Below are positions 1 through 64,000 of a DNA stretch of 64,000 nucleotides, piece after piece; the stretch's first letter is position 1; every line of letters begins with the position of its first letter. The notes below the pieces were generated by a model. That model saw only the letters and a list, made by a program, of their open reading frames with translations, made no database searches and had not been told where the DNA came from. The stretch covers positions 2,048,001 through 2,112,000 of the forward strand of contig CP170459.1 of the NCBI GenBank assembly GCA_047947115.1, given 5' to 3'. Source of the stretch: Verrucomicrobiota bacterium. Lineage in GTDB: Bacteria; Verrucomicrobiota; Verrucomicrobiia; Limisphaerales; AAA164-E04. The position numbers and the translations under genes were made by a program.

Positions 1-532
1 TGCCTTTCGCCGCTTTTTTAATGGCGTAGTCAAGGTGGGCTTGTCGGGCCACAGCAAAGGAACCGTCCACTGTCAGAGTTTGATTTTCCAGATCCACGAT
101 TTCGATTTTGCCGGGTGCCTGAATGATGACCTGTCCGGTTCCTTCGACTTTTGTTTGGAAGAAACCTTCACCGCCGACCAACCCTGTGATGGCTTTGTTG
201 CGGAAAGCGCCCGTTTCCACCGAACCGTCCGAGCAGACGTAGGCCCCCTTGTCGAGAATCCAGGCTTCGTTGTTCAATTCGAGCGTGTGATATTCGCCGA
301 AAATGGGCGGGCCGAAAAAGATGTCTCCGGTTCCCTTGTAAGCTGGCTTGAACACGGATTCCTGTGTGACGAGTGACTTAAGGAATCCTGTCGCCGACGG
401 CATTTTGGTGGTGAGTTCAATGTCGCCCAACATGTAATGCAAAGCGCCTGCTTCGGCTCGGATGGTTTCGTTTTGAATGGTCGCTTTGACCATCTTGAGC
501 CCCTCTTTTTCGATGATTTGAAATGTTGCCAT
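1..532 (-). CDS. AIM24/DUF124 family protein (runs off window start; absent from ORF track)
   Basis: Manual translation from ATG at 532: MATFQIIEKEGLKMVKATIQNETIRAEAGALHYMLGDI...AWILDKGAYVCSD...GLVGGEGFFQTKVEGTG. AEAGA and GGEGFF are AIM24 motifs; no stop before base 1. Confidence 0.85.
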   Translation of the reverse strand, partial: MATFQIIEKEGLKMVKATIQNETIRAEAGALHYMLGDIELTTKMPSATGFLKSLVTQESVFKPAYKGTGDIFFGPPIFGEYHTLELNNEAWILDKGAYVCSDGSVETGAFRNKAITGLVGGEGFFQTKVEGTGQVIIQAPGKIEIVDLENQTLTVDGSFAVARQAHLDYAIKKAAKG

Positions 533-663
533 AACTTGATTGAATCAGTGTTGATAATGAGTTCGATCCCATCGTCTCAGACAGTTGGCCTGGATCAAAA
601 TATAAAATACGACCGTCTTTGTAAGCAGGGAAGGGTCAAGCCAAAAAATGGAAACCAACAATC

Positions 664-1160
664 GGAGGGGTAAGCTCCGTCTGACACCCACTTCAAACCT
701 TATGCTTATCGAACCCCGATCAAGGTACAATGGAAACGCCACAGGATAGCAAACACCCACGACTCCCCACGTTCCACGTCTCTTGCTCAGGAATAGTTTG
801 AGGTTTCAGTATGGGACTGGGCGGAGCCATTCCCTCCATTGTTATTGATAGGAGGGGTAAGCTCCGTCTTGCACCCACTTCAAACCTTATGTTTATCGAA
901 CCCCGATCAAGCTACAATGGAAACGCCACAGGATAGCAAACACCCACGACTTCCCACGTTTCACGTCCTTTGCTCAGGAATAGTTTGAGGTTCCAGTATG
1001 GGACTGGGTGGAGCCATTCCCTCCATTGTTATTGATAGGAGGGGTAAGCTCCGTCTTACACCCGCATCAAACTTCATAACGATGGAACCATTTTTACGCA
1101 GCAATGGAAACGCCACAGTCATTCGACTAAGCTCAGCCTCCCCGCATTCCATCTATTTTG
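664..1160. repeat. 187-bp tandem repeat (2 near-identical copies plus 1 diverged), REP/BIME-like
   Basis: GGAGGGGTAAGCTCCGTCT starts at 664, 851 and 1038. Each full unit ends in the imperfect inverted partner TGGGACTGGGYGGAGCCATTCCCTCC. Confidence 0.9.
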
Positions 1161-1259
1161 CTCACCCCCTCCATTGTTTGAAACATGAACTGTACCCAGT
1201 TGGGAAGCGGGCCTGCAAAGGATCTTGTCCCCAGGCTTGGTCTCTGCTACGGTCCGCGT

Positions 1260-2486
1260 ATGCGCTTTCGACGGCGATTGCGGATAATCGGATGGATGAT
1301 CCTGGGCTTGTGGATGTGCCTTTCCTCTGCCCGGGCGCAGATAGATCCTGTCGACAGGCAGATGTTCCAACTGGGATACAACCAACCTTTGCAGGGGCGC
1401 GGCCCGATTGCCGGATACGCCTTTTATTACCTCAACAAACCGACTGCATTCAATCGCACCAACCTAACCTTTCGTTTGGCCGTAGCGCCGGTTTTTTTGG
1501 ATTCACAACTGGGTATCAAGGATGTCCTTGGTCCCGATACTGATTTGGCTGTTGGATTGGAAGGGGGTGGTTTTGCGGATAGTTTCGCGGAGATGCGGCG
1601 AGGTCGCTTTGTGCGCGGTGAATCGTTTGTGGGACATGGCGGCGGGACATCCTTGAGTTTGTTCCATCGGTTTAATCCCGATAGCCGCATCCCGCTTAAC
1701 GCCATCTTGCGCGGTGGATTTCATTATGCCGCATACGGAAGGGAAGATCGAACAGATCCGACGTTTGAGCTCCCCGATGATTTGAAGAATTTTAGTTTGC
1801 GAACCGGACTGCGTTGGGGGGGGCGAGCTCCGGTATTGTTTCCAAAAGTGGCCATGGAACTGTCCATCTGGCACGAAACATTGTTGCGTGGATCCCCTTC
1901 TGACTATGGGTTTGGAAATGATCGCACCGTGAATGATCGCAGTCACCTTTTTTGGACACGGGGTTTGCTTTACTACACTTTGCCGGAGAAGGGGCATCAG
2001 TTCTCTTTCAGTGTGACATTGGGAACCAGCACCCGGGCTGATCGTCTGTCCGCATACCGGATGGGTGGTTTTCTACCATTGATCGCTGAGTTTCCGTTGA
2101 ACATTCCCGGGTATTATGCGCAGGAAATCACCGCAACCGATTTCGCCTTGTTGAACGGATTTTACTCCATTCCGCTGGACCACGACAAAAACTGGTTCCT
2201 GGCATTCATGGCGGGAAGCGCTGCGGTGGACTACCTGCCCGGCTTGCAGCAATCAGGTGACTGGCACACCGGGGTGGGGGGAGGCATTCGGTATCGATCT
2301 CCCAATCGTGCCTGGCAGATTGCCCTGGGATACGGATACGGATTCAACGCCATTCGCAAAAGCGGACGCGGAGCTCACAGTATCGGTATCCTGTTGCAGT
2401 ATGACTTTGATCTCGGGCAGCCATTGTTTGATCCCGGATTGCCCCCGAGTCAATGGAGGGGTTTTGACCGTTTGTTTGGCCGTTGA
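1260..2486 (+). CDS. Secreted, probable outer-membrane beta-barrel hypothetical protein
   Basis: Within the 433-aa ORF; signal peptide ending ARA-Q; aromatic/Gly alternating strands; last strand SIGILLQYDF. Start uncertain (1185, 1260 or 1296). Confidence 0.65.
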   Translation: MRFRRRLRIIGWMILGLWMCLSSARAQIDPVDRQMFQLGYNQPLQGRGPIAGYAFYYLNKPTAFNRTNLTFRLAVAPVFLDSQLGIKDVLGPDTDLAVGLEGGGFADSFAEMRRGRFVRGESFVGHGGGTSLSLFHRFNPDSRIPLNAILRGGFHYAAYGREDRTDPTFELPDDLKNFSLRTGLRWGGRAPVLFPKVAMELSIWHETLLRGSPSDYGFGNDRTVNDRSHLFWTRGLLYYTLPEKGHQFSFSVTLGTSTRADRLSAYRMGGFLPLIAEFPLNIPGYYAQEITATDFALLNGFYSIPLDHDKNWFLAFMAGSAAVDYLPGLQQSGDWHTGVGGGIRYRSPNRAWQIALGYGYGFNAIRKSGRGAHSIGILLQYDFDLGQPLFDPGLPPSQWRGFDRLFGR

Positions 2487-2737
2487 TGAGAGTTTTTTTA
2501 CAAGGATCAATCTTTTGCACAGAGCATTTATTTTTGTTTGCTTTGGAGAGGAAGTTCTTCAAGTTTATTAAAAAACCGGCCGGGAATGGACAGGCCCAGA
2601 GGATTATAGAAACAATGGACGCTGGCTCTGTGTATGTATGGGCTGTTCGGCTTCGAGGGGACTGTTGAAAAGGGGAGTTTGTCGAACGATGGGATTTACA
2701 AAAACAAATCACAACACAAAAACAGAAGGATAAGAAC

Positions 2738-3538
2738 ATGTCAGGAATGCATGAGGTGGATTACCAGATTTACGGAGCGGAAATGCAGTTTGTCGAAGTG
2801 GAACTCGATCCACAGGAGGCCGTGGTTGCCGAGGCGGGCGGTATGATGTACATGGACCAAAGCATCAAAATGGAAACCATCTTTGGTGATGGATCCGCGG
2901 AGAGGTCCGGATTCTTCGGCTCGCTGATGAGCGCTGGTAAACGCCTGCTCACCGGTGAATCGCTTTTCATGACCGTTTTCTCCAACCAAGGCATGGGCAA
3001 GGAACGCGTTGCCTTCGGTTCACCCTACCCGGGAAAAATTATCCCCATGCACCTTTCCGAAATGGGAGGAGAAATCATTTGTCAAAAGGATGCCTTCCTC
3101 TGTGCCGCAAAAGGCGTCAGCATCGGCATCGCTTTCCAAAAGAAGATAGGGCTCGGTCTGTTCGGTGGTGAAGGCTTCATCATGCAGCGTCTGCAGGGCG
3201 ACGGATGGTCATTCATCCACGCAGGCGGCACTCTCTACGAACGTGAATTGGCTCCGGGTGAAACCTTGCGTGTCGATACCGGGTGTGTTGTGGCCTATCA
3301 ACCCGGTGTGGATTTCGATATTCAATACGTCGGCAATATCAAGTCCGCCGTCTTTGGGGGTGAAGGTTTGTTCTTTGCCACACTCCGTGGCCCCGGTCGC
3401 GTGTGGCTCCAATCACTGCCGTTCAGTCGACTCGCAGGGCGTGTCCTCGCCTACGCGCCTCAAGCCGGTGGCAAATCGCGCGGTGAAGGTTCGATATTGG
3501 GTGGCATTGGTGGTTTGCTGGATGGAGATAATAGTTAA
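2738..3538 (+). CDS. AIM24/TIGR00266 family protein
   Basis: [52 protein letters not shown]. Confidence 0.95.
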
Positions 3539-3539
3539 G

Positions 3540-3942
3540 CTACATCCTGCTGCATTTGGTTGGGGTTTTGGGCGCTTGTATCAAATAGGCGTTTTGGAAT
3601 TGCACTGCGATTTTGCGCAATGCCTTGTCGCGTGTCCAAAGAGGATAATCGTGTAAGATGCTCGACGTGAGGAGGTGTGCGTCTGTCCACCCGAGCCCCA
3701 GTCCAAACAGACTCCTTTGTTCTATCAATTCAAATACATCGCGATGATTGGCAGCAGGGACTGTTGGAAGGTTTTTTAACAGACTAAGTGTTGCCTTGCG
3801 CTTTTGGATGTTGCCACAGGAAAGCTCCCCAATGACGAAGGGGTGGGTGACGACTCTATCCTCTTCCAGTGATGTCGCCAAAAGGGCGTCTCCTTTCTGA
3901 AGGTGGTCCTGTCCACAAGGAAGTACCGACCAATGCATCCAT
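3540..3942 (-). pseudogene. vapC: VapC/PIN-domain toxin, frameshifted near the 5' end
   Basis: PIN motifs HPFVIGELSCG, GLGWTDAHLL, LWTRDKAL. The N-terminal MDALVGTSLW (cf. LVDTSVW) is in a different frame from DHLQKG. Confidence 0.75.
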
Positions 3943-4138
3943 TATACAGATTGACGCCTCTTCTGTCCCTTGTGACGTGCATGTTCAAAGATGCCATCCA
4001 AAGGGAAGTCCAGACGTGTTCGAGCCACAAATCGCTTTATACTGCTTCGGTAAACTATAATGAATCATGACAAGAGCAGGCCTCCCGAAACGAAAGGGAT
4101 TTCGAACGCCATAAGGGATGCGTCAGGGACGACAAGTC

Positions 4139-4225
4139 TCTACCTGGGCGAATGCCAGGTAGATCGGATTGACATCTGGAAATCTTAAACAACAATAAAA
4201 AAATACTGAAAAACAATAAAAAATA
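4139..4225 (+). promoter_or_regulatory. Hairpin, TTGACA and direct-repeat operator candidate upstream of the Xre regulator
   Basis: TCTACCTGG-N7-CCAGGTAGA at 4139-4163; TTGACA at 4169; AACAATAAAAAA at 4191 and 4212 (21-bp spacing). Confidence 0.45.
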
Positions 4226-4261
4226 ATTGAAATACAGTTAAGTTTAAGGTTTTGTTGCCTG

Positions 4262-4546
4262 GTGTCTATTGAGCTTAAACTAGATGTGGTGATGGCGGAT
4301 CGGAAGGTTCGGTTGAAGGATTTGGCTGAAAAAGTGGGGATCACTTTGGCCAATCTGTCGAATCTCAAGAACGGCAAAGCCAAAGCCATCCGGTTCAGTA
4401 CTCTGAACGCCATCTGCCATCATCTTGCATGCGAACCGGGCGACCTGATCCGCTTCAATCCTGATCCTGAAGCCCAGGAACAGTTGACTGACGAACACAC
4501 TTTTGCCGCCCCTGATATCTCCCTGCCACCTGATTTCCTGGATTGA
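4262..4546 (+). CDS. Xre/Cro-C1 HTH transcriptional regulator (YozG-like)
   Basis: LAEKVGITLANLSNLKNGKAKAIRFSTLNAICHHLACEPGDL. Confidence 0.92.
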   Translation: MSIELKLDVVMADRKVRLKDLAEKVGITLANLSNLKNGKAKAIRFSTLNAICHHLACEPGDLIRFNPDPEAQEQLTDEHTFAAPDISLPPDFLD

Positions 4547-4580
4547 GTTTATTTAGACAGTCGGCGCATTCGCGGGAGAT

Positions 4581-4740
4581 ACGGGATGAACAGGATATGC
4601 AGGATGAGAAAATGGTTAGGGCAATTTGGGGCAGCAGGCTTCCCATTGGATGGTGTTGGGGATCGGATGTCACAAGGGGCGGGCCGAGAATGACCCGATC
4701 TACCTAAATAATCCATCCTATCAATCCTGTTCATCCTGTC
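4581..4740. repeat. Intergenic inverted repeat built from CAGGAT-type units (REP-like)
   Basis: ACGGGATGAACAGGATATGCAGGATG (4581-4606) versus the reverse complement of CATCCTATCAATCCTGTTCATCCTGT (4714-4739). Confidence 0.6.
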
Positions 4741-4816
4741 TAAAAAAACAAAACGCTCAATTCCTCAGGCCACAAGCGAGCTTGCAAACCACGGCAAACT
4801 GACTTTAGATGCTGTC

Positions 4817-6589
4817 ATGTCCACAACCCGTCGCTTAATGAGTGTCATCTATTCCTGTATGATAGCGGTTCTGCTGGTAAGTGCCTTCCATTTACCGACG
4901 AATGCCCAAGACAACAGTCTACCTGACACCTGGCGCGCCCAAAAGCGTCTGATCGATCTGCACCAGCACATCAACTCCACGGAAGAGCACCTGAGTCGGG
5001 CCGTTCGCATCATGGACCGTGCAGGTGTTGGCATTGGAGTCAACCTCAGCGGCGGCTATGTGACTCATAAAGAAGGAGAACCGTCCGCATTGGAAACGAC
5101 CAAAACACTTGCCGATAAACTGTTTCCGGGCAGGTTTGTTCAATACATGAATCTCGATTACAAGGACTGGGATGAACCAGACTTTTCAGAACGCGCCGTC
5201 AAACAGATCGAAGACGGCCATCGACTGGGGGCTGCCGGACTGAAGGAATATAAGCGATTGGGACTCTATTTACGCGATGGAGCAGGGGAATTGATCAAAA
5301 TTGACGATCCCAAACTAGACCCCGTTTGGGAAAAATGTGGGGAACTGGGCATGCCTGTTTCCATCCATGTGGCCGATCCGGTCGCCTTTTGGCTCCCATA
5401 CAACCAGCGAAACGAACGCTGGACCGAGCTGAAAGACCATAAAAGCTGGTGGTTTGGGGATCCCAACATCTTTCCCCCTCACAAGGATCTGCTCGCTGCC
5501 TTGGAACGTGTCATCACCCGACATCCTAAGACCACCTTTGTTTGTGTTCATTTTGCCAATAACCCGGAAGATCTGGACTGGGTTGAAACACAACTCGACA
5601 AGCATCCCAACATGATGGCCGACCTGGCCGCGCGCATCCCTGAAATCGGGCGCAAAGATCCGGAACGGGTGCGTCGCCTCTTTGTGAAACATCAGGGTCG
5701 CATCCTGTTCGCCACCGATTTTCAGGTTTACAACCGATTGACCCTGGGTTCCGGAGGCAGCGGCCCGGCTCCGACGGATGACGATGCCCAATCGTTTTTC
5801 GAGAAGCATTGGCGCTGGCTGGAGACCAATGATCAAGATTTCGAGCACATGACCCCGATTCAGGGCGACTGGACCATCAGCGGAATAAATCTTCCCCATG
5901 ACGTCCTACGCAAGATCTATTTCGACAATGCCCGAAAACTATTGGCCGCAGGCTTGCCCAAACGGGAAATCGTTGCGGTTTCGATTGCGCAGGATTTCGA
6001 AGTGACCGGCGATCTGTCGCACTCTTCCTGGCAGAAAGCAACTCCTACCTACCTTGAGCAAACTTCGCTTGATGGAACGGTTCGGCCCGAATCGAGCACA
6101 GAAATCAGAGCCCTCTGGACCGAGGAGTTTCTCTACATTGGATACAAGGCTTCCTTTGAAACATTGAATACCTTTCAGCCGCCCAACCTCACCGGCGAGC
6201 GGATTGGTCTATGGGAAAAGGATGTGGTAGAGGTGTTTATTGGCTCCCAACCGGATAAAATCAATCGCTACAAAGAATTTCAGGTATCACCGACCGGCGA
6301 ACGACTGGATCTCTCGCTCGAGTTGCCCGACCGTGACTTTGAATGGTTCAGCGAATGGGAAACAGCCGTTCACATCGATAAAGATGCTCACATTTGGTCC
6401 ACAGCCATGAAAATTCCCATGAGATCCATTGCTGACACCGGTTCAAATTCACATCCCGGCAAAGGAGACCGATGGCCGGTGAATTTCTATAGAATGGACA
6501 CGCCGCGCAAGGGATTTCTGGCTTGGAACCCGACCATGCACGGTTCTTTTCATCGCCCTGAACGCTTCGGTTGGATGAGATTTGAGTAA
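4817..6589 (+). CDS. Secreted amidohydrolase (Amidohydro_2) fused to a C-terminal CBM9-like domain
   Basis: Signal peptide; IDLHQH, PVSIHVADP, ILFATD; C-terminal EIRALW, LWEKDVVEVFI, WPVNFYR, FHRPERFG. Confidence 0.85.
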   Translation: MSTTRRLMSVIYSCMIAVLLVSAFHLPTNAQDNSLPDTWRAQKRLIDLHQHINSTEEHLSRAVRIMDRAGVGIGVNLSGGYVTHKEGEPSALETTKTLADKLFPGRFVQYMNLDYKDWDEPDFSERAVKQIEDGHRLGAAGLKEYKRLGLYLRDGAGELIKIDDPKLDPVWEKCGELGMPVSIHVADPVAFWLPYNQRNERWTELKDHKSWWFGDPNIFPPHKDLLAALERVITRHPKTTFVCVHFANNPEDLDWVETQLDKHPNMMADLAARIPEIGRKDPERVRRLFVKHQGRILFATDFQVYNRLTLGSGGSGPAPTDDDAQSFFEKHWRWLETNDQDFEHMTPIQGDWTISGINLPHDVLRKIYFDNARKLLAAGLPKREIVAVSIAQDFEVTGDLSHSSWQKATPTYLEQTSLDGTVRPESSTEIRALWTEEFLYIGYKASFETLNTFQPPNLTGERIGLWEKDVVEVFIGSQPDKINRYKEFQVSPTGERLDLSLELPDRDFEWFSEWETAVHIDKDAHIWSTAMKIPMRSIADTGSNSHPGKGDRWPVNFYRMDTPRKGFLAWNPTMHGSFHRPERFGWMRFE

Positions 6590-6734
6590 TAAAGCTTGAT
6601 CCCATCCCCGAGCTGCCCCTTAATGAGGCCGCCAGGGCCCATGGATTGTGGACTTACGAACCCCGCCAGGGCAGGAATGCAGCAACGGTAGTTTGCTCTG
6701 CATATGCCGTGGTCGCCCTGGTATTTTCCTCCCT

Positions 6735-7063
6735 TTTTTGAGCGTAGCCGCCTTCGCAAGAAGGTGGTCAAGTGTGTCTATATATTCCCAAAAATCCTTT
6801 GAACCCCTTTGGAAATCCACGCTTTTGGAAGCGCGGCTACGTAGCCGCCTTTGCGAAAAGGTGGAGGAGCGCATTCGAATGGGTCGGTAGGGTCCTCTGG
6901 TGTTGGGGTGATTCTGCCACGCTTTTGGAAGCGCGGCTACGTAGCCGCCTTTGCAAAAAGGTGGAGGAGCGCATTCGAATGGGCCGGTAGGGTCCTCTGG
7001 TGTTGGGTGATTCTGCCACGCTTTTGGAAGCGCGGCTAGGTAGCCGCCTTTGCAAAAAGGTGG
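6735..7063. repeat. ~100-bp tandem REP-like array with a perfect palindromic core
   Basis: CCACGCTTTTGGAAGCGCGGCTA at 6817, 6917 and 7016; core GCGGCTACGTAGCCGC; partial copy near 6735-6767. Confidence 0.9.
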
Positions 7064-7122
7064 TTTCCGTGAATGTCCAGATTGTGCTTGGCCAGGAGTG
7101 GATTGTAGGAGATACAGGGTTG

Positions 7123-9768
7123 ATGCTTCGTGTTTTTCTCTGTTGGTTGTGCTTGGTTTCGAGTCTGGCTTGCTTTGCTGAGCCACGGGTTCTTCATGTT
7201 CAGTGGCTTGCCAATGGTTTGCTTGAGCTTGAAGTTCGGGTGGACGACCTTTCAGAAGATCCTGTTTTTGCTGTGGTATGGAGTCAGGATTTGGCAGCGC
7301 CCTTGGCTTCCTGGGAACAATCGGACATTCAAGGACAACAGCTTTCCGATGACGGTTTATGGTTGGTCCAGGTCGAGGCATTTGGTTCGGGGCAGGCGTT
7401 TTATCGGATCATCCAGACAGATGGTCTGACGACTTCTTCTCCCATCGTTCTCTCTGAAATCTGCTCTTCCAATGCCGCGATTTTGATGGATGAAGACGGC
7501 GATTACTCGGATTGGATCGAGCTTTGGAACGGTGGTGATTCTATCGTTTCCTTAAATGGTTGGTCGTTATCCGACAGGGTCGATCCGCAGGATGCCTGGT
7601 TGTTTCCCGATGTCACCTTGGAGCCGAAGGAATACCTGCTGATTTTCGCATCAGGTAAGGATCGCCGTTTGGTGATTGATTCATTACACACATCTTTCAG
7701 GATCAATGCAGATGGTGAACCGGTTGTATTGCGTGATGCCGAAGGCAGGTTGGTGGATGCGGTTCGGTTGGGGGCGCTTGAGCAGGATGCCAGCCTGGGG
7801 CGTTCGGGCATGGATGGTTCTCAGTGGTTGGTGTTCGATGGGGATGCGGTCACTCCCGGAACATTGAATCGGGATGCGGGGGTTCTATTTGTTGAGCAAC
7901 CGGAACCCAGCTTGCAGCCGGGATTTTACGATCGTTCGATGACCTTGAATTTCGGAACCTTAATGGCGGGATTGACCGTATATTATACGGTGAACGGAGA
8001 TGATCCGTTGGACAATGGAGTGGAATTCGAAATTCCACTGAAGTTGGAGCAGACATCCGTAGTGCGAGCGGTGGCTGTGAATGCCCATGGCGATCGGAGC
8101 GAGGAGATGACGGGAACATACTTTATCGGGGATCGCCCCACTTTGGCGGTTGTTTCTCTGGCGGCCCCGGCGAGTCATTTTGAGATCCGGGACGGGTATC
8201 TTTACGGATTTGGAGAACACATGTTCGGGCGAAGAGGGACTGTGACCGCCAATTTTCCTTATTCGGCTTCCAACGCATGGAAGGACCGCGAAGTTCCGAT
8301 TTCTTTTGAGTTGTTCGAACCGGATGGGACTCGCGGTTTTCAGCAGGAGCTTGGAATTAAAGTCTTTGGCGGATGGGGATCGCGTGGATATCCCCAGAAA
8401 TCCCTGGCATTCTTCGCAAGAGCCGAATACGGGAAAGGAAAAGTGCGTTATCCGTTGTTTCCGGATTCGGATATCGATGCTTTCGAGTCTTTTGTTTTGC
8501 GCAATTCCGGCAATGATAATCAGAGCACACATCACATTCCACCCCGATCCGAGATTACTGCTTTTGGTCGACCGCAATCGAATGGAAGTTACTTTGTAAA
8601 TGGTAACTATACCTTGATGCGTGACGCCATGATGCAACGACTTGCCGCCAATTTACAGGTGGATCGACAGGCATATCGTCCGGTGATTGTTTACCTGAAC
8701 GGCGAGTATTGGGGGATTTACAATCTACGTGAAAAGTTGAATGAGCATTACGTGGCATCGCATTATGACCTGGAAGCGAATGAGATTGATTTGATTGAGG
8801 GTTATGGAACGGCCAATAGCGGAAGTTCCAGCCAGTACAGCGCGATGCGAAATTACATGGAAAGCTTGTCGCTGGCATCCGAGGATCGATATGCTCGGGT
8901 GGTTGACAACTATCTGGATGTCCAGAGTTTCACGGACTATCACCTGGCAGTCATCTATTTTCAAAACTTTGATATCGGCAACATCAAACAATGGCGTGCC
9001 CGGCGCGGGGGGAAGTTTCGCTGGATGCTCTATGATCAGGACTACGGATTCAACCTATGGAAACGGGAGGTATATCTGCCTGCCATGCGGCGTGATTTCG
9101 CGGATTACGACAACATGTTTGATTTCCACACCAACGCATCCGGTAACGGCACAGGATGGCCCAACTCAGGTGGGCGGACCATGATGCTGCGTAAGATGCT
9201 TGAGAATGATGGTTTTCGCACTCAGTTCATTAATCGTTGTGCTGATTTGTTGAATACCGATTTTGAAAGTGAAAGGGTTGTCGGTGTCATCGAAGAAATG
9301 GCAGCCGTCATCCGGCCGGAAATCCCTCGTCATTTGGCAAGGTGGAGTTGGGGGGCGTTGCTTGAACGCAACCACGGATCGCCCTTTGATGAAGAAGACG
9401 AGCCTCTGTCCATTGAACAGTGGGAATCCCATGTTCAGGGTTTGAAAGAATTTGCACGGGAACGTCCCGAAAAACTGCGTCACGATCTTATGTCGCATTT
9501 CGGTATGACCTCGGGCATATACCGCTTGCAAGTTCAAGTCGAGCCACCTGAGGCTGGGGTGGTTCATATTAACTCCACAACGCATCACGAGCTTCCATTA
9601 TCTGAGGGTATTTACTTCAGTGATGTTCCGATAGGATGTGTGGCTGAGGCTTCCGATGGGTATCGGTTTAAGGAATGGGCTCCGTCAGGCCAGACGACAG
9701 AGCTGATCCAGTTGCACCACCCGGAAGTAGCACTCGTTCAGCTCAAAGCCATCTTCACTCCTCAATAA
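7123..9768 (+). CDS. CotH kinase family protein with lamin-tail (LTD) and Fn3-associated/chitobiase-like domains
   Basis: DEDGDYSDWIELWN (LTD), YYTVNGDDP, YLNGEYWGIYNLREK, WMLYDQDYG. ATG 7123 precedes a signal peptide; the track start (7000) lies inside the repeat. Confidence 0.88.
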   Translation: MLRVFLCWLCLVSSLACFAEPRVLHVQWLANGLLELEVRVDDLSEDPVFAVVWSQDLAAPLASWEQSDIQGQQLSDDGLWLVQVEAFGSGQAFYRIIQTDGLTTSSPIVLSEICSSNAAILMDEDGDYSDWIELWNGGDSIVSLNGWSLSDRVDPQDAWLFPDVTLEPKEYLLIFASGKDRRLVIDSLHTSFRINADGEPVVLRDAEGRLVDAVRLGALEQDASLGRSGMDGSQWLVFDGDAVTPGTLNRDAGVLFVEQPEPSLQPGFYDRSMTLNFGTLMAGLTVYYTVNGDDPLDNGVEFEIPLKLEQTSVVRAVAVNAHGDRSEEMTGTYFIGDRPTLAVVSLAAPASHFEIRDGYLYGFGEHMFGRRGTVTANFPYSASNAWKDREVPISFELFEPDGTRGFQQELGIKVFGGWGSRGYPQKSLAFFARAEYGKGKVRYPLFPDSDIDAFESFVLRNSGNDNQSTHHIPPRSEITAFGRPQSNGSYFVNGNYTLMRDAMMQRLAANLQVDRQAYRPVIVYLNGEYWGIYNLREKLNEHYVASHYDLEANEIDLIEGYGTANSGSSSQYSAMRNYMESLSLASEDRYARVVDNYLDVQSFTDYHLAVIYFQNFDIGNIKQWRARRGGKFRWMLYDQDYGFNLWKREVYLPAMRRDFADYDNMFDFHTNASGNGTGWPNSGGRTMMLRKMLENDGFRTQFINRCADLLNTDFESERVVGVIEEMAAVIRPEIPRHLARWSWGALLERNHGSPFDEEDEPLSIEQWESHVQGLKEFARERPEKLRHDLMSHFGMTSGIYRLQVQVEPPEAGVVHINSTTHHELPLSEGIYFSDVPIGCVAEASDGYRFKEWAPSGQTTELIQLHHPEVALVQLKAIFTPQ

Positions 9769-9896
9769 ACCAATGTGGTCACTCTGATGGATCATATAAA
9801 GCCTGGGATCAGAAATGTGTAGCGGGTTTTCGTGTGGTAAAGTTTTAAAACGTCCTGGCTTATTGTTTGCACTCGGCATGAACATGGTCTAACTAT

Positions 9897-10250
9897 GTGG
9901 CCATGAAATTACAGATTTACCAAATTCTGCATGTGGCCTCCATGGTGGTGTTGACCGCCTTCACCTTCATGGCCTTTGCAAACCCTGATCCGAAAGGGAA
10001 GAAGAAAACCATGATGATCACGGGCATGATGTCCCTTCTGATGCTGATTGGTGGCTTTGGCATGCTTGCGGTGTTGAAGTATGGTTTCCCTGCCTGGGTG
10101 TTCCTGAAGATTGTGTGCTGGCTTGGGTTGAGCGGCATGGCTGGCATGGCTTATCGTAAACCGGAAAAGATGGGCACTTGGAAATTAATGAGTCTGGCAT
10201 TTCTGCTCGTTGCGATACTGACGGTTTATCTCAAATCCAGTTTTGAGTGA
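9897..10250 (+). CDS. Small 4-TM membrane protein (SirB2-like)
   Basis: YQILH, four hydrophobic helices, FPAWVFLKIVCWL. Confidence 0.7.
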   Translation: MAMKLQIYQILHVASMVVLTAFTFMAFANPDPKGKKKTMMITGMMSLLMLIGGFGMLAVLKYGFPAWVFLKIVCWLGLSGMAGMAYRKPEKMGTWKLMSLAFLLVAILTVYLKSSFE

Positions 10251-10449
10251 TTCTGTGAGTCCTTGCTCCTTTGCTGGATAAAGTTGACCTGACCTTTCAC
10301 TAGGGGTGGATGGTTGCGGGTTTGTGCTGATATGTCGCAAGCGGACTAAAGTGTGCCGAAATTGGTTTATTGTGTCTCCAGGCGTTGTCTTCAGTTTGTC
10401 ACATCATCCATCTTGTCCGGAACTCTTCGCTATGTAAGCTTTCGGTCAT

Positions 10450-10683
10450 ATGAATAAGCACAGATCATTTAGAGCAACTGATATTTCGCTGAGAGACATA
10501 CCCGGGTTTCTTGTTGCGTACGTCATCATCTCCATCATTTCGATCCTTCTTGGAATTCTTGTGGAGCAAATGTCCGATTTTTGGCGGGGCACACTTGTGG
10601 GAGCAGGGGGGGCGATGGTGGTATCGTACTTTCTCATGCGTCCCAGGCAAAAAACAGACGATTCATCAGCCAAAGATCAATAA
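10450..10683 (+). CDS. Small 2-TM hypothetical protein
   Basis: 77-aa ORF with two hydrophobic segments, filling an intergenic gap. Confidence 0.55.
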   Translation: MNKHRSFRATDISLRDIPGFLVAYVIISIISILLGILVEQMSDFWRGTLVGAGGAMVVSYFLMRPRQKTDDSSAKDQ

Positions 10684-10719
10684 ATCTGCGGAAGATTTTC
10701 TTTCAGCCTGATGCTCGCC

Positions 10720-13275
10720 TTACTTCGTGTAGACCTCCAATTTATGTATCGACCAGAATTTTCCCTCGGCGAACCCGTGTTGACTGATGCGGACGTGGCG
10801 GGTTTTGATGCCTGGTAGCATCATGTCGAGCATGGGGTTGTCGCTCTCTCCACGAACAATGGGATCGCTCCAGGTTTTTCCGTCATCGGATATTTCCACA
10901 CTGTACTGACGGGGGTAGTCAAAGGCTGAAGGCTGACAGTCAAGGACGATGGAAGTGATCTCCTTGGCTTCACCCATGTCGAAGGCGAACCACATGCCCG
11001 GGCGCTGCGTGATGCCTGTATCCCACCGCGAACTTGGATTCCCATCGATGGCTTGACGGCTTTTCTGTTGATTGTGACTGGCGCTCAGCACCCAGGACTG
11101 CATCTGTTTTGATGGGATGGGCGTGATCTTCATGATCTCATCCGCTTGCCACATTGTTTTTTTGTCCAGAATGGTCGCCCGAACCGCAGCCACGTCTTCG
11201 GGACTTATGGACGGTGCCCGGTTGCCCCATTGGGTGCGAACGTAGGTGAGAACGGATGCGATCCATTTGTCGTCATAACTTTCCAAGGGCAGCATGGGAC
11301 CGGGGTAGGTCTTGCCATCCAGTTTGCCCATCATTCCTTTGAGAACAATTTTGATGGGGATATCCATTTTGCCAACCAATCGAGACGAGCCTGCCAATGG
11401 CGCGCCGAGTGTCATGTTTGGGATACCTTGAACCGGTGTGCCTCTTCCGTCCTCACCATGACAGGCCGTGCAGATGGCTTTGTAGTTCGTTTCCCCTTGA
11501 GCGAGTAATTCGCTGTAAGCACGCCGGCGTTTGGCATCTTCCTGCCGGGTTTTCATGTGCTGGATCACTGCGGTGACGTTTGGATTGGTGGCAAATTGCT
11601 CGCTGATTTGTTCGATGATGGGAGATCCTTCCGATGCGCCTGTATGAGCCAGTGAGAGGACGAGTTGAATGGCGATGTCCGGGTTTGTGTCTCTTGTCAG
11701 TTTGGATAAATGTTGGATCACTTCTTGATTCCCTGAACGGATGGCTGGTTCTAACATTCGGATCGCACCGGCACGAACACGGTCATCGGAATCATTCAGC
11801 TTCTCCAGGAGCAGGGGAACGTCACTCACTCCCAAACCATCCAGGGTCCATAAAGCATGCAATCTGCCTAAAGGAAGTTCCTCTTCTCGAGCCATTCTTT
11901 CCAGATCCGGCGCAACTGAAGCATCACCACGCACAACGATCAGTTTTTGTGCTTCATCGCGCCACCAACCGTTTGGATGCGATAGGTGTTGGGTTAATTG
12001 CTTTGTTGTTTCTTTGAGTAGATTTGGTTTGGGGCCGCGTTTCGTTGATTGATGCACGATGCGATATATCCTTCCCCGACCGATGTTCTTATCCAGTCCA
12101 TATTGTTCAACGACACCACGCAGGTAGGAACCAGGTCGGACCCAGGCGCCTTCCTGGATGATGCCGCGATACATGTCGCATATGTAGAGGCATCCGTCAG
12201 GGCCGGTGGCAGCGTGGACCGGACGAAAATTGGCATCTCTGGATCGAATGAATTCTGTTCCGGGCGTTGCATTTTTCAAAATGACTTTTCCGTTTTCGTG
12301 GACAACTTTGGCCCGTCGAACGAGGCGCCCCACTGGTTCAGGGATGATGTAGTCGCCATAAAAATCCGATGGCAGATGATTCCCGCGAAAGATATGTTGA
12401 CCGGCGCATCCAGTGAAGTTGTTCAGGGTCAGTTGATCCTTTCGATAACGTCCTTGTCCGCCCTGCACATCGGGAATTTGAACCAAAGGAAAAACTTCGT
12501 GGAAGCCGGGTTCCTTTTCTCCCGGCAGAGAAAAGCTGCCGTAGACCAAAGGTTGTTGAAATGCTTGAGCGGGATTTTCTCCCCCGGCAGTGCAGAAGAA
12601 GTTGCGACCGACATCGTCGTGCGTCACACCCCATTGTCCTGATCCATTGGGTAATTGCTCCGATACAATTCTGTCGCCCTCCCAACGATAGCGTCGGTTG
12701 GTGTAAGTGACATACATCCAGTTGTCGATGTTCCAGACCAGGCCGCTTGGTTGATGCTCAAGGTTTCCGCCGCGTGGGCCGCCTTCGTAGACGAGTTTCT
12801 TCTCATCCGCAACGCCATCGCCATTCGTATCGCGGTAGCTGTATAGATCGAAAGTGTCCGTTTCACGGATGATGACCCGATCCCCGAGTGGTTGAATCAT
12901 GCGGGGCATCACCAGCTTGTCGACGAACACAGAGCGTTTGTCCATCCTTCCATCGTCATCAGTATCCTCCAGTAGCACGACACGACAGACCGGGTCGTGT
13001 TCGTTCTTGCCGTCAATGTCCTGCATGTAGGTGTTCAGTTCCGCCACGTAAAGTTTTCCATCGCCATCCCAGGCCATGGCAGCCGGTTCTTCCACCATAG
13101 GCTCTGCGGCGACCAGTTCCACGGAGTAGCCTTCCTGGAGTTCCATCAGGGCCATGCTTTCTTCCGGGGAATAGACGCGCGCTTTTTGATCGTAGAGATT
13201 TTGGTCAAAGGCTGCTCCATGAGCCAGGAACGTGACCAATGCAAATAGTATGAGGTACAAGTTTCTTTGTGACAT
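10720..13275 (-). CDS. PVC-type membrane-bound dehydrogenase-like beta-propeller with HEAT repeats, cytochrome c and F5/8 (discoidin) domain
   Basis: LVAAEPMVEEP, LEDTDDDGRMD, TGPDGCLYICDMYRG, LSHPNGWWRDEAQ, CTACHG, AIDGNPSSRW...DYPRQY. Confidence 0.88.
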   Translation of the reverse strand: MSQRNLYLILFALVTFLAHGAAFDQNLYDQKARVYSPEESMALMELQEGYSVELVAAEPMVEEPAAMAWDGDGKLYVAELNTYMQDIDGKNEHDPVCRVVLLEDTDDDGRMDKRSVFVDKLVMPRMIQPLGDRVIIRETDTFDLYSYRDTNGDGVADEKKLVYEGGPRGGNLEHQPSGLVWNIDNWMYVTYTNRRYRWEGDRIVSEQLPNGSGQWGVTHDDVGRNFFCTAGGENPAQAFQQPLVYGSFSLPGEKEPGFHEVFPLVQIPDVQGGQGRYRKDQLTLNNFTGCAGQHIFRGNHLPSDFYGDYIIPEPVGRLVRRAKVVHENGKVILKNATPGTEFIRSRDANFRPVHAATGPDGCLYICDMYRGIIQEGAWVRPGSYLRGVVEQYGLDKNIGRGRIYRIVHQSTKRGPKPNLLKETTKQLTQHLSHPNGWWRDEAQKLIVVRGDASVAPDLERMAREEELPLGRLHALWTLDGLGVSDVPLLLEKLNDSDDRVRAGAIRMLEPAIRSGNQEVIQHLSKLTRDTNPDIAIQLVLSLAHTGASEGSPIIEQISEQFATNPNVTAVIQHMKTRQEDAKRRRAYSELLAQGETNYKAICTACHGEDGRGTPVQGIPNMTLGAPLAGSSRLVGKMDIPIKIVLKGMMGKLDGKTYPGPMLPLESYDDKWIASVLTYVRTQWGNRAPSISPEDVAAVRATILDKKTMWQADEIMKITPIPSKQMQSWVLSASHNQQKSRQAIDGNPSSRWDTGITQRPGMWFAFDMGEAKEITSIVLDCQPSAFDYPRQYSVEISDDGKTWSDPIVRGESDNPMLDMMLPGIKTRHVRISQHGFAEGKFWSIHKLEVYTK

Positions 13276-13403
13276 AATTTCTCGGTTAAAGTTCTGCCGG
13301 GGAAAGTGACAAATCTCAGGTTGGGTTGCAAGCGCGTGGTTGAAATGATTGTGTGGCTTGTCAAGTGGGGCTTGCCCTCTTCACCCATCCAGCCTTGTGT
13401 CGC

Positions 13404-14195
13404 TTATTCTCTCCCGTTTTCCCAACAAAGACAGGTTCGTTTGGTGAGTGATTGAAAGCCCAAACGCTTTAATATAGGGAAGCTCTCGGAGCCGGCATCC
13501 ACGGCGCACCAATCGTTCCCTGTGGCTGCGGCGGCTGTGGCGCGTTCGGCGACCATGGCTCGATAAATGCCTTGCCCGCGCCATTCAGGCAAAACCGTCC
13601 CACCAAACAACGAAGCAAAAGGGCTGCCCCGCCAGTGGATTGCCCAGGAAGTGCCCACAGGTTGATCATGGTTATATGCGACCAGCACCGTGCTGTCTTC
13701 AGGGTGATCTTTGACCAGATGGGTCAACCAACGCGTGACGAAATCATGGTATTGTGTTCCCCATACCAAATCGGACACATGAAGCGAATCGGGTATGTCG
13801 CGCGGCTGATCCAGCTTTCGAATCAGTACGTTGTGAGGAGATTGAACCGGTTTAATCTCTGATGATTTGCAGATGACCAATGTCTCCTCAGAGTCGATGA
13901 CAAATCCATGGTTTGTCAAACGATCGACCAGGTCCTTTGGTTGATCATGGTTGTAAACATACCACTCGCAGCTGTGGCCAAGTTTTTGGAAGTAATCCTG
14001 GTGAATTTTAATTTCCCGATCAGCGTTGTTTTCGTCGAGATCGCTCCACACAATAAAGTTTTCGGAAGGGAATGCGCTCGGTCCCGTTACACGGGTGACC
14101 CGGTCCAGGCGCTCCACTTGGTGACCCACACATCGGCAGTCACGCCGCACATGTTGGTCGAACAGCTCGAGCAGTGATTCATGATCCAGGGACAT
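13404..14195 (-). CDS. GNAT family N-acetyltransferase
   Basis: LFGGTVLPEWRGQGIYRAMV...SFPILKRLGF; start taken at MSLDHE. Confidence 0.88.
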   Translation of the reverse strand: MSLDHESLLELFDQHVRRDCRCVGHQVERLDRVTRVTGPSAFPSENFIVWSDLDENNADREIKIHQDYFQKLGHSCEWYVYNHDQPKDLVDRLTNHGFVIDSEETLVICKSSEIKPVQSPHNVLIRKLDQPRDIPDSLHVSDLVWGTQYHDFVTRWLTHLVKDHPEDSTVLVAYNHDQPVGTSWAIHWRGSPFASLFGGTVLPEWRGQGIYRAMVAERATAAAATGNDWCAVDAGSESFPILKRLGFQSLTKRTCLCWENGRE

Positions 14196-14276
14196 GGTTC
14201 GACATCCTACCCAGAGATTCCTCCAATCCAAACGCTCTTTGGAGGGCGGCATTTGCCCCAATCAACAAGTGAGACG

Positions 14277-15950
14277 CTACTTTTGAATGAGATCAATGGC
14301 GGCCTTGGCCAGTGCGTCGCCGATGAGGAAATAACTTTCCGCGTTGCCATACCAGTGGTGGCCGTGGGTGATATTGGGTGATCGTTCCTTTGGACGGGCA
14401 AAGGCAGTGGTTTCTACGAAAGCGGCGTATTCCATGCGTGCCGTTCCTTCGCGTTGGGCTTTGCGGAATTCAGCCATGTTGCTTTCCTTTATGGCGGGGC
14501 CACCGTTTCCAAGTTCGCCGACTATGAAGGGCAGTTGATGGGCGTTGAATTCCTTTCGCACATCTTTTGCGAGATTCACGAGATTGTTCGCATATTCAGG
14601 AATGGCAGGTTTTGTCACCATGTCATTCCATCCCTGCATCCAGACGAAGCCCGCCAGTTCGTAAGGAACTTGCCCAAGGCCATCAAGGGCTGCGTGGATC
14701 TCTTCGATCATCTGCGTATAATAAGGGCCAACCTGGCCGCCTGAGCTCGGTGGTCGAAAATCAACGTGGAGACTTTTGCCTCCCCATGCCGTTTTAATCA
14801 GAAATACCGGTTCCTCGAAATAGTCGCCAACCACGTGTCCAAATTGAAGTTCCGGGCCGATATGGCTGCTGCCACCGTAGCCTGTGTAGCCAACTGTCAG
14901 GTTACCTTTCCGATGTTCGTCTTTGGATTTGTATGATATCTGGACATCCTTTCGCTCAACCCAGTTTCCATGTTCATCTTTAAGGTGTTTCATTTTAAGG
15001 GCACTTTCGGAATGTTTCATTGACCATTCCAGATTGCCTTTACCTTCATTGTAATACTGAGGGTGATCCATGGACACCACGCCTTGACCTTGCATGTTTG
15101 ATTGGCCTGCGAGGATAAAGACTTTGGTGGGAACGTGTTCTGTTGGTTTTTCGGGTGGCGTCACTGAAGTCGAAGCTTTCCCGGATGCGAAAGGTTTCGA
15201 TTCCTTGGGCGCGGTTTGAGGTCGAAGGCGCAAAGTGACCTGAGTGCCGATCCCGGGGAGTTTGCTGCCAGCAAGGCTCCAGTTCAAAGCAGCGTTGTCG
15301 TGGCTGCGGATATCGGGAAGACAAAGAACTTCATCGCCGAACGTTGTGATCGACATGACGTTTCCGCTTCGGTCGGCAAGGTATTGTGGAGCCCCTCCTT
15401 CCTTGTCAGGAATCAACTCAGAACCCGCAAAAAGGAATGTGTGGGTTGGAAATGTCTCCCCATCCTCATTCACCATGAATTCCCTGATGGGTTTCTCAAA
15501 CGACTTGCCGGACTTCTCATCTTTGGAGACAAGGAACACATCCACTTTACCTCCTGACGGAGGTACGGGAACCCACATGGTTCCCGAATTTCCGATGGAT
15601 TTGCTATGAGCTGGGCGCCCTGCTTCAGCGCCCAATAGAAGCAATGCCGCATGGATGTCCCTGGCGGTGGCTTCGACGGCAACAATGGACTCATGTTCCT
15701 TGGTGCCTTTGGTGCAGGCAACCAACTCGAGCATCCCTTCCTCAAGGCAGATGCGTGCATCAATGTCCACATACCATTCGGTGGTATTGATACTCAAGCC
15801 TTGCAGATTGAGGGCTTTGTTCGGGGCTTCCTCTCGAGGTTTTAGAGTTTCCTTACCCCCAACTGCCCCGTCAGCATTGATGGGTGAGCATCCCCAAACA
15901 ATCGCCGCCAGGAACCATAACGCTAAGTGACAATAAGATCTCATGATCAA
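14277..15950 (-). CDS. YdjY-like domain fused to a sialate O-acetylesterase (SASA/SGNH) domain
   Basis: LELVACTKGTKEHES, FLFAGS; VFILAGQSNMQG, GPELQFG, IKTAWGGKSL, WMQGWND, HHWYGNA. Confidence 0.85.
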   Translation of the reverse strand: MIMRSYCHLALWFLAAIVWGCSPINADGAVGGKETLKPREEAPNKALNLQGLSINTTEWYVDIDARICLEEGMLELVACTKGTKEHESIVAVEATARDIHAALLLLGAEAGRPAHSKSIGNSGTMWVPVPPSGGKVDVFLVSKDEKSGKSFEKPIREFMVNEDGETFPTHTFLFAGSELIPDKEGGAPQYLADRSGNVMSITTFGDEVLCLPDIRSHDNAALNWSLAGSKLPGIGTQVTLRLRPQTAPKESKPFASGKASTSVTPPEKPTEHVPTKVFILAGQSNMQGQGVVSMDHPQYYNEGKGNLEWSMKHSESALKMKHLKDEHGNWVERKDVQISYKSKDEHRKGNLTVGYTGYGGSSHIGPELQFGHVVGDYFEEPVFLIKTAWGGKSLHVDFRPPSSGGQVGPYYTQMIEEIHAALDGLGQVPYELAGFVWMQGWNDMVTKPAIPEYANNLVNLAKDVRKEFNAHQLPFIVGELGNGGPAIKESNMAEFRKAQREGTARMEYAAFVETTAFARPKERSPNITHGHHWYGNAESYFLIGDALAKAAIDLIQK

Positions 15951-16021
15951 TTGGTTTTCATGCCATTATTATTTTTTGCGAGGCATTCCTCAAACACGAA
16001 AAGATCGCCATGATTCGAAGC

Positions 16022-16195
16022 TTAAAACACATGTGCGGCAGTATCAAATGCAATTCCCATGGCTGTCAGAAATCCGGTATCTCTTCATGATAGAAGGCTA
16101 TGCCGGTTACAACGGCGAAGTCCGGGCCCGGGCTGATCACATCCAGTAAATGAAGGCCGGCGAAAATGTAAACACCAGTAATGGACTCTCACTCG
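16022..16195 (-). pseudogene. LysE/RhtB transporter remnant
   Basis: Manual translation: AGLHLLDVISPGPDFAVV, then a frameshift to RHSLLS*RDTGFLTAMGIAFDTAAHVF*. Confidence 0.65.
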
Positions 16196-16272
16196 CCGTT
16201 GCACAAGTTCCATCCAGTCCTAAAGAGTCTGGATGTGGGGTCAATCAATATTCCGACTATTTTAACCAGTTG

Positions 16273-17880
16273 TTAAGCAGTGATGGCAGCACGTTCGTTT
16301 CCTTCTGAATTCGTTTTTTCCAGGAAGTAATCGTAGTCGCCCGCATATGAAGTGACAGTGCCCTTGTTGACATGTAATACTTTGGTGGCGAGCTTGCGGA
16401 TGAAGTGGACATCATGGGAGATGAACACCAATGATCCTTCATATCGCTCAAGCGCAATAATGAGTGACTCAACGGTCAGGATGTCAAGGTGGGTGGTCGG
16501 TTCGTCCATGAGCAGGAGATTCGGGGGATCTACCAAAAACTTCACGAGGTTGAGCCGGCTTTTTTCACCTCCGCTCAGCACGGTCGTTTTCTTATAAATC
16601 TCTTCCTTGCGAAACATGAATGAACCCAGGATGCCGCGTGCTTCATCCTCGCGAATTTCCGGGGCAGCCTTCATGACTTCGTCGATTACCGTGTTATTCG
16701 GATCCAATGATGCGGCGCGGTGCTGGCTGAAGTAGCCGAGTCGACAGTTGTGTCCTTCGGTTCGTTTGCCTTTTTGGAATTTCAATTCTCCTGCTAGAAT
16801 TTTGAGAAGGGTTGATTTTCCCGCCCCATTCGGGCCGACGAGCACCGTGCGATCGCCCCGCTGGACATCCAGGTCGAGCCCTTCATAAACCTTGTTGTCT
16901 CCGTAAGCCATGTGAATGCCTTCCAGTGAAATGGATCGTTGACCGCCACGCACCGGGGAAGGGAATCTGAAGGGGTAAGGTTTGCGGGGGGGGACGGGCT
17001 TTTTGAGCATCACCATTTTGTCCAGCATCTTGAGTCGGCTCTGTGCCTGCGCGGCCTTGGAGCTTACATTGCGGAATTTGCTGACGAAATCCTTGATCTC
17101 CGCAATTTCCTTTTGCTGGTTTTTGTAGGCTGCAGAATCCCGAACAAACGCTTCCTGCTTCTGAACTTCGTATTCCGAATAGTTGCCTTTCCAGGCGAGA
17201 AGTTTCTTGTCCGAGAACTCGAACACTTTTTGCACGATGTCATCCATGAACTGGCGATCATGGGAGATCAACAGTACGGCACATTGCTGATTCTTCAGGT
17301 GATTTTGAAACCAAAGCAAGGCACTCAGATCAAGATGATTGGTCGGTTCGTCCAGCATGAGCAAATCGGGTTCCATGGCCAGCAAACGGGCAAGATGCGC
17401 ACGCATGACCCATCCGCCGCTCAATTCAGCAGCCGGACGCGTAAAATGGTCTTCTGAAAAACCCAGTCCATGCAACATTTTCTTGGCCTTGGCTTCGAAC
17501 TGTGGATCGTTCAGAGCGTCAAATTTTGCCTGTGTCTCATAGTATTCGATGCATTCACAGGTGCCGGCTTCCTCCAGTTTGCGAAGCTTTTCTTCCAACT
17601 CCGGGATGGCACCAGCCCGGCCGGTGGCTACTTCCAACACAGTCTCATTGCCGAGTGCTTCTCCTTCCTGCGGGAGGTAGCCGACGGTCGTCCATTCGTC
17701 CCGGTTGATTTCGCCTGAATCGGCCGTGTCCTCACCCAGGATGAGAGAGAAAAGGGTGGTCTTGCCGGAGCCGTTGGGGCCGACCAAGGCCACTCGATCG
17801 CCGTAGTTTATGGTCATGGATACGTCCTCGAACAAGGGCGTCCCTGAAAATGCTTTTGCTAGGTTACGAATTGTTAACAT
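16273..17880 (-). CDS. ABC-F family ATP-binding protein
   Basis: Two NBDs (GPNGSGKT, LSGGW, DEPTNHLD; GPNGAGKS, LSGGE, DEPTTHLD) and no TM segments. Confidence 0.95.
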   Translation of the reverse strand: MLTIRNLAKAFSGTPLFEDVSMTINYGDRVALVGPNGSGKTTLFSLILGEDTADSGEINRDEWTTVGYLPQEGEALGNETVLEVATGRAGAIPELEEKLRKLEEAGTCECIEYYETQAKFDALNDPQFEAKAKKMLHGLGFSEDHFTRPAAELSGGWVMRAHLARLLAMEPDLLMLDEPTNHLDLSALLWFQNHLKNQQCAVLLISHDRQFMDDIVQKVFEFSDKKLLAWKGNYSEYEVQKQEAFVRDSAAYKNQQKEIAEIKDFVSKFRNVSSKAAQAQSRLKMLDKMVMLKKPVPPRKPYPFRFPSPVRGGQRSISLEGIHMAYGDNKVYEGLDLDVQRGDRTVLVGPNGAGKSTLLKILAGELKFQKGKRTEGHNCRLGYFSQHRAASLDPNNTVIDEVMKAAPEIREDEARGILGSFMFRKEEIYKKTTVLSGGEKSRLNLVKFLVDPPNLLLMDEPTTHLDILTVESLIIALERYEGSLVFISHDVHFIRKLATKVLHVNKGTVTSYAGDYDYFLEKTNSEGNERAAITA

Positions 17881-18252
17881 GGATCAAAATGACAACTTAC
17901 GCAGGCACAGACGCTGCGGCCTTTCTTAAGGAAAGGGAAGTCGAGACAAAAGGGATTATTCAATCGGGTCAATAAAAAAGGGTTGAGGCTGGCCTTCAAT
18001 TTTCTTGGTCAGGAACGCCGCAAGGGGAGTCAATATTTGTTAAAGACGATCCTTATCCCCCGGAAAAACGCCTGAGCATGGGATTTTTCCGTATTTCCTG
18101 ATGTGACTGTCGTCGTTCATGTGGCGCAGTCCATGAACTCGAGCTTTTGAGACAGTGAGAGACGGTCGGCAGGATTCTTGGGGAACCGTGTTGCGTCAGG
18201 TTGTGTGATTTCCTTGGTCACGGCTGGTGTTTCAAGTCGGGATCATGTCCGC

Positions 18253-19296
18253 TTACTCGGGGCCTGATGCCTCCCGCACGACTCTAAATCCGGTGTAGAT
18301 CGAAGCATCACCGGACTCGGCATAGGTGCGTATCGTTGAACGCACGGCCGCCGGCGCACAGGTCCATGCGCCTCCTCGCAAGACACGCCAATCACCAAAC
18401 GCGTGTTGATCCGTTTTATCTTCAAACAAGGGATCAGTTAGGAGGACTTGATCCCTCTCCTGTCTTGGAATTCCATCATAAATGCGTTCGTATACATCCT
18501 CTGACCACCGATCCTGACACCACTCCCAAACATTTCCATGCATATCATGAATACCCCAGGCATTGGGTTTGAATTTTCCCGCCAGAGCTGTGAAAACATA
18601 TCCATCTCCGTCTCCTTTCTCAAGTTGCACGGCACGCTGATATCGGGTTGTGTTGGGGAATGCTTCTTCCAGTGAGGCGTCGGCCACATTGGCATGTGAA
18701 TATGCCTCCTTTGGATCGCTCCCCCATGCGTACCAGGTTTTGGTTCCCGCTCGACAGGCCAATTCCCATTCGGCTTCGGTTGGGAGTCGGTAAACCATGC
18801 GTTCCTTTTCAGAAAGCCAGGCGCAAAAAGCGGTCGAGTCCTTCCAAGTCACACAAACAACCGGATGCCGATCGGTTTGTTCAAATCCGGGGGTTCTCCA
18901 GGTTATCATCGGATCCTGATGAAACCGATCCACGTAATCCTTTTCCTCCGGGAAGAATCCCAATGCTCCGTCACCTGTTTCCGCTTCGGTGACGTAACCG
19001 GTGGCCTCCACAAACTGCCGGAACTGACCCACCGTTACCTCTGTTTGCCCGATGTCAAATGCCTTGGAAATGTTCACCCGATGAGAAGGCTTTTCATAGC
19101 GCAGGTCCTGAGCGTTGCTGAAGGGATGCTGACGATCAAATAGTCGTTCACGCTGTTGATCCGTGTCAAACCCTCGTATGTATTCCATCGGCTGGATGCG
19201 GACAAAGGTCATTCCGATGGAATCCTTTGCTGATGCTGCCTTGAGTCCCAGTAATAATCAGATCCCGCAACAAACGAACAGTCGTTTCGTATTCAT
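18253..19296 (-). CDS. SUMF1/formylglycine-generating-enzyme family protein; in-frame TGA in its signal peptide
   Basis: TEVTVGQF, HPVVCVTW, YRLPTEAEWE, PNAWGIHDMHGNVWEWC, RVLRGG, GFRVV. ATG 19296 overlaps the upstream stop; TGA at 19258-19260. Confidence 0.85.
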
Positions 19297-20612
19297 GCCA
19301 GCAATTCACTGATCACACCCCGGCTGTCCAGGAAAGGTTCTTTCAGCTCGATCCCCATTTGCTGCACCATGGTCTGCCACAGAGATGAAAGCGGTGTGTT
19401 TTCCTTCAATTGCAGATGTGTATGATGTTTGATGCCGAGTCCACTGCCACCGGAAAGCATGGTGGGCAGAGTGTCTTTGCTGTGTCCGATCCCCATCCCA
19501 CTGGAGAAACCGAGCATGGTATGATCCAGCAGTGTTCCCTCTCCATCCCGTATCGATGTCAGGCGGTTCATGAAATAGTACCAATGGCTCATGTAGATGG
19601 TGTCTACTTTGGCCAGTTCTTCCAGGTTCTTGGGGTCATTACCGTGATGGGTTAATTCGTGGTAACCTTTGGAAACTCCAAACTCCGGATAAACCCCACC
19701 GGCCAGTTCGGTTCGAACCACATAACTGATCACACGTGTGGAATCGGTCTGAAATGCCAGAGCAATCAAGTCGTACATCAACTTGGCAAAGATATCGTAA
19801 ACGAAGCGACCGTTTCCTTCTGGAGCGATGGCTTTTTCATAATCGCCAAATCCCTTGAGAGAAGGGTTCGGTTTGGGCCGGTCAGCCCAGTCCAGTTCGC
19901 GTTCCAATCCACGTTCCACTTCACGAGCGGAATGAAAGTATTGATCCAATTGCTCCTGATCCGTTCGTCCCAGTTGGCGTTGAAGATCCTTCGCATCCTC
20001 CATCACCGCATCCAGCACACTCCCTCTCTGACGAAACTCCTGCTGTTGTGCCGTACGATCCTGTTCGTTGGTTGCCCGGAACAAACGGTCGAACAATTGT
20101 TTTGGGTCGTTTTCAGCTGGCAGGGGCACACCTTGACGATTCCAGGAAATCGTTGCCAGCACCTGGCTGCCGAATCCCGTTCCACGCTTGACGGACAACT
20201 GCAGGGATGGAAACCGTGCATGCTTTCCTTGTTGTTCCGCAACCCGTTGATCCGGGGAGAGGATCTGCTTTGCCCCGCGCTCAACGCCTGTCGCAAAGGG
20301 GTAGGCGCCATCGTGTCCGCCGCCATGTTCGAGCCAGGTGCCGGATAGGACCGTAAATGCGTCTCGATGGGATTCGAGAGGGTGCAGAATGCGCGAGAGT
20401 TTGGCTTCGTGCCCAAAACCTTCCGGGTAAAACTGGCGCATGTTCATACCGGTTCCGAAGTAGAACATCCCCATACGTGGAATGGTTTTCATTGGGCTGA
20501 CGGCTCCCAGCCGCAGGGGCATCATGGCTTCCAACAAGGGGAGAGCCATGCAAGTTCCGGCACCGCGCAGAAAACGGCGGCGATCCATTGGTTTGCGTAA
20601 TGAAAGATGCAT
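19293..20612 (-). CDS. DUF1552 family protein
   Basis: RRRFLRGAG..MALPLLEAM, RFPSLQL, LALAFQTDSTRV-type motif, GTLLDHT. Confidence 0.92.
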   Translation of the reverse strand: MHLSLRKPMDRRRFLRGAGTCMALPLLEAMMPLRLGAVSPMKTIPRMGMFYFGTGMNMRQFYPEGFGHEAKLSRILHPLESHRDAFTVLSGTWLEHGGGHDGAYPFATGVERGAKQILSPDQRVAEQQGKHARFPSLQLSVKRGTGFGSQVLATISWNRQGVPLPAENDPKQLFDRLFRATNEQDRTAQQQEFRQRGSVLDAVMEDAKDLQRQLGRTDQEQLDQYFHSAREVERGLERELDWADRPKPNPSLKGFGDYEKAIAPEGNGRFVYDIFAKLMYDLIALAFQTDSTRVISYVVRTELAGGVYPEFGVSKGYHELTHHGNDPKNLEELAKVDTIYMSHWYYFMNRLTSIRDGEGTLLDHTMLGFSSGMGIGHSKDTLPTMLSGGSGLGIKHHTHLQLKENTPLSSLWQTMVQQMGIELKEPFLDSRGVISELLA

Positions 20613-20623
20613 GGGTTTGATGG

Positions 20624-23212
20624 TTATTTTGATGAAAACTGTGGGCTGGTGACTATCATTCCAATTAAGGCCTGTAATGTGTCACCTTGTTGAAACATGG
20701 AATCAACCGTCAGTTGCAGGAATGCATCATCCGTCGGTTCAACCGGGCGGCCGAGTGCGTAGATCATCATTTTCTCAGCAAGGGCACGTCGAAATCTGTC
20801 GGCTTGTTCAAGCATGAGAGTCCGGAACGATTCAAACGAATCAAACGCTTCGCCATTGGGTAAGCGGCCACTGACGTCAATTTCAGGTCCACGTTCCCCG
20901 TGGAAATCCTCCCCGTCCTGCCGCGTGCGCCACTTGCCGATGGCGTTGAAGTTTTCCAAAGCCAATCCATAAGGATCCAGAGATCGATGACAACTGGCGC
21001 AGGTTTCGATTTCCTGATGTTGCATCAGGCGTTTGCGCACACTGAGACGTTCCCCTTTGATATTCGGTTCCACTTCACCTGCATTGGGGGGAGGCGGATC
21101 CGGTGGATCATTAAACAATACTTCCCTCACGTATACAGCCCGCGAAACCGGTTTGGTTCGAATCCCGTCGGCTCCGGCAAGATGAACCCCCATCATGCCG
21201 AGAATTCCGCCTCTTGGTGAAACTGCCGGCAGATCGACTTTTCGGAAGGCATCGCCCTTGATGTCAGGCAGGTCGTAGTGTTTCGCGAGTCGTTGGTTCA
21301 CCACGACAAAATCAGCATCCAAAAACTCCAGCACAGAAAGGCGCTCATTCAAGACTGTCCGGAAAAAAGCAAGAGCCTCTTCCACGGCATCATGTCCCAA
21401 CTTCGGACTTTACTGCCGGTAAATGTTCTTATCCGGTGCGAAGGCCAAAAAGGTCTCGGTTCGCAACCATTGCCGCGCAAATCCCTGAACAAAGCGTTCG
21501 ATCTTGGGATCTGCAAGCATGCGACCCACCTGCCGCAACAAAGTCTTCGGGTCATGTAATGCACCCGTTGAAGCCAATTCGAAGAGTTCCTCGTCAGGCA
21601 TGCTGTTCCACAGGAAATATGACAATCTGGAAACCAGTTCATAATCATCAACCGGACCACGATCGGAGTTTGTCGATGGTTTGGAAAGGTAAAGGAATTT
21701 GGGGGAAACCAAAGCGGCGCAAAGCCCGACCCGCATTGCCTCATACACGTTGGCACCACGGTCCAGTTCGGTTTGGATCACTTTGAGAACCGGATTTATT
21801 TCGGTGGAATCTACCGGCCTTCTCCAGGCTTTCGGTAAAAAATTCTTCAGAATACCACGGGCATGATCCAAATCCGAATCTCCCTGATACGAAGCATGAA
21901 ACAGGTCAGTGTGGCTCTTGGGTGGCCATTGATCGTAAAGTGGTCCTTCAACTTCCAGGTAATCCAAAAAGAGATGTGGATACTTGGATACATCCAGTTT
22001 CTCAGGATCGGGCGTGGAACGATCTCCTCCCCATCCTTCGGCAATTTTACGTCCTGCCAGCCGTATAGTCCCGGTGAAATCACCCGCTTCGCCCAGGTCC
22101 CGGTTCCTGCGCATAAAATGTTCACCCGGCCGCTGGCTCATGTAAAGATCCGTTTCGTTCTCCATGTGGACTTCAAGTTTTCCGCCCAGAGTGTCGCGTG
22201 AAACGACCACCGTATACGTTTTCGGTTGATCCCAAGCTGCGTCCACGTCCACTTCCATCAAGGTTTGCATGTCTTCATTGGGGTGTTTATGGGTCAGCAC
22301 CATTCTCGGCAACTCGCCGTCCGCACCTGGAACAGCCCCCGCTCGAATGGTGAATCGATAGAAACCATTGACCGGCGCCACGTTGTTATCTTGACGGCCG
22401 GGATATCGAAGCATGCCAAAGGATCGGGTGTTTCCTTGGATTAATTCCAAGCCACCCTTCACTGTATTCATGCCAAGCCGTGAAACGAGGTAACCAATCG
22501 CAACGCTGTCTTCGATTTCTTCGAACTCCAGACGCATGGTCTCGGTGGGGTATTCAGGTGGGCCTTCCACGATGGCGCGTTCCGCAATGCCGCGTGCGAC
22601 ACGGTAATAGAGCTCCAGTAGCGATGGATCCAGCAACAACGCCGCACCGACTTTGTCAAATCCGTCCGATGTGCCGTCTGGAGGCAAGGTGTCCAATGGA
22701 CTTTCTCCCGCAGCAAACTTCATGGATAACAAGTCCTCTATCGTGTGCGTGTATTCGTGGCGATTCATTCGGTGCAACGGCACCCGGTCCCCGACAGACT
22801 TGCTCTGTCGGGCCAATTGACGCAGTTCCGAGGCGATCCATTGGGTAACCAATGCAGAACGCTCAATATCCGGACGTGGTTCATTTTCCGGGGGCATTTC
22901 TCCCAGATGAATTAAATCGCGCACCTCCATCCACGTCGCCGCTGTCTTACGATCCGCGAAGTCTTCTCCCAACACATCCAGACGCAAATCTCCCTTCTGC
23001 TTGTCCGCACCATGGCACTCAACGCAATGCTCCTCCAAAAAAGGACGGATCACCGAGCGAAAAGAGTCAGACTTCGCTTCAGCGCGTCCCTCCATACACA
23101 TCACCCACAACAAGGCGAAGCCGGCTCTGAACAATCTTTGGTAGTCCGGTTTTTTCACGATGCAAACATTTCCAATGAAAAGTTGATAAGAACCGCAAAG
23201 GTCATCAAGCAA
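20624..23212 (-). pseudogene. DUF1592/DUF1588 Planctomycete cytochrome-c domain protein split by an in-frame TAA
   Basis: CVECHG, RMNRHEY, ELVSRLSYFLW, CASCH. ORFs 21410..23212 and 20624..21400 share one frame: YRQ*SPKLGHDAVEE. Confidence 0.85.
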
Positions 23213-23225
23213 CTGGATGCAATTG

Positions 23226-25706
23226 TTAACGCGAACGGAAGATTTCGCTCATCAGGCATTTCGTTACAAGGGTGCGCAGGCCATGTCCATCTGTCTGGAT
23301 TTTCTCTTGTATTTCGTCTATCTCAAATTGGTCTTCAATTTCCATGAAACGGCCTGTCGAGTATGCAAGCATTTGAGAAATCAAATGGCGTGTAAAAGGG
23401 TTGATGCGGTTTGTTTTCAGCACTTGTTTGAATGCGTTAAAACTCTGGAATGCTTCCCCGGAAGGCAAGGTGCCAGAGGCATCAATGGGCTGTGCCTCTC
23501 CTTTGGATTTCTTTTGATAAGTCTTCCGCCAGCGCCCCAGTGCATCAAAGTTTTCCAGGGGAAACCCCAGAGGATCCATTTTGCGGTGACATTCTGCGCA
23601 GGTTTTGGAGGCACGATGCTTCGCCAAACGTTCTCGAATGGTCGTTGTTCCACTGACATCCGGTTCAATGGCCGGAACTTCATCAGGGGGAGGAGGTGGT
23701 GGCGTGCCAAGGATGTTTTCGGCTACCCAGGCTCCACGTGTAACCGGAGAAGTGTCCACCCCGTTCGCGCTTACCATCAGCACGCCTGCCATGCCTAAAA
23801 CTCCACCCCTTTGTTCATTTTCCTGAAGCGAAATCCTTCGGAATCCGTCAGACAATCGAAGCGTTTCCTTTTCCGGAAGTCCGTACAGCTTCGAAAGTTT
23901 CTTGTCGACAAAGGTGTAATCCGCATCCAACAAATCTGCCACGGGACCGTTGTTTTTTAACAAGTGGTGAAAGAAAAGGTGTGCTTCCTTTTTCATGGAT
24001 GTTGGCAGATCTTCAGCGTAATAATCACGCGCGGACTGACGTGGAGGCGGTTGCGATCCCAATTTTCCCAGAACCAGCCAACTGTCGAGGAATCCTTCGA
24101 CAAATCGACCGGACCTTGAATCGTTCAATAATCTTTCGACTTGCTCCCGCAGCACCACATCCTGGGCCAGGCTTCCTTCCGCTGCCAGGTTCAGTAGAAT
24201 GGCGTCGGGAGGTGAGGACCACAGGGCATAAGATAAGCGGGAAGCGAGATCGTGGGGAGACAAGCGTGACACACCTTCAGGGGTGATTTCACTCAGATAC
24301 AAAAACGACGGAGAACACAGTATCAATTTGAGAGTGTCCAGGGCTGCTTGCCTGGCTGTGATTCCCTCCATCAAACCTTGTTCATAGGTTTTTGTAAGGT
24401 GTTCCACATCTTCCTCGGTCAATGGGCGGCGAAATGCTCGCTCCGCGAAGGCCAGGATCTGTTGCTTGGCGTGGGATTCCTTGAACCCTCCCATTCCAAA
24501 GACGCTTTGTTCCTCGAGACTTCCGTCGGGTTCCTTCATGGGCCCATGAATTGAAATCTCGGAAATTCGTATGTGCGGTAGTTTTCCTTTCGTCAAAAGA
24601 TCGGCGCGATTCACATCGGCACTGGTTTCGCGTCCCAGTTCTTCTTTGTAACGTTTGTTCAATTGAATGACCGAAGCCCGTGATTCGTAGGCTCCGTTTG
24701 GGAAAATAAACCTCGGCGTCTGCCCGGTTTCAAGCCACACCCGAAACGTGATCCAGTCTGGAGCTTTATCCGCCACTTCCACCGGTTCCGCGAGCAGGGG
24801 TTCCACCCCTTGCGGGTAATGAATATGGCCTTTCCTCACATCACCCGGAACTACGGCCAGAAGAAACGGTTCAGAAAAATCCATTCTAAGAATACTCGGA
24901 TCGTAATGGGTGTCCCGATGCATCGCTTGTGCGAGCACTTTGATTTCATAAAGACCGGATACGGGAACCCCTTCGAGAAAGTCCTCAATGTGGCCATATC
25001 CTCCCTGGCGGGTATCGGTGTTGGGTTGTTCGTACAGGCACAGGTAACGATAGTCAAATGCCGCTCGATGTGCCCCACTCAATTCCTCGTATTGCTTGAA
25101 ATGACCATCAAAATGCCAATCCCGCGGCTCGATGTCGGGTTTGTTCAACCTCAATTCGACCAATCGATCGGCAGCCAGAAAGTATTGATCCAGCAGGAAA
25201 CCGGATGTGATCTGGGATTGCCCAATCGTGTCGATATGGTGACTGGGGTTTTCTTTTGGAAAACCTTCTGTCAGCCCCAAAGTGTCGATCCGTCTGCCGA
25301 ACAACGTTTCCAGTGTGGTTTCGTACTCACGCGTTGAAAGTCGACGCATGATGGTTCGTCCGCCGGTGCTTCGAAAAAGTGTTCGCGCTTTTTGTCTTTC
25401 CTGACGCAGGTTCCTGATGAGTTCCAGGCGTTCTTCGTCGGAAGGTTGATCTGCTTTGGCGGGTGGCATTTCCTTCAAAGTCACCTGATCGATGATTTCC
25501 TTTGCCGTGATGAGGTCTGATTCTGTTTTTATCGGAAGTTGGAAGGTTTCAAATTCACGATCTCCTTTTTCCATCGAGGTGTCATGGCATTCAAAACAAT
25601 ATTGTTCCAGAAAACTGCGAACGTCCTTGGCCTGGAGGTGTTGAACGTAACCAACAAAGCAAAAGACGAGGGCAATAATGCGGCAAAGAGCAGAGGCCTT
25701 CAACAT
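23226..25706 (-). CDS. DUF1592/DUF1588 Planctomycete cytochrome-c domain protein
   Basis: CFECHD, RRLSTREY, LASRLSYALW, TSPVTRGAW, CAECHRKMDPLGF. Confidence 0.92.
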   Translation of the reverse strand: MLKASALCRIIALVFCFVGYVQHLQAKDVRSFLEQYCFECHDTSMEKGDREFETFQLPIKTESDLITAKEIIDQVTLKEMPPAKADQPSDEERLELIRNLRQERQKARTLFRSTGGRTIMRRLSTREYETTLETLFGRRIDTLGLTEGFPKENPSHHIDTIGQSQITSGFLLDQYFLAADRLVELRLNKPDIEPRDWHFDGHFKQYEELSGAHRAAFDYRYLCLYEQPNTDTRQGGYGHIEDFLEGVPVSGLYEIKVLAQAMHRDTHYDPSILRMDFSEPFLLAVVPGDVRKGHIHYPQGVEPLLAEPVEVADKAPDWITFRVWLETGQTPRFIFPNGAYESRASVIQLNKRYKEELGRETSADVNRADLLTKGKLPHIRISEISIHGPMKEPDGSLEEQSVFGMGGFKESHAKQQILAFAERAFRRPLTEEDVEHLTKTYEQGLMEGITARQAALDTLKLILCSPSFLYLSEITPEGVSRLSPHDLASRLSYALWSSPPDAILLNLAAEGSLAQDVVLREQVERLLNDSRSGRFVEGFLDSWLVLGKLGSQPPPRQSARDYYAEDLPTSMKKEAHLFFHHLLKNNGPVADLLDADYTFVDKKLSKLYGLPEKETLRLSDGFRRISLQENEQRGGVLGMAGVLMVSANGVDTSPVTRGAWVAENILGTPPPPPPDEVPAIEPDVSGTTTIRERLAKHRASKTCAECHRKMDPLGFPLENFDALGRWRKTYQKKSKGEAQPIDASGTLPSGEAFQSFNAFKQVLKTNRINPFTRHLISQMLAYSTGRFMEIEDQFEIDEIQEKIQTDGHGLRTLVTKCLMSEIFRSR

Positions 25707-25715
25707 GGCATTCCA

Positions 25716-26999
25716 TCAAGAAAAGGTTCCGGTACTGGTGCCAAAGGAATCGACTTCCATTCCCATCTTCTGAGCAATGTCGAGGTAAAGATTGCAAAGT
25801 GGCAGTTTGTCACCTCTCTCTTCTGTCACATTACGGAAAGATCCATGATGGTATCCCCCTCCGGCGAGAATGATGGGCAGGTCGGTGTTCTTATGTGAAT
25901 TTCCATCGCCCATGCCACTGCCAAACAGGACCGTTGTTGAATCCAGCAGGGAACCTTCCCCGCATTGCTTGTTGGCCAATTGGGTCAGGAAGTGGCCAAA
26001 GTGCTTTATTTGATAACGTTCCAGTTTAATCAGATTTGCGATCGTTTCCTCGTCATTGCCATGATGAGACATGCTGTGATATCCACGATCGATGCCCAGG
26101 TGCTGCGGCAGGAAACTTCCCCCGATTTCAAGAGTCGCCACCCGGGTGGAATCGGTTTGCAGGGCAAGTGCGATCAACTCATATAGCAAAGGTAAATCAT
26201 CGACAGTGTTTTTATTGTCTGGTCGGTCGAATGGAGCTTCCGGCTTGGGGTGTGCCGTCCACCTTTCGCGTAATTCCAAACGTTTTTCCACATCACGCAA
26301 AGAAGTGAAATACTCGTCCAATTTCTCCCGATCTTCTTGATTCACTTTGGTCGACAGTCTTTTTGCTTGCTCCCGGACCGCATCGAGAATGGAGCCCTGA
26401 ATTTGGTTCTGACGTCGTTTTTGGATCTGGGTTTCCTTTGAATCGGAAATAAAAATCTTTTCAAACAATTCGGCAGGCCCGGTGATTGGAGGCACACGCA
26501 CACCCGACCGTGTCCAGGCAATCTGGCATCCCCCATGAATGCCGCCCTCTGAGCCGACGGTCAATGACGGAAAACGCGTCTGCATTCCCAGGGAGTCGGC
26601 AATGAACTGGTCGATGGTGACATTTCCATCCGGCATGTCCTTGGCCTCGTGGTGGAGCACTCCTGACAGAAAGGTGTGCACCGCAAAATGCCCGCCTTTC
26701 AGTCCATGATCGAGCCCCCTGTAAACAGTGAACTGTGATCGGTTCGATTCCAGAGGCTCCAGTAAAGGGGTGGATGGGTATGCTTCTCCGGTTGAATCCG
26801 GGAAAAAACTTTCCCTCTGAAAACCAAGCAAATTGCCAATCGCAACAAAACGACGAGCGCCTTCTCCCGCGCCTTTGAATGTCTGGACGGCCTCACCATT
26901 TCCTATAGAACTGGCTGTCAACGAGGGGAGGCAAGGCAGGGATAAAGAAGCCCCCAAGGAGTTCAACACGAAGCGGCGACGAGACATTTTTGAATTCAT
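25716..26999 (-). CDS. DUF1552 family protein
   Basis: SRRRFV, TRFPSL, KLDEYFTSLRDVE, LALQTDSTRV, LPIILAGG. Confidence 0.92.
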   Translation of the reverse strand: MNSKMSRRRFVLNSLGASLSLPCLPSLTASSIGNGEAVQTFKGAGEGARRFVAIGNLLGFQRESFFPDSTGEAYPSTPLLEPLESNRSQFTVYRGLDHGLKGGHFAVHTFLSGVLHHEAKDMPDGNVTIDQFIADSLGMQTRFPSLTVGSEGGIHGGCQIAWTRSGVRVPPITGPAELFEKIFISDSKETQIQKRRQNQIQGSILDAVREQAKRLSTKVNQEDREKLDEYFTSLRDVEKRLELRERWTAHPKPEAPFDRPDNKNTVDDLPLLYELIALALQTDSTRVATLEIGGSFLPQHLGIDRGYHSMSHHGNDEETIANLIKLERYQIKHFGHFLTQLANKQCGEGSLLDSTTVLFGSGMGDGNSHKNTDLPIILAGGGYHHGSFRNVTEERGDKLPLCNLYLDIAQKMGMEVDSFGTSTGTFS

Positions 27000-27233
27000 A
27001 AGGATGGGTGCGTTGGGTTCACTCAAAATCAAATGGTTTGTTCAGACCCGGCATCATACAGGAATGGTTTTCGTTTCAGGATTCAATGGATCAAAACTGC
27101 ATGAATCCTTCGTTTTTTGCAAGTAAGTTTGGTTCAGTGAACTTGTTGAAGCCAAAGGAAACTTCACAGATCGTCGAAACGCTTGTTCATCCCCAAAAGG
27201 ACATCCGGTTCCACTTGATCGCGCAACTCTGCC

Positions 27234-30086
27234 TTGGGATGGCCCGGGGCTGACCTTCATGTCACGGAATGCGTTGGAGAACGAGGTGAGGGAGGTTTTG
27301 ACTTTTTTGCGAACCCTACTCCCGGAGGTCCGAACGACACCGCGCACGGTCTGCCGGTTTTGGAGCGGGTTGAATTCTTTCCTCCCAGCCGGACCTTTAC
27401 CGGTTCGCTTGAGTTATCCCTTTCTGGTGGTGTCGAAGGCGACGTGATTCGCTATACAACGAACGGTCAGATCCCGACTGAATCGTCCACGAGGTATAAC
27501 GGCAGCCCGATCATGCTGACCCGTAGCACACAGGTGCGTGCGAGACTATTTCGTACCCTGCGCGCAGCTGGCCCGGTGAGTTCAGGCGCTTGGACATCCA
27601 TTGATTCCAGCCTGCAAAACTTTACCTCGAACCTGCCTTTGATTGTTTTGGATAACTTCGACAGAGGCTCCGTCACCAGCGGCCCCGATCCGGAACCAGG
27701 CTACTTCACGCTATTGCAACCAATCGAAGAAGGCATCACTCAATTGGTTGGTGCGCCCCAGGACGCGCATCGTATGGGATTCAAACGTCGTGGCGCCAGT
27801 ACGTTAAACGATGCCAAAGGAAACTACCGGATTGAATTCCGGCAGCAGGACAGTGAGGAAGATCAAAACGTCAATTTGCTGGGGCTTTCAAAACATCCGG
27901 AATGGATTCTGTTTGCTCCATACCGTTTTGATCGTTCCCTCGTTCGAATCCCTTTCATTCATCAACTCAGCAACAACATTGGTGAATACGCTCCACGATC
28001 TGTTCCTGTGGAGGTTTTTCTCAGCACCAGTGGCGGTCGGGTCAGTGAAAGCGATTATCAGGGAGTTTACGTGCTCCAGGAACGGATTTCGCGGGATAAG
28101 GACCGGGTAGACATCTCCCGACTCGGACCCGAAGATACCGAAGAACCGGATGTCACCGGCGGATACATTCTGAGCATTGACCGTCGCGATCCCGGAGACA
28201 ATGGTTTCCGCTCAAGCCTGGGACATCCAGAAGATCCCGCCATTGCCGGTCCCCAACCCTGGTTCAACTTTGTCTATCCCAAGGAATCCAACATCCTTCC
28301 GGAGCAGCGTGACTATATCATGGGATACATCGACGAAATGGAATCCGCACTCTACTCCCCCAACTTCAAAGATCCAATGGAGGGTTATGCCAATTGGATC
28401 GATGTGGATTCCTTCATTGGGCATCACCTCCTGGTTACCTTCACCAAAGATCCCGATGCGCTGCGCCTCAGCACATACATGAATAAACCGCGGAATGAGA
28501 AGCTGCGAATGGGGCCGATCTGGGATTTCGACCGAACCATGGGGAATGACGCGGACGGTCGCTCCGGGAACCCGGAAGGGTGGGATCCCCCGTTTGAGAC
28601 GGCTCAGTTTTTCCTATACGATTGGTGGGGGCAGCTCTTTAAGGATCCAAATTTTTTCCAGGCTTGGATTGATCGCTGGCAAGCATTGCGCGAAAGTGAG
28701 ATGAGCGACACAAAGCTCACGGAACTGGTGAGCCACTTCGCCGTGCAGGTCGAAGCCACGCAGGAACGTAACTTTGTTCGTTGGCCCGAGGTTTCCCCAA
28801 ACGGCGGAGAATTTTCAAATCTGCCCGGATGGGAAGGGGAAGTGGATCATTTGAAACAGTGGCTGGTCCGGCGAGCGGCTTGGATTGACAGTCAGTTTCC
28901 CTCAAAACCGACATTCAGCCAGGCGGGTGGTTCATTCACGCCGGGCACCTTGCTTTCTATTTTTTCGACGGGGAACGATGTATACTACACGACAGACGAT
29001 ACGGACCCCAGAGCATCGGGAGGTTCCCCATCCAATACGGCAATCAAACAAACGTCTCCTGAATCAGCCTTCGAACTGAACCGGTCGGTTGTCATTACAG
29101 CTCGAGCCTTCAACGGAACCGACTGGAGCAGCCCGGTTCGCAGAGTCTTCGTCACGGGGGCAACGCCCTCCAAAGCAAACCTTGTCATCAGTGAACTCCA
29201 TTATCACCCATTGGACCCAACAGCGACCGAGATCGCCGATGGCTGCACGGATGCCGATATGTTCGAATTCATTGAGTTGACAAATATTGGCAATGAATCG
29301 CTTGATTTATCCGGCGTTCACTTCAGCGATGGCTTGGAGTTCGAGTTTGCACCGCAAGGATTGGGGGCCCCTGAGATGGCTCCTGGAGATTCTTTGGTGC
29401 TGGTAAAGAACCTGGAAGCATTCGAATCGAGGTATCATCAAAGCTTGGCGCGAATCCAAATAGGCGGAGTTTACAATCTGAACTTAAGTAATGGGGGAGA
29501 GCTGATTCAACTGCTCGATGCAAATGGAAATGAGATCCAAAGTTTCGCCTACGGAGATTCATCGCCCTGGCCCGACACCCCTGATGGTACCGGGCCAAGC
29601 CTGGTCTTAAGCGACGTCTGGACCAATCCTGATCCCTCCCTGCCGGAAAACTGGAAACCAAGTTTCAACTTCGGAGGCACTCCTGGTACGATCGAAACAG
29701 GAACAGGCGGTTTCACCGGAGATCCTTTCGCAGATACCGACGGCAACGGGTTTGCCGACCTTTTTGATTATGCCTTCGGCAGCTCTTCAAATCCCGGCCA
29801 ATTGACCTTGCCGACAGCTTTGATCGTTCGCATTCCTGACGAGATCGAAAACGCTGAATACTTTGCGATTCAATATCACCGGAATCCTGACGCAACAGAC
29901 CTGGGCTTCTCACTGGAAGGATCATCCGACATGCTCTCCTGGAACAGTGTTGATGAAGATTTTCAGCATATTGAATCCACGATCCAACCGGACAATACTA
30001 TTCGAGAAACATATCGCGCCCACACGCCCATTCTGCACGACGATCGCATGTTTATAAGAGTTGCCATCCACCTGAATCAGCCTTGA
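27234..30086 (+). CDS. CotH kinase/LTD protein, apparently 5'-truncated
   Basis: Begins near FFANPTPGGPN (end of an LTD) with no signal peptide; IRYTTNG, YQGVYVLQERI, GPIWDFDR, ISELHYHP; C-terminal GSSDMLSW...MFIRV. Confidence 0.8.
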   Translation: MGWPGADLHVTECVGERGEGGFDFFANPTPGGPNDTAHGLPVLERVEFFPPSRTFTGSLELSLSGGVEGDVIRYTTNGQIPTESSTRYNGSPIMLTRSTQVRARLFRTLRAAGPVSSGAWTSIDSSLQNFTSNLPLIVLDNFDRGSVTSGPDPEPGYFTLLQPIEEGITQLVGAPQDAHRMGFKRRGASTLNDAKGNYRIEFRQQDSEEDQNVNLLGLSKHPEWILFAPYRFDRSLVRIPFIHQLSNNIGEYAPRSVPVEVFLSTSGGRVSESDYQGVYVLQERISRDKDRVDISRLGPEDTEEPDVTGGYILSIDRRDPGDNGFRSSLGHPEDPAIAGPQPWFNFVYPKESNILPEQRDYIMGYIDEMESALYSPNFKDPMEGYANWIDVDSFIGHHLLVTFTKDPDALRLSTYMNKPRNEKLRMGPIWDFDRTMGNDADGRSGNPEGWDPPFETAQFFLYDWWGQLFKDPNFFQAWIDRWQALRESEMSDTKLTELVSHFAVQVEATQERNFVRWPEVSPNGGEFSNLPGWEGEVDHLKQWLVRRAAWIDSQFPSKPTFSQAGGSFTPGTLLSIFSTGNDVYYTTDDTDPRASGGSPSNTAIKQTSPESAFELNRSVVITARAFNGTDWSSPVRRVFVTGATPSKANLVISELHYHPLDPTATEIADGCTDADMFEFIELTNIGNESLDLSGVHFSDGLEFEFAPQGLGAPEMAPGDSLVLVKNLEAFESRYHQSLARIQIGGVYNLNLSNGGELIQLLDANGNEIQSFAYGDSSPWPDTPDGTGPSLVLSDVWTNPDPSLPENWKPSFNFGGTPGTIETGTGGFTGDPFADTDGNGFADLFDYAFGSSSNPGQLTLPTALIVRIPDEIENAEYFAIQYHRNPDATDLGFSLEGSSDMLSWNSVDEDFQHIESTIQPDNTIRETYRAHTPILHDDRMFIRVAIHLNQP

Positions 30087-30161
30087 ACTGCGTCACACAT
30101 GACGTTATGATCCTGCGGTCGGGAATAGGTGATTTACTGGGGGAATCGTGGCTAGTACGTA

Positions 30162-30636
30162 TTATTCATCCTTTTGCACAATACCTACCGTTGCAACTTC
30201 CAGTGTAATGACTTGATCACGCTTCTGAGTTGTGATTTTGAAGGCAACTTCTTTTGCGCCGTCGATGTTCTCCAAGTCCATATACGCTGGAACATTGCTT
30301 AATGACTTACCTGTCCTTGAAGTGTAGGTAATGTAACGCCTTATAGTACATGCTTTGCAGTGGATGGTTTGCCCACACCCTCCTGGTAGTTGATGATTTT
30401 CGCATGAAAAGACTTCTCCTCCCAATTTTCCCTGCATTGATTGCCTATCCGCTCCCAAAAAATTTTCAGCGGATCGATTTGCAGAAATGACTCTTGCATT
30501 TCCATCAACGACAAAGACGGGAGTCTGTATGGAGTCAATAAACTCCTGCATGGGCTGCCCGGATCCTGCCATGAGTCTGCCCAAACATTGCTTGCATATA
30601 CCATGGCTTACTTTTTGTTCCTGTGTGCATTCAGAG
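30162..30636 (-). pseudogene. PAS-domain protein with a Cys-rich N-terminus, 5'-truncated at the ISL3 remnant
   Basis: KVSHGICKQC...PVFVVD...GEVFSC...GGCGQTIHCKACTIR; the frame runs into IS sequence upstream. Confidence 0.7.
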
Positions 30637-31037
30637 CTAGAGGAATTGGATTTGAAGAATTTAGCAACCGGAATCGCCTACCAGATGCGATTGAATTTCC
30701 AACAAGTCTATCGCAGTCGCAATGAGGTTACAGCGCGAAAAAACATGGTCAAATGGATAGGATGGGTAAAACGAAGGGCGAAAAAATCAGGGGATATGTT
30801 GGAACCAATGGTCAAGGTGGCAAACAGTATTGAACGTCACTTGGAAGGTATACTTGCTCATTGGAAAAAGAAACTGACCACAGCGTTCATGGAAGGATTG
30901 AATAGCGTTTTCAGCGCGGTCAAGCGGAAAGCCAGGGGCTTTCGCTCATCCGTATACATGACCACCATGCTTTACTTTGTAGCCGGTAAACTCAGAATCC
31001 CAGCTTAAGTTAATTCCACTGGAATTATCGAAGAACC
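30632..31037 (+). mobile_element. ISL3-family IS remnant (3' part of transposase plus right end)
   Basis: AYQMRL...TTAFMEGLNSVFSAVKRKARGFRS...YFVAGKL; end ...GAAGAACC at 31037 next to AT-rich TTAAATTT. Confidence 0.88.
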
Positions 31038-31279
31038 TTAAATTTGTTCACCAACTCCAGTCGGATGGCTTCCAGAGTTGAAGAAATGTGCGCAAGGGCT
31101 TCGTTTCGATCCATCGTGTGATTGGCGCATACAACATCGAGATCGATAGAAAGGCGTAGCATGTTTCGAACAAACAGGTTGATTGCCGTGCCACCTTTCA
31201 AAATGAAGTGGGGATGTTTGAAAACGACTGGTGCCACTTCCAGAAGCAGGCGTGCCGCGTTGTGATAGTTCTCATTCAT
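31038..31279 (-). pseudogene. abiEii: AbiEii nucleotidyltransferase toxin, truncated by ISL3
   Basis: FILKGGTAINLFVRNMLRLSIDLDV; only about 80 codons remain. Confidence 0.88.
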
Positions 31280-31692
31280 CAGGGATTCAGAATAAGAGTC
31301 CGGCCATCTTTGAGACGTTTTACCCAACGACTGTTGCCATTTTTGCTTCCAACTGCTTGTCGTGCGGCTTCTGCCCAAGGCAGACTGAGTTCCTCAGCCC
31401 AGATCACGCACAAGCGGACTGCCTTAATCATTCGGCAATGCTTGATCAAGGTCGAGAGCTGCTTGGTTCTCAGTTGGCGAACCGATTCCATGATGTTGCG
31501 AGTTTCTTCAAGGGATTCATGAGTGTCCAGTTCGCTGAGCATTTCCAGCAGAGCACGTTCCGGGGTTGATACCGTGGGGCCATTTGGAGAATTGTGCAAT
31601 GGAGACAAACAGAAGCCGGCAGGTAAATGATCGTCGAACAACTTGGATGATGTATATCGAGCTTGAAAACGGTCGGTAAACCACGACGGGAG
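31279..31692 (-). pseudogene. abiEi: AbiEi antitoxin C-terminal fragment
   Basis: LPSWFTDRF...STPERALLEML...IKAVRL...LSLPW; TGATG overlap with abiEii; 5' half replaced by an IS21 end. Confidence 0.82.
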
Positions 31693-31822
31693 AGAACCCT
31701 TCTTCTTATGTTATTCCATTGTTCCATATCGGCATACATGCTCCTTTCTTAGCATGATGCCGCACTTTTCGACTGTCACTTTCCTGACCCCGACCCGCCG
31801 CACTTTTCGACTGGCGCCCACA
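31692..31822 (-). mobile_element. IS21-family left end with the first 16 codons of istA
   Basis: Minus strand starts TGT, has two copies of CAGTCGAAAAGTGCGGC, RBS AAGGAG, then MYADMEQWNNIRRRVL. Confidence 0.8.
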
Positions 31823-31895
31823 CCGGGAATCGGTGGTAAAAGAATCGACCGAATCTTGTGGAAAAGCTTGTTGTATGAAGGCAGCCAAATAAGTC

Positions 31896-33860
31896 TTATT
31901 CTTGTCTGGTGGAAGTATGCCCGAAGAATCGATCGACAAGTGCAGTGTCCAGAGGTCGTGTGATTTTCGAAACCAGCACGGTTGCAGCGAGGGAGCCGGC
32001 GATGTCCCACATAAAGGGTTGGATGCCGAGGAATGAGTAGACTTTGAACTCGTGGTGGATGACATACCCGGCTATGTAAAGAATCAGGTGGGTACCGCAT
32101 CCTCCCAGCATCCCGGCAATGATGCCTGTCCGTGTGACTTTCGGCCAGTAAAGTGCGAGGGCCATGGGGATCAGGAAGCAACCCGCCAGTCCTCCGGTTG
32201 CAAAGACAATCAGGTTCTGCAGGTACTTCGGCGGATTCAATACGGCCAATACCGCGGCGAGACCGATCAGGGTTGTTACCAGATAGGTCAGCCATTTGAT
32301 CGCTTTTTCTTTGGCGTTGGGATTGATGTGGTGTTGGTAAACATCGCGCACCACCCCGGATGAGACCATCAACAGAAAACTGTCCACACTACTCATCACT
32401 GCCGCAAATGGAGCTGCAACAATGAGTCCGGTCAACCAGGGCATGCCGGCATTGACCGAGAGGGTGCGGGCCATTTCAGGCATGATTCGATCGGGGTCTA
32501 TTTCCATGCCGGGCAGAATCACCCGCGCACAGCAGAATATTATGATCAATGGGAAATAAATGGCGGTGTAGTAAAGCGACACCACAATGATGGAGCGTTT
32601 GAGGACCCGGCTGTCGGTGAAGGCCATTTGGCGCACCATGTTGCTGGGCTGGCCTGCCCCGCCAAAAGCCCAGAAAACAAAGAAACTGAATGCCATGCCC
32701 AGAGAGAGAAAACCCACGTCTTCCTTGGGGTGTGGGCCGGGAGGTCGGACGTAAACACCTGTTTGCCCTGCGCCGCTGGCATAAGGCGTATTGGACACCA
32801 GTGTCACGGTTCCCCATTCTGAGAGGTTCAGCGATTGGTCGATGATTTTTTGTGGTGGATCCGGTTGGATCAGGACTTCCACTCCTTTCAGGTCAGCTTG
32901 ACCTGCTTTCAGAATGGTATGATCTGCCACGCGAAGAATCTGATTGTCAGATGATTTAATCCAAACGCCTTTGGGAAGAGCCACGTCCTCTTCCAAAGGT
33001 GATTTCCATTGAATATCCACTTTCCCCATTTGAGGAGGTTCCATTTTTGCCAATTCCACTGTGGCTTTGCTGAGACCTCCCACCTGGCTCAATACCAGCA
33101 CAAGCATGACCATGACTCCGATCACCATGACAATGCCTTGCATCACATCGGTCCAGACGACGGCACGAAAACCGCCGTAAGTCGTGTAAACAATGACGGT
33201 GCCTGCAAACAGGATCAGGCAAAGCAGGTAATCGGCGTCGGTTGCCTGCGTCAGGGCAAATTGACCTTTCCACCCGGCTACCCAGTTCACCGCGGTTTGA
33301 AAGGAATCGATATCCTTCAACAAAGTGGCAAGAATTTCGCTGCCGGCTTTGAATTGGGCCAACAGATAAAAGAACATGAAGAAAGTTAACAATCCTGTAG
33401 CTACCAATCCGACGGAAGGACTGCCGAAACGTTCCCTCAGGATGTCGGGAACAGTCACGGCATTGGCCTTTCTTGAAACCTGGTTCAGTCGTTTGGCAAG
33501 TAGTCCTGTCGTGACCAAAGGAACGATCATGTAACTCGCGATCCAAAGGGCGAGGATCCACCCGTGCGTATAGATCAACGCAGGGAACCCCATAAAACTT
33601 CCGCCCGACGCATTGGTGGCGGCAAACGTGAGGGCAAAGGCCCACATGCCCAGTCCTCGACTGCCGAGAAAGTATTCACTGACGAATTCCTTTTTGGAAC
33701 TACGCACCCTGCCGGCCAACCAGGCAAGCCCGAACACCAGGAGCATGTAAGCAAAGAAACTTCCGAGGGCGGCGTTCTGGCCCTGGGAGTTTCCAATGGC
33801 GTTTTGGATGAGGTTTTCTAGAGATTGCATGGGGTGTTTGCCGAGCCTTGCATGGGTCAA
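31896..33860 (-). CDS. Sodium:solute symporter (PanF/PutP-like)
   Basis: EYFLGSR, SGGSFMGFP, YTTYGGFRAVVWTDVMQG, AAVMSSVDS. Confidence 0.92.
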   Translation of the reverse strand: MTHARLGKHPMQSLENLIQNAIGNSQGQNAALGSFFAYMLLVFGLAWLAGRVRSSKKEFVSEYFLGSRGLGMWAFALTFAATNASGGSFMGFPALIYTHGWILALWIASYMIVPLVTTGLLAKRLNQVSRKANAVTVPDILRERFGSPSVGLVATGLLTFFMFFYLLAQFKAGSEILATLLKDIDSFQTAVNWVAGWKGQFALTQATDADYLLCLILFAGTVIVYTTYGGFRAVVWTDVMQGIVMVIGVMVMLVLVLSQVGGLSKATVELAKMEPPQMGKVDIQWKSPLEEDVALPKGVWIKSSDNQILRVADHTILKAGQADLKGVEVLIQPDPPQKIIDQSLNLSEWGTVTLVSNTPYASGAGQTGVYVRPPGPHPKEDVGFLSLGMAFSFFVFWAFGGAGQPSNMVRQMAFTDSRVLKRSIIVVSLYYTAIYFPLIIIFCCARVILPGMEIDPDRIMPEMARTLSVNAGMPWLTGLIVAAPFAAVMSSVDSFLLMVSSGVVRDVYQHHINPNAKEKAIKWLTYLVTTLIGLAAVLAVLNPPKYLQNLIVFATGGLAGCFLIPMALALYWPKVTRTGIIAGMLGGCGTHLILYIAGYVIHHEFKVYSFLGIQPFMWDIAGSLAATVLVSKITRPLDTALVDRFFGHTSTRQE

Positions 33861-34171
33861 TCTTGTTCCTCGGAGTTGGACTGGGAGGGATCTTCCAGCG
33901 GATCATCCTTCATGAATTTTGAAGCAAACCCGATGATCACGATATTTGCTCCCAGCCAGGGAACGGCAATGCCCCAGAACACCCACTTTGGAAATCCGAG
34001 TATGATTTCTGTCGGAGTATCTTGAGCGGCACCATAGCCCAGCCAGGCGGATATGCCGACCACCCACAGTGCAAATGCCGCCCATATGATGAGTATCCAG
34101 AATGTTTCGCGTTTGGAGTTTAGAAATACCGGGTCAATGGATTTAGGCGAATGATGAGGCATGGGATACAA
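33857..34171 (-). CDS. DUF997/YhdT-like small membrane protein
   Basis: Two TM segments, ILGFPKWVFWG, FMKDDPL; overlaps the symporter start, as in yhdT-panF. Confidence 0.8.
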   Translation of the reverse strand: MYPMPHHSPKSIDPVFLNSKRETFWILIIWAAFALWVVGISAWLGYGAAQDTPTEIILGFPKWVFWGIAVPWLGANIVIIGFASKFMKDDPLEDPSQSNSEEQD

Positions 34172-34177
34172 TTCGAA

Positions 34178-35323
34178 TCAAGGTTTCCAAATGGGCGTTT
34201 TAACTGAATACGCGAAGGATTCTCCACTCCAGTTCAACTCGGTGGTTTTCTCCCTCTCCATGGTTTGCATGTGGTTGATCAAGGTCTTCCATAGCAGTGT
34301 CCGTTCAAGTGGCCAGGCTGCCTCCTTGCCTTCCAGGAAAGGGATGATGCGTTCCATCAGGCGACTGTATTGGTGGTCGTTGGGTTTTGGTGGGCGATAA
34401 AATTGTGCCGACACCATATTGCCGTCCTTGGTTTGCGCCGCAAAATGATCGTCGTTCAGGACTCCGTCCATGGTGATGACCGTTGATTTCAATCCATCGT
34501 TATGCTCCAGGATCCAGGCTCGCGTTCCTTTTGCCATGTTGGGAATCATGCCCAGACCGACAATATCCTGAGTGCGCCCGTCGCTGGTTGCGTCGCCCAG
34601 TTTGCTGTTGGTGCGGGAGACGGCTGCAGAGAAAACGTCCCAGGAAAATTTCCCCTCGCGTGCCGCTTTCCAGACTTGGGCGCCTTCGAGGCGTTTGATG
34701 TTTGCGATACCGGATTCGCCGCCTCTCCGATGGGCGGTCAGTGCGAGTAATGCGTCGAGACCTTCCTGTTCGGCGTAGGGAAATGCTCCCCTCACTAAAA
34801 CGACCACTTCCTTCAAGTCGGCGCCGACCGGAATATTCCGTTCCGGCAAACGCCAGGTCCAGGGCAAGGGGGTGCTGAATTGAACTTGCATACGACTTTC
34901 TTTGACAAAGGAGGACATCACTTCTTGTGAAAGCCCTCCGGACGGACCCACAACCCAGCCTGGTTTGCTGGAGCCGTATTTGTCCGCAATTGAATGCGTA
35001 TACTGGGAACAGCACGCCCAACTGTCTTCTATGCCCGGCGCCAGAATCCAACAGTCGGCTTCCTCCAAGACATCTTTCATATCGTCGTGGATGACCAGTT
35101 TGGGAGTCCCTTTTCTGCTTTCCAATAGTTGCTTACGGGAAAGTCCGTGAACGAGAACAGATTCAAAAGGCGACTCAAAAAAACGACCTTCAGACGGCCA
35201 ACCCGTGAGGCAACGATCCAGGAGTTGTTGAGCGGGTGTATTCTGGTCGAGATAGACGCTTATTAATCCAAGTTTTTTCATGCTGACTGTTTTCTTTGTT
35301 GCATGTTGCCTGCTCTTATCCAC
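34178..35323 (-). CDS. Hypothetical protein, paralog of the upstream gene
   Basis: Shares PWTWRLP, RRGGESGI, EHNDGLK, PLERTLL with 35316..36638. Confidence 0.75.
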   Translation of the reverse strand: MDKSRQHATKKTVSMKKLGLISVYLDQNTPAQQLLDRCLTGWPSEGRFFESPFESVLVHGLSRKQLLESRKGTPKLVIHDDMKDVLEEADCWILAPGIEDSWACCSQYTHSIADKYGSSKPGWVVGPSGGLSQEVMSSFVKESRMQVQFSTPLPWTWRLPERNIPVGADLKEVVVLVRGAFPYAEQEGLDALLALTAHRRGGESGIANIKRLEGAQVWKAAREGKFSWDVFSAAVSRTNSKLGDATSDGRTQDIVGLGMIPNMAKGTRAWILEHNDGLKSTVITMDGVLNDDHFAAQTKDGNMVSAQFYRPPKPNDHQYSRLMERIIPFLEGKEAAWPLERTLLWKTLINHMQTMEREKTTELNWSGESFAYSVKTPIWKP

Positions 35324-36638
35324 GCCAATAAGTGGATAAAGGTTCGACCTGATATTGGACGTCCAGTTCCGGTGTGTTCAGTTTGACCTCTCCTCTGTAA
35401 AGCGATTCCACTCCGAACAAAGTCATGCCTGATGTCAGTAAAGTGCGTTCCGGCGGATAGGTCGCCTTGCCGGACAGAATGGTTTCTTCAATGCGATGGG
35501 AGAGGGGATTGAAGAAATCAGCTGTGGTGGTTTGTCTTGGAGGCATGGGAAGGTGCATTTGGCAGGAGGTGATCTTGCCATTGCCCATCATGCCGGCGTA
35601 AGTGAAATCCAATACGAGACCGTTCAACATGAACAATGTGGTTTTGAATCCATCGTTGTGTTCAATGAAATACGCAACGGCACCCGGGCTGGCTTGTTGT
35701 ATCCAGTCCAATGTAGGAGGTTTGAATGACCATTCATTGGGCGCCTTGCATTGGTGGCTGCGAGCTAGCGCGGCCATTAAAAGTTCGCGTGTAGAGTCCC
35801 GTTTCTCCAGCAATGGCCAGATATCAGCTCCACGCACTGCGTGAACGGATTTGACGCCAGTTTCGCCTCCGGCTCTCCGTTCGGACATGCACTGTGCGGT
35901 TTCCAAACCGTGAATGTCATAAGAATCGATACCGCCGTAACACACGCTGACGCTCTCATGCAGGTCGGCATTCCAGGGAATGTCCACCGACGGAATCCTC
36001 CAGGTGACCGGCAAGGATGAACCAGCCAGGAAGGCAAAATCGAGTCGTTTGGAATCTTCTACCATCTCGACACATTCATTCCAATCGGTAGAAAGATGTT
36101 TGTCGTTGAACACCGGAACAGATCGTCCGCTGCTTTCGAACACCTCGATCATCTCCTTGAAAAACCGGTAACGAGGATAACGTTTTTGACCTTTGTCGTT
36201 GTTTGGGTAGTCCCCGTGTTCGGCGATGATGATCACACCATCGACATCCAGCTTGTTGCCTCCCTGCGTCAATGCCTCGGCAATGGTGGGGTAGATGGGA
36301 ACTCCATGGCGTCGTTCACGGTCCCTCGCGAGGTCGGTCTCGGGAAACTGGTCGACATAGAGCGAGGTCAGCTTGATGCGCGGATAGTAATGTTCCCCAT
36401 GCCAACCGTAGCCTTCCAGTAATCGGTCGATAAAATGTTGGGCATGACTGTGCCTGCGCACCTCCGTGGCCAGCAATGCCACTCGGGGCGGGTTGCTGGG
36501 GTCCGGGTGCGATTTGCTGAACGCCGCGGACAATTGACCACAACCAGCCGCAACACTGGTCAGGGACAACGTTTTCAAGAACGTCCGACGATTCCACAAC
36601 GTGGAAGCCTGGTCTGAATATGGTATTGGATCATTCAT
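35316..36638 (-). CDS. Tat-exported hypothetical protein, possibly a remote Gfo/Idh/MocA-type oxidoreductase
   Basis: NRRTFLK; LYVDQFP, DGVIIIAEHGDYP, PVFNDKHLS, AGSSLPVTWR, YDIHGLE. The 588-aa track ORF is over-extended. Confidence 0.78.
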   Translation of the reverse strand: MNDPIPYSDQASTLWNRRTFLKTLSLTSVAAGCGQLSAAFSKSHPDPSNPPRVALLATEVRRHSHAQHFIDRLLEGYGWHGEHYYPRIKLTSLYVDQFPETDLARDRERRHGVPIYPTIAEALTQGGNKLDVDGVIIIAEHGDYPNNDKGQKRYPRYRFFKEMIEVFESSGRSVPVFNDKHLSTDWNECVEMVEDSKRLDFAFLAGSSLPVTWRIPSVDIPWNADLHESVSVCYGGIDSYDIHGLETAQCMSERRAGGETGVKSVHAVRGADIWPLLEKRDSTRELLMAALARSHQCKAPNEWSFKPPTLDWIQQASPGAVAYFIEHNDGFKTTLFMLNGLVLDFTYAGMMGNGKITSCQMHLPMPPRQTTTADFFNPLSHRIEETILSGKATYPPERTLLTSGMTLFGVESLYRGEVKLNTPELDVQYQVEPLSTYWRG

Positions 36639-36773
36639 GAGCCGAAAGTCGGTTCTTGTCTGGGATGTGTCCGGATAGTGCCTTGATAAGAGGGAAACGT
36701 CAATCGGAATGGGGCGGTGGCTGTCCAAACTATTTCCTTTCAAATTTTTCTCATGCTCGTAGGTTTCAATGCC

Positions 36774-38138
36774 ATGAAAAATCACCGCCATGATGCATTG
36801 CTCATCCGCCTTTGCTGTATGTTGTTTGTTTTTGTTTTCGTTGCAAAAGCTGAAGACTGGCCAAGGTTTCTTGGACCCACAGCGGATTGTATCTCTACTG
36901 AAACCGGTCTGCTGGATGAATGGCCCGAGCAAGGCCCGCCCCGAATCTGGAATAAGGAAATCGGCACCGGATACAGCGCACCTTCCGTCAAAGATGGAAG
37001 GTTGGTGCTGCATCATCGGCTCGGTGATGAAGAAATTGTTGAAGCCATGGATCCTTTGAATGGAGAAACGATGTGGAAGCACTCTTATCCTTCCAGCTAC
37101 AGAGATCCCTATGGTTACAACAATGGGCCACGTTGTTCGCCCTTATTGACGGAAGATCGTTGTTATGTTTTTGGCGCGGAAGGCAAATTGCTTTGTTTGA
37201 ATGTTCAGACGGGAGAAAACGTATGGATGAGAGACGTTTCCAAGGATTTTCAAATTCCCAACGCATTCTTCGGAGTGGGCAGTACTCCGCTGTTGGAAGA
37301 GGATAAATTAATCGTCATGGTTGGGGGGCAGCCCAATTCCGGCGTGGTTGCCTTCGATGCATCTACCGGCAGAACAATTTGGGAAAGTGTGGGTAAGGAC
37401 ACATGGGATGGCGAACGGAAAACCGGATGGCGTGGGGAACCGTTCATCCAGTGGCAGGGACTCGAGAAACAAGCATCCTACGCTTCCCCCGTGGCGGCCA
37501 CGATACACGGGAAACGTCATGTGCTGTGTTTCATGCGTCAGGGTTTGGTTTCGTTGGATCCTGAAACAGGTAAGGAAAACTTTCATTATTGGTTTCGGGC
37601 GACGGTCAATGAAAGCGTCAACGCCATGAATCCGGTGGTTTCCGGTGATACCATTTTGATTTCGGCTGCTTACTATCGAGTGGGATCGGTGTTGCTGAGG
37701 GTGGCCCCGGACGGAAGGTCGGTGGATCAGGTGTGGCGTTCGTTGGCCTTGGAAGTGCATTGGACCACGCCGGTCCTGCTGGACGGAAACCTGTATGCTT
37801 TCAGCGGGCGCAACGAACCGGATGCACGTTTTCGTTGTGTGGAGATGGCAACCGGCAAAGTGCACTGGGATCAGGACGAAAGCTGGCGCAAGAGTTACTC
37901 AGGACCGCCCGAAAAATATGGACGTGGTTCCGCCGTCTATGCCGATGGAAAACTCATCGTCATGGGGGAAGCCGGACAACTGGGTTTGTTCAAACCCAAC
38001 ACAACCGAACCCACCGAGATCAGCAAAATCCAGGTGCCCGAAATGAAGTATCCCTGCTGGACCGCCCCGGTGTTGTCTGATAAGAAGCTTTACCTCCGAT
38101 GTGAGGATCGCCTGATTTGTTATGATCTGAAAGAGTAG
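36774..38138 (+). CDS. PQQ-like beta-propeller repeat protein
   Basis: AEDWPRFLGP, GTGYSAP, GPRCSP, CWTAPVLSDKKLYLR. Confidence 0.9.
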   Translation: MKNHRHDALLIRLCCMLFVFVFVAKAEDWPRFLGPTADCISTETGLLDEWPEQGPPRIWNKEIGTGYSAPSVKDGRLVLHHRLGDEEIVEAMDPLNGETMWKHSYPSSYRDPYGYNNGPRCSPLLTEDRCYVFGAEGKLLCLNVQTGENVWMRDVSKDFQIPNAFFGVGSTPLLEEDKLIVMVGGQPNSGVVAFDASTGRTIWESVGKDTWDGERKTGWRGEPFIQWQGLEKQASYASPVAATIHGKRHVLCFMRQGLVSLDPETGKENFHYWFRATVNESVNAMNPVVSGDTILISAAYYRVGSVLLRVAPDGRSVDQVWRSLALEVHWTTPVLLDGNLYAFSGRNEPDARFRCVEMATGKVHWDQDESWRKSYSGPPEKYGRGSAVYADGKLIVMGEAGQLGLFKPNTTEPTEISKIQVPEMKYPCWTAPVLSDKKLYLRCEDRLICYDLKE

Positions 38139-38200
38139 ATGCGTAAGGGTTCGCACATCAGGAGTCCGGTTTCATTATACTCCCCGATGGTAGGATTACG

Positions 38201-38242
38201 CCAAGCGCCCTCTGGAGTGCGGTGTGCAGCACCGCTCTGGAT
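38201..38242. repeat. Solo REP-like element related to the 6.8-kb array
   Basis: TGGAGTGCGGTGTGCAGCACCGCTCTGG contains a GCGGTG..CACCGC hairpin, cf. TGGAAGCGCGGC..GCCGC. Confidence 0.45.
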
Positions 38243-38487
38243 ACCATAGGTCAAGGTTGCATCACCCTTACCACTCAGAACCAGTGCCATGTTCACCTCC
38301 TGCACCACAAACGGGGCTAATCGATCGGAGATTTGGGGGGATACTTGGCGAAATAAGCCTGTTGGACATGCAAAGCGTATACAAAGTAGTTCCGCTTTAT
38401 CGGAACACGTATTCTATAAAAGTAAGATGCTTGTAATGCGCTTGCCAAGTGATGATAGTGGAGTAAGTTGGTTCCCATTGTCGACTT

Positions 38488-39828
38488 ATGAAACGTCCTT
38501 TATATCTCAGGCTTGTTTGGTGGATTGCTGTTGTGCTTTTTCTGGCGCTTGGGGTTAAAGCTCTCCATAAAGCAAACCAGTCACCCTTTGGGCGCATTCA
38601 GGTAGGGAGGCCGATTCAAGCAGGGGTGATCGACCCTCAAGTAGTGGTGCATAGCAAATTCGTTGTATTTCTTTCTCCCGAACGCGAGTTGTATGTTTGG
38701 GGAGGGATTTCGGAGCATGACTCCACATTTGAGGTTTTGACGGGATACACCAGGCCTTCACTTGTTCCAATCCCGATTGCTCATGATTTTACCATTCGTC
38801 AAATAGTTGAATGTGACGCGCGCATCATTGCCTTATTGGATGATGGAACCATCCGTGTTTTTGGAGATCGTGTTGTTCGCAACAATCAAGTAGACCGAAA
38901 CCCTTATCAACCGTTTTCAGATTCCGGTTTCGTCGATATTTCCGCCGGAATCAACCATGTCGTCGGTTTGAAAGAAGATGGGACCATTTGGGCTTGGGGC
39001 AACAATGATTGGGATCAATTGGGGCAGGGACGGGCCAGAGATGAAGGGCTTCCTTATCCAAAAAAATCCTCGGCGCCTTTACGGGTTGGATTGGGCACCG
39101 ACTGGGCACAGGTAAAAACCATCCATTCGGAAACATATGCTCTCAAGAAAGACGGATCCCTTTGGACTTGGGGCAACGAGCCCTATTCCAATCCTGCGCC
39201 AGGAAATCCCAATGAACGTCCGCTCCTGTTATCCGATAAGGCTGGGTGGGTAAAATTGGCTCCCAGTTATAGAATGGTTTTAGGTTTACATGAAGACGGT
39301 TCCTTGTGGCTTTACGGAAATAATGTGCCGCGAAATGAGTTTTGGGAGGAATACGAGTATGTTGCTTCAAAAGGTTTGGGAAGGTTGGGGAAAGATTCCG
39401 ATTGGGTGGACATCATGGCTGGCGAATACCATATGTTTGCCAAAAAGAAGGACGGTTCCTGGTGGGGGATGGGTAGCAATCAATACAATCAATTGGCCCT
39501 GGATCCTGAGACCAAATTCAAATCCGACTTTCCTGGTTTCGTGACCAAATGGGTGAAACTGCCTGATTCCATCGATCCTTGGGCGATCGGATTGGGACTT
39601 CAAAATACGGTTTTGCTGACACGTGATGGCCAGCTCTGGAACAGTGGACGCATTTTGGGGATACCTGAGCGCAAATCCGTCTGGAAGGACTTTGCCAATT
39701 CATTCAATCGAAACGTTCCCATACTAAGGTTGCCCGTCCGGCTGCCGGAGCACCATTCCGGATTTCACCGGATATGGAGTTGGCCTCCGAAACCTGAGGA
39801 GTCGTTTTATTTCGAAGACGGCGAATAG
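38488..39828 (+). CDS. RCC1-repeat protein with an N-terminal membrane anchor
   Basis: ISAGINHVVGLKEDGTIWAWGNNDWDQLG, LKKDGSLWTWG, KKDGSWWGMGSNQYNQL. Confidence 0.88.
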   Translation: MKRPLYLRLVWWIAVVLFLALGVKALHKANQSPFGRIQVGRPIQAGVIDPQVVVHSKFVVFLSPERELYVWGGISEHDSTFEVLTGYTRPSLVPIPIAHDFTIRQIVECDARIIALLDDGTIRVFGDRVVRNNQVDRNPYQPFSDSGFVDISAGINHVVGLKEDGTIWAWGNNDWDQLGQGRARDEGLPYPKKSSAPLRVGLGTDWAQVKTIHSETYALKKDGSLWTWGNEPYSNPAPGNPNERPLLLSDKAGWVKLAPSYRMVLGLHEDGSLWLYGNNVPRNEFWEEYEYVASKGLGRLGKDSDWVDIMAGEYHMFAKKKDGSWWGMGSNQYNQLALDPETKFKSDFPGFVTKWVKLPDSIDPWAIGLGLQNTVLLTRDGQLWNSGRILGIPERKSVWKDFANSFNRNVPILRLPVRLPEHHSGFHRIWSWPPKPEESFYFEDGE

Positions 39829-39854
39829 TACATTCCAATCACTGGTTGGCAGAT

Positions 39855-40031
39855 TCAAAGTTTATCAGTGTCCACCCAGTTTGATGGATCCTTACACTGA
39901 CTGTTCTTACGAACTGTATTCCAGTAATCCTCATCAGATTCCAAATCGCGTTTGATCAAGTAAAACGAAAGTTCCTTTCTCTCATCTGGCGTCAAACTAT
40001 CGACCTTTTGTTTCAAATCTTCAGCAATCAT
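39855..40031 (-). CDS. 58-aa small protein, possible orphan antitoxin (not in ORF track)
   Basis: MIAEDLKQKVDSLTPDERKELSFYLIKRDLESDEDYWNTVRKNSQCKDPSNWVDTDKL*. Confidence 0.55.
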   Translation of the reverse strand: MIAEDLKQKVDSLTPDERKELSFYLIKRDLESDEDYWNTVRKNSQCKDPSNWVDTDKL

Positions 40032-40062
40032 TGCTTAATGACTATTTTGATGACAGAGGAAA

Positions 40063-40722
40063 TCAATGGGAAAGCGAAGTTCTGTAAGTCAAAGTCCAAT
40101 AATACTTGTAGCATTGAACCGTTGCATCCGTTGAGATTCCTTCGACTGCTTTCAGGAGTTCGGATTCGGTGGGGAAGTTCTTCATGATTTCGTGTTTGCT
40201 TCCGTTTTCCAACCGGCGGGTTTGGTAGGTGTTGCCGATCGAATCAGTTCTGGATATGGGGGTGCTGCTGCCTTCTGCGAAGACGTTGTCCATGCAAACA
40301 ACGATGGAGCCCGGTTTCAATGCGCTGTGAAAACTGCTCAAGAACTTTTGGATGTCGGGCTTCGAAATGTGGGACCAAAGAAAGCCAGCCAAACCCGCAG
40401 TGAAAGGTTGAGGAGGGAGGGGCAGGTTGAAGGCATCCTGGCAGTCGAATTTTACATGTGCGCCCAGTTTTCTTGTTCGCGCCATTTCCAAGGTGGCTTC
40501 AGTTCGGTCCTTGGCCCAGATGCTTGTGGCTGTTTTTGCAACGTATTGGGTCCAATAGCCAGTGCCGCAAGCTACTTCACATACGCGTTCATTCCGGAAG
40601 GTTTCCTCGATGAATGTTCTCAGTATCTGCAGTTCCGATTGGCGTTCGGGTTTGTCATAAATCCGATCATACTCGCGTGCACGAGCCGCGTAATATTGAA
40701 TCATGGATGAAGCTGTGGTCAT
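40063..40722 (-). CDS. Class I SAM-dependent methyltransferase
   Basis: YYAARAREYD, EVACGTGYWT, FLWSHI. Confidence 0.9.
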   Translation of the reverse strand: MTTASSMIQYYAARAREYDRIYDKPERQSELQILRTFIEETFRNERVCEVACGTGYWTQYVAKTATSIWAKDRTEATLEMARTRKLGAHVKFDCQDAFNLPLPPQPFTAGLAGFLWSHISKPDIQKFLSSFHSALKPGSIVVCMDNVFAEGSSTPISRTDSIGNTYQTRRLENGSKHEIMKNFPTESELLKAVEGISTDATVQCYKYYWTLTYRTSLSH

Positions 40723-43700
40723 TTGCTTTCTTTACCGAATATCACTCCACTCAAAATAGGCAACACAAACAAACTGGCAACGGACAGAACACCGGCGAAA
40801 CGTGCGTCCAGTTTGTGACGGATTTCAAACTCTTTGACGGCTGCGTAGAGCACGGGCACGACAAACATCGTGATGACCACCACACTCATGCCTCCGAAGG
40901 TGGGGATGGCCATGGGGACCATGATTTCCGATCCGCGTCCGGTGGATGTGAGCACCGGAATCAACGCCAGCACGGTGGTGGCAAGGGTCATGAGACAGGG
41001 GCGTACCCGGCGTTTGCCTGCTTCCACCGTGGCTTTCCGGATTTCGGCTATGGTGCCTGGTTTATGCTTTTCAAAGGATTGATCCAGATAGGTGGCCATG
41101 ATGACGCCGTCATCCGATGCAATGCCAAACAGGGCAAGGAATCCTACCCAGACTGCAACACTCAAGTGATAGGTGTGCATTTGGAACAGCTCACGAATGG
41201 GGACTCCGAGAAGGCTCACGTTCAGGAACCAATCCTGTCCATACAGCCATAGCATCAGGAAACCTCCAGCCCACGCAACCAGGATGCCCGAGAACACCAT
41301 CATGGTGGTGGTGGTGGATTTGAATTGCATGTAGAGGATGATGAAAATGGCAAACAAGGCCAGGGGGAGCACGAGTCGCAACTTTTGTTCCGAACGCACC
41401 TGATTTTCATAGCTGCCGGCAAAGGTATAGCTGACTCCCGGAGGCAGAACCAGCTGACCGGTTTCAATCTGCTGTTTCAAATGGTTCTGTGCCGATTCAA
41501 CGACTTCCACTTCGGCCAAACCGGGTTGTTTGTCGAACAGGACGTAACCGAGCAGAAAGGTGTCCTCGCTTTTGATGTTTTGGGGTCCGCGTCGATAGTT
41601 GATGTGTGCCAGTTGTTCGATCGGAATTTGTGAGCCGTCCGGAGCCGGAACGAGGATTCGTCCGAGTGATTCCAGTTGATCTCTCAATTCGCGCATGTAA
41701 CGAACTCGAACCGGATACCGCTCACGTCCCTCCACCGTGGTGGAAATGCGTTTGCCGCCGATACCCACTTCGATGACTTCCTGCACCTCACCCAGGCGAA
41801 TGCCATAACGCGCGATGGCTTCGCGATCAATTTCTATTTCCATGTAAGGCTTGCCTACGGTTCGATCGGCGATCACGGTGGCCGGATTGACCTTGGGTGC
41901 TTGCTTGAGCAGTCGTTCCAGTTGCAAGCCGACCTGTTCGATGGTTTCCAAATCGGGTCCTTTGACCTTGATGCCCATCGGCGCGCGCATGCCGCTTTGC
42001 AACATGACGAGCCGGGCGGCAATGGGTTGAAGTTTCGGCGCGGAGGTGGAGCCGGGCACTTCGGCGTAATCAACAATCAGATCCCAAATATCATTCTCGC
42101 TCTGAACGCCCGGCCAGGGAGCGCGGCCTTCATTCCATTCCGGATTGAGCGCCGGACGCCAGATGCGAAATGGTTTTCCGGAATCATTCGGAATGAGATT
42201 TCCAGAGGCATTACGTTGGAAGGATCCCTTTACTTGGTAGGGTTCTCCATCCGGCGCGGGCACTGGATTGCCGTTAAGATCCCTGAAGGAATCGATCTTG
42301 TTCGCATCGAACTGGAAGGTCAAACGGTGCCCCTGATCATCCAGCAAATATTCCGGGTGATAATTGATGATGGTTTCCACCATGGAGACCGGTGCCGGAT
42401 CGAGTGGTGTGTCGGCGCGTCCGAGTTTGCCGACCACGGTGTCGATTTCGTGGATTTGACGGATGGACAGATCCTGTTTGCGCATGGCATCCATGGACTC
42501 TCCGATGGACGCATGCGGCATGGTGGTTGGCATGTAGAGAAAGGACCCTTCGTCCAGAGCCGGCATGAACTCCTTGCCCATGCCCGGGAATTGATGCGCC
42601 AGCATGGACACCGGGCGCCATGTCCGGATCGAGCCCGGGATCCAGCCGAACAAAGCGTCAAATCCTAACCAAACGCCGCATCCCAAAGTTACCAACGCGA
42701 TGGGCAGGGTTAAAAACGCCAAACGATGACGCAGGCACCATGTCAGCATGGGACCGTAATTTCGTTGAACCAAAGCAACGAGTCCGAGGAGGCCTCCAAT
42801 CAATGCGATGACAAAGATCAGATTCGACATCATCCCTTTTTCCGGTCCCAATGGAAGCCAGTGCGAGGTGAGGGTAAAACAGACGATGGCTGCGGCCAGG
42901 TAATTGATTGTTTTGGGGACACGATGTTGAACCTTTGCGGGCAGGCGGTGTGCCAGGAGGTGATATAGCCCGGTGAGCAGGGCTGCCAGTCCGATCAACC
43001 AACCAATCACACTAGGTTCGCCTCCGCTTGCCCATCGAACCAGTTGGACAAGCAATAGAAAGGAACCCAGCACCATCATGGTGCCAAAAGAAAAACGGCG
43101 CACGGTTTTACCGGTGATGCGTCCGGTGAAAAGAATCTGGGCAAGCGGGGGAATCACGGTCAGCGCGACGACCACCGAAGCGAGCAGGGCAAAGGTCTTG
43201 GTCCAAGCCAGCGGTTTGAAGAGTTTGCCTTCCGCCGCTTCCATGGTGAATACGGGGAGAAAACTGACAACGGTGGTTGATACCGCCGTCAATACGGCTT
43301 GTCCGACTTCGCTGGATGCCTTACGTATGACAACGATGGGATGTTCATTCGGTGCGGCTTCTTCCAGTTGTTTGAGGATGTTCTCACAGATGACGATCCC
43401 CATGTCCACCATGGCTCCGATGGCAATGGCGATGCCGGACAAAGCGACGATGTTGGCATCCACACCAAACAATTTCATGGCGCTGAAACACATCAGGACT
43501 GCAATCGGCAACAATCCTGCGATGAGGACGGAGCTGCGCAAATGCATCAACATGACAATCACCACGATGATGGTGATGAGAATTTCTTCGGTCAGGGCCA
43601 CCTGCAGGGTGTTGAGGGTTTCCTTGATCAGACCGGTTCGATCATAGAAGGGGACGATGCGCACCTGGCTGACCGTTCCGTCGTCCAATGTTTTGGAGGG

Positions 43701-44729
43701 AAGTCCCGGGGTGAGTTCGTTGATTTTTTGTTTCAGGTTTTGAATGGTTTTCAACGGGTTTTCACCGTAACGAACCACCACCACACCGCCGACCGCTTCT
43801 GCACCTTCTTTATCCAATGCTCCGCGACGCAACGCCGGTCCAAAGGTAACATGGGCCACGTTGCGTACATACACCGGAACGTTGTCCCGCACTTTGATAA
43901 CCGTGTTTTCGATGTCTTTCAGGGATTTGATGAAGCCGATGCCCCGGATGAAATATTCGACATGGTTGACTTCAACCGTTCGCGCGCCGACGTCCACGTT
44001 GGACATTTGGATGGCTTTGAACACTTCCTGCAGCGACACATCAAACGCCCGCATCGCATCGGGATCGACATCCACCTGATACTCCCTGACGAATCCCCCC
44101 ACCGAGGCGACCTCGCTGACACCGTCCGCTGCCAGGAGGCCATATCGTACGTAGTAATCCTGAACGGATCGGAGTTCATCCAAATCCCAACCTCCGGTCG
44201 GGTTGCCATCGGCATCCTGTCCTTCGAGTGTATACCAAAACACCTGCCCCAGGGCTGTGGCATCCGGTCCAAGTCGTGGCTGAGTGCCTTCCGGGAGTGT
44301 GCCAGCGGGCAGGCTTGCAAGTTTTTCGAGGATGCGGGATCGCGACCAGTGAAAGTTGATATCCTCTTTGAAGATCACGTAAATGGATGAAAACCCAAAC
44401 ATGGAATAGCTCCGAACGGTTTTCACTCCGGTTAATCCCATCAGGGAAACCGTTAGAGGATAAGAAATCTGATCCTCCACATCCTGTGGTGAGCGTCCCA
44501 TCCACTCCGTGAACACAATCTGCTGGTTCTCTCCGATATCCGGGATGGCATCAACCGGAACGGGATCGCGTTGAATACCGTCGATCTCCCATTCGAACGG
44601 GGCCACGAACAAACCCCATCCGATGAGAAACAGGGTTCCCAGGACAACGATCAATTTGTTGTGAAGGCAGAAATCGATGAGTCGTTCGATCCAGCCTTGA
44701 GGTGAATCGTTATTCTTCATGGGAATCAT
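40719..44729 (-). CDS. cusA: CusA/CzcA heavy-metal efflux RND permease
   Basis: DAIPDIGENQQIVFTEWMGRSP, GPDATALG, GIAIAIGAMVD, RVRPCLMT. Confidence 0.93.
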   Translation of the reverse strand: MIPMKNNDSPQGWIERLIDFCLHNKLIVVLGTLFLIGWGLFVAPFEWEIDGIQRDPVPVDAIPDIGENQQIVFTEWMGRSPQDVEDQISYPLTVSLMGLTGVKTVRSYSMFGFSSIYVIFKEDINFHWSRSRILEKLASLPAGTLPEGTQPRLGPDATALGQVFWYTLEGQDADGNPTGGWDLDELRSVQDYYVRYGLLAADGVSEVASVGGFVREYQVDVDPDAMRAFDVSLQEVFKAIQMSNVDVGARTVEVNHVEYFIRGIGFIKSLKDIENTVIKVRDNVPVYVRNVAHVTFGPALRRGALDKEGAEAVGGVVVVRYGENPLKTIQNLKQKINELTPGLPSKTLDDGTVSQVRIVPFYDRTGLIKETLNTLQVALTEEILITIIVVIVMLMHLRSSVLIAGLLPIAVLMCFSAMKLFGVDANIVALSGIAIAIGAMVDMGIVICENILKQLEEAAPNEHPIVVIRKASSEVGQAVLTAVSTTVVSFLPVFTMEAAEGKLFKPLAWTKTFALLASVVVALTVIPPLAQILFTGRITGKTVRRFSFGTMMVLGSFLLLVQLVRWASGGEPSVIGWLIGLAALLTGLYHLLAHRLPAKVQHRVPKTINYLAAAIVCFTLTSHWLPLGPEKGMMSNLIFVIALIGGLLGLVALVQRNYGPMLTWCLRHRLAFLTLPIALVTLGCGVWLGFDALFGWIPGSIRTWRPVSMLAHQFPGMGKEFMPALDEGSFLYMPTTMPHASIGESMDAMRKQDLSIRQIHEIDTVVGKLGRADTPLDPAPVSMVETIINYHPEYLLDDQGHRLTFQFDANKIDSFRDLNGNPVPAPDGEPYQVKGSFQRNASGNLIPNDSGKPFRIWRPALNPEWNEGRAPWPGVQSENDIWDLIVDYAEVPGSTSAPKLQPIAARLVMLQSGMRAPMGIKVKGPDLETIEQVGLQLERLLKQAPKVNPATVIADRTVGKPYMEIEIDREAIARYGIRLGEVQEVIEVGIGGKRISTTVEGRERYPVRVRYMRELRDQLESLGRILVPAPDGSQIPIEQLAHINYRRGPQNIKSEDTFLLGYVLFDKQPGLAEVEVVESAQNHLKQQIETGQLVLPPGVSYTFAGSYENQVRSEQKLRLVLPLALFAIFIILYMQFKSTTTTMMVFSGILVAWAGGFLMLWLYGQDWFLNVSLLGVPIRELFQMHTYHLSVAVWVGFLALFGIASDDGVIMATYLDQSFEKHKPGTIAEIRKATVEAGKRRVRPCLMTLATTVLALIPVLTSTGRGSEIMVPMAIPTFGGMSVVVITMFVVPVLYAAVKEFEIRHKLDARFAGVLSVASLFVLPILSGVIFGKESK

Positions 44730-46704
44730 TGGGCGATGTGTTGATGCCGGATGTCACGAGCGTTTCTTTCAACGCTCCGCAGGTAAACATTTTGGAACCG
44801 TAGTAGGGGTTTTCGGTTCCCTCATGGCTTTGCAACCAATCGCCGCCTTTACCGCCAAAAGCCATGGGGCAATGGTAGAGATACACGTCAGCTTTGGCTG
44901 TAGGTTGGAATTGTCGTAGTGTTTGGATCAATGTGTTGGACAGGTGTTCGAACCCTTGACGCATCGACCCCATGTCCTCGCCGGAAGTTTTCATGTGGGA
45001 CAGGGCTTGTTGGAGTTCGGTTTGCCTTTCGTTCCATCTTGTTTGCGCTTCCCCTTCCAAAACTTCGCCTGGCACGGAATCCAATGCGGTTTCCATCCTG
45101 GTAGTCGAAGAGTTGGCTGCGGTTTGATCGTCATGGCTCAGGGCGTGTTGGATTTCCATGTAGAGACTGACCAACTCGTCCAATGAATCTTGCAAACCGG
45201 GTGGTGTCGGGAAGGCCGTTGGCTGGGTTGTTTCTGCTTCATGTTCTGTGTGACTGCCGTGATCATGGGTATGAACGCCGCTGGATTTGCCTCCTTGAGG
45301 TTGCATCATGCTGGGTTTGGCAAGGATTTGGATGGCGCTGTCGATTTTGAAGTTTCCATTGGTGACCACTTTTTCGCCTTCCTGTAGTCCTGATTCGACC
45401 AAGTAAAAATCACCCGCCCTGGGGCCGAGTTCGATTTCCCTTCCTTCGTATTGTCCCTGTCCCAGATCGACGTAAACCACCGCGCGCTTTCCGGTGATCA
45501 GAGGCGCGCTTGAGGGAATGACCAATGGCGCTGTTTCCGCCTGAGCGGTTACATAGCCCAGAGATTCCGCGCTCACCAGATCCATCCCGCAGATGTCACA
45601 GGCCCCGGGTTCGTTCTTGATGATTTCCGGGTGCATGGGGCTGATCCATTTGCCGGCCAGATTGGGGTCCATGACGCGACCACCCTTGGCGATTTGAGAT
45701 TTTACCACCGCTCGCACAAACATGTCCGGTTTAAGTTTGCCTTGCGGGTTGGGCAGGTTGACGCGCATTTTGATGGTGCGGGTTTTGGCGTTCAAAACGG
45801 GGTCGATGAAGGCGATCTTACCTTTGAAAACTTCGCCGGGATATGCTTCGGTGCGGAACTCGACTTCCTGACCGTAATGAATCCAGGGGAGATCCGACTC
45901 ATAGGCGTCCAATTTGACCCAGACATGGGTGAGATCCGCGATGGTGTAGATTTGTGTGCCGGTCTGTACATACATGCCTTCCACAGCGTTCTTGTGCACG
46001 ACGATTCCTTCCATCGGTGAATTGATGGTGATATGATCGCTGGGGGTTCCCTTTTGTTGGATATCCGCGATCTGAGATTCGGTTAATCCCCATAGGCGGA
46101 GCTTTTCTCGGGCGGACCGAATGTTCTCCTGGGATCGTTCGCGAAGGTAGCCGCTGGAACTGGATTCAAGATCTCCTGCTGTTCTTATGGCTGCGATCAG
46201 TTCCTCCTGAGCATTGAGCAAGTCAGGGCTGTAGAGATAGACAAGGTGATCGTTTTGTTTCACTGGGACACCTGTGTAATCAACGTACAGCCGGTCCAAA
46301 CGTCCCGGCACACGAGCCGTGATGTAGGACAATCGACTCTCGTCATATTCCACCTTGCCGACCATGCGGATTTCCGCTTCCGCATAACGTCTTTCTACGG
46401 GGGTGGATTGAATCTCGGCCAGTTTTTGTGCTCTCGGTGAAAGGCTGAGTGAACGCGGTCCGGTGTTGGCCGCATCCCCTTCATAGACCGGAATCAAATC
46501 CATCCCGCACAGTGAACATGTGCCCGTGGTATCCTGTTGGATAGATGGGTGCATGGAGCAGGTGTAGAACTTTACGGGTCGAGCAGCGTCTCTTTCCAAG
46601 TGAGAATGGTTGGCATGGTCCCCTTGGAAAAAACCGCGCAGCCAAAAACCGCCGATGAACATGATGACGGCGGTGATGAAGATGGTTGGGATAGTCCTAT
46701 TCAT
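44710..46704 (-). CDS. cusB: CusB-type RND periplasmic adaptor with heavy-metal-binding and DUF3347-like domains
   Basis: YTCSMHP..CSLCGMDL, WISPMHP..CDICGMDL, LKPDMF, CPMAF..WLQ..NPYYGSKMFTCG. Confidence 0.9.
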   Translation of the reverse strand: MNRTIPTIFITAVIMFIGGFWLRGFFQGDHANHSHLERDAARPVKFYTCSMHPSIQQDTTGTCSLCGMDLIPVYEGDAANTGPRSLSLSPRAQKLAEIQSTPVERRYAEAEIRMVGKVEYDESRLSYITARVPGRLDRLYVDYTGVPVKQNDHLVYLYSPDLLNAQEELIAAIRTAGDLESSSSGYLRERSQENIRSAREKLRLWGLTESQIADIQQKGTPSDHITINSPMEGIVVHKNAVEGMYVQTGTQIYTIADLTHVWVKLDAYESDLPWIHYGQEVEFRTEAYPGEVFKGKIAFIDPVLNAKTRTIKMRVNLPNPQGKLKPDMFVRAVVKSQIAKGGRVMDPNLAGKWISPMHPEIIKNEPGACDICGMDLVSAESLGYVTAQAETAPLVIPSSAPLITGKRAVVYVDLGQGQYEGREIELGPRAGDFYLVESGLQEGEKVVTNGNFKIDSAIQILAKPSMMQPQGGKSSGVHTHDHGSHTEHEAETTQPTAFPTPPGLQDSLDELVSLYMEIQHALSHDDQTAANSSTTRMETALDSVPGEVLEGEAQTRWNERQTELQQALSHMKTSGEDMGSMRQGFEHLSNTLIQTLRQFQPTAKADVYLYHCPMAFGGKGGDWLQSHEGTENPYYGSKMFTCGALKETLVTSGINTSPNDSHEE

Positions 46705-48116
46705 GGTTGGGTCGTTTTAAGTGATTGGGTGGAGTCGGGTAACAGTGAATGTGTGCCGAGGAGCTTTTCCAAGTTGGCTGTTGCAATGGCTCGATCTGCC
46801 AGGGCGCGTTGATATGACAACTGGAATTCCAGGAGCAAGCGTTGTGCATCGATGAGTTCCAGGAAATCTGATTGCCCGGCCTGATAGGATTGCTCCGCTA
46901 CTCGCAGAGCGTTTTCGGTCAGGGGAGTCAAAGAATTTTTATACAAACCAAGTTTTCGCTCCGCATCCCTGTAGTTGAACAGCGCCATGGCAAGATCCGT
47001 TTGCAATTCATTTTCACGCTGCTTCAAGCGGAGTTGTGCTGCGGAAGTGTTGGATTCGGCCTGGCGAACAGCGGCCTTGTTTTTGCGGTTCCAGATGGGA
47101 ATGTTAAAGGCACCGGTGATCATCACCGGATCTTTGCCGTTGTCGCTTATCCCTGCTGTTGCCGATGGGGCGGTTTGGATGTAATCCAGCCCCAACGTGA
47201 AATCCGGTCGATTGTTTTTGAGGGTCAGTTGGATGGATTTCCGGCTTTTTTCCACTTCGGCCTGCAAGGCCGCCAGGTCCGGGTGTTGCAACAGCATGGT
47301 ATCCATAGAGGTTTTGCTCGGTAGCTGTAAGGTCTGAGTGTTTCCAAGTTTTGGGACAGGAAGGAAGGTGTTCGGGGGGCGATTCATTTCCGTGTTGAGT
47401 CTTGTGGTCAGGGGAAGGATCATGTCCTGAAGGCTCAGCAGTCGATCTTCGAGCTTTCCAATCTCGACCTGCGCTTTCACGACTCCTGTGACGTCACTAC
47501 CGCTTCTGAAACTAGCCTGTGCAACGCGTTCGAGGTGTTTCATGAGTTCAATGTTTTCCTGGGTGATCCGGATGGATTCATGCAGATAAGCCAGCTCGTT
47601 CCATGTTGTTTTGACGGATTGAAACAATCTGCGCTTGGTTGATTCGTAGACCTGCCAGGCGGCTTCTGCATCGTGATCGGCCATCTGGCCTGCCAGGGTT
47701 CGTTTTCCAAACCATGGAAACATTTGGGAAAGCCCCACACGTTGTTGCTGTGGGCCGACTCTTGTCTCAACTTCACGGATGAAATACCCGTAGGAGAACT
47801 TGGGATCCGGCAGCGCCGTCACCTGAGGGCTTTTTTCAAGAGCAGCTTGCCACGCTTCAAAAGCGGCTTTCATCCCTGGGTGTCGCATTGCCGCCATGGA
47901 GAGCACATCTTGCAGGCTTGCGTCCGGACTGAGTTCGGGATGATTTAATTTCGTTGGTTGAACGGGTGTTAGGGCACCGCTTCCAATCGGGTGTGAGATT
48001 GCTTCTGTCCGCTCTGCATCATGCCTGGTCTTTCCGGAGGCGCATCCTGTCAGGGCTCCGATCAAACCACTTAATATCAATTTGTTTGCAATAGAAAAAT
48101 TAGCCGTTGTTTTCAT
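46701..48116 (-). CDS. TolC/CusC family outer-membrane lipoprotein
   Basis: LTGC lipobox, LPDP, SQMFPWFGK, FLELIDAQR. Confidence 0.92.
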   Translation of the reverse strand: MKTTANFSIANKLILSGLIGALTGCASGKTRHDAERTEAISHPIGSGALTPVQPTKLNHPELSPDASLQDVLSMAAMRHPGMKAAFEAWQAALEKSPQVTALPDPKFSYGYFIREVETRVGPQQQRVGLSQMFPWFGKRTLAGQMADHDAEAAWQVYESTKRRLFQSVKTTWNELAYLHESIRITQENIELMKHLERVAQASFRSGSDVTGVVKAQVEIGKLEDRLLSLQDMILPLTTRLNTEMNRPPNTFLPVPKLGNTQTLQLPSKTSMDTMLLQHPDLAALQAEVEKSRKSIQLTLKNNRPDFTLGLDYIQTAPSATAGISDNGKDPVMITGAFNIPIWNRKNKAAVRQAESNTSAAQLRLKQRENELQTDLAMALFNYRDAERKLGLYKNSLTPLTENALRVAEQSYQAGQSDFLELIDAQRLLLEFQLSYQRALADRAIATANLEKLLGTHSLLPDSTQSLKTTQP

Positions 48117-48223
48117 GGTGGTATCTCATTGGATCAATGGTGTTTGTTTGTGTCAGTACGCACACAAACACAAAGGAGGATCATCATCGGAAACGTACAC
48201 ACGTCACCTGGAAGATCTTTTGA

Positions 48224-48580
48224 TCATATGAGATACGAGCAGAACAACGTGTAGGCGGGAATGCCGGTCGACTTCACCGCAAGCGGAGGGGCGAATGAAG
48301 ACATCCTGACATCGGGGTCCAACGCGGCCAAATGAAATGACTGGATCATTTTGGCCAGGAGGGAAATCTTCAACTGAGTTTCCGTTTGTGGAGGTGTTGT
48401 GGGTGTTTCAGGTGTGTTGGGTTGAGATGCATCCACGCAGCAACTGTCTCCACCGCACTTGCAGTGACAGGGCACGGTAGTTTCGGCGTTCAACGACATA
48501 CCCACAGCCTGCATCGTCGCGCCCAGTTGCCCGGCGACGAAGATCAGCATCAGAAGAATGGATGTCGTTTTCTTTAACAT
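48224..48580 (-). CDS. Cys-rich small leader protein upstream of the metal-efflux operon
   Basis: N-terminal TM segment, PCHCKCGGDSCC, C-terminal APP...YTLFCSYLI. Confidence 0.7.
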   Translation of the reverse strand: MLKKTTSILLMLIFVAGQLGATMQAVGMSLNAETTVPCHCKCGGDSCCVDASQPNTPETPTTPPQTETQLKISLLAKMIQSFHLAALDPDVRMSSFAPPLAVKSTGIPAYTLFCSYLI

Positions 48581-48972
48581 TGTCTCTGGGTAGTGTAGTC
48601 TAGGTGCCAAAAAATGCGAGAGGAATTTAATAGGTGGAGGGGCGGGGCGCAGGTCAAAAATTATAAATCCAAATCTGGAGGGGCAAACGCCGCTTTGCTC
48701 CCACTTCTATGCTCAGGACATATGCATGCCTTACGGTAGCGAAGGACATACTGCAAGCATTCGAACACCAGTGGCTTTCCGCGTTCCATCTCAATTGATC
48801 GGGAATGATTCAAGGAGAAGATTTGGGAACCGGGTGGCACCGGTCCCTCCTTTTCAAAATACTGAACGGCGCCCGATACCTCGATACCTCGGAGCACCAG
48901 AGTGCGCTTGCATCTTTCAGGGAACAATGTGAGTATCTCGCCAATCCATTTATTCAAATCATATCCACGATC

Positions 48973-50391
48973 ATGCAAATGTTTCTTCGTCGACTTTTGG
49001 TGTGCTCTGTTTTGAGCACGGTTCTTTTTGGTTTCAACGTTTTTGGAGCCGCCAAACCCAACTTCATCCTTATCTTTATTGACGACCAGGGGTATGGCGA
49101 TTTGAGCTGTTTTGGTTCAAAAATCATCAAAACACCCAACATCGACAGGCTGGCCACCGAAGGTCGTAAGTTTACGAGTTTTATGGTGGCATCGCCTGTG
49201 TGTACTCCATCTCGTGCTGCTTTGATGACTGCCTGTTACCCGAAGCGCGTTGGGATGCATCAGCATGTGTTGTTTCCTCAGTCCAAGAAAGGATTACATC
49301 CTGAAGAGCACACCATTGCAGATCATTTGAAATCTCAGGGGTATGCCACGGCATGTTTCGGTAAATGGCATCTCGGGCACCACCCGGAAGTGTTGCCGAC
49401 TTCGAACGGGTTCGATACTTACCTGGGCATTCCATACTCGAATGACATGAACCATCCCGACAACAAAGGAAAACCGCAAGGCGGTTGGCAGGGGATGGAT
49501 ATTTTGTGGAATGATCCTGAATCGACTCTAACCAAATGGAAGACTCCTTTGATTGAGGATGGGGAAATTGTCGAGTTGCCCGTTGATCAACGAACGGTGA
49601 CGCGGCGTTATACCCAGAAGGCAATTGATTTCGTAAAAGCTCACAAGGATGAGCCGTTTTTTGTTTATCTGCCCCATACGATGCCGCATATCCCGCTTTA
49701 TGTTCCCGACGATGTGCGTGATCCGGACCCTAAAAATGCTTACATCAACACGATCGAACATATTGACAGCGAAGTTGGGCGCTTGCTGGATGTGGTGGAT
49801 GATTTGAAACTGACCGAGAACACCTATGTTATTTACACCACGGACAACGGTCCCTGGTTGCAGTTCAAGCATCATGGTGGTTCCGCCGGACCGCTGCGTG
49901 CGGGCAAGGGAACGACTTTCGAAGGCGGACAGCGTGTGCCTTGTTTAGTGCGGGGACCGGGTATACCCGCTGGAACCTTGTGCGACGAATTGACAGGAAC
50001 GATTGATGTGCTTCCCACTATTGCCGCCCTTACTGGTAAGCCATTGCCATCCGATAGAAAAATTGATGGCATCGACGTTTCCGGACTTTGGAATGGAACC
50101 CTGAATCGCTCGCCGCGCACTGAATTCATTCACTACACATCGGTTGGCAATCTGGAAGGACTCAGGCAGGGAGATTGGAAAATTCTGGTCAAGAAACCGC
50201 GTAACCAAAACAATCAGCAAGGTGGCCCGAATCCGACTCAGATCATGTTGTTTAATCTAAGAGACGATGTAGGTGAACAAAACAATCTTGCCAGTCAATA
50301 TCCCGATCTCGTGAGGATACTCACCCAACGCATGGAAGCTTTGGATCAGGAAATCACCACGAATGCCCGCGCTCCTTGGGTCACTGAATAG
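48973..50391 (+). CDS. Arylsulfatase-family sulfatase
   Basis: KPNFILIFIDDQGYGD, CTPSRAALMT, GKWHLG, DNGP, EGGQRVP. Confidence 0.95.
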   Translation: MQMFLRRLLVCSVLSTVLFGFNVFGAAKPNFILIFIDDQGYGDLSCFGSKIIKTPNIDRLATEGRKFTSFMVASPVCTPSRAALMTACYPKRVGMHQHVLFPQSKKGLHPEEHTIADHLKSQGYATACFGKWHLGHHPEVLPTSNGFDTYLGIPYSNDMNHPDNKGKPQGGWQGMDILWNDPESTLTKWKTPLIEDGEIVELPVDQRTVTRRYTQKAIDFVKAHKDEPFFVYLPHTMPHIPLYVPDDVRDPDPKNAYINTIEHIDSEVGRLLDVVDDLKLTENTYVIYTTDNGPWLQFKHHGGSAGPLRAGKGTTFEGGQRVPCLVRGPGIPAGTLCDELTGTIDVLPTIAALTGKPLPSDRKIDGIDVSGLWNGTLNRSPRTEFIHYTSVGNLEGLRQGDWKILVKKPRNQNNQQGGPNPTQIMLFNLRDDVGEQNNLASQYPDLVRILTQRMEALDQEITTNARAPWVTE

Positions 50392-50600
50392 GCCCTCGGA
50401 CTTCATTTGCAGAAGCTGATTGTTGCCATTTCTATTTGCCAGCCTTTCAGTTGTCTTTTTTGGTGGGGAAGTGTCGTGATTATTCCATCGGTTGAAAGTT
50501 TGCAATGGCCTTGAACGATGGGGTGATGACGGAATTTCGATAAAATGGTGGATTGATCCATCCATAAATAGATTGACTTTTGGTAAGGTTTTGTAAATCA

Positions 50601-53600
50601 TTGGCCAACCAGTTATCAGTGACACGTTCGTCTTACAGCCTGGAGGCGTTGGAGCCTCGTGTGCTTCTTTCTGGGGATGGGCTTTCTGTTTTATCAGAGA
50701 GTCACGCGTCTTCTGGAGTCGAAGAAGATTTGTTCTGCGCTTCGGAGTCGTGTGAATTGATCCAGAATGAAACACAGGATGAAGTGACCGAATGGTTGAT
50801 TGACGGAGATCTTGATGCATTAGATTCTCTGTTCAACCAGGAGGGTACTTCGCAGGAGGACTGTATCTTCGCCGAAGAAAGTGACGCAGCGGGTGAGGCT
50901 GCAGTGAGCGGTCCACTTGAAGATGCTTCAGACGGTGAAACTGAGGAGCAGGGTGATGCTCCAACTTCCGATATTTCCAATTTTATTCCCGCTTCAGATA
51001 TCCTTTCCGAAACATCGCTTTTGGTGACGGATCAGCCGGGAGATTTCGATTTATTTTGCTATTGTTCACGTCTGGTTGAGACGTTGAATGTGGGCAATGC
51101 CCCCCCTGCTGGTGAAACCTGTTTGCCTGGCGAAAGCGCGAGGCACGATTTGCCATACCATGTTGCATCTCAAACGGTCGACCAGGTCTCTGGTTTGTTC
51201 GTCTCTTTAACGCCAGAGCAGGCAGAGTCTGTTCTGGACTTGTCTATGAGTCCGCAAGGTTATGTGGCTCAAGTCGTTGATGCTTATGGTAAGCTTGTGG
51301 CCGAGCCGACAGAACTGTCGGTCGATGCGACGGTTGTCATCACGGGCAGTGACGACCTCGACGATACTCTTACCATCCGATTGCCGGAAGTGCACGCGGA
51401 TGGATGGCTTGCCATTGCTTTTGAAGGCGGAGATGCAGGGTTTGATTCATTGGTTCTGGAAGGGCCGGACGGTGTGCTTGTTCAGTACGTTGCTGCAGGT
51501 CCTGATTCCGGTTCCATTCAAGGTGAAGGGTGGGAGATTCATTACACCGGACTTGAGCCCATTACCGACAACAGTGATGTGGCCGACCGGTTGTTCACCG
51601 CGACCGGCTCGGATGATATCATTCGCTTGAAGGACGCCGATGAACCTGGATTCATGACCATTGAAAGTGACAATGGTTCTTTTGAGAGTATCAGCTTTCC
51701 TAATCCAACTTCCTCCCTGACCATCGATGCCGGCGGAGGAAATGACCAGATCATTATTGAAAGTTTGGATCCGGCCTTTGTCGCGGGAGCAAGTGGTTCG
51801 GCTGATCCGGAATTGCATCTTCAAGGTGGCGCTGGCACGGACACCGTTTTTGTAAGTTATCCGGCGGACCTGATTCTCACCGATGCTTCCTTGGATGGTG
51901 GAAGTGATTTCAATTTGATTTTTGATGATGTTCCCGATCAAGTCGTGGTTTCGGGCGGAGCGATTGACGCTTCGGCTTTTTCCGGCGTGGCTGTGGTGGT
52001 ACCGGGTGTGCCGGATTGGCAGGACGAGGGCCCCGGGCTGATTCATTCGGATCTCACAAAAGATGCTCCTTTCCCTGAATCAGGTGCAGTTGAAGCGATC
52101 GCAGTACATCCGGGAAACGATCAAATCCTTTTTGCCGCGAGTGTAAACGGTGGCGTTTGGCGGACTGAGAATGGAGGGCAGACCTGGACGGCGATGACCG
52201 ATGAACTGCCATCACTGTCCTTTACGTCCATTGCCATACATTCCCATGATGCGGATGGTAACTTGGTGGATGCTTCCACGCCTGTTGGCAAATTGATTGT
52301 TTTTGCTGGAACAGGTCAACGAAGCGCCAATCACGAAGGTGGATTGGCGATCGGTTTGCTGCGTTCTCAGGATGGAGGAGATACCTGGGAATTGGTGGGT
52401 GTGCCGGATATGACCGGTTTGCCGCTCAGCGCCATTGTGGCAAAACGCATTTCCGGGCAGGACATTGTGCTTGTTGCAGCTGAAGGAAAAACGGTCAGAG
52501 AATCCAGCAAAGTGGAAATGCTTGGTTCACCGGATTTGACCTTCAGCGACCAGGGTGCATCATCGGATACCATCACGCGATCCGCTGGCAGCTGGATAGA
52601 TGATGGTTTTGCATCCGGTCACGAGATTGAGGTAGATGGTACCACCCGAAATGATGCGACATACAAGATTGCTTCCGTCACTGCGACCGTAATGACCTTG
52701 GAGGCCGACTCAATTCTGGTGGATGAAGCCAGTGTCAGCGGAGTAAAGGTCATCACTTCCTTGAAGGTCAAGTTGTTGAAAGAGGGAGGTGTTTTTCGTA
52801 GTGTGGATGGAGGGGATACATTTACCCAGATTCAGCCCATTGACCCTGCCGCGCAATTTTTCCCTCTGGACGAGCGCCATTTTCCGACCGGATCTGTGAC
52901 AGATCTGGCCATTGATCCTGGGGCGGAAGAACGCATCTATGCCGGTGTTCGAGGCGGCGGGGTCTATCGTTCCGATGACGCCGGAGCTACTTGGACCGCC
53001 GTGAATACGGGGTTAACCCTGGCAACCGATGACTGGGACAATGACGGAAACGGCTATGTCGATGATGCTGATGAAACGGCAGTAGGGGTGCAACGTATCT
53101 TATTAGCGGTCCAGGCAGATGATGCATCGGCGACAAACGAGGTCTATGCTGCATTGGTTGGTGGGAATGATCATTTCATAGGGATATTCAAATCCGACGA
53201 TCAGGGGGCTAATTGGTCTTTGCTCGGAGAAGCTCCCGGACGTCCCGAATTTGAATTGAGTTTTCCTGTCACATCGAATGCCGGGCTCATCGACTTCCTC
53301 GATAACAATCCCGCTCAGGATACGGTTGTGCGATCGACTGGCAGTTGGATTCGGGATGGCTTCCAAGCGGGGGATTACATTGAAATAACCGGATCTGCTG
53401 CAAGCGATGGGGTTCATTTGGTGGCTTCCGTCAGTCATGACACATTGACGATGGATGCGGGTGTTGCCCTGGATACCGAAGTTTATTTGCGCAGTATCAA
53501 AGGGGCTCCGGAATTGACCTTTGCCGATGCGAATCCCGATACTATCACGCGTAGCGTGGGGAGCTGGGTTGAGGACGGGATTGTGAAGGGGCATGAGATC

Positions 53601-56600
53601 AAGATCTCCGATACAACGGGCAATAATGGCACCTATACCGTGACCGGAGTCACTCCGCTGGTGTTGACGCTATCTGGTTCGGATTCACTCACAGCAGAGA
53701 CCATTCAGACCGCAGTAGAAATCAAAGCAAGTGCCACCGAATACGATGGTCCGGGAACGCTTCAACCTCAGATTCACCGCGGCAGCCAGGGCGAATTGCA
53801 TTTCTCAGTCACGGCGGATGCCGATGGCAATATCTATCTGGGTGGGGACCGGCCTGCCCATATTTTCCGTTGGGATCAAACAACCAGCCAATGGGATCAC
53901 ATCACCAAGCAAAACGCCACGGGCACACGTTCGCATGCTGACTCAAGAGTCTTGATTCTGGATGGAGCAGGGCAGCTTTTGGATGGGGATGATGGAGGCG
54001 TGTATCGTTTACTTAACCCTGGTGACAATGCCACGGTGACCATGACGGGATCTCCGCGCGTCACTTTCGTGGATGCCAATCCTGACCAGGTTCAACGCTC
54101 TGCCGGAAGCTGGATCACGGACGGGTTTGTCGCAGGTCAACGCATTGGTGTGACAGGTAGCTTTTCTTTGTATGGGAATGACGGGGTTTACACGATTGCC
54201 TCAGTTACCGCTTCCACTCTTACACTGGTTGCATCTGATCAGCTTCAATCCGAAGGCCCCAGATCTGGCGTCACAGTTGTCTCTTATCCCGCTTTGGCCG
54301 GCAATCCGAACCTGACTTTTGCGGATGCCTCGCCGGATACCATCACCCGTTCGGCCGGGAGTTGGGTTTCCGATGGATTTGCTGTCGGACATCACATTGA
54401 AGTATCAGGTTCATCGAGCAACGACGGCATTTATACGATTTCCGAATTGACCGCGACTCTGTTGAAAGTAACGGCAGCCGATAGTCTTGCTGCCGAAGGG
54501 CCCGTCAATGGAATCCATGTCTGGCAGAATCGTGAGTGGAAGAGTCTGAATGCATCCCTTGGTGCCACGGAGATTCTTTCCATGTCTTACGACCCGGTCA
54601 GCAATGTCTTCTTCGCCGGTACTCAGGATAATGGTGTCATTGAACAGCCTTTTCCGGCTGACGGTGTTGACAATGACGGGGACGGTATCGTAGATGAACC
54701 GGATGAACGCTTCAGGTGGTCTGTTGTGCTGGATGGACGCGGACTTCCGCCGGGCGATGGCAACATCACCGCCGTGGCGTTGTTGGATTTGGATGACGAT
54801 GGGCAGATTGACGAAGTGCGTCGCTATACCATGTCCAATAATCTCGTCAGTTTTACCCAGCGCCTTTTTGACGAAAATGGAGCACTGATCCCGGGAACGA
54901 ATCAACTTGTCGGACTTGCTTCTCCTGTGTCGCAAACCGTGAACTTCACTGTCAACATCGGCAGCGACCAACTTACCATCAATGATCATGGCTTGGTGAC
55001 CGGAGACGGACCCTTCAAAGTGGACGTTTCCGGAGGAGGTAGTCTTCCGGCCGAACTGTCAACAGATGCGCTATATTGGGCCATTCGGGTTTCTGACAAC
55101 GCCATTCAGTTGGCCGCCAATCAGCAGGATGCTTTGGATGGAAGCCAGATCAATTTGACCACGGATGGCTCGGGGACACGTCAGTTGACGAAACCTTTCC
55201 TTAGCTTTGGCAATGCCGCCATTGACGATCCCACCGATCAGATAACCATTCCCAATCATGGTCTGGCAACGGGAGCCGGGCCGTTCCGTCTGGTGACCAG
55301 TCGGGGTAGTGATTTTGGAAGTGGCCTTTATCCCTACATAGATTACTACGTCATTCGGGTGGATAACGATACCATTCAACTGGCACGTTCCAAGGCTTTG
55401 GCCAATGCGGGAACCGATTATTCCATCAAGGACAATGGTTCCGGAGCTTTCCAGCTTGTCTCTCGATTGAGTGGTTTGAACGGCAACGATGCTGCTAAGT
55501 ACACCAGTGGTTTTCGGGAGTTGGCATACGCTGTCAATCAAGTGGATGACACCCGAATGTTGCTTGGTTTGAATTCGGTTTATGCCAGCGTGAATATCGG
55601 TAGTGACGCGACTCCTTATTACGATGGTTTGGGAACGGTGCAGAGATTGTTCACTCATCCAAGCAGCGGTCAGTTCACTTCACTGGTTTACGGAGGTTCC
55701 AAGAATGGTGTTGAGAATCCCGATGTGGTTTATGCCTCCAGCTGGTCTCGCATTTATATTCAGGTTGCCAATGCCATGACGGGTAACCCCAATCTGGTAT
55801 TTGCGGACAATGGGGCAAGCGAAGATACCATTACCAGATCGTCCGGAGATTGGGAGGCGGACGGGTTTGCTCCCGGTCAGGTGATTACCATCAGCGGTTC
55901 GTCTAACAACGATCACTCTTACACTGTTCAAGCCGTGACTCCTACCGTGTTAACGGTGACTTCCGGAGACAGTCTTACTGCCGAAGGGCCCGTGAATCAG
56001 GTGGCTGTAAGTCGTTTCAGCAGGGAAACCACCCCCGGTTCGGAAACAATCAACGGGTTGGTGCTAGATCCTGATGATTACGACATCGCTTATGCCATTT
56101 CGGATGCAAACGTGTATCAGCGCACTGGACCTGGGAAATGGGAAATCATTTCAACCGAACTATCCAGCTTGTCATTGAAGAGTATTGAATTCGCCCAGGT
56201 AGGAGGGACGGACATCCTGCTGGTTGGCGGTGTGAATGGATTGTTCCGGGCAATCGATCCGCAGCCAGGAGTGACCTGGACGGAAGTGGGGCGCGGCTTG
56301 CCCAATACCTTGCTTCGTGACACAGATTATATCAGTCGCGATCCGGCTGATGCCCCGAATCCACACAACTTGTCCCGCGAAGATATTCTGTTGGTGGCGA
56401 CTCAAGGTCGCGGTGCATGGTTGACATTGTCGCCGGATGTTTATCTGGACGAAATGACTGAAATTCACATTGTGGGCGATGGCGGCAATGATGAGATCAA
56501 GATTGAACGTCGTGCAAGCAATGCCTCATTGCTGGACATCTACGTCAATAGCAATTCACCTGTTTATACACTACCTGCTAGTGCCGTTTCCAAAATCACC

Positions 56601-59600
56601 GTGGAAGGTAATGATGGAAATGATACGCTCACCTTGGACAGCACGCATGGACCGCTTTCTTTCCCGGGGGATGCTTCCGATCCTTCTAATCCCGAAGGGA
56701 TCTTTTTCAACGGAGGTGGCGGTACCAATCAATTGGTTCTGGAAGGTGGAAAAAGTCACAGCCTCACCCAGGCGAGCGATGCAGGTGTCACAACTCTGAC
56801 CATTCAGGATATTCGGGCAAATCAGCAAGCGATGTTTGCGTTTGAAAATGCCACGCTCGACAACAATCTCGTGCCGGCATCCGATCTGGAAATCTTTTAT
56901 CATGTGATGACTGAGATCTTTTTCGGTTATTCGCATTGGATGGGGTCAAATGATTCGTTGAGTGGTGATGGGATGATGGATGAATTGGCCTTGATTGGTT
57001 ACTCGCTGCCACGCGTCTTGAACGGATCTCAAACAAACGATCTTGATCCGGTCGGTGATCCGGTCGAGGAGGCTACTGAAATGGTTCAGAGCGGATCAGT
57101 TCGGTCAACTTCGGGACTGGAACGCCTGATTGAATCGGGTGAAAACGGATTTAGCCTCTCTGAAATTGGTGACACAATCCTGACCCTTGATGCTTTACGG
57201 GCCCGTCTGGATGATCTGGATGACGTGGCTGGGAATGTTGTGTTGGATGAAATCACCGATCGTGATGGTGACAGTTTGGCTGACGCCATTTTGACCATCC
57301 AAATACAGCGCACCTTGAATGGACAGGCAGCTTTGGAATTGCAGACTGAATACGGGGTAGGCGAGATTGATATCTCAGGGGACATGCATGTATCGGTCGA
57401 TGTGGTGCTGGACTTGGTGGTTGGTATTGAGACGACCGATGGGGTTTTCATTGAGACGCTGGGTGGAGCATCCGGCCTTAGTGTAAGTGGACTTGAACTT
57501 GAAGGCTCTTTGGAGGGAACCGGTCGATTGGGCTTCCTGGAGGTCTATCTTGAGGAATCCCGGCTTGTGGTCGATCCCGCATTGACCTTCGGAATCACGC
57601 TGTTGGATCCTTCTGGCGGGGATGAGATTCGTTTTGATGAATTGATGGCGTTGTTATCCGATCCCTCATCCTTGAGCGATCTGGCCGAGTTTGCCATTAC
57701 GGGATCTGCTTCTGATGACCTGGAGTTCAGTGCTGTCGTTCATGCTGCGGCCATTCTTCCCGGATTGGATGATCCATTCGATCTGGGGGATGCGGAGATG
57801 ACAGCGACATGGAGTGAGATTACCGATATTGATTCTGTGGCAATCAGCTTCAGCGTGGGGGCTGGTGAGGACTTGATTGGGTTTTTGGAAGTGACCGCGC
57901 AACGAGTGGTTGAGGCGTTGGAAACCGTTCAGAATACCCTTGAACAATTCAGTGTCGATATCCCGGAAATCGATCAAACCCTCGACGATCTCCTGCGGTT
58001 TGTGGATGGATTTGAAGACACTATTCTTTCTCCACTCCGTGAACCTGTGCATGGATCCGTATCGACAGCGACGATTCAGGATATGATTCGTTCCTGGAAC
58101 CGCGGATTGAACGAAGAACTGGAAACGGTAGGGCTTCACTTCGATGCCGACGAACTTGAGTTGACCTATGATTTCGAATACAGCCATTTCTTCGGTCGCG
58201 ACGGTGATGCCCTGGACCTTTCCTTTGATCTGGGCGGGGCGGGATCGTCCCTTGGTATGGATGCCGAAGTGTCTGTCGAGGGGACGGTGGGATTGCAAAC
58301 TACTTTGGGTCTCGACCTGGGGGCTTTGATCGGTGGTGGAGATTTTGATGACATTTTCTTTTTACAGGACACCTTGTTTGAAGGGGAATTGAATCTGAGC
58401 TTCACTGAACTGGATACGGACCTGACGGCGGGTTCGCAAACATTCAATCTTGAAGATGGTGAGCTGGTGTTGGGAGTGAGCCTGACCATTGATCCATCCG
58501 GTGCGGACGATAATGCTGACAATAAGCTGAGCCTGACTGAATTGACTTCCGCTTCCTTGGAAGATCTGGTTGATCTGGACGCTACAGGTACACTGGATGC
58601 AACGCTTCCTTTCAATGCCGATCTGAGCCTTGATTTGTTGAACGGAGCCGGGCTGGCGACGGAAGGGGATTATGTCATTACCTTGCATACGGATGATTTG
58701 TTCGGATCGGATCCCATGGACGTGACGGTCAGTCTGGATGGCAGTGTGACGGTGTTGGGACAGACGCTTGAGGGGCTCTTTACTTTCCAATCCACCACCA
58801 TGGAAGGCGAATCGGTTACTATTCTTTCGGGTGATCCGTTTACGCTGACTTTGTTTGAAGGCGCAGGGGGTGGTACCGCCCTGGTCTCTGCAATGGGTAG
58901 CGGTCACTTCGTGGTAACCGACGACGGAGTGGCAGGCGAAGCCGAGGCTGCCCTTGTGGTTGGAGTGGCCGGTTTTGCCAACCTGACAGGTGATTTTGAG
59001 GTTAGGGTCAATACCACCGAATCAGACTTCGATGCTACCTTTACGGTGGGGGGCGATTCGGTGACACTGGATCTGCCTGAAGGCCCTTACCTGCGCGTTG
59101 CGGGCGAGGATGTGAGTGTCGACTTGAGCATCGGTTCCTTCACCCAAACCGTCAGCGGCGATTTTGCTTTCGAACAAACGGGCGATGGCGATAACCGGCA
59201 AGTGGTCCTCGGGTTGAACAACGTTTCCATGACCATGGAAGCCGGCGCTTTGACCCTGGAAGCAAATGATGGTTCAGGCGCGTTCCTGCTTCAGTCAGCA
59301 GGTGTGGCAGGTGAGGCGACGATCGGAGAAGTCATTTTGAACGGCGTTCCTGGTGTTACTTTGAATGTGGTGGATCTGGCCATTCGCGTGAACAACACCG
59401 GTATGGACATCAACGACGGTGAAGCCGAACCCGGCCCGCTTACCATCGAGGTCGGCGGGGAAACCCTTTCGTTTGAATTCAGCGGTGCTTACGAGCAGGA
59501 TTATCTTTCCGTTTCAGGTGGCGCCGAAATGGTGTTGGCGGATTTCATCACTCTGTACGGAAACTTCACCATTGAGCGATCCGAACTGGATACCAATGCC

Positions 59601-62600
59601 GACACGATTGTGGAGGACGTAATCAAGGTGGGGGTTGAATCCTTGAACTTCACTTTGAGCGCCGGTTCATTTGAAGTGTTGTCCTTCTCTGATGGAACGG
59701 GCGCTTTTGTCTTCACCGATGAGGGCGTGGCAGGAACGGCTGACATGCAGTTCGAGCTGGGAATCATCGGTCTCAGTGGCGACATTGACATGGAATTGAA
59801 CACACTGAGCCGCGCGATTGAAGCCTCGGTGCCGGTGGCCTCTGGCGCGGTTGCATTTAACTTCACTGATACCGAGTTCCTTCGGGTATGTGTCACCAAC
59901 GCATTTCTCAATCTTGGCTCCACTTCGATTCCGATCCCGGGTGATTTGTTGGTCGATGTTGACACGGGCAGCGGTTCGGTCGATGTCGTGGACAAGACCA
60001 GTGGCACGGTGCTGGTTTCGGTTGCTTCGGATGGTACGATTTCCACAGGGCTTTCCTTTGACGACTTTGCGATTTCCGGTCCGTTTGAATTCATCAGTTT
60101 GCTCCGGCAATTGCTGATCTGGTTCAATGAAATGAGCGAATCGGAAGCGTTCAATGTCGAGATTCCATTCACCGATAACACGCTTGGGGAGGCGCTGGAC
60201 TGGACGCAGTTGTTCCTGGATGAAATTTACTCCAACATGATCAGCGTCGAGTTGCAGTCCGGTGAGGATATTGACGGCATGATCGCGGATGAAGGGGATG
60301 GCATTGTGGATCTGGTTGATGTGAATTTCATGTTGCAGGTCGATGACGAAACACCGGTCGAAGTCACCGTCAACGGTTCGTTCAGTTCGATTGAAAACGC
60401 CAGTGATCCTTTCGATGCATCAACCTTGGTTGGTCTTTTCAACAACGCTTTCCTCGCTGCTGGTGCGGGGCTTTCCTCACAAGTGGTCGCCCGCAAACAT
60501 GAAGAAACCGAGCCGGGTGTCGATCGATTTGTGATTGCCTTGCTGCCGGAAGCCATTGCCAAGTTGTCCTCCTTGAAGCTGGTGGAACTGGACGAGGATA
60601 TGGAAGGGTTGGGCTTTGGTCCGAGTGACGGTAATTACGGGGATGAGGACGGTAGCGAAGCCAATCCATATACAACCGAGCAGACCGCCATCGAGACACA
60701 TCGCTACACCACCGAACAATTCTTTGTCGCGTTGGGCGATCTGCTGGGGATACCCGTTACTTACAATCCGGCCCAGTTGGTTTACACCTATACCGTCGAT
60801 AAGGAAGCGACCTATGAGACGACGGTTCCGTTCAACTTCAGCGGGGACTTGGGCGACCTCGGCGGAGTGGCCGTGGAAGGGTTGGTCCGGATTGAAGCGA
60901 CTGTTGGGTTTGAGTTTACTTTGGGCTTTGACCTGGGCGCCGACGAAGTTCCAAGGATTCTCACATCGACCTTTGTGCCGACTCCAGCGAACGGCCGGAT
61001 CAGTGAAGACGCCAACTTTGACATCTTCTTCAATGATGATCTTGCAGCCGTCAGTTTCTCTGGCGCCAATGCCCTGACCGCCGCTTCCACTGCTGATAAT
61101 ACCAGTATCAATGATTTGGCGGATGATCTGAATGACCTGTTTGCCACGGTAGATTACAACGGGTCTCCGGTCAGTGACTGGTTGGTGGCGCAGAAGGCCG
61201 GCAACGGTCTGGCCATTTCGGTGCGTCAGGAACATCTGGGAGTGATCAATCGACTGAGCACCCGTTCAAATATCGATGATACGTTCGCCACCGAGATGGG
61301 ATTCGGAATCGAAGTGCTCGATCTGGACGGCAATGAAGTGACCGAGAATGATCGCTACTTTGTTTCCACATCGCAATCGGGAATGAAGGGGTTGTTTCTG
61401 GACGATGTTTCCCTTTCGGCCTCTCTGGCGGCCTACACTGAGACCGACACAGGAACTTATCCGGATGCCAATCCCGATGGGTTGACGGGAAGTCTGCAAT
61501 TTGGTTTTGTCGAATTGTCCACGAGTGAGGGTGCCTTCGGAACCTTGGAATATGATGGAACCACACCGACCGAAATCGGGATTGATCTGGGATTGGAAAA
61601 CAGTGGCAGCGGTGAAAGCCGGTTTTATCTCGCGGATTTGTTCCAGTCCCTGACGTCCACATCATTTGGTGACATGGTCAACGGACCGGATTTCTCGGGC
61701 AGCTTCCTGGCACGATTGCAGGGATTAAGCGTGAATGGATTCGATATCGGAGACCTGGCTGGAAGTGACCCTGAAATCTCCGTTTGGATCCCTGATATCA
61801 ATGATCTCGAATACAACGAAGACCCCTATGATGGCACCAACACCGGTGTGTTTGTGACATACCCAAATTTGGGACACTTGCAGAACTTCCAAAACTTCAG
61901 TTTCGCTCAATTGATCAATGCGCTTCGGGTATTGGTCGACAACCTGAGCGAATTGAGTGCGTTTGGATTCCTGGACAAGAAGATTCCGGTGATTGATGCC
62001 AGCGTGAATGATCTGCTGGATTATGCTGCGAAGTTCGCCGAGTTGGTGGAAGAAGCAGCGAATCAACCTGCCGGGTCATTGCAGGCAGCGATCACCGAAC
62101 TGGAATCCCAGATCGAATCCCTGTTCAATCTTGATCCCAGCATCCTGACCGTTTCCATTGATACCAATGGAATCACTCCAGACCAACTGGTATTGAGCGG
62201 GGGAGATGGCTCGAATCCGGCTGGCACCACTCTGGATCCAGAAGGCGACAACAATGGACTTGTCATTGAGAGCGCATCCAACGGCACGGGGGATAACGGC
62301 ATCTCGATACGTCTAGTTGGTGATTCAAGCGTGAGTGGAAATGATGCCAATGTAGAGTGGGACAGTGTGCAGCGAGTCCTCACACTAGGTATCCGGGGCG
62401 GAGAGACGACCGCTGCAACGTTGCGTGATGCCATCAATGCGCTGTCGGGAACGCCCTTTTTTGCCTCTTTGCCGGGCGGTGAGGATGGTAGCGGGACATT
62501 GAGGACAACCGCATTGAAATTCGGGTTCGACTTTACCGCTGCCTATGGCAACCTCCTACCGCTGCAATTGGATCTCAATGCGTTGGTGAATCAATTGGCA

Positions 62601-64000
62601 GGCGACAGCGGTGCTGCAGCTTTCCTCGATGCAGCCACCACGCTGATCCAGGTCGAAGGATCCGGGTCATTGGAAGTCAGCGCGAGTGCTTCGTTGATTT
62701 TGGATTTTGGAATTGATGTGACCAATCCCACATCACCCGAGGTGTTCTTCTATGACACCACCGGAATTTCGCTTCTGGCTAAGGTGCTTGGACGCGATAT
62801 TTCCATTGAGACCTCGCTTGGTTCCGTGATTGGGATCTATATTGAAGACGGGGAAGTGACCATTGATCAGGATGGTGATCCGGATACTGATGCGGGCGAC
62901 GACGATCGAGGTGTTGAGTTCGGCCTGACGCTGAACGACACGAATGGTGATTCCAGGATTTATTTCTCCGAAAACTGGTTCACCACCGACATCATTGACA
63001 TTTCCCTGAATGGCGGACTGAGCGTATCCCTGCCAATCTTTGCTCCGGTGGAAGGATTGCCGCTGGGCGGGACAGGGGATCAGAACGAGGACGGACATCC
63101 GGACAACGAGTTGTATATTGAAATCTCCGATTTTGCCGGACTGTTTTCCGGGGAGGATGTGGTCACCATCATTGCCCCGGATCTGAACAACCTGATTCAA
63201 AATGTTGATTTCTGTGCTGTTTTAGAAAATGCGGGTTTGCTGATCAATGGACTGGATCAACTGCTCGGTTCGATCGAAGAAGGGCTGCAGGATCTGGTGG
63301 CATCCAATTCACTTCCAATGCTTGGGGATGGTTTCAGTGATGCTGCGAACTTTATCTCGAGTTTCCGAAATGGTTTGCTCGCGTCCATACAAGCCGAGTT
63401 GGATGCGGCAGGCGGCAGCGCAGTGACCGTTGTTGAAAACGCGCTCAAGCAAGCTTTCTGGGAAACGCTGGGACCGGAAGGGTTGGATTTGTTGGTAGAC
63501 CCTGATTCGGGTGAAGCGCTGGATCCATCACTGGGTTATCATCAGCTCGCCGTGATGCTGGACTGTGAAGCAGGGTTGGTGGTTGATCTGCGATTGCGCA
63601 AGACCGTCGCCTTGGTGGACACCAGCGAGAATCCGATTGATTTTGACATTGGCGTGCCCGGATTCGGGTTGGAAGTGAATGGAAATGTCAGTGTCGCCAT
63701 TGGATTTGATCTCAAGTTCGGCTTCGGGTTGAACAAGGAGGACGGTTTCTATTTCGATTCCTCGGCAGGTGCGGATGATCCCGAGCTGCGAGTCTTCTTC
63801 GAGGCCAGCATTCCCGGTTTGTCGGCGACGGGGAGTTTGGCATTCCTGCAACTGGACGTCGGAGATGATCCGGATGATCCGAGTTCGTTTGTCGGTCAGT
63901 TTGTTGTGGATCTGAAAGATCCCAATCACGACGGAAAACTGACATTTGCCGAGATGAGTTCGAGCGGGGTGCAGTTCTCGGACATATTTGATCCGGGACT
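50601..64000 (+). CDS. Giant LEPR-XLL-domain extracellular protein (>4,460 aa, runs off window; absent from ORF track)
   Basis: Manual translation: LANQLSVTRSSYSLEALEPRVLLSGDG...; the same frame is open at the end (SSGVQFSDIFDPG). The track lists no stop-terminated ORF in this frame. Start could be 50580, 50601 or 50619. Confidence 0.92.
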   Translation, partial: MANQLSVTRSSYSLEALEPRVLLSGDGLSVLSESHASSGVEEDLFCASESCELIQNETQDEVTEWLIDGDLDALDSLFNQEGTSQEDCIFAEESDAAGEAAVSGPLEDASDGETEEQGDAPTSDISNFIPASDILSETSLLVTDQPGDFDLFCYCSRLVETLNVGNAPPAGETCLPGESARHDLPYHVASQTVDQVSGLFVSLTPEQAESVLDLSMSPQGYVAQVVDAYGKLVAEPTELSVDATVVITGSDDLDDTLTIRLPEVHADGWLAIAFEGGDAGFDSLVLEGPDGVLVQYVAAGPDSGSIQGEGWEIHYTGLEPITDNSDVADRLFTATGSDDIIRLKDADEPGFMTIESDNGSFESISFPNPTSSLTIDAGGGNDQIIIESLDPAFVAGASGSADPELHLQGGAGTDTVFVSYPADLILTDASLDGGSDFNLIFDDVPDQVVVSGGAIDASAFSGVAVVVPGVPDWQDEGPGLIHSDLTKDAPFPESGAVEAIAVHPGNDQILFAASVNGGVWRTENGGQTWTAMTDELPSLSFTSIAIHSHDADGNLVDASTPVGKLIVFAGTGQRSANHEGGLAIGLLRSQDGGDTWELVGVPDMTGLPLSAIVAKRISGQDIVLVAAEGKTVRESSKVEMLGSPDLTFSDQGASSDTITRSAGSWIDDGFASGHEIEVDGTTRNDATYKIASVTATVMTLEADSILVDEASVSGVKVITSLKVKLLKEGGVFRSVDGGDTFTQIQPIDPAAQFFPLDERHFPTGSVTDLAIDPGAEERIYAGVRGGGVYRSDDAGATWTAVNTGLTLATDDWDNDGNGYVDDADETAVGVQRILLAVQADDASATNEVYAALVGGNDHFIGIFKSDDQGANWSLLGEAPGRPEFELSFPVTSNAGLIDFLDNNPAQDTVVRSTGSWIRDGFQAGDYIEITGSAASDGVHLVASVSHDTLTMDAGVALDTEVYLRSIKGAPELTFADANPDTITRSVGSWVEDGIVKGHEIKISDTTGNNGTYTVTGVTPLVLTLSGSDSLTAETIQTAVEIKASATEYDGPGTLQPQIHRGSQGELHFSVTADADGNIYLGGDRPAHIFRWDQTTSQWDHITKQNATGTRSHADSRVLILDGAGQLLDGDDGGVYRLLNPGDNATVTMTGSPRVTFVDANPDQVQRSAGSWITDGFVAGQRIGVTGSFSLYGNDGVYTIASVTASTLTLVASDQLQSEGPRSGVTVVSYPALAGNPNLTFADASPDTITRSAGSWVSDGFAVGHHIEVSGSSSNDGIYTISELTATLLKVTAADSLAAEGPVNGIHVWQNREWKSLNASLGATEILSMSYDPVSNVFFAGTQDNGVIEQPFPADGVDNDGDGIVDEPDERFRWSVVLDGRGLPPGDGNITAVALLDLDDDGQIDEVRRYTMSNNLVSFTQRLFDENGALIPGTNQLVGLASPVSQTVNFTVNIGSDQLTINDHGLVTGDGPFKVDVSGGGSLPAELSTDALYWAIRVSDNAIQLAANQQDALDGSQINLTTDGSGTRQLTKPFLSFGNAAIDDPTDQITIPNHGLATGAGPFRLVTSRGSDFGSGLYPYIDYYVIRVDNDTIQLARSKALANAGTDYSIKDNGSGAFQLVSRLSGLNGNDAAKYTSGFRELAYAVNQVDDTRMLLGLNSVYASVNIGSDATPYYDGLGTVQRLFTHPSSGQFTSLVYGGSKNGVENPDVVYASSWSRIYIQVANAMTGNPNLVFADNGASEDTITRSSGDWEADGFAPGQVITISGSSNNDHSYTVQAVTPTVLTVTSGDSLTAEGPVNQVAVSRFSRETTPGSETINGLVLDPDDYDIAYAISDANVYQRTGPGKWEIISTELSSLSLKSIEFAQVGGTDILLVGGVNGLFRAIDPQPGVTWTEVGRGLPNTLLRDTDYISRDPADAPNPHNLSREDILLVATQGRGAWLTLSPDVYLDEMTEIHIVGDGGNDEIKIERRASNASLLDIYVNSNSPVYTLPASAVSKITVEGNDGNDTLTLDSTHGPLSFPGDASDPSNPEGIFFNGGGGTNQLVLEGGKSHSLTQASDAGVTTLTIQDIRANQQAMFAFENATLDNNLVPASDLEIFYHVMTEIFFGYSHWMGSNDSLSGDGMMDELALIGYSLPRVLNGSQTNDLDPVGDPVEEATEMVQSGSVRSTSGLERLIESGENGFSLSEIGDTILTLDALRARLDDLDDVAGNVVLDEITDRDGDSLADAILTIQIQRTLNGQAALELQTEYGVGEIDISGDMHVSVDVVLDLVVGIETTDGVFIETLGGASGLSVSGLELEGSLEGTGRLGFLEVYLEESRLVVDPALTFGITLLDPSGGDEIRFDELMALLSDPSSLSDLAEFAITGSASDDLEFSAVVHAAAILPGLDDPFDLGDAEMTATWSEITDIDSVAISFSVGAGEDLIGFLEVTAQRVVEALETVQNTLEQFSVDIPEIDQTLDDLLRFVDGFEDTILSPLREPVHGSVSTATIQDMIRSWNRGLNEELETVGLHFDADELELTYDFEYSHFFGRDGDALDLSFDLGGAGSSLGMDAEVSVEGTVGLQTTLGLDLGALIGGGDFDDIFFLQDTLFEGELNLSFTELDTDLTAGSQTFNLEDGELVLGVSLTIDPSGADDNADNKLSLTELTSASLEDLVDLDATGTLDATLPFNADLSLDLLNGAGLATEGDYVITLHTDDLFGSDPMDVTVSLDGSVTVLGQTLEGLFTFQSTTMEGESVTILSGDPFTLTLFEGAGGGTALVSAMGSGHFVVTDDGVAGEAEAALVVGVAGFANLTGDFEVRVNTTESDFDATFTVGGDSVTLDLPEGPYLRVAGEDVSVDLSIGSFTQTVSGDFAFEQTGDGDNRQVVLGLNNVSMTMEAGALTLEANDGSGAFLLQSAGVAGEATIGEVILNGVPGVTLNVVDLAIRVNNTGMDINDGEAEPGPLTIEVGGETLSFEFSGAYEQDYLSVSGGAEMVLADFITLYGNFTIERSELDTNADTIVEDVIKVGVESLNFTLSAGSFEVLSFSDGTGAFVFTDEGVAGTADMQFELGIIGLSGDIDMELNTLSRAIEASVPVASGAVAFNFTDTEFLRVCVTNAFLNLGSTSIPIPGDLLVDVDTGSGSVDVVDKTSGTVLVSVASDGTISTGLSFDDFAISGPFEFISLLRQLLIWFNEMSESEAFNVEIPFTDNTLGEALDWTQLFLDEIYSNMISVELQSGEDIDGMIADEGDGIVDLVDVNFMLQVDDETPVEVTVNGSFSSIENASDPFDASTLVGLFNNAFLAAGAGLSSQVVARKHEETEPGVDRFVIALLPEAIAKLSSLKLVELDEDMEGLGFGPSDGNYGDEDGSEANPYTTEQTAIETHRYTTEQFFVALGDLLGIPVTYNPAQLVYTYTVDKEATYETTVPFNFSGDLGDLGGVAVEGLVRIEATVGFEFTLGFDLGADEVPRILTSTFVPTPANGRISEDANFDIFFNDDLAAVSFSGANALTAASTADNTSINDLADDLNDLFATVDYNGSPVSDWLVAQKAGNGLAISVRQEHLGVINRLSTRSNIDDTFATEMGFGIEVLDLDGNEVTENDRYFVSTSQSGMKGLFLDDVSLSASLAAYTETDTGTYPDANPDGLTGSLQFGFVELSTSEGAFGTLEYDGTTPTEIGIDLGLENSGSGESRFYLADLFQSLTSTSFGDMVNGPDFSGSFLARLQGLSVNGFDIGDLAGSDPEISVWIPDINDLEYNEDPYDGTNTGVFVTYPNLGHLQNFQNFSFAQLINALRVLVDNLSELSAFGFLDKKIPVIDASVNDLLDYAAKFAELVEEAANQPAGSLQAAITELESQIESLFNLDPSILTVSIDTNGITPDQLVLSGGDGSNPAGTTLDPEGDNNGLVIESASNGTGDNGISIRLVGDSSVSGNDANVEWDSVQRVLTLGIRGGETTAATLRDAINALSGTPFFASLPGGEDGSGTLRTTALKFGFDFTAAYGNLLPLQLDLNALVNQLAGDSGAAAFLDAATTLIQVEGSGSLEVSASASLILDFGIDVTNPTSPEVFFYDTTGISLLAKVLGRDISIETSLGSVIGIYIEDGEVTIDQDGDPDTDAGDDDRGVEFGLTLNDTNGDSRIYFSENWFTTDIIDISLNGGLSVSLPIFAPVEGLPLGGTGDQNEDGHPDNELYIEISDFAGLFSGEDVVTIIAPDLNNLIQNVDFCAVLENAGLLINGLDQLLGSIEEGLQDLVASNSLPMLGDGFSDAANFISSFRNGLLASIQAELDAAGGSAVTVVENALKQAFWETLGPEGLDLLVDPDSGEALDPSLGYHQLAVMLDCEAGLVVDLRLRKTVALVDTSENPIDFDIGVPGFGLEVNGNVSVAIGFDLKFGFGLNKEDGFYFDSSAGADDPELRVFFEASIPGLSATGSLAFLQLDVGDDPDDPSSFVGQFVVDLKDPNHDGKLTFAEMSSSGVQFSDIFDPG

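Follow-up and report, generated by a model that had tools for sequence, protein, structure and literature searches.

A giant open frame and its parts

The 3' end of the window, the whole 64,000-nucleotide stretch analysed here, is occupied by a single gene whose plus-strand frame, read from TTG 50580, stays open as far as the window end (ORF scan), encoding 4,473 amino acids inside the window and overlain only by short antisense ORFs, much as a sequence-only reading had described it from about position 50601. Translated into the adjacent sequence, as that reading had advised, the frame continues in this single-contig, N-free genome to a stop at genome positions 2121959-2121961 (window-equivalent 73,959-73,961), giving a 23.4 kb gene for 7,793 amino acids (~7,790 residues), the longest open frame of the whole genome. 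Residues are numbered here from TTG 50580; TTG 50601 is the start used for the database protein P0001 (7,786 aa, with 96% identity across the region searched), and GTG 50619 corresponds in alignment to the start of P0002 (7,755 aa, 72% identical along its whole length). The sigma-70-like site listed in Table 1 is no evidence by itself, since one was found against 0.7 expected by chance. Compared with the closest relative, G001, the gene carries 1,581 synonymous and 393 non-synonymous codon differences, mostly at third positions, and zero stops; by this codon pattern, it is under purifying selection. Because full-length orthologues exist independently and synonymous differences are in excess, the frame is neither chance nor an assembly join. 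An artefact or mis-assembly is thus ruled out, neither the in-frame stop nor the assembly join that the sequence-only reading had named among its refuters was found, and the giant gene is real and conserved. Parts of it are present in 20 metatranscriptome runs (aquatic, estuary, marsh); in 4 runs the evidence consists of contigs that span it and its partner but also neighbouring genes, which does not establish transcription.

Table 1. Features of the giant gene and of the loci discussed with it (window positions unless marked otherwise)
Feature	Position	Strand	Remarks
Weak sigma-70-like site TTGACT-17-AATCAT	50573..50601	+	9/12 match; would favour start 50619
Giant ORF, in-window part	50580..64000	+	res 1-4473; alternative starts TTG 50601, GTG 50619
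LEPR-XLL leader	50637..50690	+	NF012209, 27.5 bits vs cut-off 17; res 20-36
Second conserved N-terminal motif RLVETLNVGNAPP	51069..51107	+	family form QLxETLxAxN[GA]PP
First Gly/Asp RTX-like Ca-binding turns	51726..51848	+	res 383-423
BNR/Asp-box double beta-propeller, GH74/Vps10-like	52017..56420	+	res 480-1947
Six ~80-aa R1 inserted repeats	52518..56018	+	inside propeller
R1 copies	52518-52760, 53274-53495, 53502-53732, 54042-54287, 54291-54527, 55773-56018	+
Two ~90-aa R2 inserted repeats	54933..55469	+	inside propeller
Second Gly/Asp RTX-like block	56475..56729	+	res 1966-2050
Putative helix + beta-meander modules	56757..58679	+	res ~2060-2700; inferred from sequence; no Pfam match
Three ~130-aa beta-meander repeats	58719..59915	+	res 2714-3112; predicted continuous antiparallel sheet
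Two inserted domains	60234..61310	+	res 3219-3379, 3463-3577
Most conserved core, start	63147..64000	+	res 4190-4960, continuing past window
EF-hand-like loop DPNHDGKLTFAE	63918-63935	+	res 4447
Partner gene	window-equivalent 74,065-78,876		1,603 aa; LamG + IgGFc_binding + HYR; 3' of giant gene
Five-gene module TolC, HlyD, GAF-HlyD, M50-HlyD, SecA_DEAD	genome 403.6-412.2 kb		intact, one run
Divergent ABC-HlyD-TolC operon	genome 4156933-4161574

The protein is strongly acidic (pI 4.05), with D+E at 12-21% and K+R at 1-6% per 500 aa, confirming the D/E-rich, K/R-poor composition noted earlier. LEPRVLL lies at residues 24-30, with L24, E25, R27 and L30 invariant, within a leader whose family consensus is FxLEALEPRxLLSAD, and an NF012209 search identifies this gene as the sole LEPR-XLL gene of the genome. 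An acidic variable linker separates the leader from the RLVETLNVGNAPP motif, whose N[GA]PP element occurs within the first 700 aa in 52 of the 76 proteins examined. These N-terminal parts, DAGGGNDQI at residue 383, QGGAGTDTV at residue 415, the propeller, the second GGND block and DPNHDGKLTFAE include every part that the sequence-only reading had listed, each at the place it gave. As for the EF-hand-like loops it proposed, the cited loop is present with a Pfam score short of the cut-off (E 0.048); at E<=0.1, 13-15 of 60 homologues have matches to EF-hand families. Beyond the window, the tail contains RTX PF00353 over cut-off (16 Pfam stretches), six Calx-beta and three SdrD_B domains, ending in a family-conserved C-terminus whose last ~15 residues are conserved. 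The giant gene is flanked by a sulfatase just upstream, by the partner gene and by a Cus-type efflux set; none of the T1SS neighbours that the sequence-only reading had said to look for is present in the flanks.

Inside the propeller, which has five Asp-box motifs, self-BLAST in chunks uncovers eight inserted repeats of ~80-90 aa each, seen among the homologues searched only in the two close orthologues, P0001 and P0002; relatives' propellers are uninterrupted and ~770-850 aa long. R1 is likewise limited to this protein, P0001 and P0002 among the homologues searched, and its link to phages consists only of weak PHROG matches to head/major-tail proteins, since Pfam assigns it to no family over cut-off and tblastn finds no phage record for it. 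R2 is homologous to segments of phage tail-fibre, baseplate and tail-tube proteins in 24 phage records, with 28-36% identity among the 12 matches listed. Pfam did not bear out an assignment of the inserted repeats to E1_FCCH domains.

From residue ~2,600 onward, the protein shares its sequence with Verrucomicrobiota giants of ~6,000-6,400 aa that carry exchangeable heads, mostly lack the propeller, are usually followed by an IgGFc-binding/HYR gene, and occur in named Limisphaera genomes as well. In a quick core tree (56 of 60 aligned rows, those under 600 aa being dropped; a careful tree search is unfinished), it falls inside a group of 30 rows with support 99 and is the sole propeller carrier there. 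On this shared sequence, the giant protein is a member of a widespread Verrucomicrobiota giant-protein family. The available parts of PMC3482391, PMC11573180, PMC10952558 and bioRxiv 10.1101/2023.11.21.568195 hold nothing specific on this family. The sequence-only reading had not covered the inserted repeats, the conserved family, the partner gene or an export link.

The SecA_DEAD module and the proposed route of export

A SecA-like, ABC-less module lies 1.7 Mb from the giant gene, with its M50 HExxH and SecA motifs intact and a SecA_DEAD protein that gives no wing or scaffold match. Its cargo slot is taken up by IS elements and by an RTX remnant of 578 aa that matches the end of the 9,012-aa LEPR giant of G007 at 91% identity; judging from this remnant, the neighbouring cargo has been lost to IS elements in this genome, and the module could be a relic of that lost cargo.

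Among 61 relatives of the order, LEPR-XLL and an M50-HlyD orthologue occur together in 14, LEPR-XLL only in 2, M50-HlyD only in 3 and neither in 42. Among 150 other genomes of the phylum, the 10 with M50-HlyD at E<1e-150 are the same 10, from 7 families, that carry LEPR-XLL at E<0.001, an agreement that uses thresholds chosen post hoc from gaps in the scores; at the submitted thresholds (1e-40 and 0.01), the counts are 10 with both, 3 with LEPR-XLL only, 26 with M50-HlyD only and 111 with neither. The evidence for export by the module is all genomic, and these counts take in kin, so the genomes are not independent. Of 10 fetched module loci, 4 have a LEPR gene immediately after SecA_DEAD; at a fifth, the LEPR match lies in a 98-aa frame after it, one Gammaproteobacteria locus has adaptors and then a LEPR gene with no SecA in the stretch, and 3 of the 10 lack an adjacent LEPR gene. 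One carrier of the giant family, G026 (82% complete), lacks any M50-HlyD match down to a threshold of 1e-15.

The N-terminal domain of M50-HlyD is RRE-like, matching Atlas PqqD clusters at 0.95 and a PDB PqqD at E 0.029. Co-folding it with the leader lends weak support to binding, with a score of 0.40 against 0.01 for the best control, partner pLDDT 48-50 and at least 73% of contacts agreeing between runs; 116 of 157 solved complexes reach this mark, as do 2 of 215 mismatches, yet with scores <=0.60 only 18 of the 157 complexes and both mismatches do so.

The explanation favoured here, with moderate confidence, is that the giant protein is likely a Ca2+-folded adhesin or scaffold of the cell surface whose propeller head is exchangeable, and that it is probably exported in trans by the SecA-like, ABC-less TolC module through recognition of LEPR-XLL. 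The PqqD/RRE-like domain of M50-HlyD would bind the FxLEALEPRxLLS leader, the wingless SecA_DEAD ATPase would drive the unfolded chain through M50/HlyD/TolC, and the intact HExxH site would possibly cleave the leader. Outside the cell, Ca2+ would fold the RTX/Calx-beta part; the core would form an elongated beta-sheet body, with helices, a second copy or lipid shielding its hydrophobic face, and the propeller with its inserted repeats would, together with the partner protein, bind a glycan or a surface but not carry out GH74-type hydrolysis. The NF012209 match, the RTX/Calx-beta/SdrD_B tail and the head exchange argue for the giant, secreted, acidic LEPR-XLL mosaic, a putative adhesin or scaffold, that the sequence-only reading had proposed; the glycan binding and filament formation it also named are putative. 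A bolder version, put forward tentatively as a minority possibility, takes LEPR-XLL as a RiPP-style leader read by RRE-M50-HlyD/SecA_DEAD/TolC, an undescribed system serving unlinked cargo in trans, this protein included, and the giants as surface rods with a hydrophobic-conduit core and with heads that can be swapped and take up phage tail modules.

RTX tails normally imply C-terminal T1SS export, the route taken by the giant RTX adhesins LapA, MpIBP and SiiE. The giant protein might be an RTX adhesin leaving by a C-terminal signal and a divergent ABC-type T1SS, the LEPR leader being a retention or processing element rather than an export signal. RTX blocks extending to the conserved C-terminal residues, the ABC-HlyD-TolC operon of this genome and an AxN[GA]PP motif that we take to resemble, loosely, LapA-type N-terminal retention sites all fit this route. 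It is nevertheless unlikely: searches of this genome with TIGR01843 and TIGR03375 give no match over cut-off, the canonical adaptor TIGR01843 reaches cut-off in 0 of 61 order genomes, 8 giant-family carriers included, and the operon does not track the family. Its adaptor occurs in 8 of 61 relatives; of 9 carriers, 3 have it (one with a weak match) and 8 have the SecA module. The LapG-type protease PF06035 has 0 matches in this 95.8% complete single-contig genome (a Caulobacter control was positive), which rules out LapG/LapD-type release.

The predicted beta-sheet core and the propeller head

The core comprises ~2,900 aa without a Pfam match (none across residues 2001-4473) and is predicted to form long beta-sheets with one hydrophobic face. 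Its helix + beta-meander modules are weakly repeated in the later core, and the beta-meander repeats number three here and six in most relatives. Residues 4190-4960 have counterparts in Verrucomicrobiota, in Planctomycetota and in two Gammaproteobacteria records at 30-78% identity, and in the closest relative at 98%. The inserted domain at residues 3219-3379 aligns to the flagellar cap FliD and to phage sheath/baseplate domains (Z 7.0-7.5). Core profiles searched against PDB sequences return weak EF-hand matches or none, Foldseek on core models returns beta-barrel noise alone (TM about 0.1), and an ESM Atlas search with the core finds unnamed clusters only.

The core could instead act as a bridge-like conduit for lipids or hydrophobic solutes, with an open groove as in Lpt jellyrolls, leading from the cell to a contacted surface or cell. 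The model of residues 2690-3560 (pLDDT 79) shows an unbroken antiparallel meander. The folds closest to it are those of LptC (Z 8.3, rmsd 3.2, 128 aligned) and of the LptD N-terminal jellyroll (Z 8.8, rmsd 4.6, 165 aligned), but a Z of ~8 is borderline, within the fold-search tool's stated range for common arrangements, and MORN repeats and porins score nearly as high. Large hydrophobics favour one strand face (58% vs 18% in 24 strands, 72% vs 20% in 18 strands), as a packed sandwich would also produce. A Chlorobium LEPRxLL giant has been modelled with an extended beta-sheet and a continuous hydrophobic cleft, and is reportedly transferred to a partner cell (bioRxiv 10.64898/2026.03.19.712371). 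For residues 4190-4960 here, nothing in a VIA search with the model matches clearly (the best Z, 9.3, comes with rmsd 31), and no AsmA/TamB/VPS13 or TULIP fold is recognisable among the matches listed. A conduit function is judged improbable. Such a core would be compatible with export by the SecA_DEAD module.

Least probable is that the protein is a surface-anchored polysaccharide-degrading enzyme, its double propeller an uncharacterised glycoside hydrolase on a long stalk: the propeller profile matches GH74 xyloglucanases at sequence level (E 3e-8 to 3e-14), polar residues invariant across 9 aligned propellers (HxDxR, DGG, GxQDxG) could form an active site and the sulfatase gene lies just upstream, but the Asp of the first GH74 TDIGG motif, which we take to be catalytic, aligns to Val in SVNGG, and since most family members are without the propeller, it is not the core function of the family. 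The alignment at the second GH74 catalytic Asp is unreliable.

Relation to known systems

For the export of LEPR-XLL giants, some of which are among the largest bacterial proteins, this case offers a sharp test: a single-contig genome with one intact module, one destroyed neighbour cargo and one LEPR-XLL gene elsewhere. Kamneva, Poudel and Ward described a secondary SecA_DEAD/T1SS-related locus in 2015 with the gene set found here in one run (PMC4452313); the candidate cargo here, by comparison, lies 1.7 Mb away. The available parts of their text and S2 Table name no substrate, and the giant protein is a candidate for that role. Their secondary SecA_DEAD data include Chlorobium chlorochromatii, and SapC is cluster 4 of their locus (PMC4452313). 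The Chlorobium LEPRxLL giants adjoin sapC and tolC, and reportedly carry no known export signals (bioRxiv 10.64898/2026.03.19.712371). Export of LEPR-XLL giants by the SecA_DEAD locus was not found in print.

The Chlorobium giants Cag_663 and Cag_665 share the LEPRxLL N-terminus and, like the protein described here, are predicted to have an extended beta-sheet with a hydrophobic side, modelled in Chlorobium as a hydrophobic cleft; their authors propose Ca2+-dependent extracellular folding and C-terminus-first, T1SS-like export, and they cite LapA and the Marinomonas adhesin (bioRxiv 10.64898/2026.03.19.712371). Compared by description, they differ in their size of 20,000-37,000 aa and their long parallel beta-helices. 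With LapA, MpIBP and SiiE, the giant protein shares C-terminal RTX nonapeptides, Calx-beta and Ig-like domains and an acidic composition; it differs in having a ~2,900-aa beta-sheet core instead of a long tandem Ig array, an N-terminal LEPR leader, no linked or cut-off-passing T1SS and no LapG. Asp boxes and a profile match (E to 3e-14) unite its head with GH74 xyloglucanase/Vps10-like double propellers, from which it departs in the replaced first catalytic Asp, the interrupting repeats and its place as one module of a giant.

Giant LEPR-XLL genes are already a known annotation class. Like other NF012209 giants, this protein is very large and acidic, carries Calx-beta domains and an N-terminal motif over cut-off, and has no hydrophobic signal peptide evident in its sequence. 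The related planctomycete motif RRLxxExLExRxLLA (Pfam PF07595) occurs in T. immobilis on 52 proteins, proteases and other enzymes among them (PMC8567305), so a LEPR-XLL-type motif is not specific to adhesins. What sets the giant protein apart from LEPR-XLL giants generally is its second motif, its propeller with eight inserted repeats, its partner gene and its ~6,100-aa core family; with that partner gene, it defines a conserved ~6,100-aa scaffold, ~2,900 aa of which are an unannotated, partly modelled beta-sheet.

The giant gene and its family

Every motif quoted in a sequence-only reading, which had proposed a LEPR-XLL surface-protein gene running off the window, lies where that reading placed it in a plus-strand frame open from TTG 50580 to the window end; in this single-contig genome the stop falls at window-equivalent 73,961 (numbering continued past the window). 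The frame is the longest in the genome and its only LEPR-XLL gene. Its true start is uncertain among 50580, 50601 (the start called for database protein P0001) and 50619 (where a second database orthologue, P0002, begins in the alignment). It is a real gene, because orthologues of near-equal length exist (7,786 and 7,755 aa, with 72% identity over the full length for the second) and its codon differences from the closest relative, G001, are mainly synonymous (1,581 against 393 non-synonymous) and free of stops. In G001 the orthologue's 5' part (2,878 aa) and the upstream sulfatase gene occur on two contigs, C53 and C99 (loci L106 and L107), both copies being 94.6-95.1% identical to the giant gene, through either strain mixture or duplication.

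A search with residues 3700-4473 returned 75 proteins, most of 5,900-6,500 aa and most aligning to residues ~2600-7793, with the named homologues belonging to Verrucomicrobiota, including Limisphaera ngatamarikiensis; the names of the closest homologues suggest that the host is itself of this phylum. GTDB yielded 62 loci, mainly from Verrucomicrobiota; the distant members come from Planctomycetota and from two Gammaproteobacteria records, and 45 of the 62 ORFs carry a LEPR-like motif when upstream context is included. In one gammaproteobacterial record (G081:C1, 550-620 kb; L099, L100, L081), two adaptor/M50 sets flank several giant genes, one a distant homologue of the giant core; SecA_DEAD was not seen in the stretches fetched. 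As their head, family members have a propeller or a PGxSPG-type domain, the two together, or none of these. In a core tree built by a quick method with a midpoint root, 4 of 60 rows being left out for length, the giant is the sole propeller carrier in its 99-supported group of 30 rows, and this distribution suggests that heads may have been exchanged within the family.

The partner domain, IgGFc-binding/HYR, occurs in all nine giant-core genomes found in a survey of 61 relatives (the present genome included), adjoining in eight, and also in two non-carriers; a domain of the IgGFc_binding type is noted in gliding bacteria in PMC11796319. The ECF sigma frame 3' of the partner runs into a gene that is separate in G001, which suggests a deletion-fusion in the present genome.

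Among the surroundings, the Cus-type efflux set showed no relation to the giant in the checks made, and an F[YF]R-type C-terminal motif ends many of the genome's long frames. Elsewhere in Verrucomicrobiota, LEPR-XLL frames reach 28,355 aa (G052:C30), 27,799 aa (G050:C30), 20,466 aa (G119:C142), 19,216 aa (G144:C1) and 19,033 aa (G128:C5).

Features of the giant gene, its surroundings and the candidate export module
Feature	Location	Remarks
Giant LEPR-XLL gene (+)	window 50580 to window-equivalent 73,961	7,793 aa, 819 kDa, pI 4.05; residues counted from TTG 50580
BNR propeller region	giant residues 480-1947	domain and motif search
Partner gene	window-equivalent 74,065-78,876	next gene after giant; IgGFc_binding and HYR with LamG or GEVED domains
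ECF sigma frame	L002:6096-6935, genome ~2127.1-2127.9 kb	3' of partner
Sulfatase gene (+)	window 48805-50391	directly upstream of giant, same strand; syntenic in G001
Cus-type heavy-metal efflux set (-)	window 40719-48116	TolC-like OEP, CusB-like adaptor with HMBD/DUF3347, 1,336-aa RND pump, then methyltransferase
RCC1-repeat protein (+)	window 38488-39828	446 aa
CotH kinase / lamin-tail protein (+)	window 27234-30086	950 aa
Candidate export module	genome 403.6-412.2 kb	single run: TolC, HlyD, GAF-HlyD, M50-HlyD, wingless SecA_DEAD
Slot after SecA_DEAD	genome 398218-402965 (L087:2215-6875)	two IS transposases flanking RTX remnant
Very long frames	genome 1893367-1918787	run of 3,170, 2,594 and 2,704 aa
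Further long frame	genome 3167330-3187669	6,779 aa, without LEPR motif

Domain layout from head to tail

The LEPR-XLL profile NF012209 matches above cut-off at residues 20-36, followed by an acidic linker and a second motif that reads QLxETLxAxN[GA]PP across the family. Of 76 proteins examined, 52 have N[GA]PP among their first 700 residues, several misses being N-truncated calls, and it is also present in three other LEPR giants adjoining export modules. A profile from nine propeller regions matches GH74 xyloglucanases (best E 2.5e-14), SVNGG being aligned to the GH74 TDIGG, whose Asp we take to be catalytic. The propeller spans ~770-850 aa in relatives and is lengthened in the giant by repeats of two kinds, six R1 of ~80 aa and two R2 of ~90 aa, confined to the giant, P0001 and P0002 among the 75 proteins and 62 locus ORFs. 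R2 has matches among proteins of phage tail fibres, baseplates and tail tubes; R1 gave weak PHROG matches only, and tblastn against phage records returned no match for it.

A Pfam search of residues 2001-4473 matched nothing. AlphaFold2 models were obtained for residues 2690-3560 (32 sequences, pLDDT 79), predicted as an unbroken antiparallel meander with strands mostly of 10-17 residues and then an alpha/beta region, and for residues 4190-4960 (60 sequences, pLDDT 74), where helical hairpins alternate with long meanders; core strands are one-sided across both alignments. In fold searches the first model matched best to LptC (Z 8.3) and to the N-terminal jellyroll of LptD (Z 8.8), borderline by the tool's grading, and residues ~3220-3373 resemble FliD or phage sheath/baseplate domains (Z 7.0-7.5, likewise borderline); the second gave no clear match. 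The giant has three copies of a ~130-aa meander unit; six copies are present in 42 of the 64 proteins that the search listed out of 76 examined. RTX blocks, six Calx-beta and three SdrD_B domains follow past the window end.

A candidate exporter and its published counterparts

RTX tails usually imply T1SS. Neither TIGR01843 nor TIGR03375, both T1SS profiles, matched above cut-off in this genome, and TIGR01843 did so in none of 61 order genomes. A rival ABC-HlyD-TolC adaptor is present in three of nine giant-core carriers, against eight of nine for the module; no M50-HlyD homologue was found in carrier G026, and all four non-Verrucomicrobiota carriers checked have one. Across 61 relatives, LEPR-XLL and an M50-HlyD orthologue occur together in 14, LEPR alone in two, M50 alone in three and neither in 42 (Fisher p nominally 3e-9, which kinship makes look too strong). 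The ten of 150 phylum genomes with close M50-HlyD orthologues, from seven families, are the same ten with LEPR at E<0.001; at the submitted thresholds, 26 more carry distant homologues of a paralogous class (23-32% identity) in the absence of LEPR-XLL proteins, which may form a sister system using a different leader, and three have weak LEPR matches in tiny frames.

A LEPR gene lies directly 3' of SecA_DEAD in four of the ten module loci retrieved, and none is nearby in three. In the present genome this slot holds a 578-aa RTX remnant that shares 91% identity with the C-terminal end of a LEPR giant of 9,012 aa occupying the corresponding place in G007; the remnant is absent from G001 in the stretch retrieved. 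The M50-HlyD N-terminus is PqqD/RRE-like in appearance, a fold that binds RiPP leaders. Co-folding this domain with the leader scored 0.40 against 0.01 for the best control (partner pLDDT about 49), which is weak support. Passes of this kind are wrong in the majority of cases unless the pairing is likely beforehand. We lean towards the giant being an adhesin or scaffold of the cell surface that folds with Ca2+ and is exported in trans through the SecA_DEAD module.

A ~8,000-aa Vibrio LEPR-XLL/RTX protein is mentioned without an export mechanism in PMC10868602, and a related motif is reported in PMC8567305 for 52 proteins of T. immobilis, 20 of them seen by proteomics. No published link between the motif and the module was found in the searchable literature, most subscription papers lying outside it. 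The module corresponds to the locus type of PMC4452313, whose consulted text and supplements name no substrate for the secondary SecA_DEAD locus. According to a preprint (bioRxiv 10.64898/2026.03.19.712371), Chlorobium LEPRxLL giants adjoin sapC and tolC; it also describes a secA of recent acquisition and a predicted beta-sheet with a hydrophobic cleft, and its authors propose C-terminus-first export. The present giant falls within the known LEPR-XLL class.

Follow-up and report, generated by a model that had tools for sequence, protein, structure and literature searches.

Barrels joined to beta-propellers and barrels on phage tails are both already known, so the locus described here does not represent a novel type of system. 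The phage endosialidase carries one barrel, nested inside the propeller, on the six-bladed catalytic propeller of a trimeric tailspike. In phage K1F, this barrel provides a binding site for sialic acid and influences host discrimination, according to the available part of PMC12632334. The tail-tube FCCH domains of NBD2 and MED16 (PF08813) point outward as accessories of the virion, as described in the accessible portion of PMC13576161. Asp-box propellers with inserted lectin domains are on record as well, and in the 'type 2' sialidase of Vibrio cholerae the propeller is interrupted by inserted accessory domains, although that protein is a known enzyme with a fixed architecture and a different inserted fold (both from the part of PMC2716378 at hand). 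Many phage particles carry FCCH-type barrels as decoration, and a tested function was found only for the endosialidase barrel.

We analysed a window of 64,000 nucleotides in which a sequence-only reading had described six modules with the signature DTITRSxGSWxxDGF in the loops of a single BNR beta-propeller. The features of the window are as follows.

50580..64000, + strand: 5′ part of the giant protein gene, an ORF that encodes 7,793 aa and extends to G000:C1:2121961
50637..50687, + strand: LEPR-XLL motif, aa 20-36 (NF012209, 25.3 bits, cut-off 17)
52077..54026, + strand: first Asp-box propeller, with seven blades, aa 500-1149, containing copies 1-3 (structural model)
52530..52763, + strand: barrel copy 1, aa 651-728, in blade 3, carried by a long hairpin that joins strands 2 and 3
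53283..53501, + strand: barrel copy 2, aa 902-974, the most divergent, at the junction of blades 5 and 6
53508..53735, + strand: barrel copy 3, aa 977-1052, in tandem with copy 2
54054..54290, + strand: barrel copy 4, aa 1159-1237, in blade 7, strands 3-4
54306..54533, + strand: barrel copy 5, aa 1243-1318, in tandem with copy 4; the copy folded alone
54567..56423, + strand: second propeller, aa ~1330-1948, from GTQDNG to ATQGRGAW (from motifs; model confident to ~aa 1540)
54942..55193, + strand: second-type module copy a, not of the DTITRS type (phrog_30390, E 3e-11; phrog_38233 tail fibre, E 1e-5)
55203..55472, + strand: second-type module copy b (phrog_32294 baseplate wedge, E 9e-8)
55788..56021, + strand: barrel copy 6, aa 1737-1814, in the second propeller, beyond the modelled part

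All six copies lie within ~20 nt of where the earlier reading had placed them, in one + strand ORF starting at 50580 that also contains every propeller motif it named, and the peptide it quoted is that of copy 3. The modules, ~77 aa each, occupy four loop sites (1+2+2+1); they are thus spread as described, except that two of the sites hold tandem pairs. The inventory of DTITRS-type copies was correct but overlooked the pair of ~88-aa modules at 54942-55472, which occupies a fifth site and whose two members are 36% identical. A profile built from the six copies scored 107-121 bits for each of them and found no further copy in the 6.08-Mb genome, and none outside this ORF. Copy 5 is 34-58% identical to the others.

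A public run, possibly the window's own source, contains a DNA contig that covers 49979-56958 without a gap and differs in 8 letters, and a same-genus genome carries all six copies (copy 5 is 96% identical), indicating that the arrangement is not an assembly artefact. No module-skipping contig was present in four runs, which shows little because contigs drop rare variants.

When copy 5 was folded alone, using 75 sequences, the prediction reached pLDDT 93 and pTM 0.83. One recurring strand pattern was observed for copies 1-5 in a 1,200-aa model, where second-type copy a also has confident strands and copy b is not resolved. The predicted fold of the module is an FCCH-type closed barrel of six antiparallel strands. 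Its top PDB matches are E1 FCCH domains, with Foldseek TM values of 0.6-0.7 but E values of at least 0.02. Structural comparison gave Z 7.1 with E1 FCCH (VIA; rmsd 2.3, 70/77 residues aligned), 7.0 with the phage tail-tube insert 9n71 and 6.9 with the phi92 endosialidase barrel (4hiz 261-340; rmsd 2.6, 70 aligned); over the tail-tube domains of this type (NBD2, MED16, PF08813; Mystique 9n71; FCWL1 9jlf) the range was 6.2-7.1. The endosialidases of phi92 and K1F thus resemble this locus in barrel fold and in having an accessory barrel joined to a propeller. They differ in that the double seven-bladed propeller of this locus is cellular and bears six plus two modules; sequence identity is 19%.

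The label 'E1 FCCH-like' therefore holds at the level of fold and fails as Pfam membership, since PF16190 was matched at E ≤ 0.1 by 0 of the 75 aligned modules, and by nothing in the first 2,100 aa of the protein. Unlike the tail-tube FCCH/PF16190 domains, the DTITRSxGSWxxDGF subtype has no Pfam match above noise and is repeated in a cellular protein. An endosialidase-barrel family was likewise absent from the Pfam matches of the 75 modules, and no Pfam or NCBIfam family fits the module, DUF5666 alone appearing below its cut-off. Sequence searches of solved structures returned nothing significant for the module (best 9n71 tail tube, E 0.03, with a deep profile), chance matches only with the six-copy profile, and no significant match for the second-type module or for the sheath-like phage protein described below. 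Profile-profile comparison did not match the two module types (probability 0.1), but the second profile holds only 2 sequences and kinship is possible.

The scaffold is a propeller, as first read, but two seven-bladed propellers are predicted instead of one. Residues 21-670 of the 1,200-aa model align in structure with seven-bladed WD40 propellers (~280 residues, rmsd 2.8), and the first propeller forms a closed ring around its inserted copies 1-3, with GH74 as its best match (Z 29.6). The last strand of blade 7 likely comes after copy 5. The second propeller holds the second-type pair and copy 6. The head as a whole is thus predicted to pair two seven-bladed propellers in the manner of GH74, the second being traced by motifs beyond aa ~1540. 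In structure, the head is matched best by the tandem seven-bladed Asp-box propellers of GH74 xyloglucanases such as 6p2m and 2cn2 (Z 28-30), although identity is 15-21% and there is no GH74 sequence match. At the positions that we take to be those of the GH74 catalytic Asp residues, by motif register and not by superposition, the head has Val522 and Gln1349, and the residues in the propeller alignment are Val in 38/43 and Gln in 39/43 rows. A different polar set is conserved instead (H1119, D1121, R1123, D1138, Q1349, D1350 and D1393). A ten-bladed Vps10/sortilin propeller was considered and rejected, because PF15902 scored 31.1 bits, below its cut-off of 33, and the first domain closes with seven blades.

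The corresponding loops of homologs were compared in an alignment of 43 propeller relatives, with loop lengths taken from the 20 rows listed, and hold 0-3 copies. Among these 20 rows, the loop at site 3 is empty in 9 (19-23 aa), holds one copy in 4 (~100 aa), two in 3 (185-205 aa) and three in 1 (275 aa), and is of intermediate length in 3 (34, 44 and 125 aa); the site 1 loop is either ≤31 aa or 102-103 aa. P0005 and P0010 are examples of relatives with empty sites. Without its modules, the core here is 834 aa, compared with 737-885 aa in five module-free relatives with defined ends. The modules are accordingly inserted small barrels, as proposed; that they are integral blades of the propeller is contradicted by the predicted closed-barrel fold, by the modelled propeller being complete without them and by the empty loops of relatives, and we give it practically no weight. 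The locus thus belongs to a natural series, the same loops having 0, 1, 2 or 3 copies of a 77-residue domain, which shows the stepwise gain of nested domains by propellers. Because the domain is also predicted to fold alone, the question of the barrel ligand is directly testable.

Other plug-ins occur in the same propeller family. The loop that holds the second-type module here contains true PF16190 domains in P0042, a distant propeller relative, and a third barrel-like insert and even OmpA domains were found in family loops. A few other carriers (P0242, P0195 and P0079, among 46 scanned) have beta-helix or lyase-type domains.

A profile search bore out the suggested likeness to phage structural proteins. 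All six copies matched phrog_1236 (E 3e-6 to 2e-3), and 40 viral loci have relatives of the module, with identity up to 59%. The phage carriers are mostly sheath-like and tail-tube proteins, PF18906 tail tubes accounting for 3 of 20 scanned carriers. The tail tube of Caulobacter phage DMCA, which can be cultured in the laboratory, also has the barrels. One carrier of ~655 aa shows the sheath-like fold of DUF2586 (TM 0.83 by target) and is flanked by capsid and tape-measure genes at the 3 loci checked. The module family as a whole comprises 3,866 clusters at 50% identity, a domain family now defined and for which Pfam has no name. Among the top carriers examined, the majority are long proteins that lack this propeller, so the module is specific neither to virions nor to propellers, contrary to its description as a virion-type domain. 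Its presence is patchy (2/60 close relatives, 1/400 phylum genomes); a single-copy scan of genome contigs gave only 5 loci and is no gauge of taxonomic range. In a FastTree of 153 rows × 77 columns, viral labels changed 5 times against a shuffled mean of 44, in a tree that is unrooted and mostly unresolved. The rows include 60 'giant' ones, a random sample of unknown origin, and no direction of transfer is claimed.

This distribution also bears on the earlier suggestion of a phage decoy, in which the barrels would bind arriving phage particles or lead them astray. Nothing but the likeness to virion domains speaks for it. A decoy would be expected to copy a host receptor and not a part of the virion, among phage carriers the closest are proteins of the sheath-like and tube kinds and not receptor-binding tips, and the domain is widespread in non-propeller giant proteins; the suggestion found no support, and we consider it very improbable.

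Relative to the same-genus genome, the modules have a dN/dS of 0.14 and the core one of 0.08. Among the six copies, nucleotide identity is 0.43-0.59 and third-position identity 0.14-0.43. Recent copying at the DNA level is ruled out because synonymous sites among the copies are near random, and the copies are old and under purifying selection. Patchy presence among genomes, and occurrence in very many unrelated host proteins, would suit tolerated passengers, selfish or neutral, that spread by in-frame insertion and have no function. This explanation is quite improbable, given the dN/dS of 0.14, though such selection could reflect only the need to fold, and given that there is no recent copying and no copy elsewhere in the genome.

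We tentatively prefer, with confidence on the low side, the reading that the modules are putative plug-in accessory binding knobs on a predicted surface adhesin. One self-folding barrel domain would have been inserted in frame, repeatedly, into loops of the double propeller, the copies being gained long ago, by recombination or duplication, from a pool common to phages and other giant proteins. Because both ends of the barrel appear to lie together, it could be added to almost any loop with the host fold intact. The barrels would then serve as low-affinity accessory knobs, raising the avidity of the head for surfaces of polysaccharide or particles, and the propeller cleft would bind or cut glycan while the barrels hold on, as in the phage endosialidase.

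Several observations count against binding. The Z scores of ~7 are middling and tied with those of non-lectin barrels (E1 FCCH 7.1, YaeB 7.0), the modules are acidic and have only 3-7 aromatic and 3-5 basic residues apiece, and 47 of the 268 proteins screened are module-free propeller proteins. Copies 4 and 5, and likely 6, are in the strand 3-4 loop, the face of the propeller described as structural and not functional in the available part of PMC2716378. Relatives use about nine insertion sites by rough mapping, so that placement is not centred on the cleft. Insertion at many sites and on both propeller faces would be expected if the barrels were ligand-free structural plug-ins, whether knobs packing on each other or on the propeller, spacers or protease shields, and such a role, possible if rather unlikely, ranks close behind that of binding knobs. 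The signature Trp is replaced by Phe in 149/686 aligned domains, an exchange as compatible with packing in the core as with stacking on sugars; conservation is chiefly of Gly, hydrophobic and turn residues; and the arrangement in tandem pairs is shared with phage sheath-like proteins. In the YSD1 tail tube, inserted domain 2, which has a different fold, stabilises the ring and does not bind the host, as far as the accessible text of PMC8718954 goes. On the other hand, the propeller of most relatives folds without barrels, and the polar conservation of the module (R 84%, D 79%, N 89%, E 74%) exceeds the obvious needs of a spacer, though internal salt bridges are possible.

Binding of proteins is a further alternative, either of one barrel to another, in cell-cell aggregation or a lattice, or to a partner on neighbouring cells. 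It would agree with the phage carriers being polymeric sheath and tube proteins, whose neighbours are close, and with the action of E1 FCCH within a protein complex; the net acidic charge of the modules speaks against it, and we regard it as improbable. Extending the binding-knob reading beyond this locus is more speculative and rather unlikely: the DTITRSxGSWxxDGF barrel may be an unnamed, widespread putative binding module traded by phages and bacteria, gripping like surfaces on tail sheaths, tail tubes and giant proteins, and the propeller a display scaffold with interchangeable plug-ins that tune the adhesin head.

The giant protein runs from the LEPR-XLL N-terminus through the double-propeller head and a long unannotated middle to RTX, Calx-beta and SdrD_B domains, which are encoded 3′ of the window. 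It resembles the LEPR-XLL giant RTX proteins (NF012209) in its N-terminal motif, above cut-off, and in its C-terminal RTX repeats (PF00353, 223 bits), and is likely a surface-exposed protein. LEPR-XLL, a rare term in the literature searched, is named in passing in PMC10868602, the available part of which has no account of this head; the giant-gene preprint 10.1101/2023.11.21.568195 has 0 mentions of phage, LEPR or FCCH. No description of this module or head was found in the literature covered, mainly open-access main texts. RNA-library contigs match parts of the region and neighbouring genes too, but such libraries may hold DNA. The 'multivalent adhesin' proposed for the decorated propeller is plausible; the RTX, Calx-beta and SdrD_B domains count for it, and against it counts that no type I exporter above the family cut-off was found in this genome. 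Matches to TIGR01843 and TIGR03375 occur in the genome only below cut-off, with one adjacent pair near G000:C1:4158846-4161550.

All six copies of the ~77-aa DTITRSxGSWxxDGF module were confirmed within a single plus-strand ORF, which starts at window position 50580, extends beyond the window end and encodes a product of 7,793 aa; the positions first given by the sequence-only reading were off by no more than ~20 nt.

Module copies in the giant ORF (start in the protein, start in the window, strand)
aa 651, window 52530, plus strand: module copy 1
aa 902, window 53283, plus strand: module copy 2
aa 977, window 53508, plus strand: module copy 3
aa 1159, window 54054, plus strand: module copy 4
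aa 1243, window 54306, plus strand: module copy 5
aa 1737, window 55788, plus strand: module copy 6

The modules had been described as scattered between propeller blades, and four sites were indeed found, yet two of these hold pairs, giving the order single, pair, pair, single. A profile made from the six copies scored 107-121 bits for each, and no further copy was detected with it in the window's genome. A second type of module (~88 aa) is present in two copies at aa 1455-1631. All six copies are also present in a same-genus genome, and a public DNA contig covers the module region gap-free. The six copies share 43-59% of their nucleotides, and their third positions agree at a near-random level. 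Measured against the same-genus gene, dN/dS was 0.14 in the modules, 0.08 in the core and 0.07 in the second module type. These values indicate that the six copies are old and maintained, beside which a reading of the barrels as neutral passengers is improbable.

No Pfam family was found for the module. Its structure, predicted from 75 sequences, is all-beta and seven-stranded (pLDDT 93), and the closest solved folds are E1 FCCH (Z 7.1), YaeB (7.0) and the Mystique tail-tube domain (7.0), with the phi92 endosialidase barrel (Z 6.9) and an FCWL1 head-tail chain (Z 6.2) as further neighbours. For this predicted model, tied and middling Z scores (6.2-7.1) demonstrate the fold, not the function. 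TM values against predicted viral protein structures were 0.75-0.82; in an Atlas search the top ranks went to unnamed clusters, and an E1_FCCH cluster made up largely of viral proteins (0.89) is a lead only.

The head, which is the propeller part hosting the modules, was modelled over 1,200 aa (aa 480-1679) from 43 sequences, with a mean pLDDT of 72.5 and the final 140 residues unresolved. The best structural match of the model was to GH74 xyloglucanases (Foldseek E 2e-11; Z 29.6), and aa 500-1149 superposed on seven-bladed propellers (~280 residues, rmsd 2.8) despite the interruption by copies 1-3. This match and superposition suggest that the head is likely a tandem of two seven-bladed Asp-box propellers, of which the second was modelled only in part; next to them, the idea that the modules are themselves blades is extremely improbable. 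The positions that we take, from the motif register, to be those of the GH74 catalytic aspartates hold Val522 and Gln1349, and another polar residue set is conserved in the alignment of relatives. Two short DxDxDGxxD loops within the propellers (window 53037 and 54669) are, we presume from the motif, likely calcium-binding. The strand order of the model puts copy 1 in blade 3, on a long hairpin of its loop 2-3; the pair 2-3 falls between blades 5 and 6, and loop 3-4 of blade 7 holds copies 4-5. PMC2716378 describes the face of Asp-box propellers that bears loop 2-3 as variable and functional, and the one that bears loop 3-4 as structural; with this assignment the barrels would stick out from both faces.

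The presence of the inserts was found to vary among homologues in the comparison that the sequence-only reading had proposed. The module is carried by 17 of the 120 listed propeller homologues, a count affected by the module itself raising the search score, and five of these carriers have none of the HADSR, GTQDNG and closing propeller motifs. At the three sites within the modelled part, loop length in relatives changes in ~80-aa steps: among 20 listed rows, the loop of copies 4-5 was 19-23 aa (nine), 99-106 (four), 185-205 (three), 275 (one) or in between (three). The head core minus modules is 834 aa, and five module-free relatives measure 737-885 aa. About nine loop positions are used across relatives according to a rough mapping, in which the region ends of several rows are defaults. 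The loop of the second-type pair holds PF16190 (FCCH) barrels in the relative P0042 and similar-looking inserts in six others. By eye, a third ~80-aa barrel-like insert is found in blade 5 of P0007, P0010, P0011 and P0015 (query aa 855-875). An OmpA domain is located in the head of P0009 and P0011, in the latter inside blade 1.

Among 1.84 billion representatives, the six-copy profile matched 3,866 clusters (E<=0.001); a single protein can hold as many as 16 copies. Propeller anchors were found in 13 of 165 carriers, whose ranking is biased towards multi-copy proteins, and four more have a propeller missed by the pattern. The module is a portable domain and no propeller specialty; it is rare near the window organism (2/60 relatives, 1/400 phylum genomes). 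By eye, it also lies within a 10,591-aa ORF of haemagglutinin-type beta-helix look (L061, genome G183) and a 625-aa ORF of beta-helix look (L044, G037). Two contigs of G001 (L058/L059; C53 and C99) share 99.2% identity across 18.6 kb, and each ends within the giant gene; they are likely a redundant assembly, so that the 12 matches of G001 would be six copies counted twice.

The proposed relation to phage structural proteins was upheld. All six copies matched phrog_1236, and three weakly matched the major-tail family phrog_584. A viral scan gave 40 loci from 63 pattern matches, with identity up to 59%, and for copy 1 the best match among 153 modules was viral (57%). In 18 of the 40 loci the carrier is a ~650-aa protein with two tandem copies, some cut by contig ends; one shows a DUF2586 sheath-like fold, and in 3/3 loci checked the gene lies between those for capsid and tape measure. 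Three carriers are PF18906 tail tubes; in a comparison with the solved tail tube 8xan, the stretch that holds the module stands out as a clean insertion. Tail-tube carriers were confirmed in annotated phages (four records). Viral copies were set apart in a tree more than by chance, the tree being unrooted and giving no direction of transfer. Even with these relatives, a role of the barrels as phage decoy is very improbable. PMC13576161 describes outward-facing FCCH domains on tail tubes, and PMC13612043 mentions a hub protein that matches FCCH weakly. The gene L013:2616-3248, a short way upstream of the sheath-like carrier, and the second-type module both match one and the same part of phrog_32294, and both module types may thus co-occur in one phage structural locus.

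The 7,793-aa protein has an LEPR-XLL motif at its start and RTX repeats, Calx-beta and SdrD_B domains at its end, an architecture suggestive of a surface protein that is secreted and stiffened by calcium; no type I exporter above the family cut-off was found in the window's genome. A barrel with meeting ends would fit into a loop with the host fold unharmed, and eight knobs (six modules and two of the second type) round a glycan-type propeller would increase avidity. This reading, which we hold tentatively at somewhat less than even chances, is the simplest by analogy with the K1F endosialidase barrel, which adds avidity by binding sialic acid (PMC12632334). Against it, the signature Trp is exchanged with Phe, module surfaces are acidic and insertion occurs also on the structural face. 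A structural or shielding role is possible at lower probability, and binding of proteins is unlikely.

It is already known that endosialidase propellers bear barrels, that lectin domains can be inserted in Asp-box propellers and that tails carry FCCH domains. The first two resemble the giant protein's head in carrying a barrel on a propeller and an inserted accessory domain, respectively, and the domains of tail tubes have a fold like that of the module. In the literature searched (main texts), no paper on the DTITRSxGSWxxDGF subtype or on a decorated cellular propeller head was found; the decorated head itself is real.

Window DNA was found in 20 of 24 listed public runs, mostly estuary, marsh and seawater metagenomes. 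In two RNA runs, contigs differ densely from the window at 51404-51674 and either skip or replace 96 bases there, which indicates that the population contains a diverged allele of the protein's N-terminal part. Synonymous divergence from the same-genus version (L052) was 0.12-0.15 over propeller and modules (window 52017-56432) and 0.31-0.37 in the flanks of the same ORF, hinting that the head may have been swapped as a block more recently than the flanks. For an acidic stretch of 2,373 aa (window 56880-63998), nothing in Pfam or NCBIfam rose above noise, and relatives have similar stretches after the propeller. Upstream (window 40719-50391) lie genes that by eye we take to be a heavy-metal RND efflux trio (minus strand) and a sulfatase (plus strand). 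The gene directly downstream, in locus L057 (14066-18877), encodes a 1,603-aa multidomain product, likely secreted as judged by eye.
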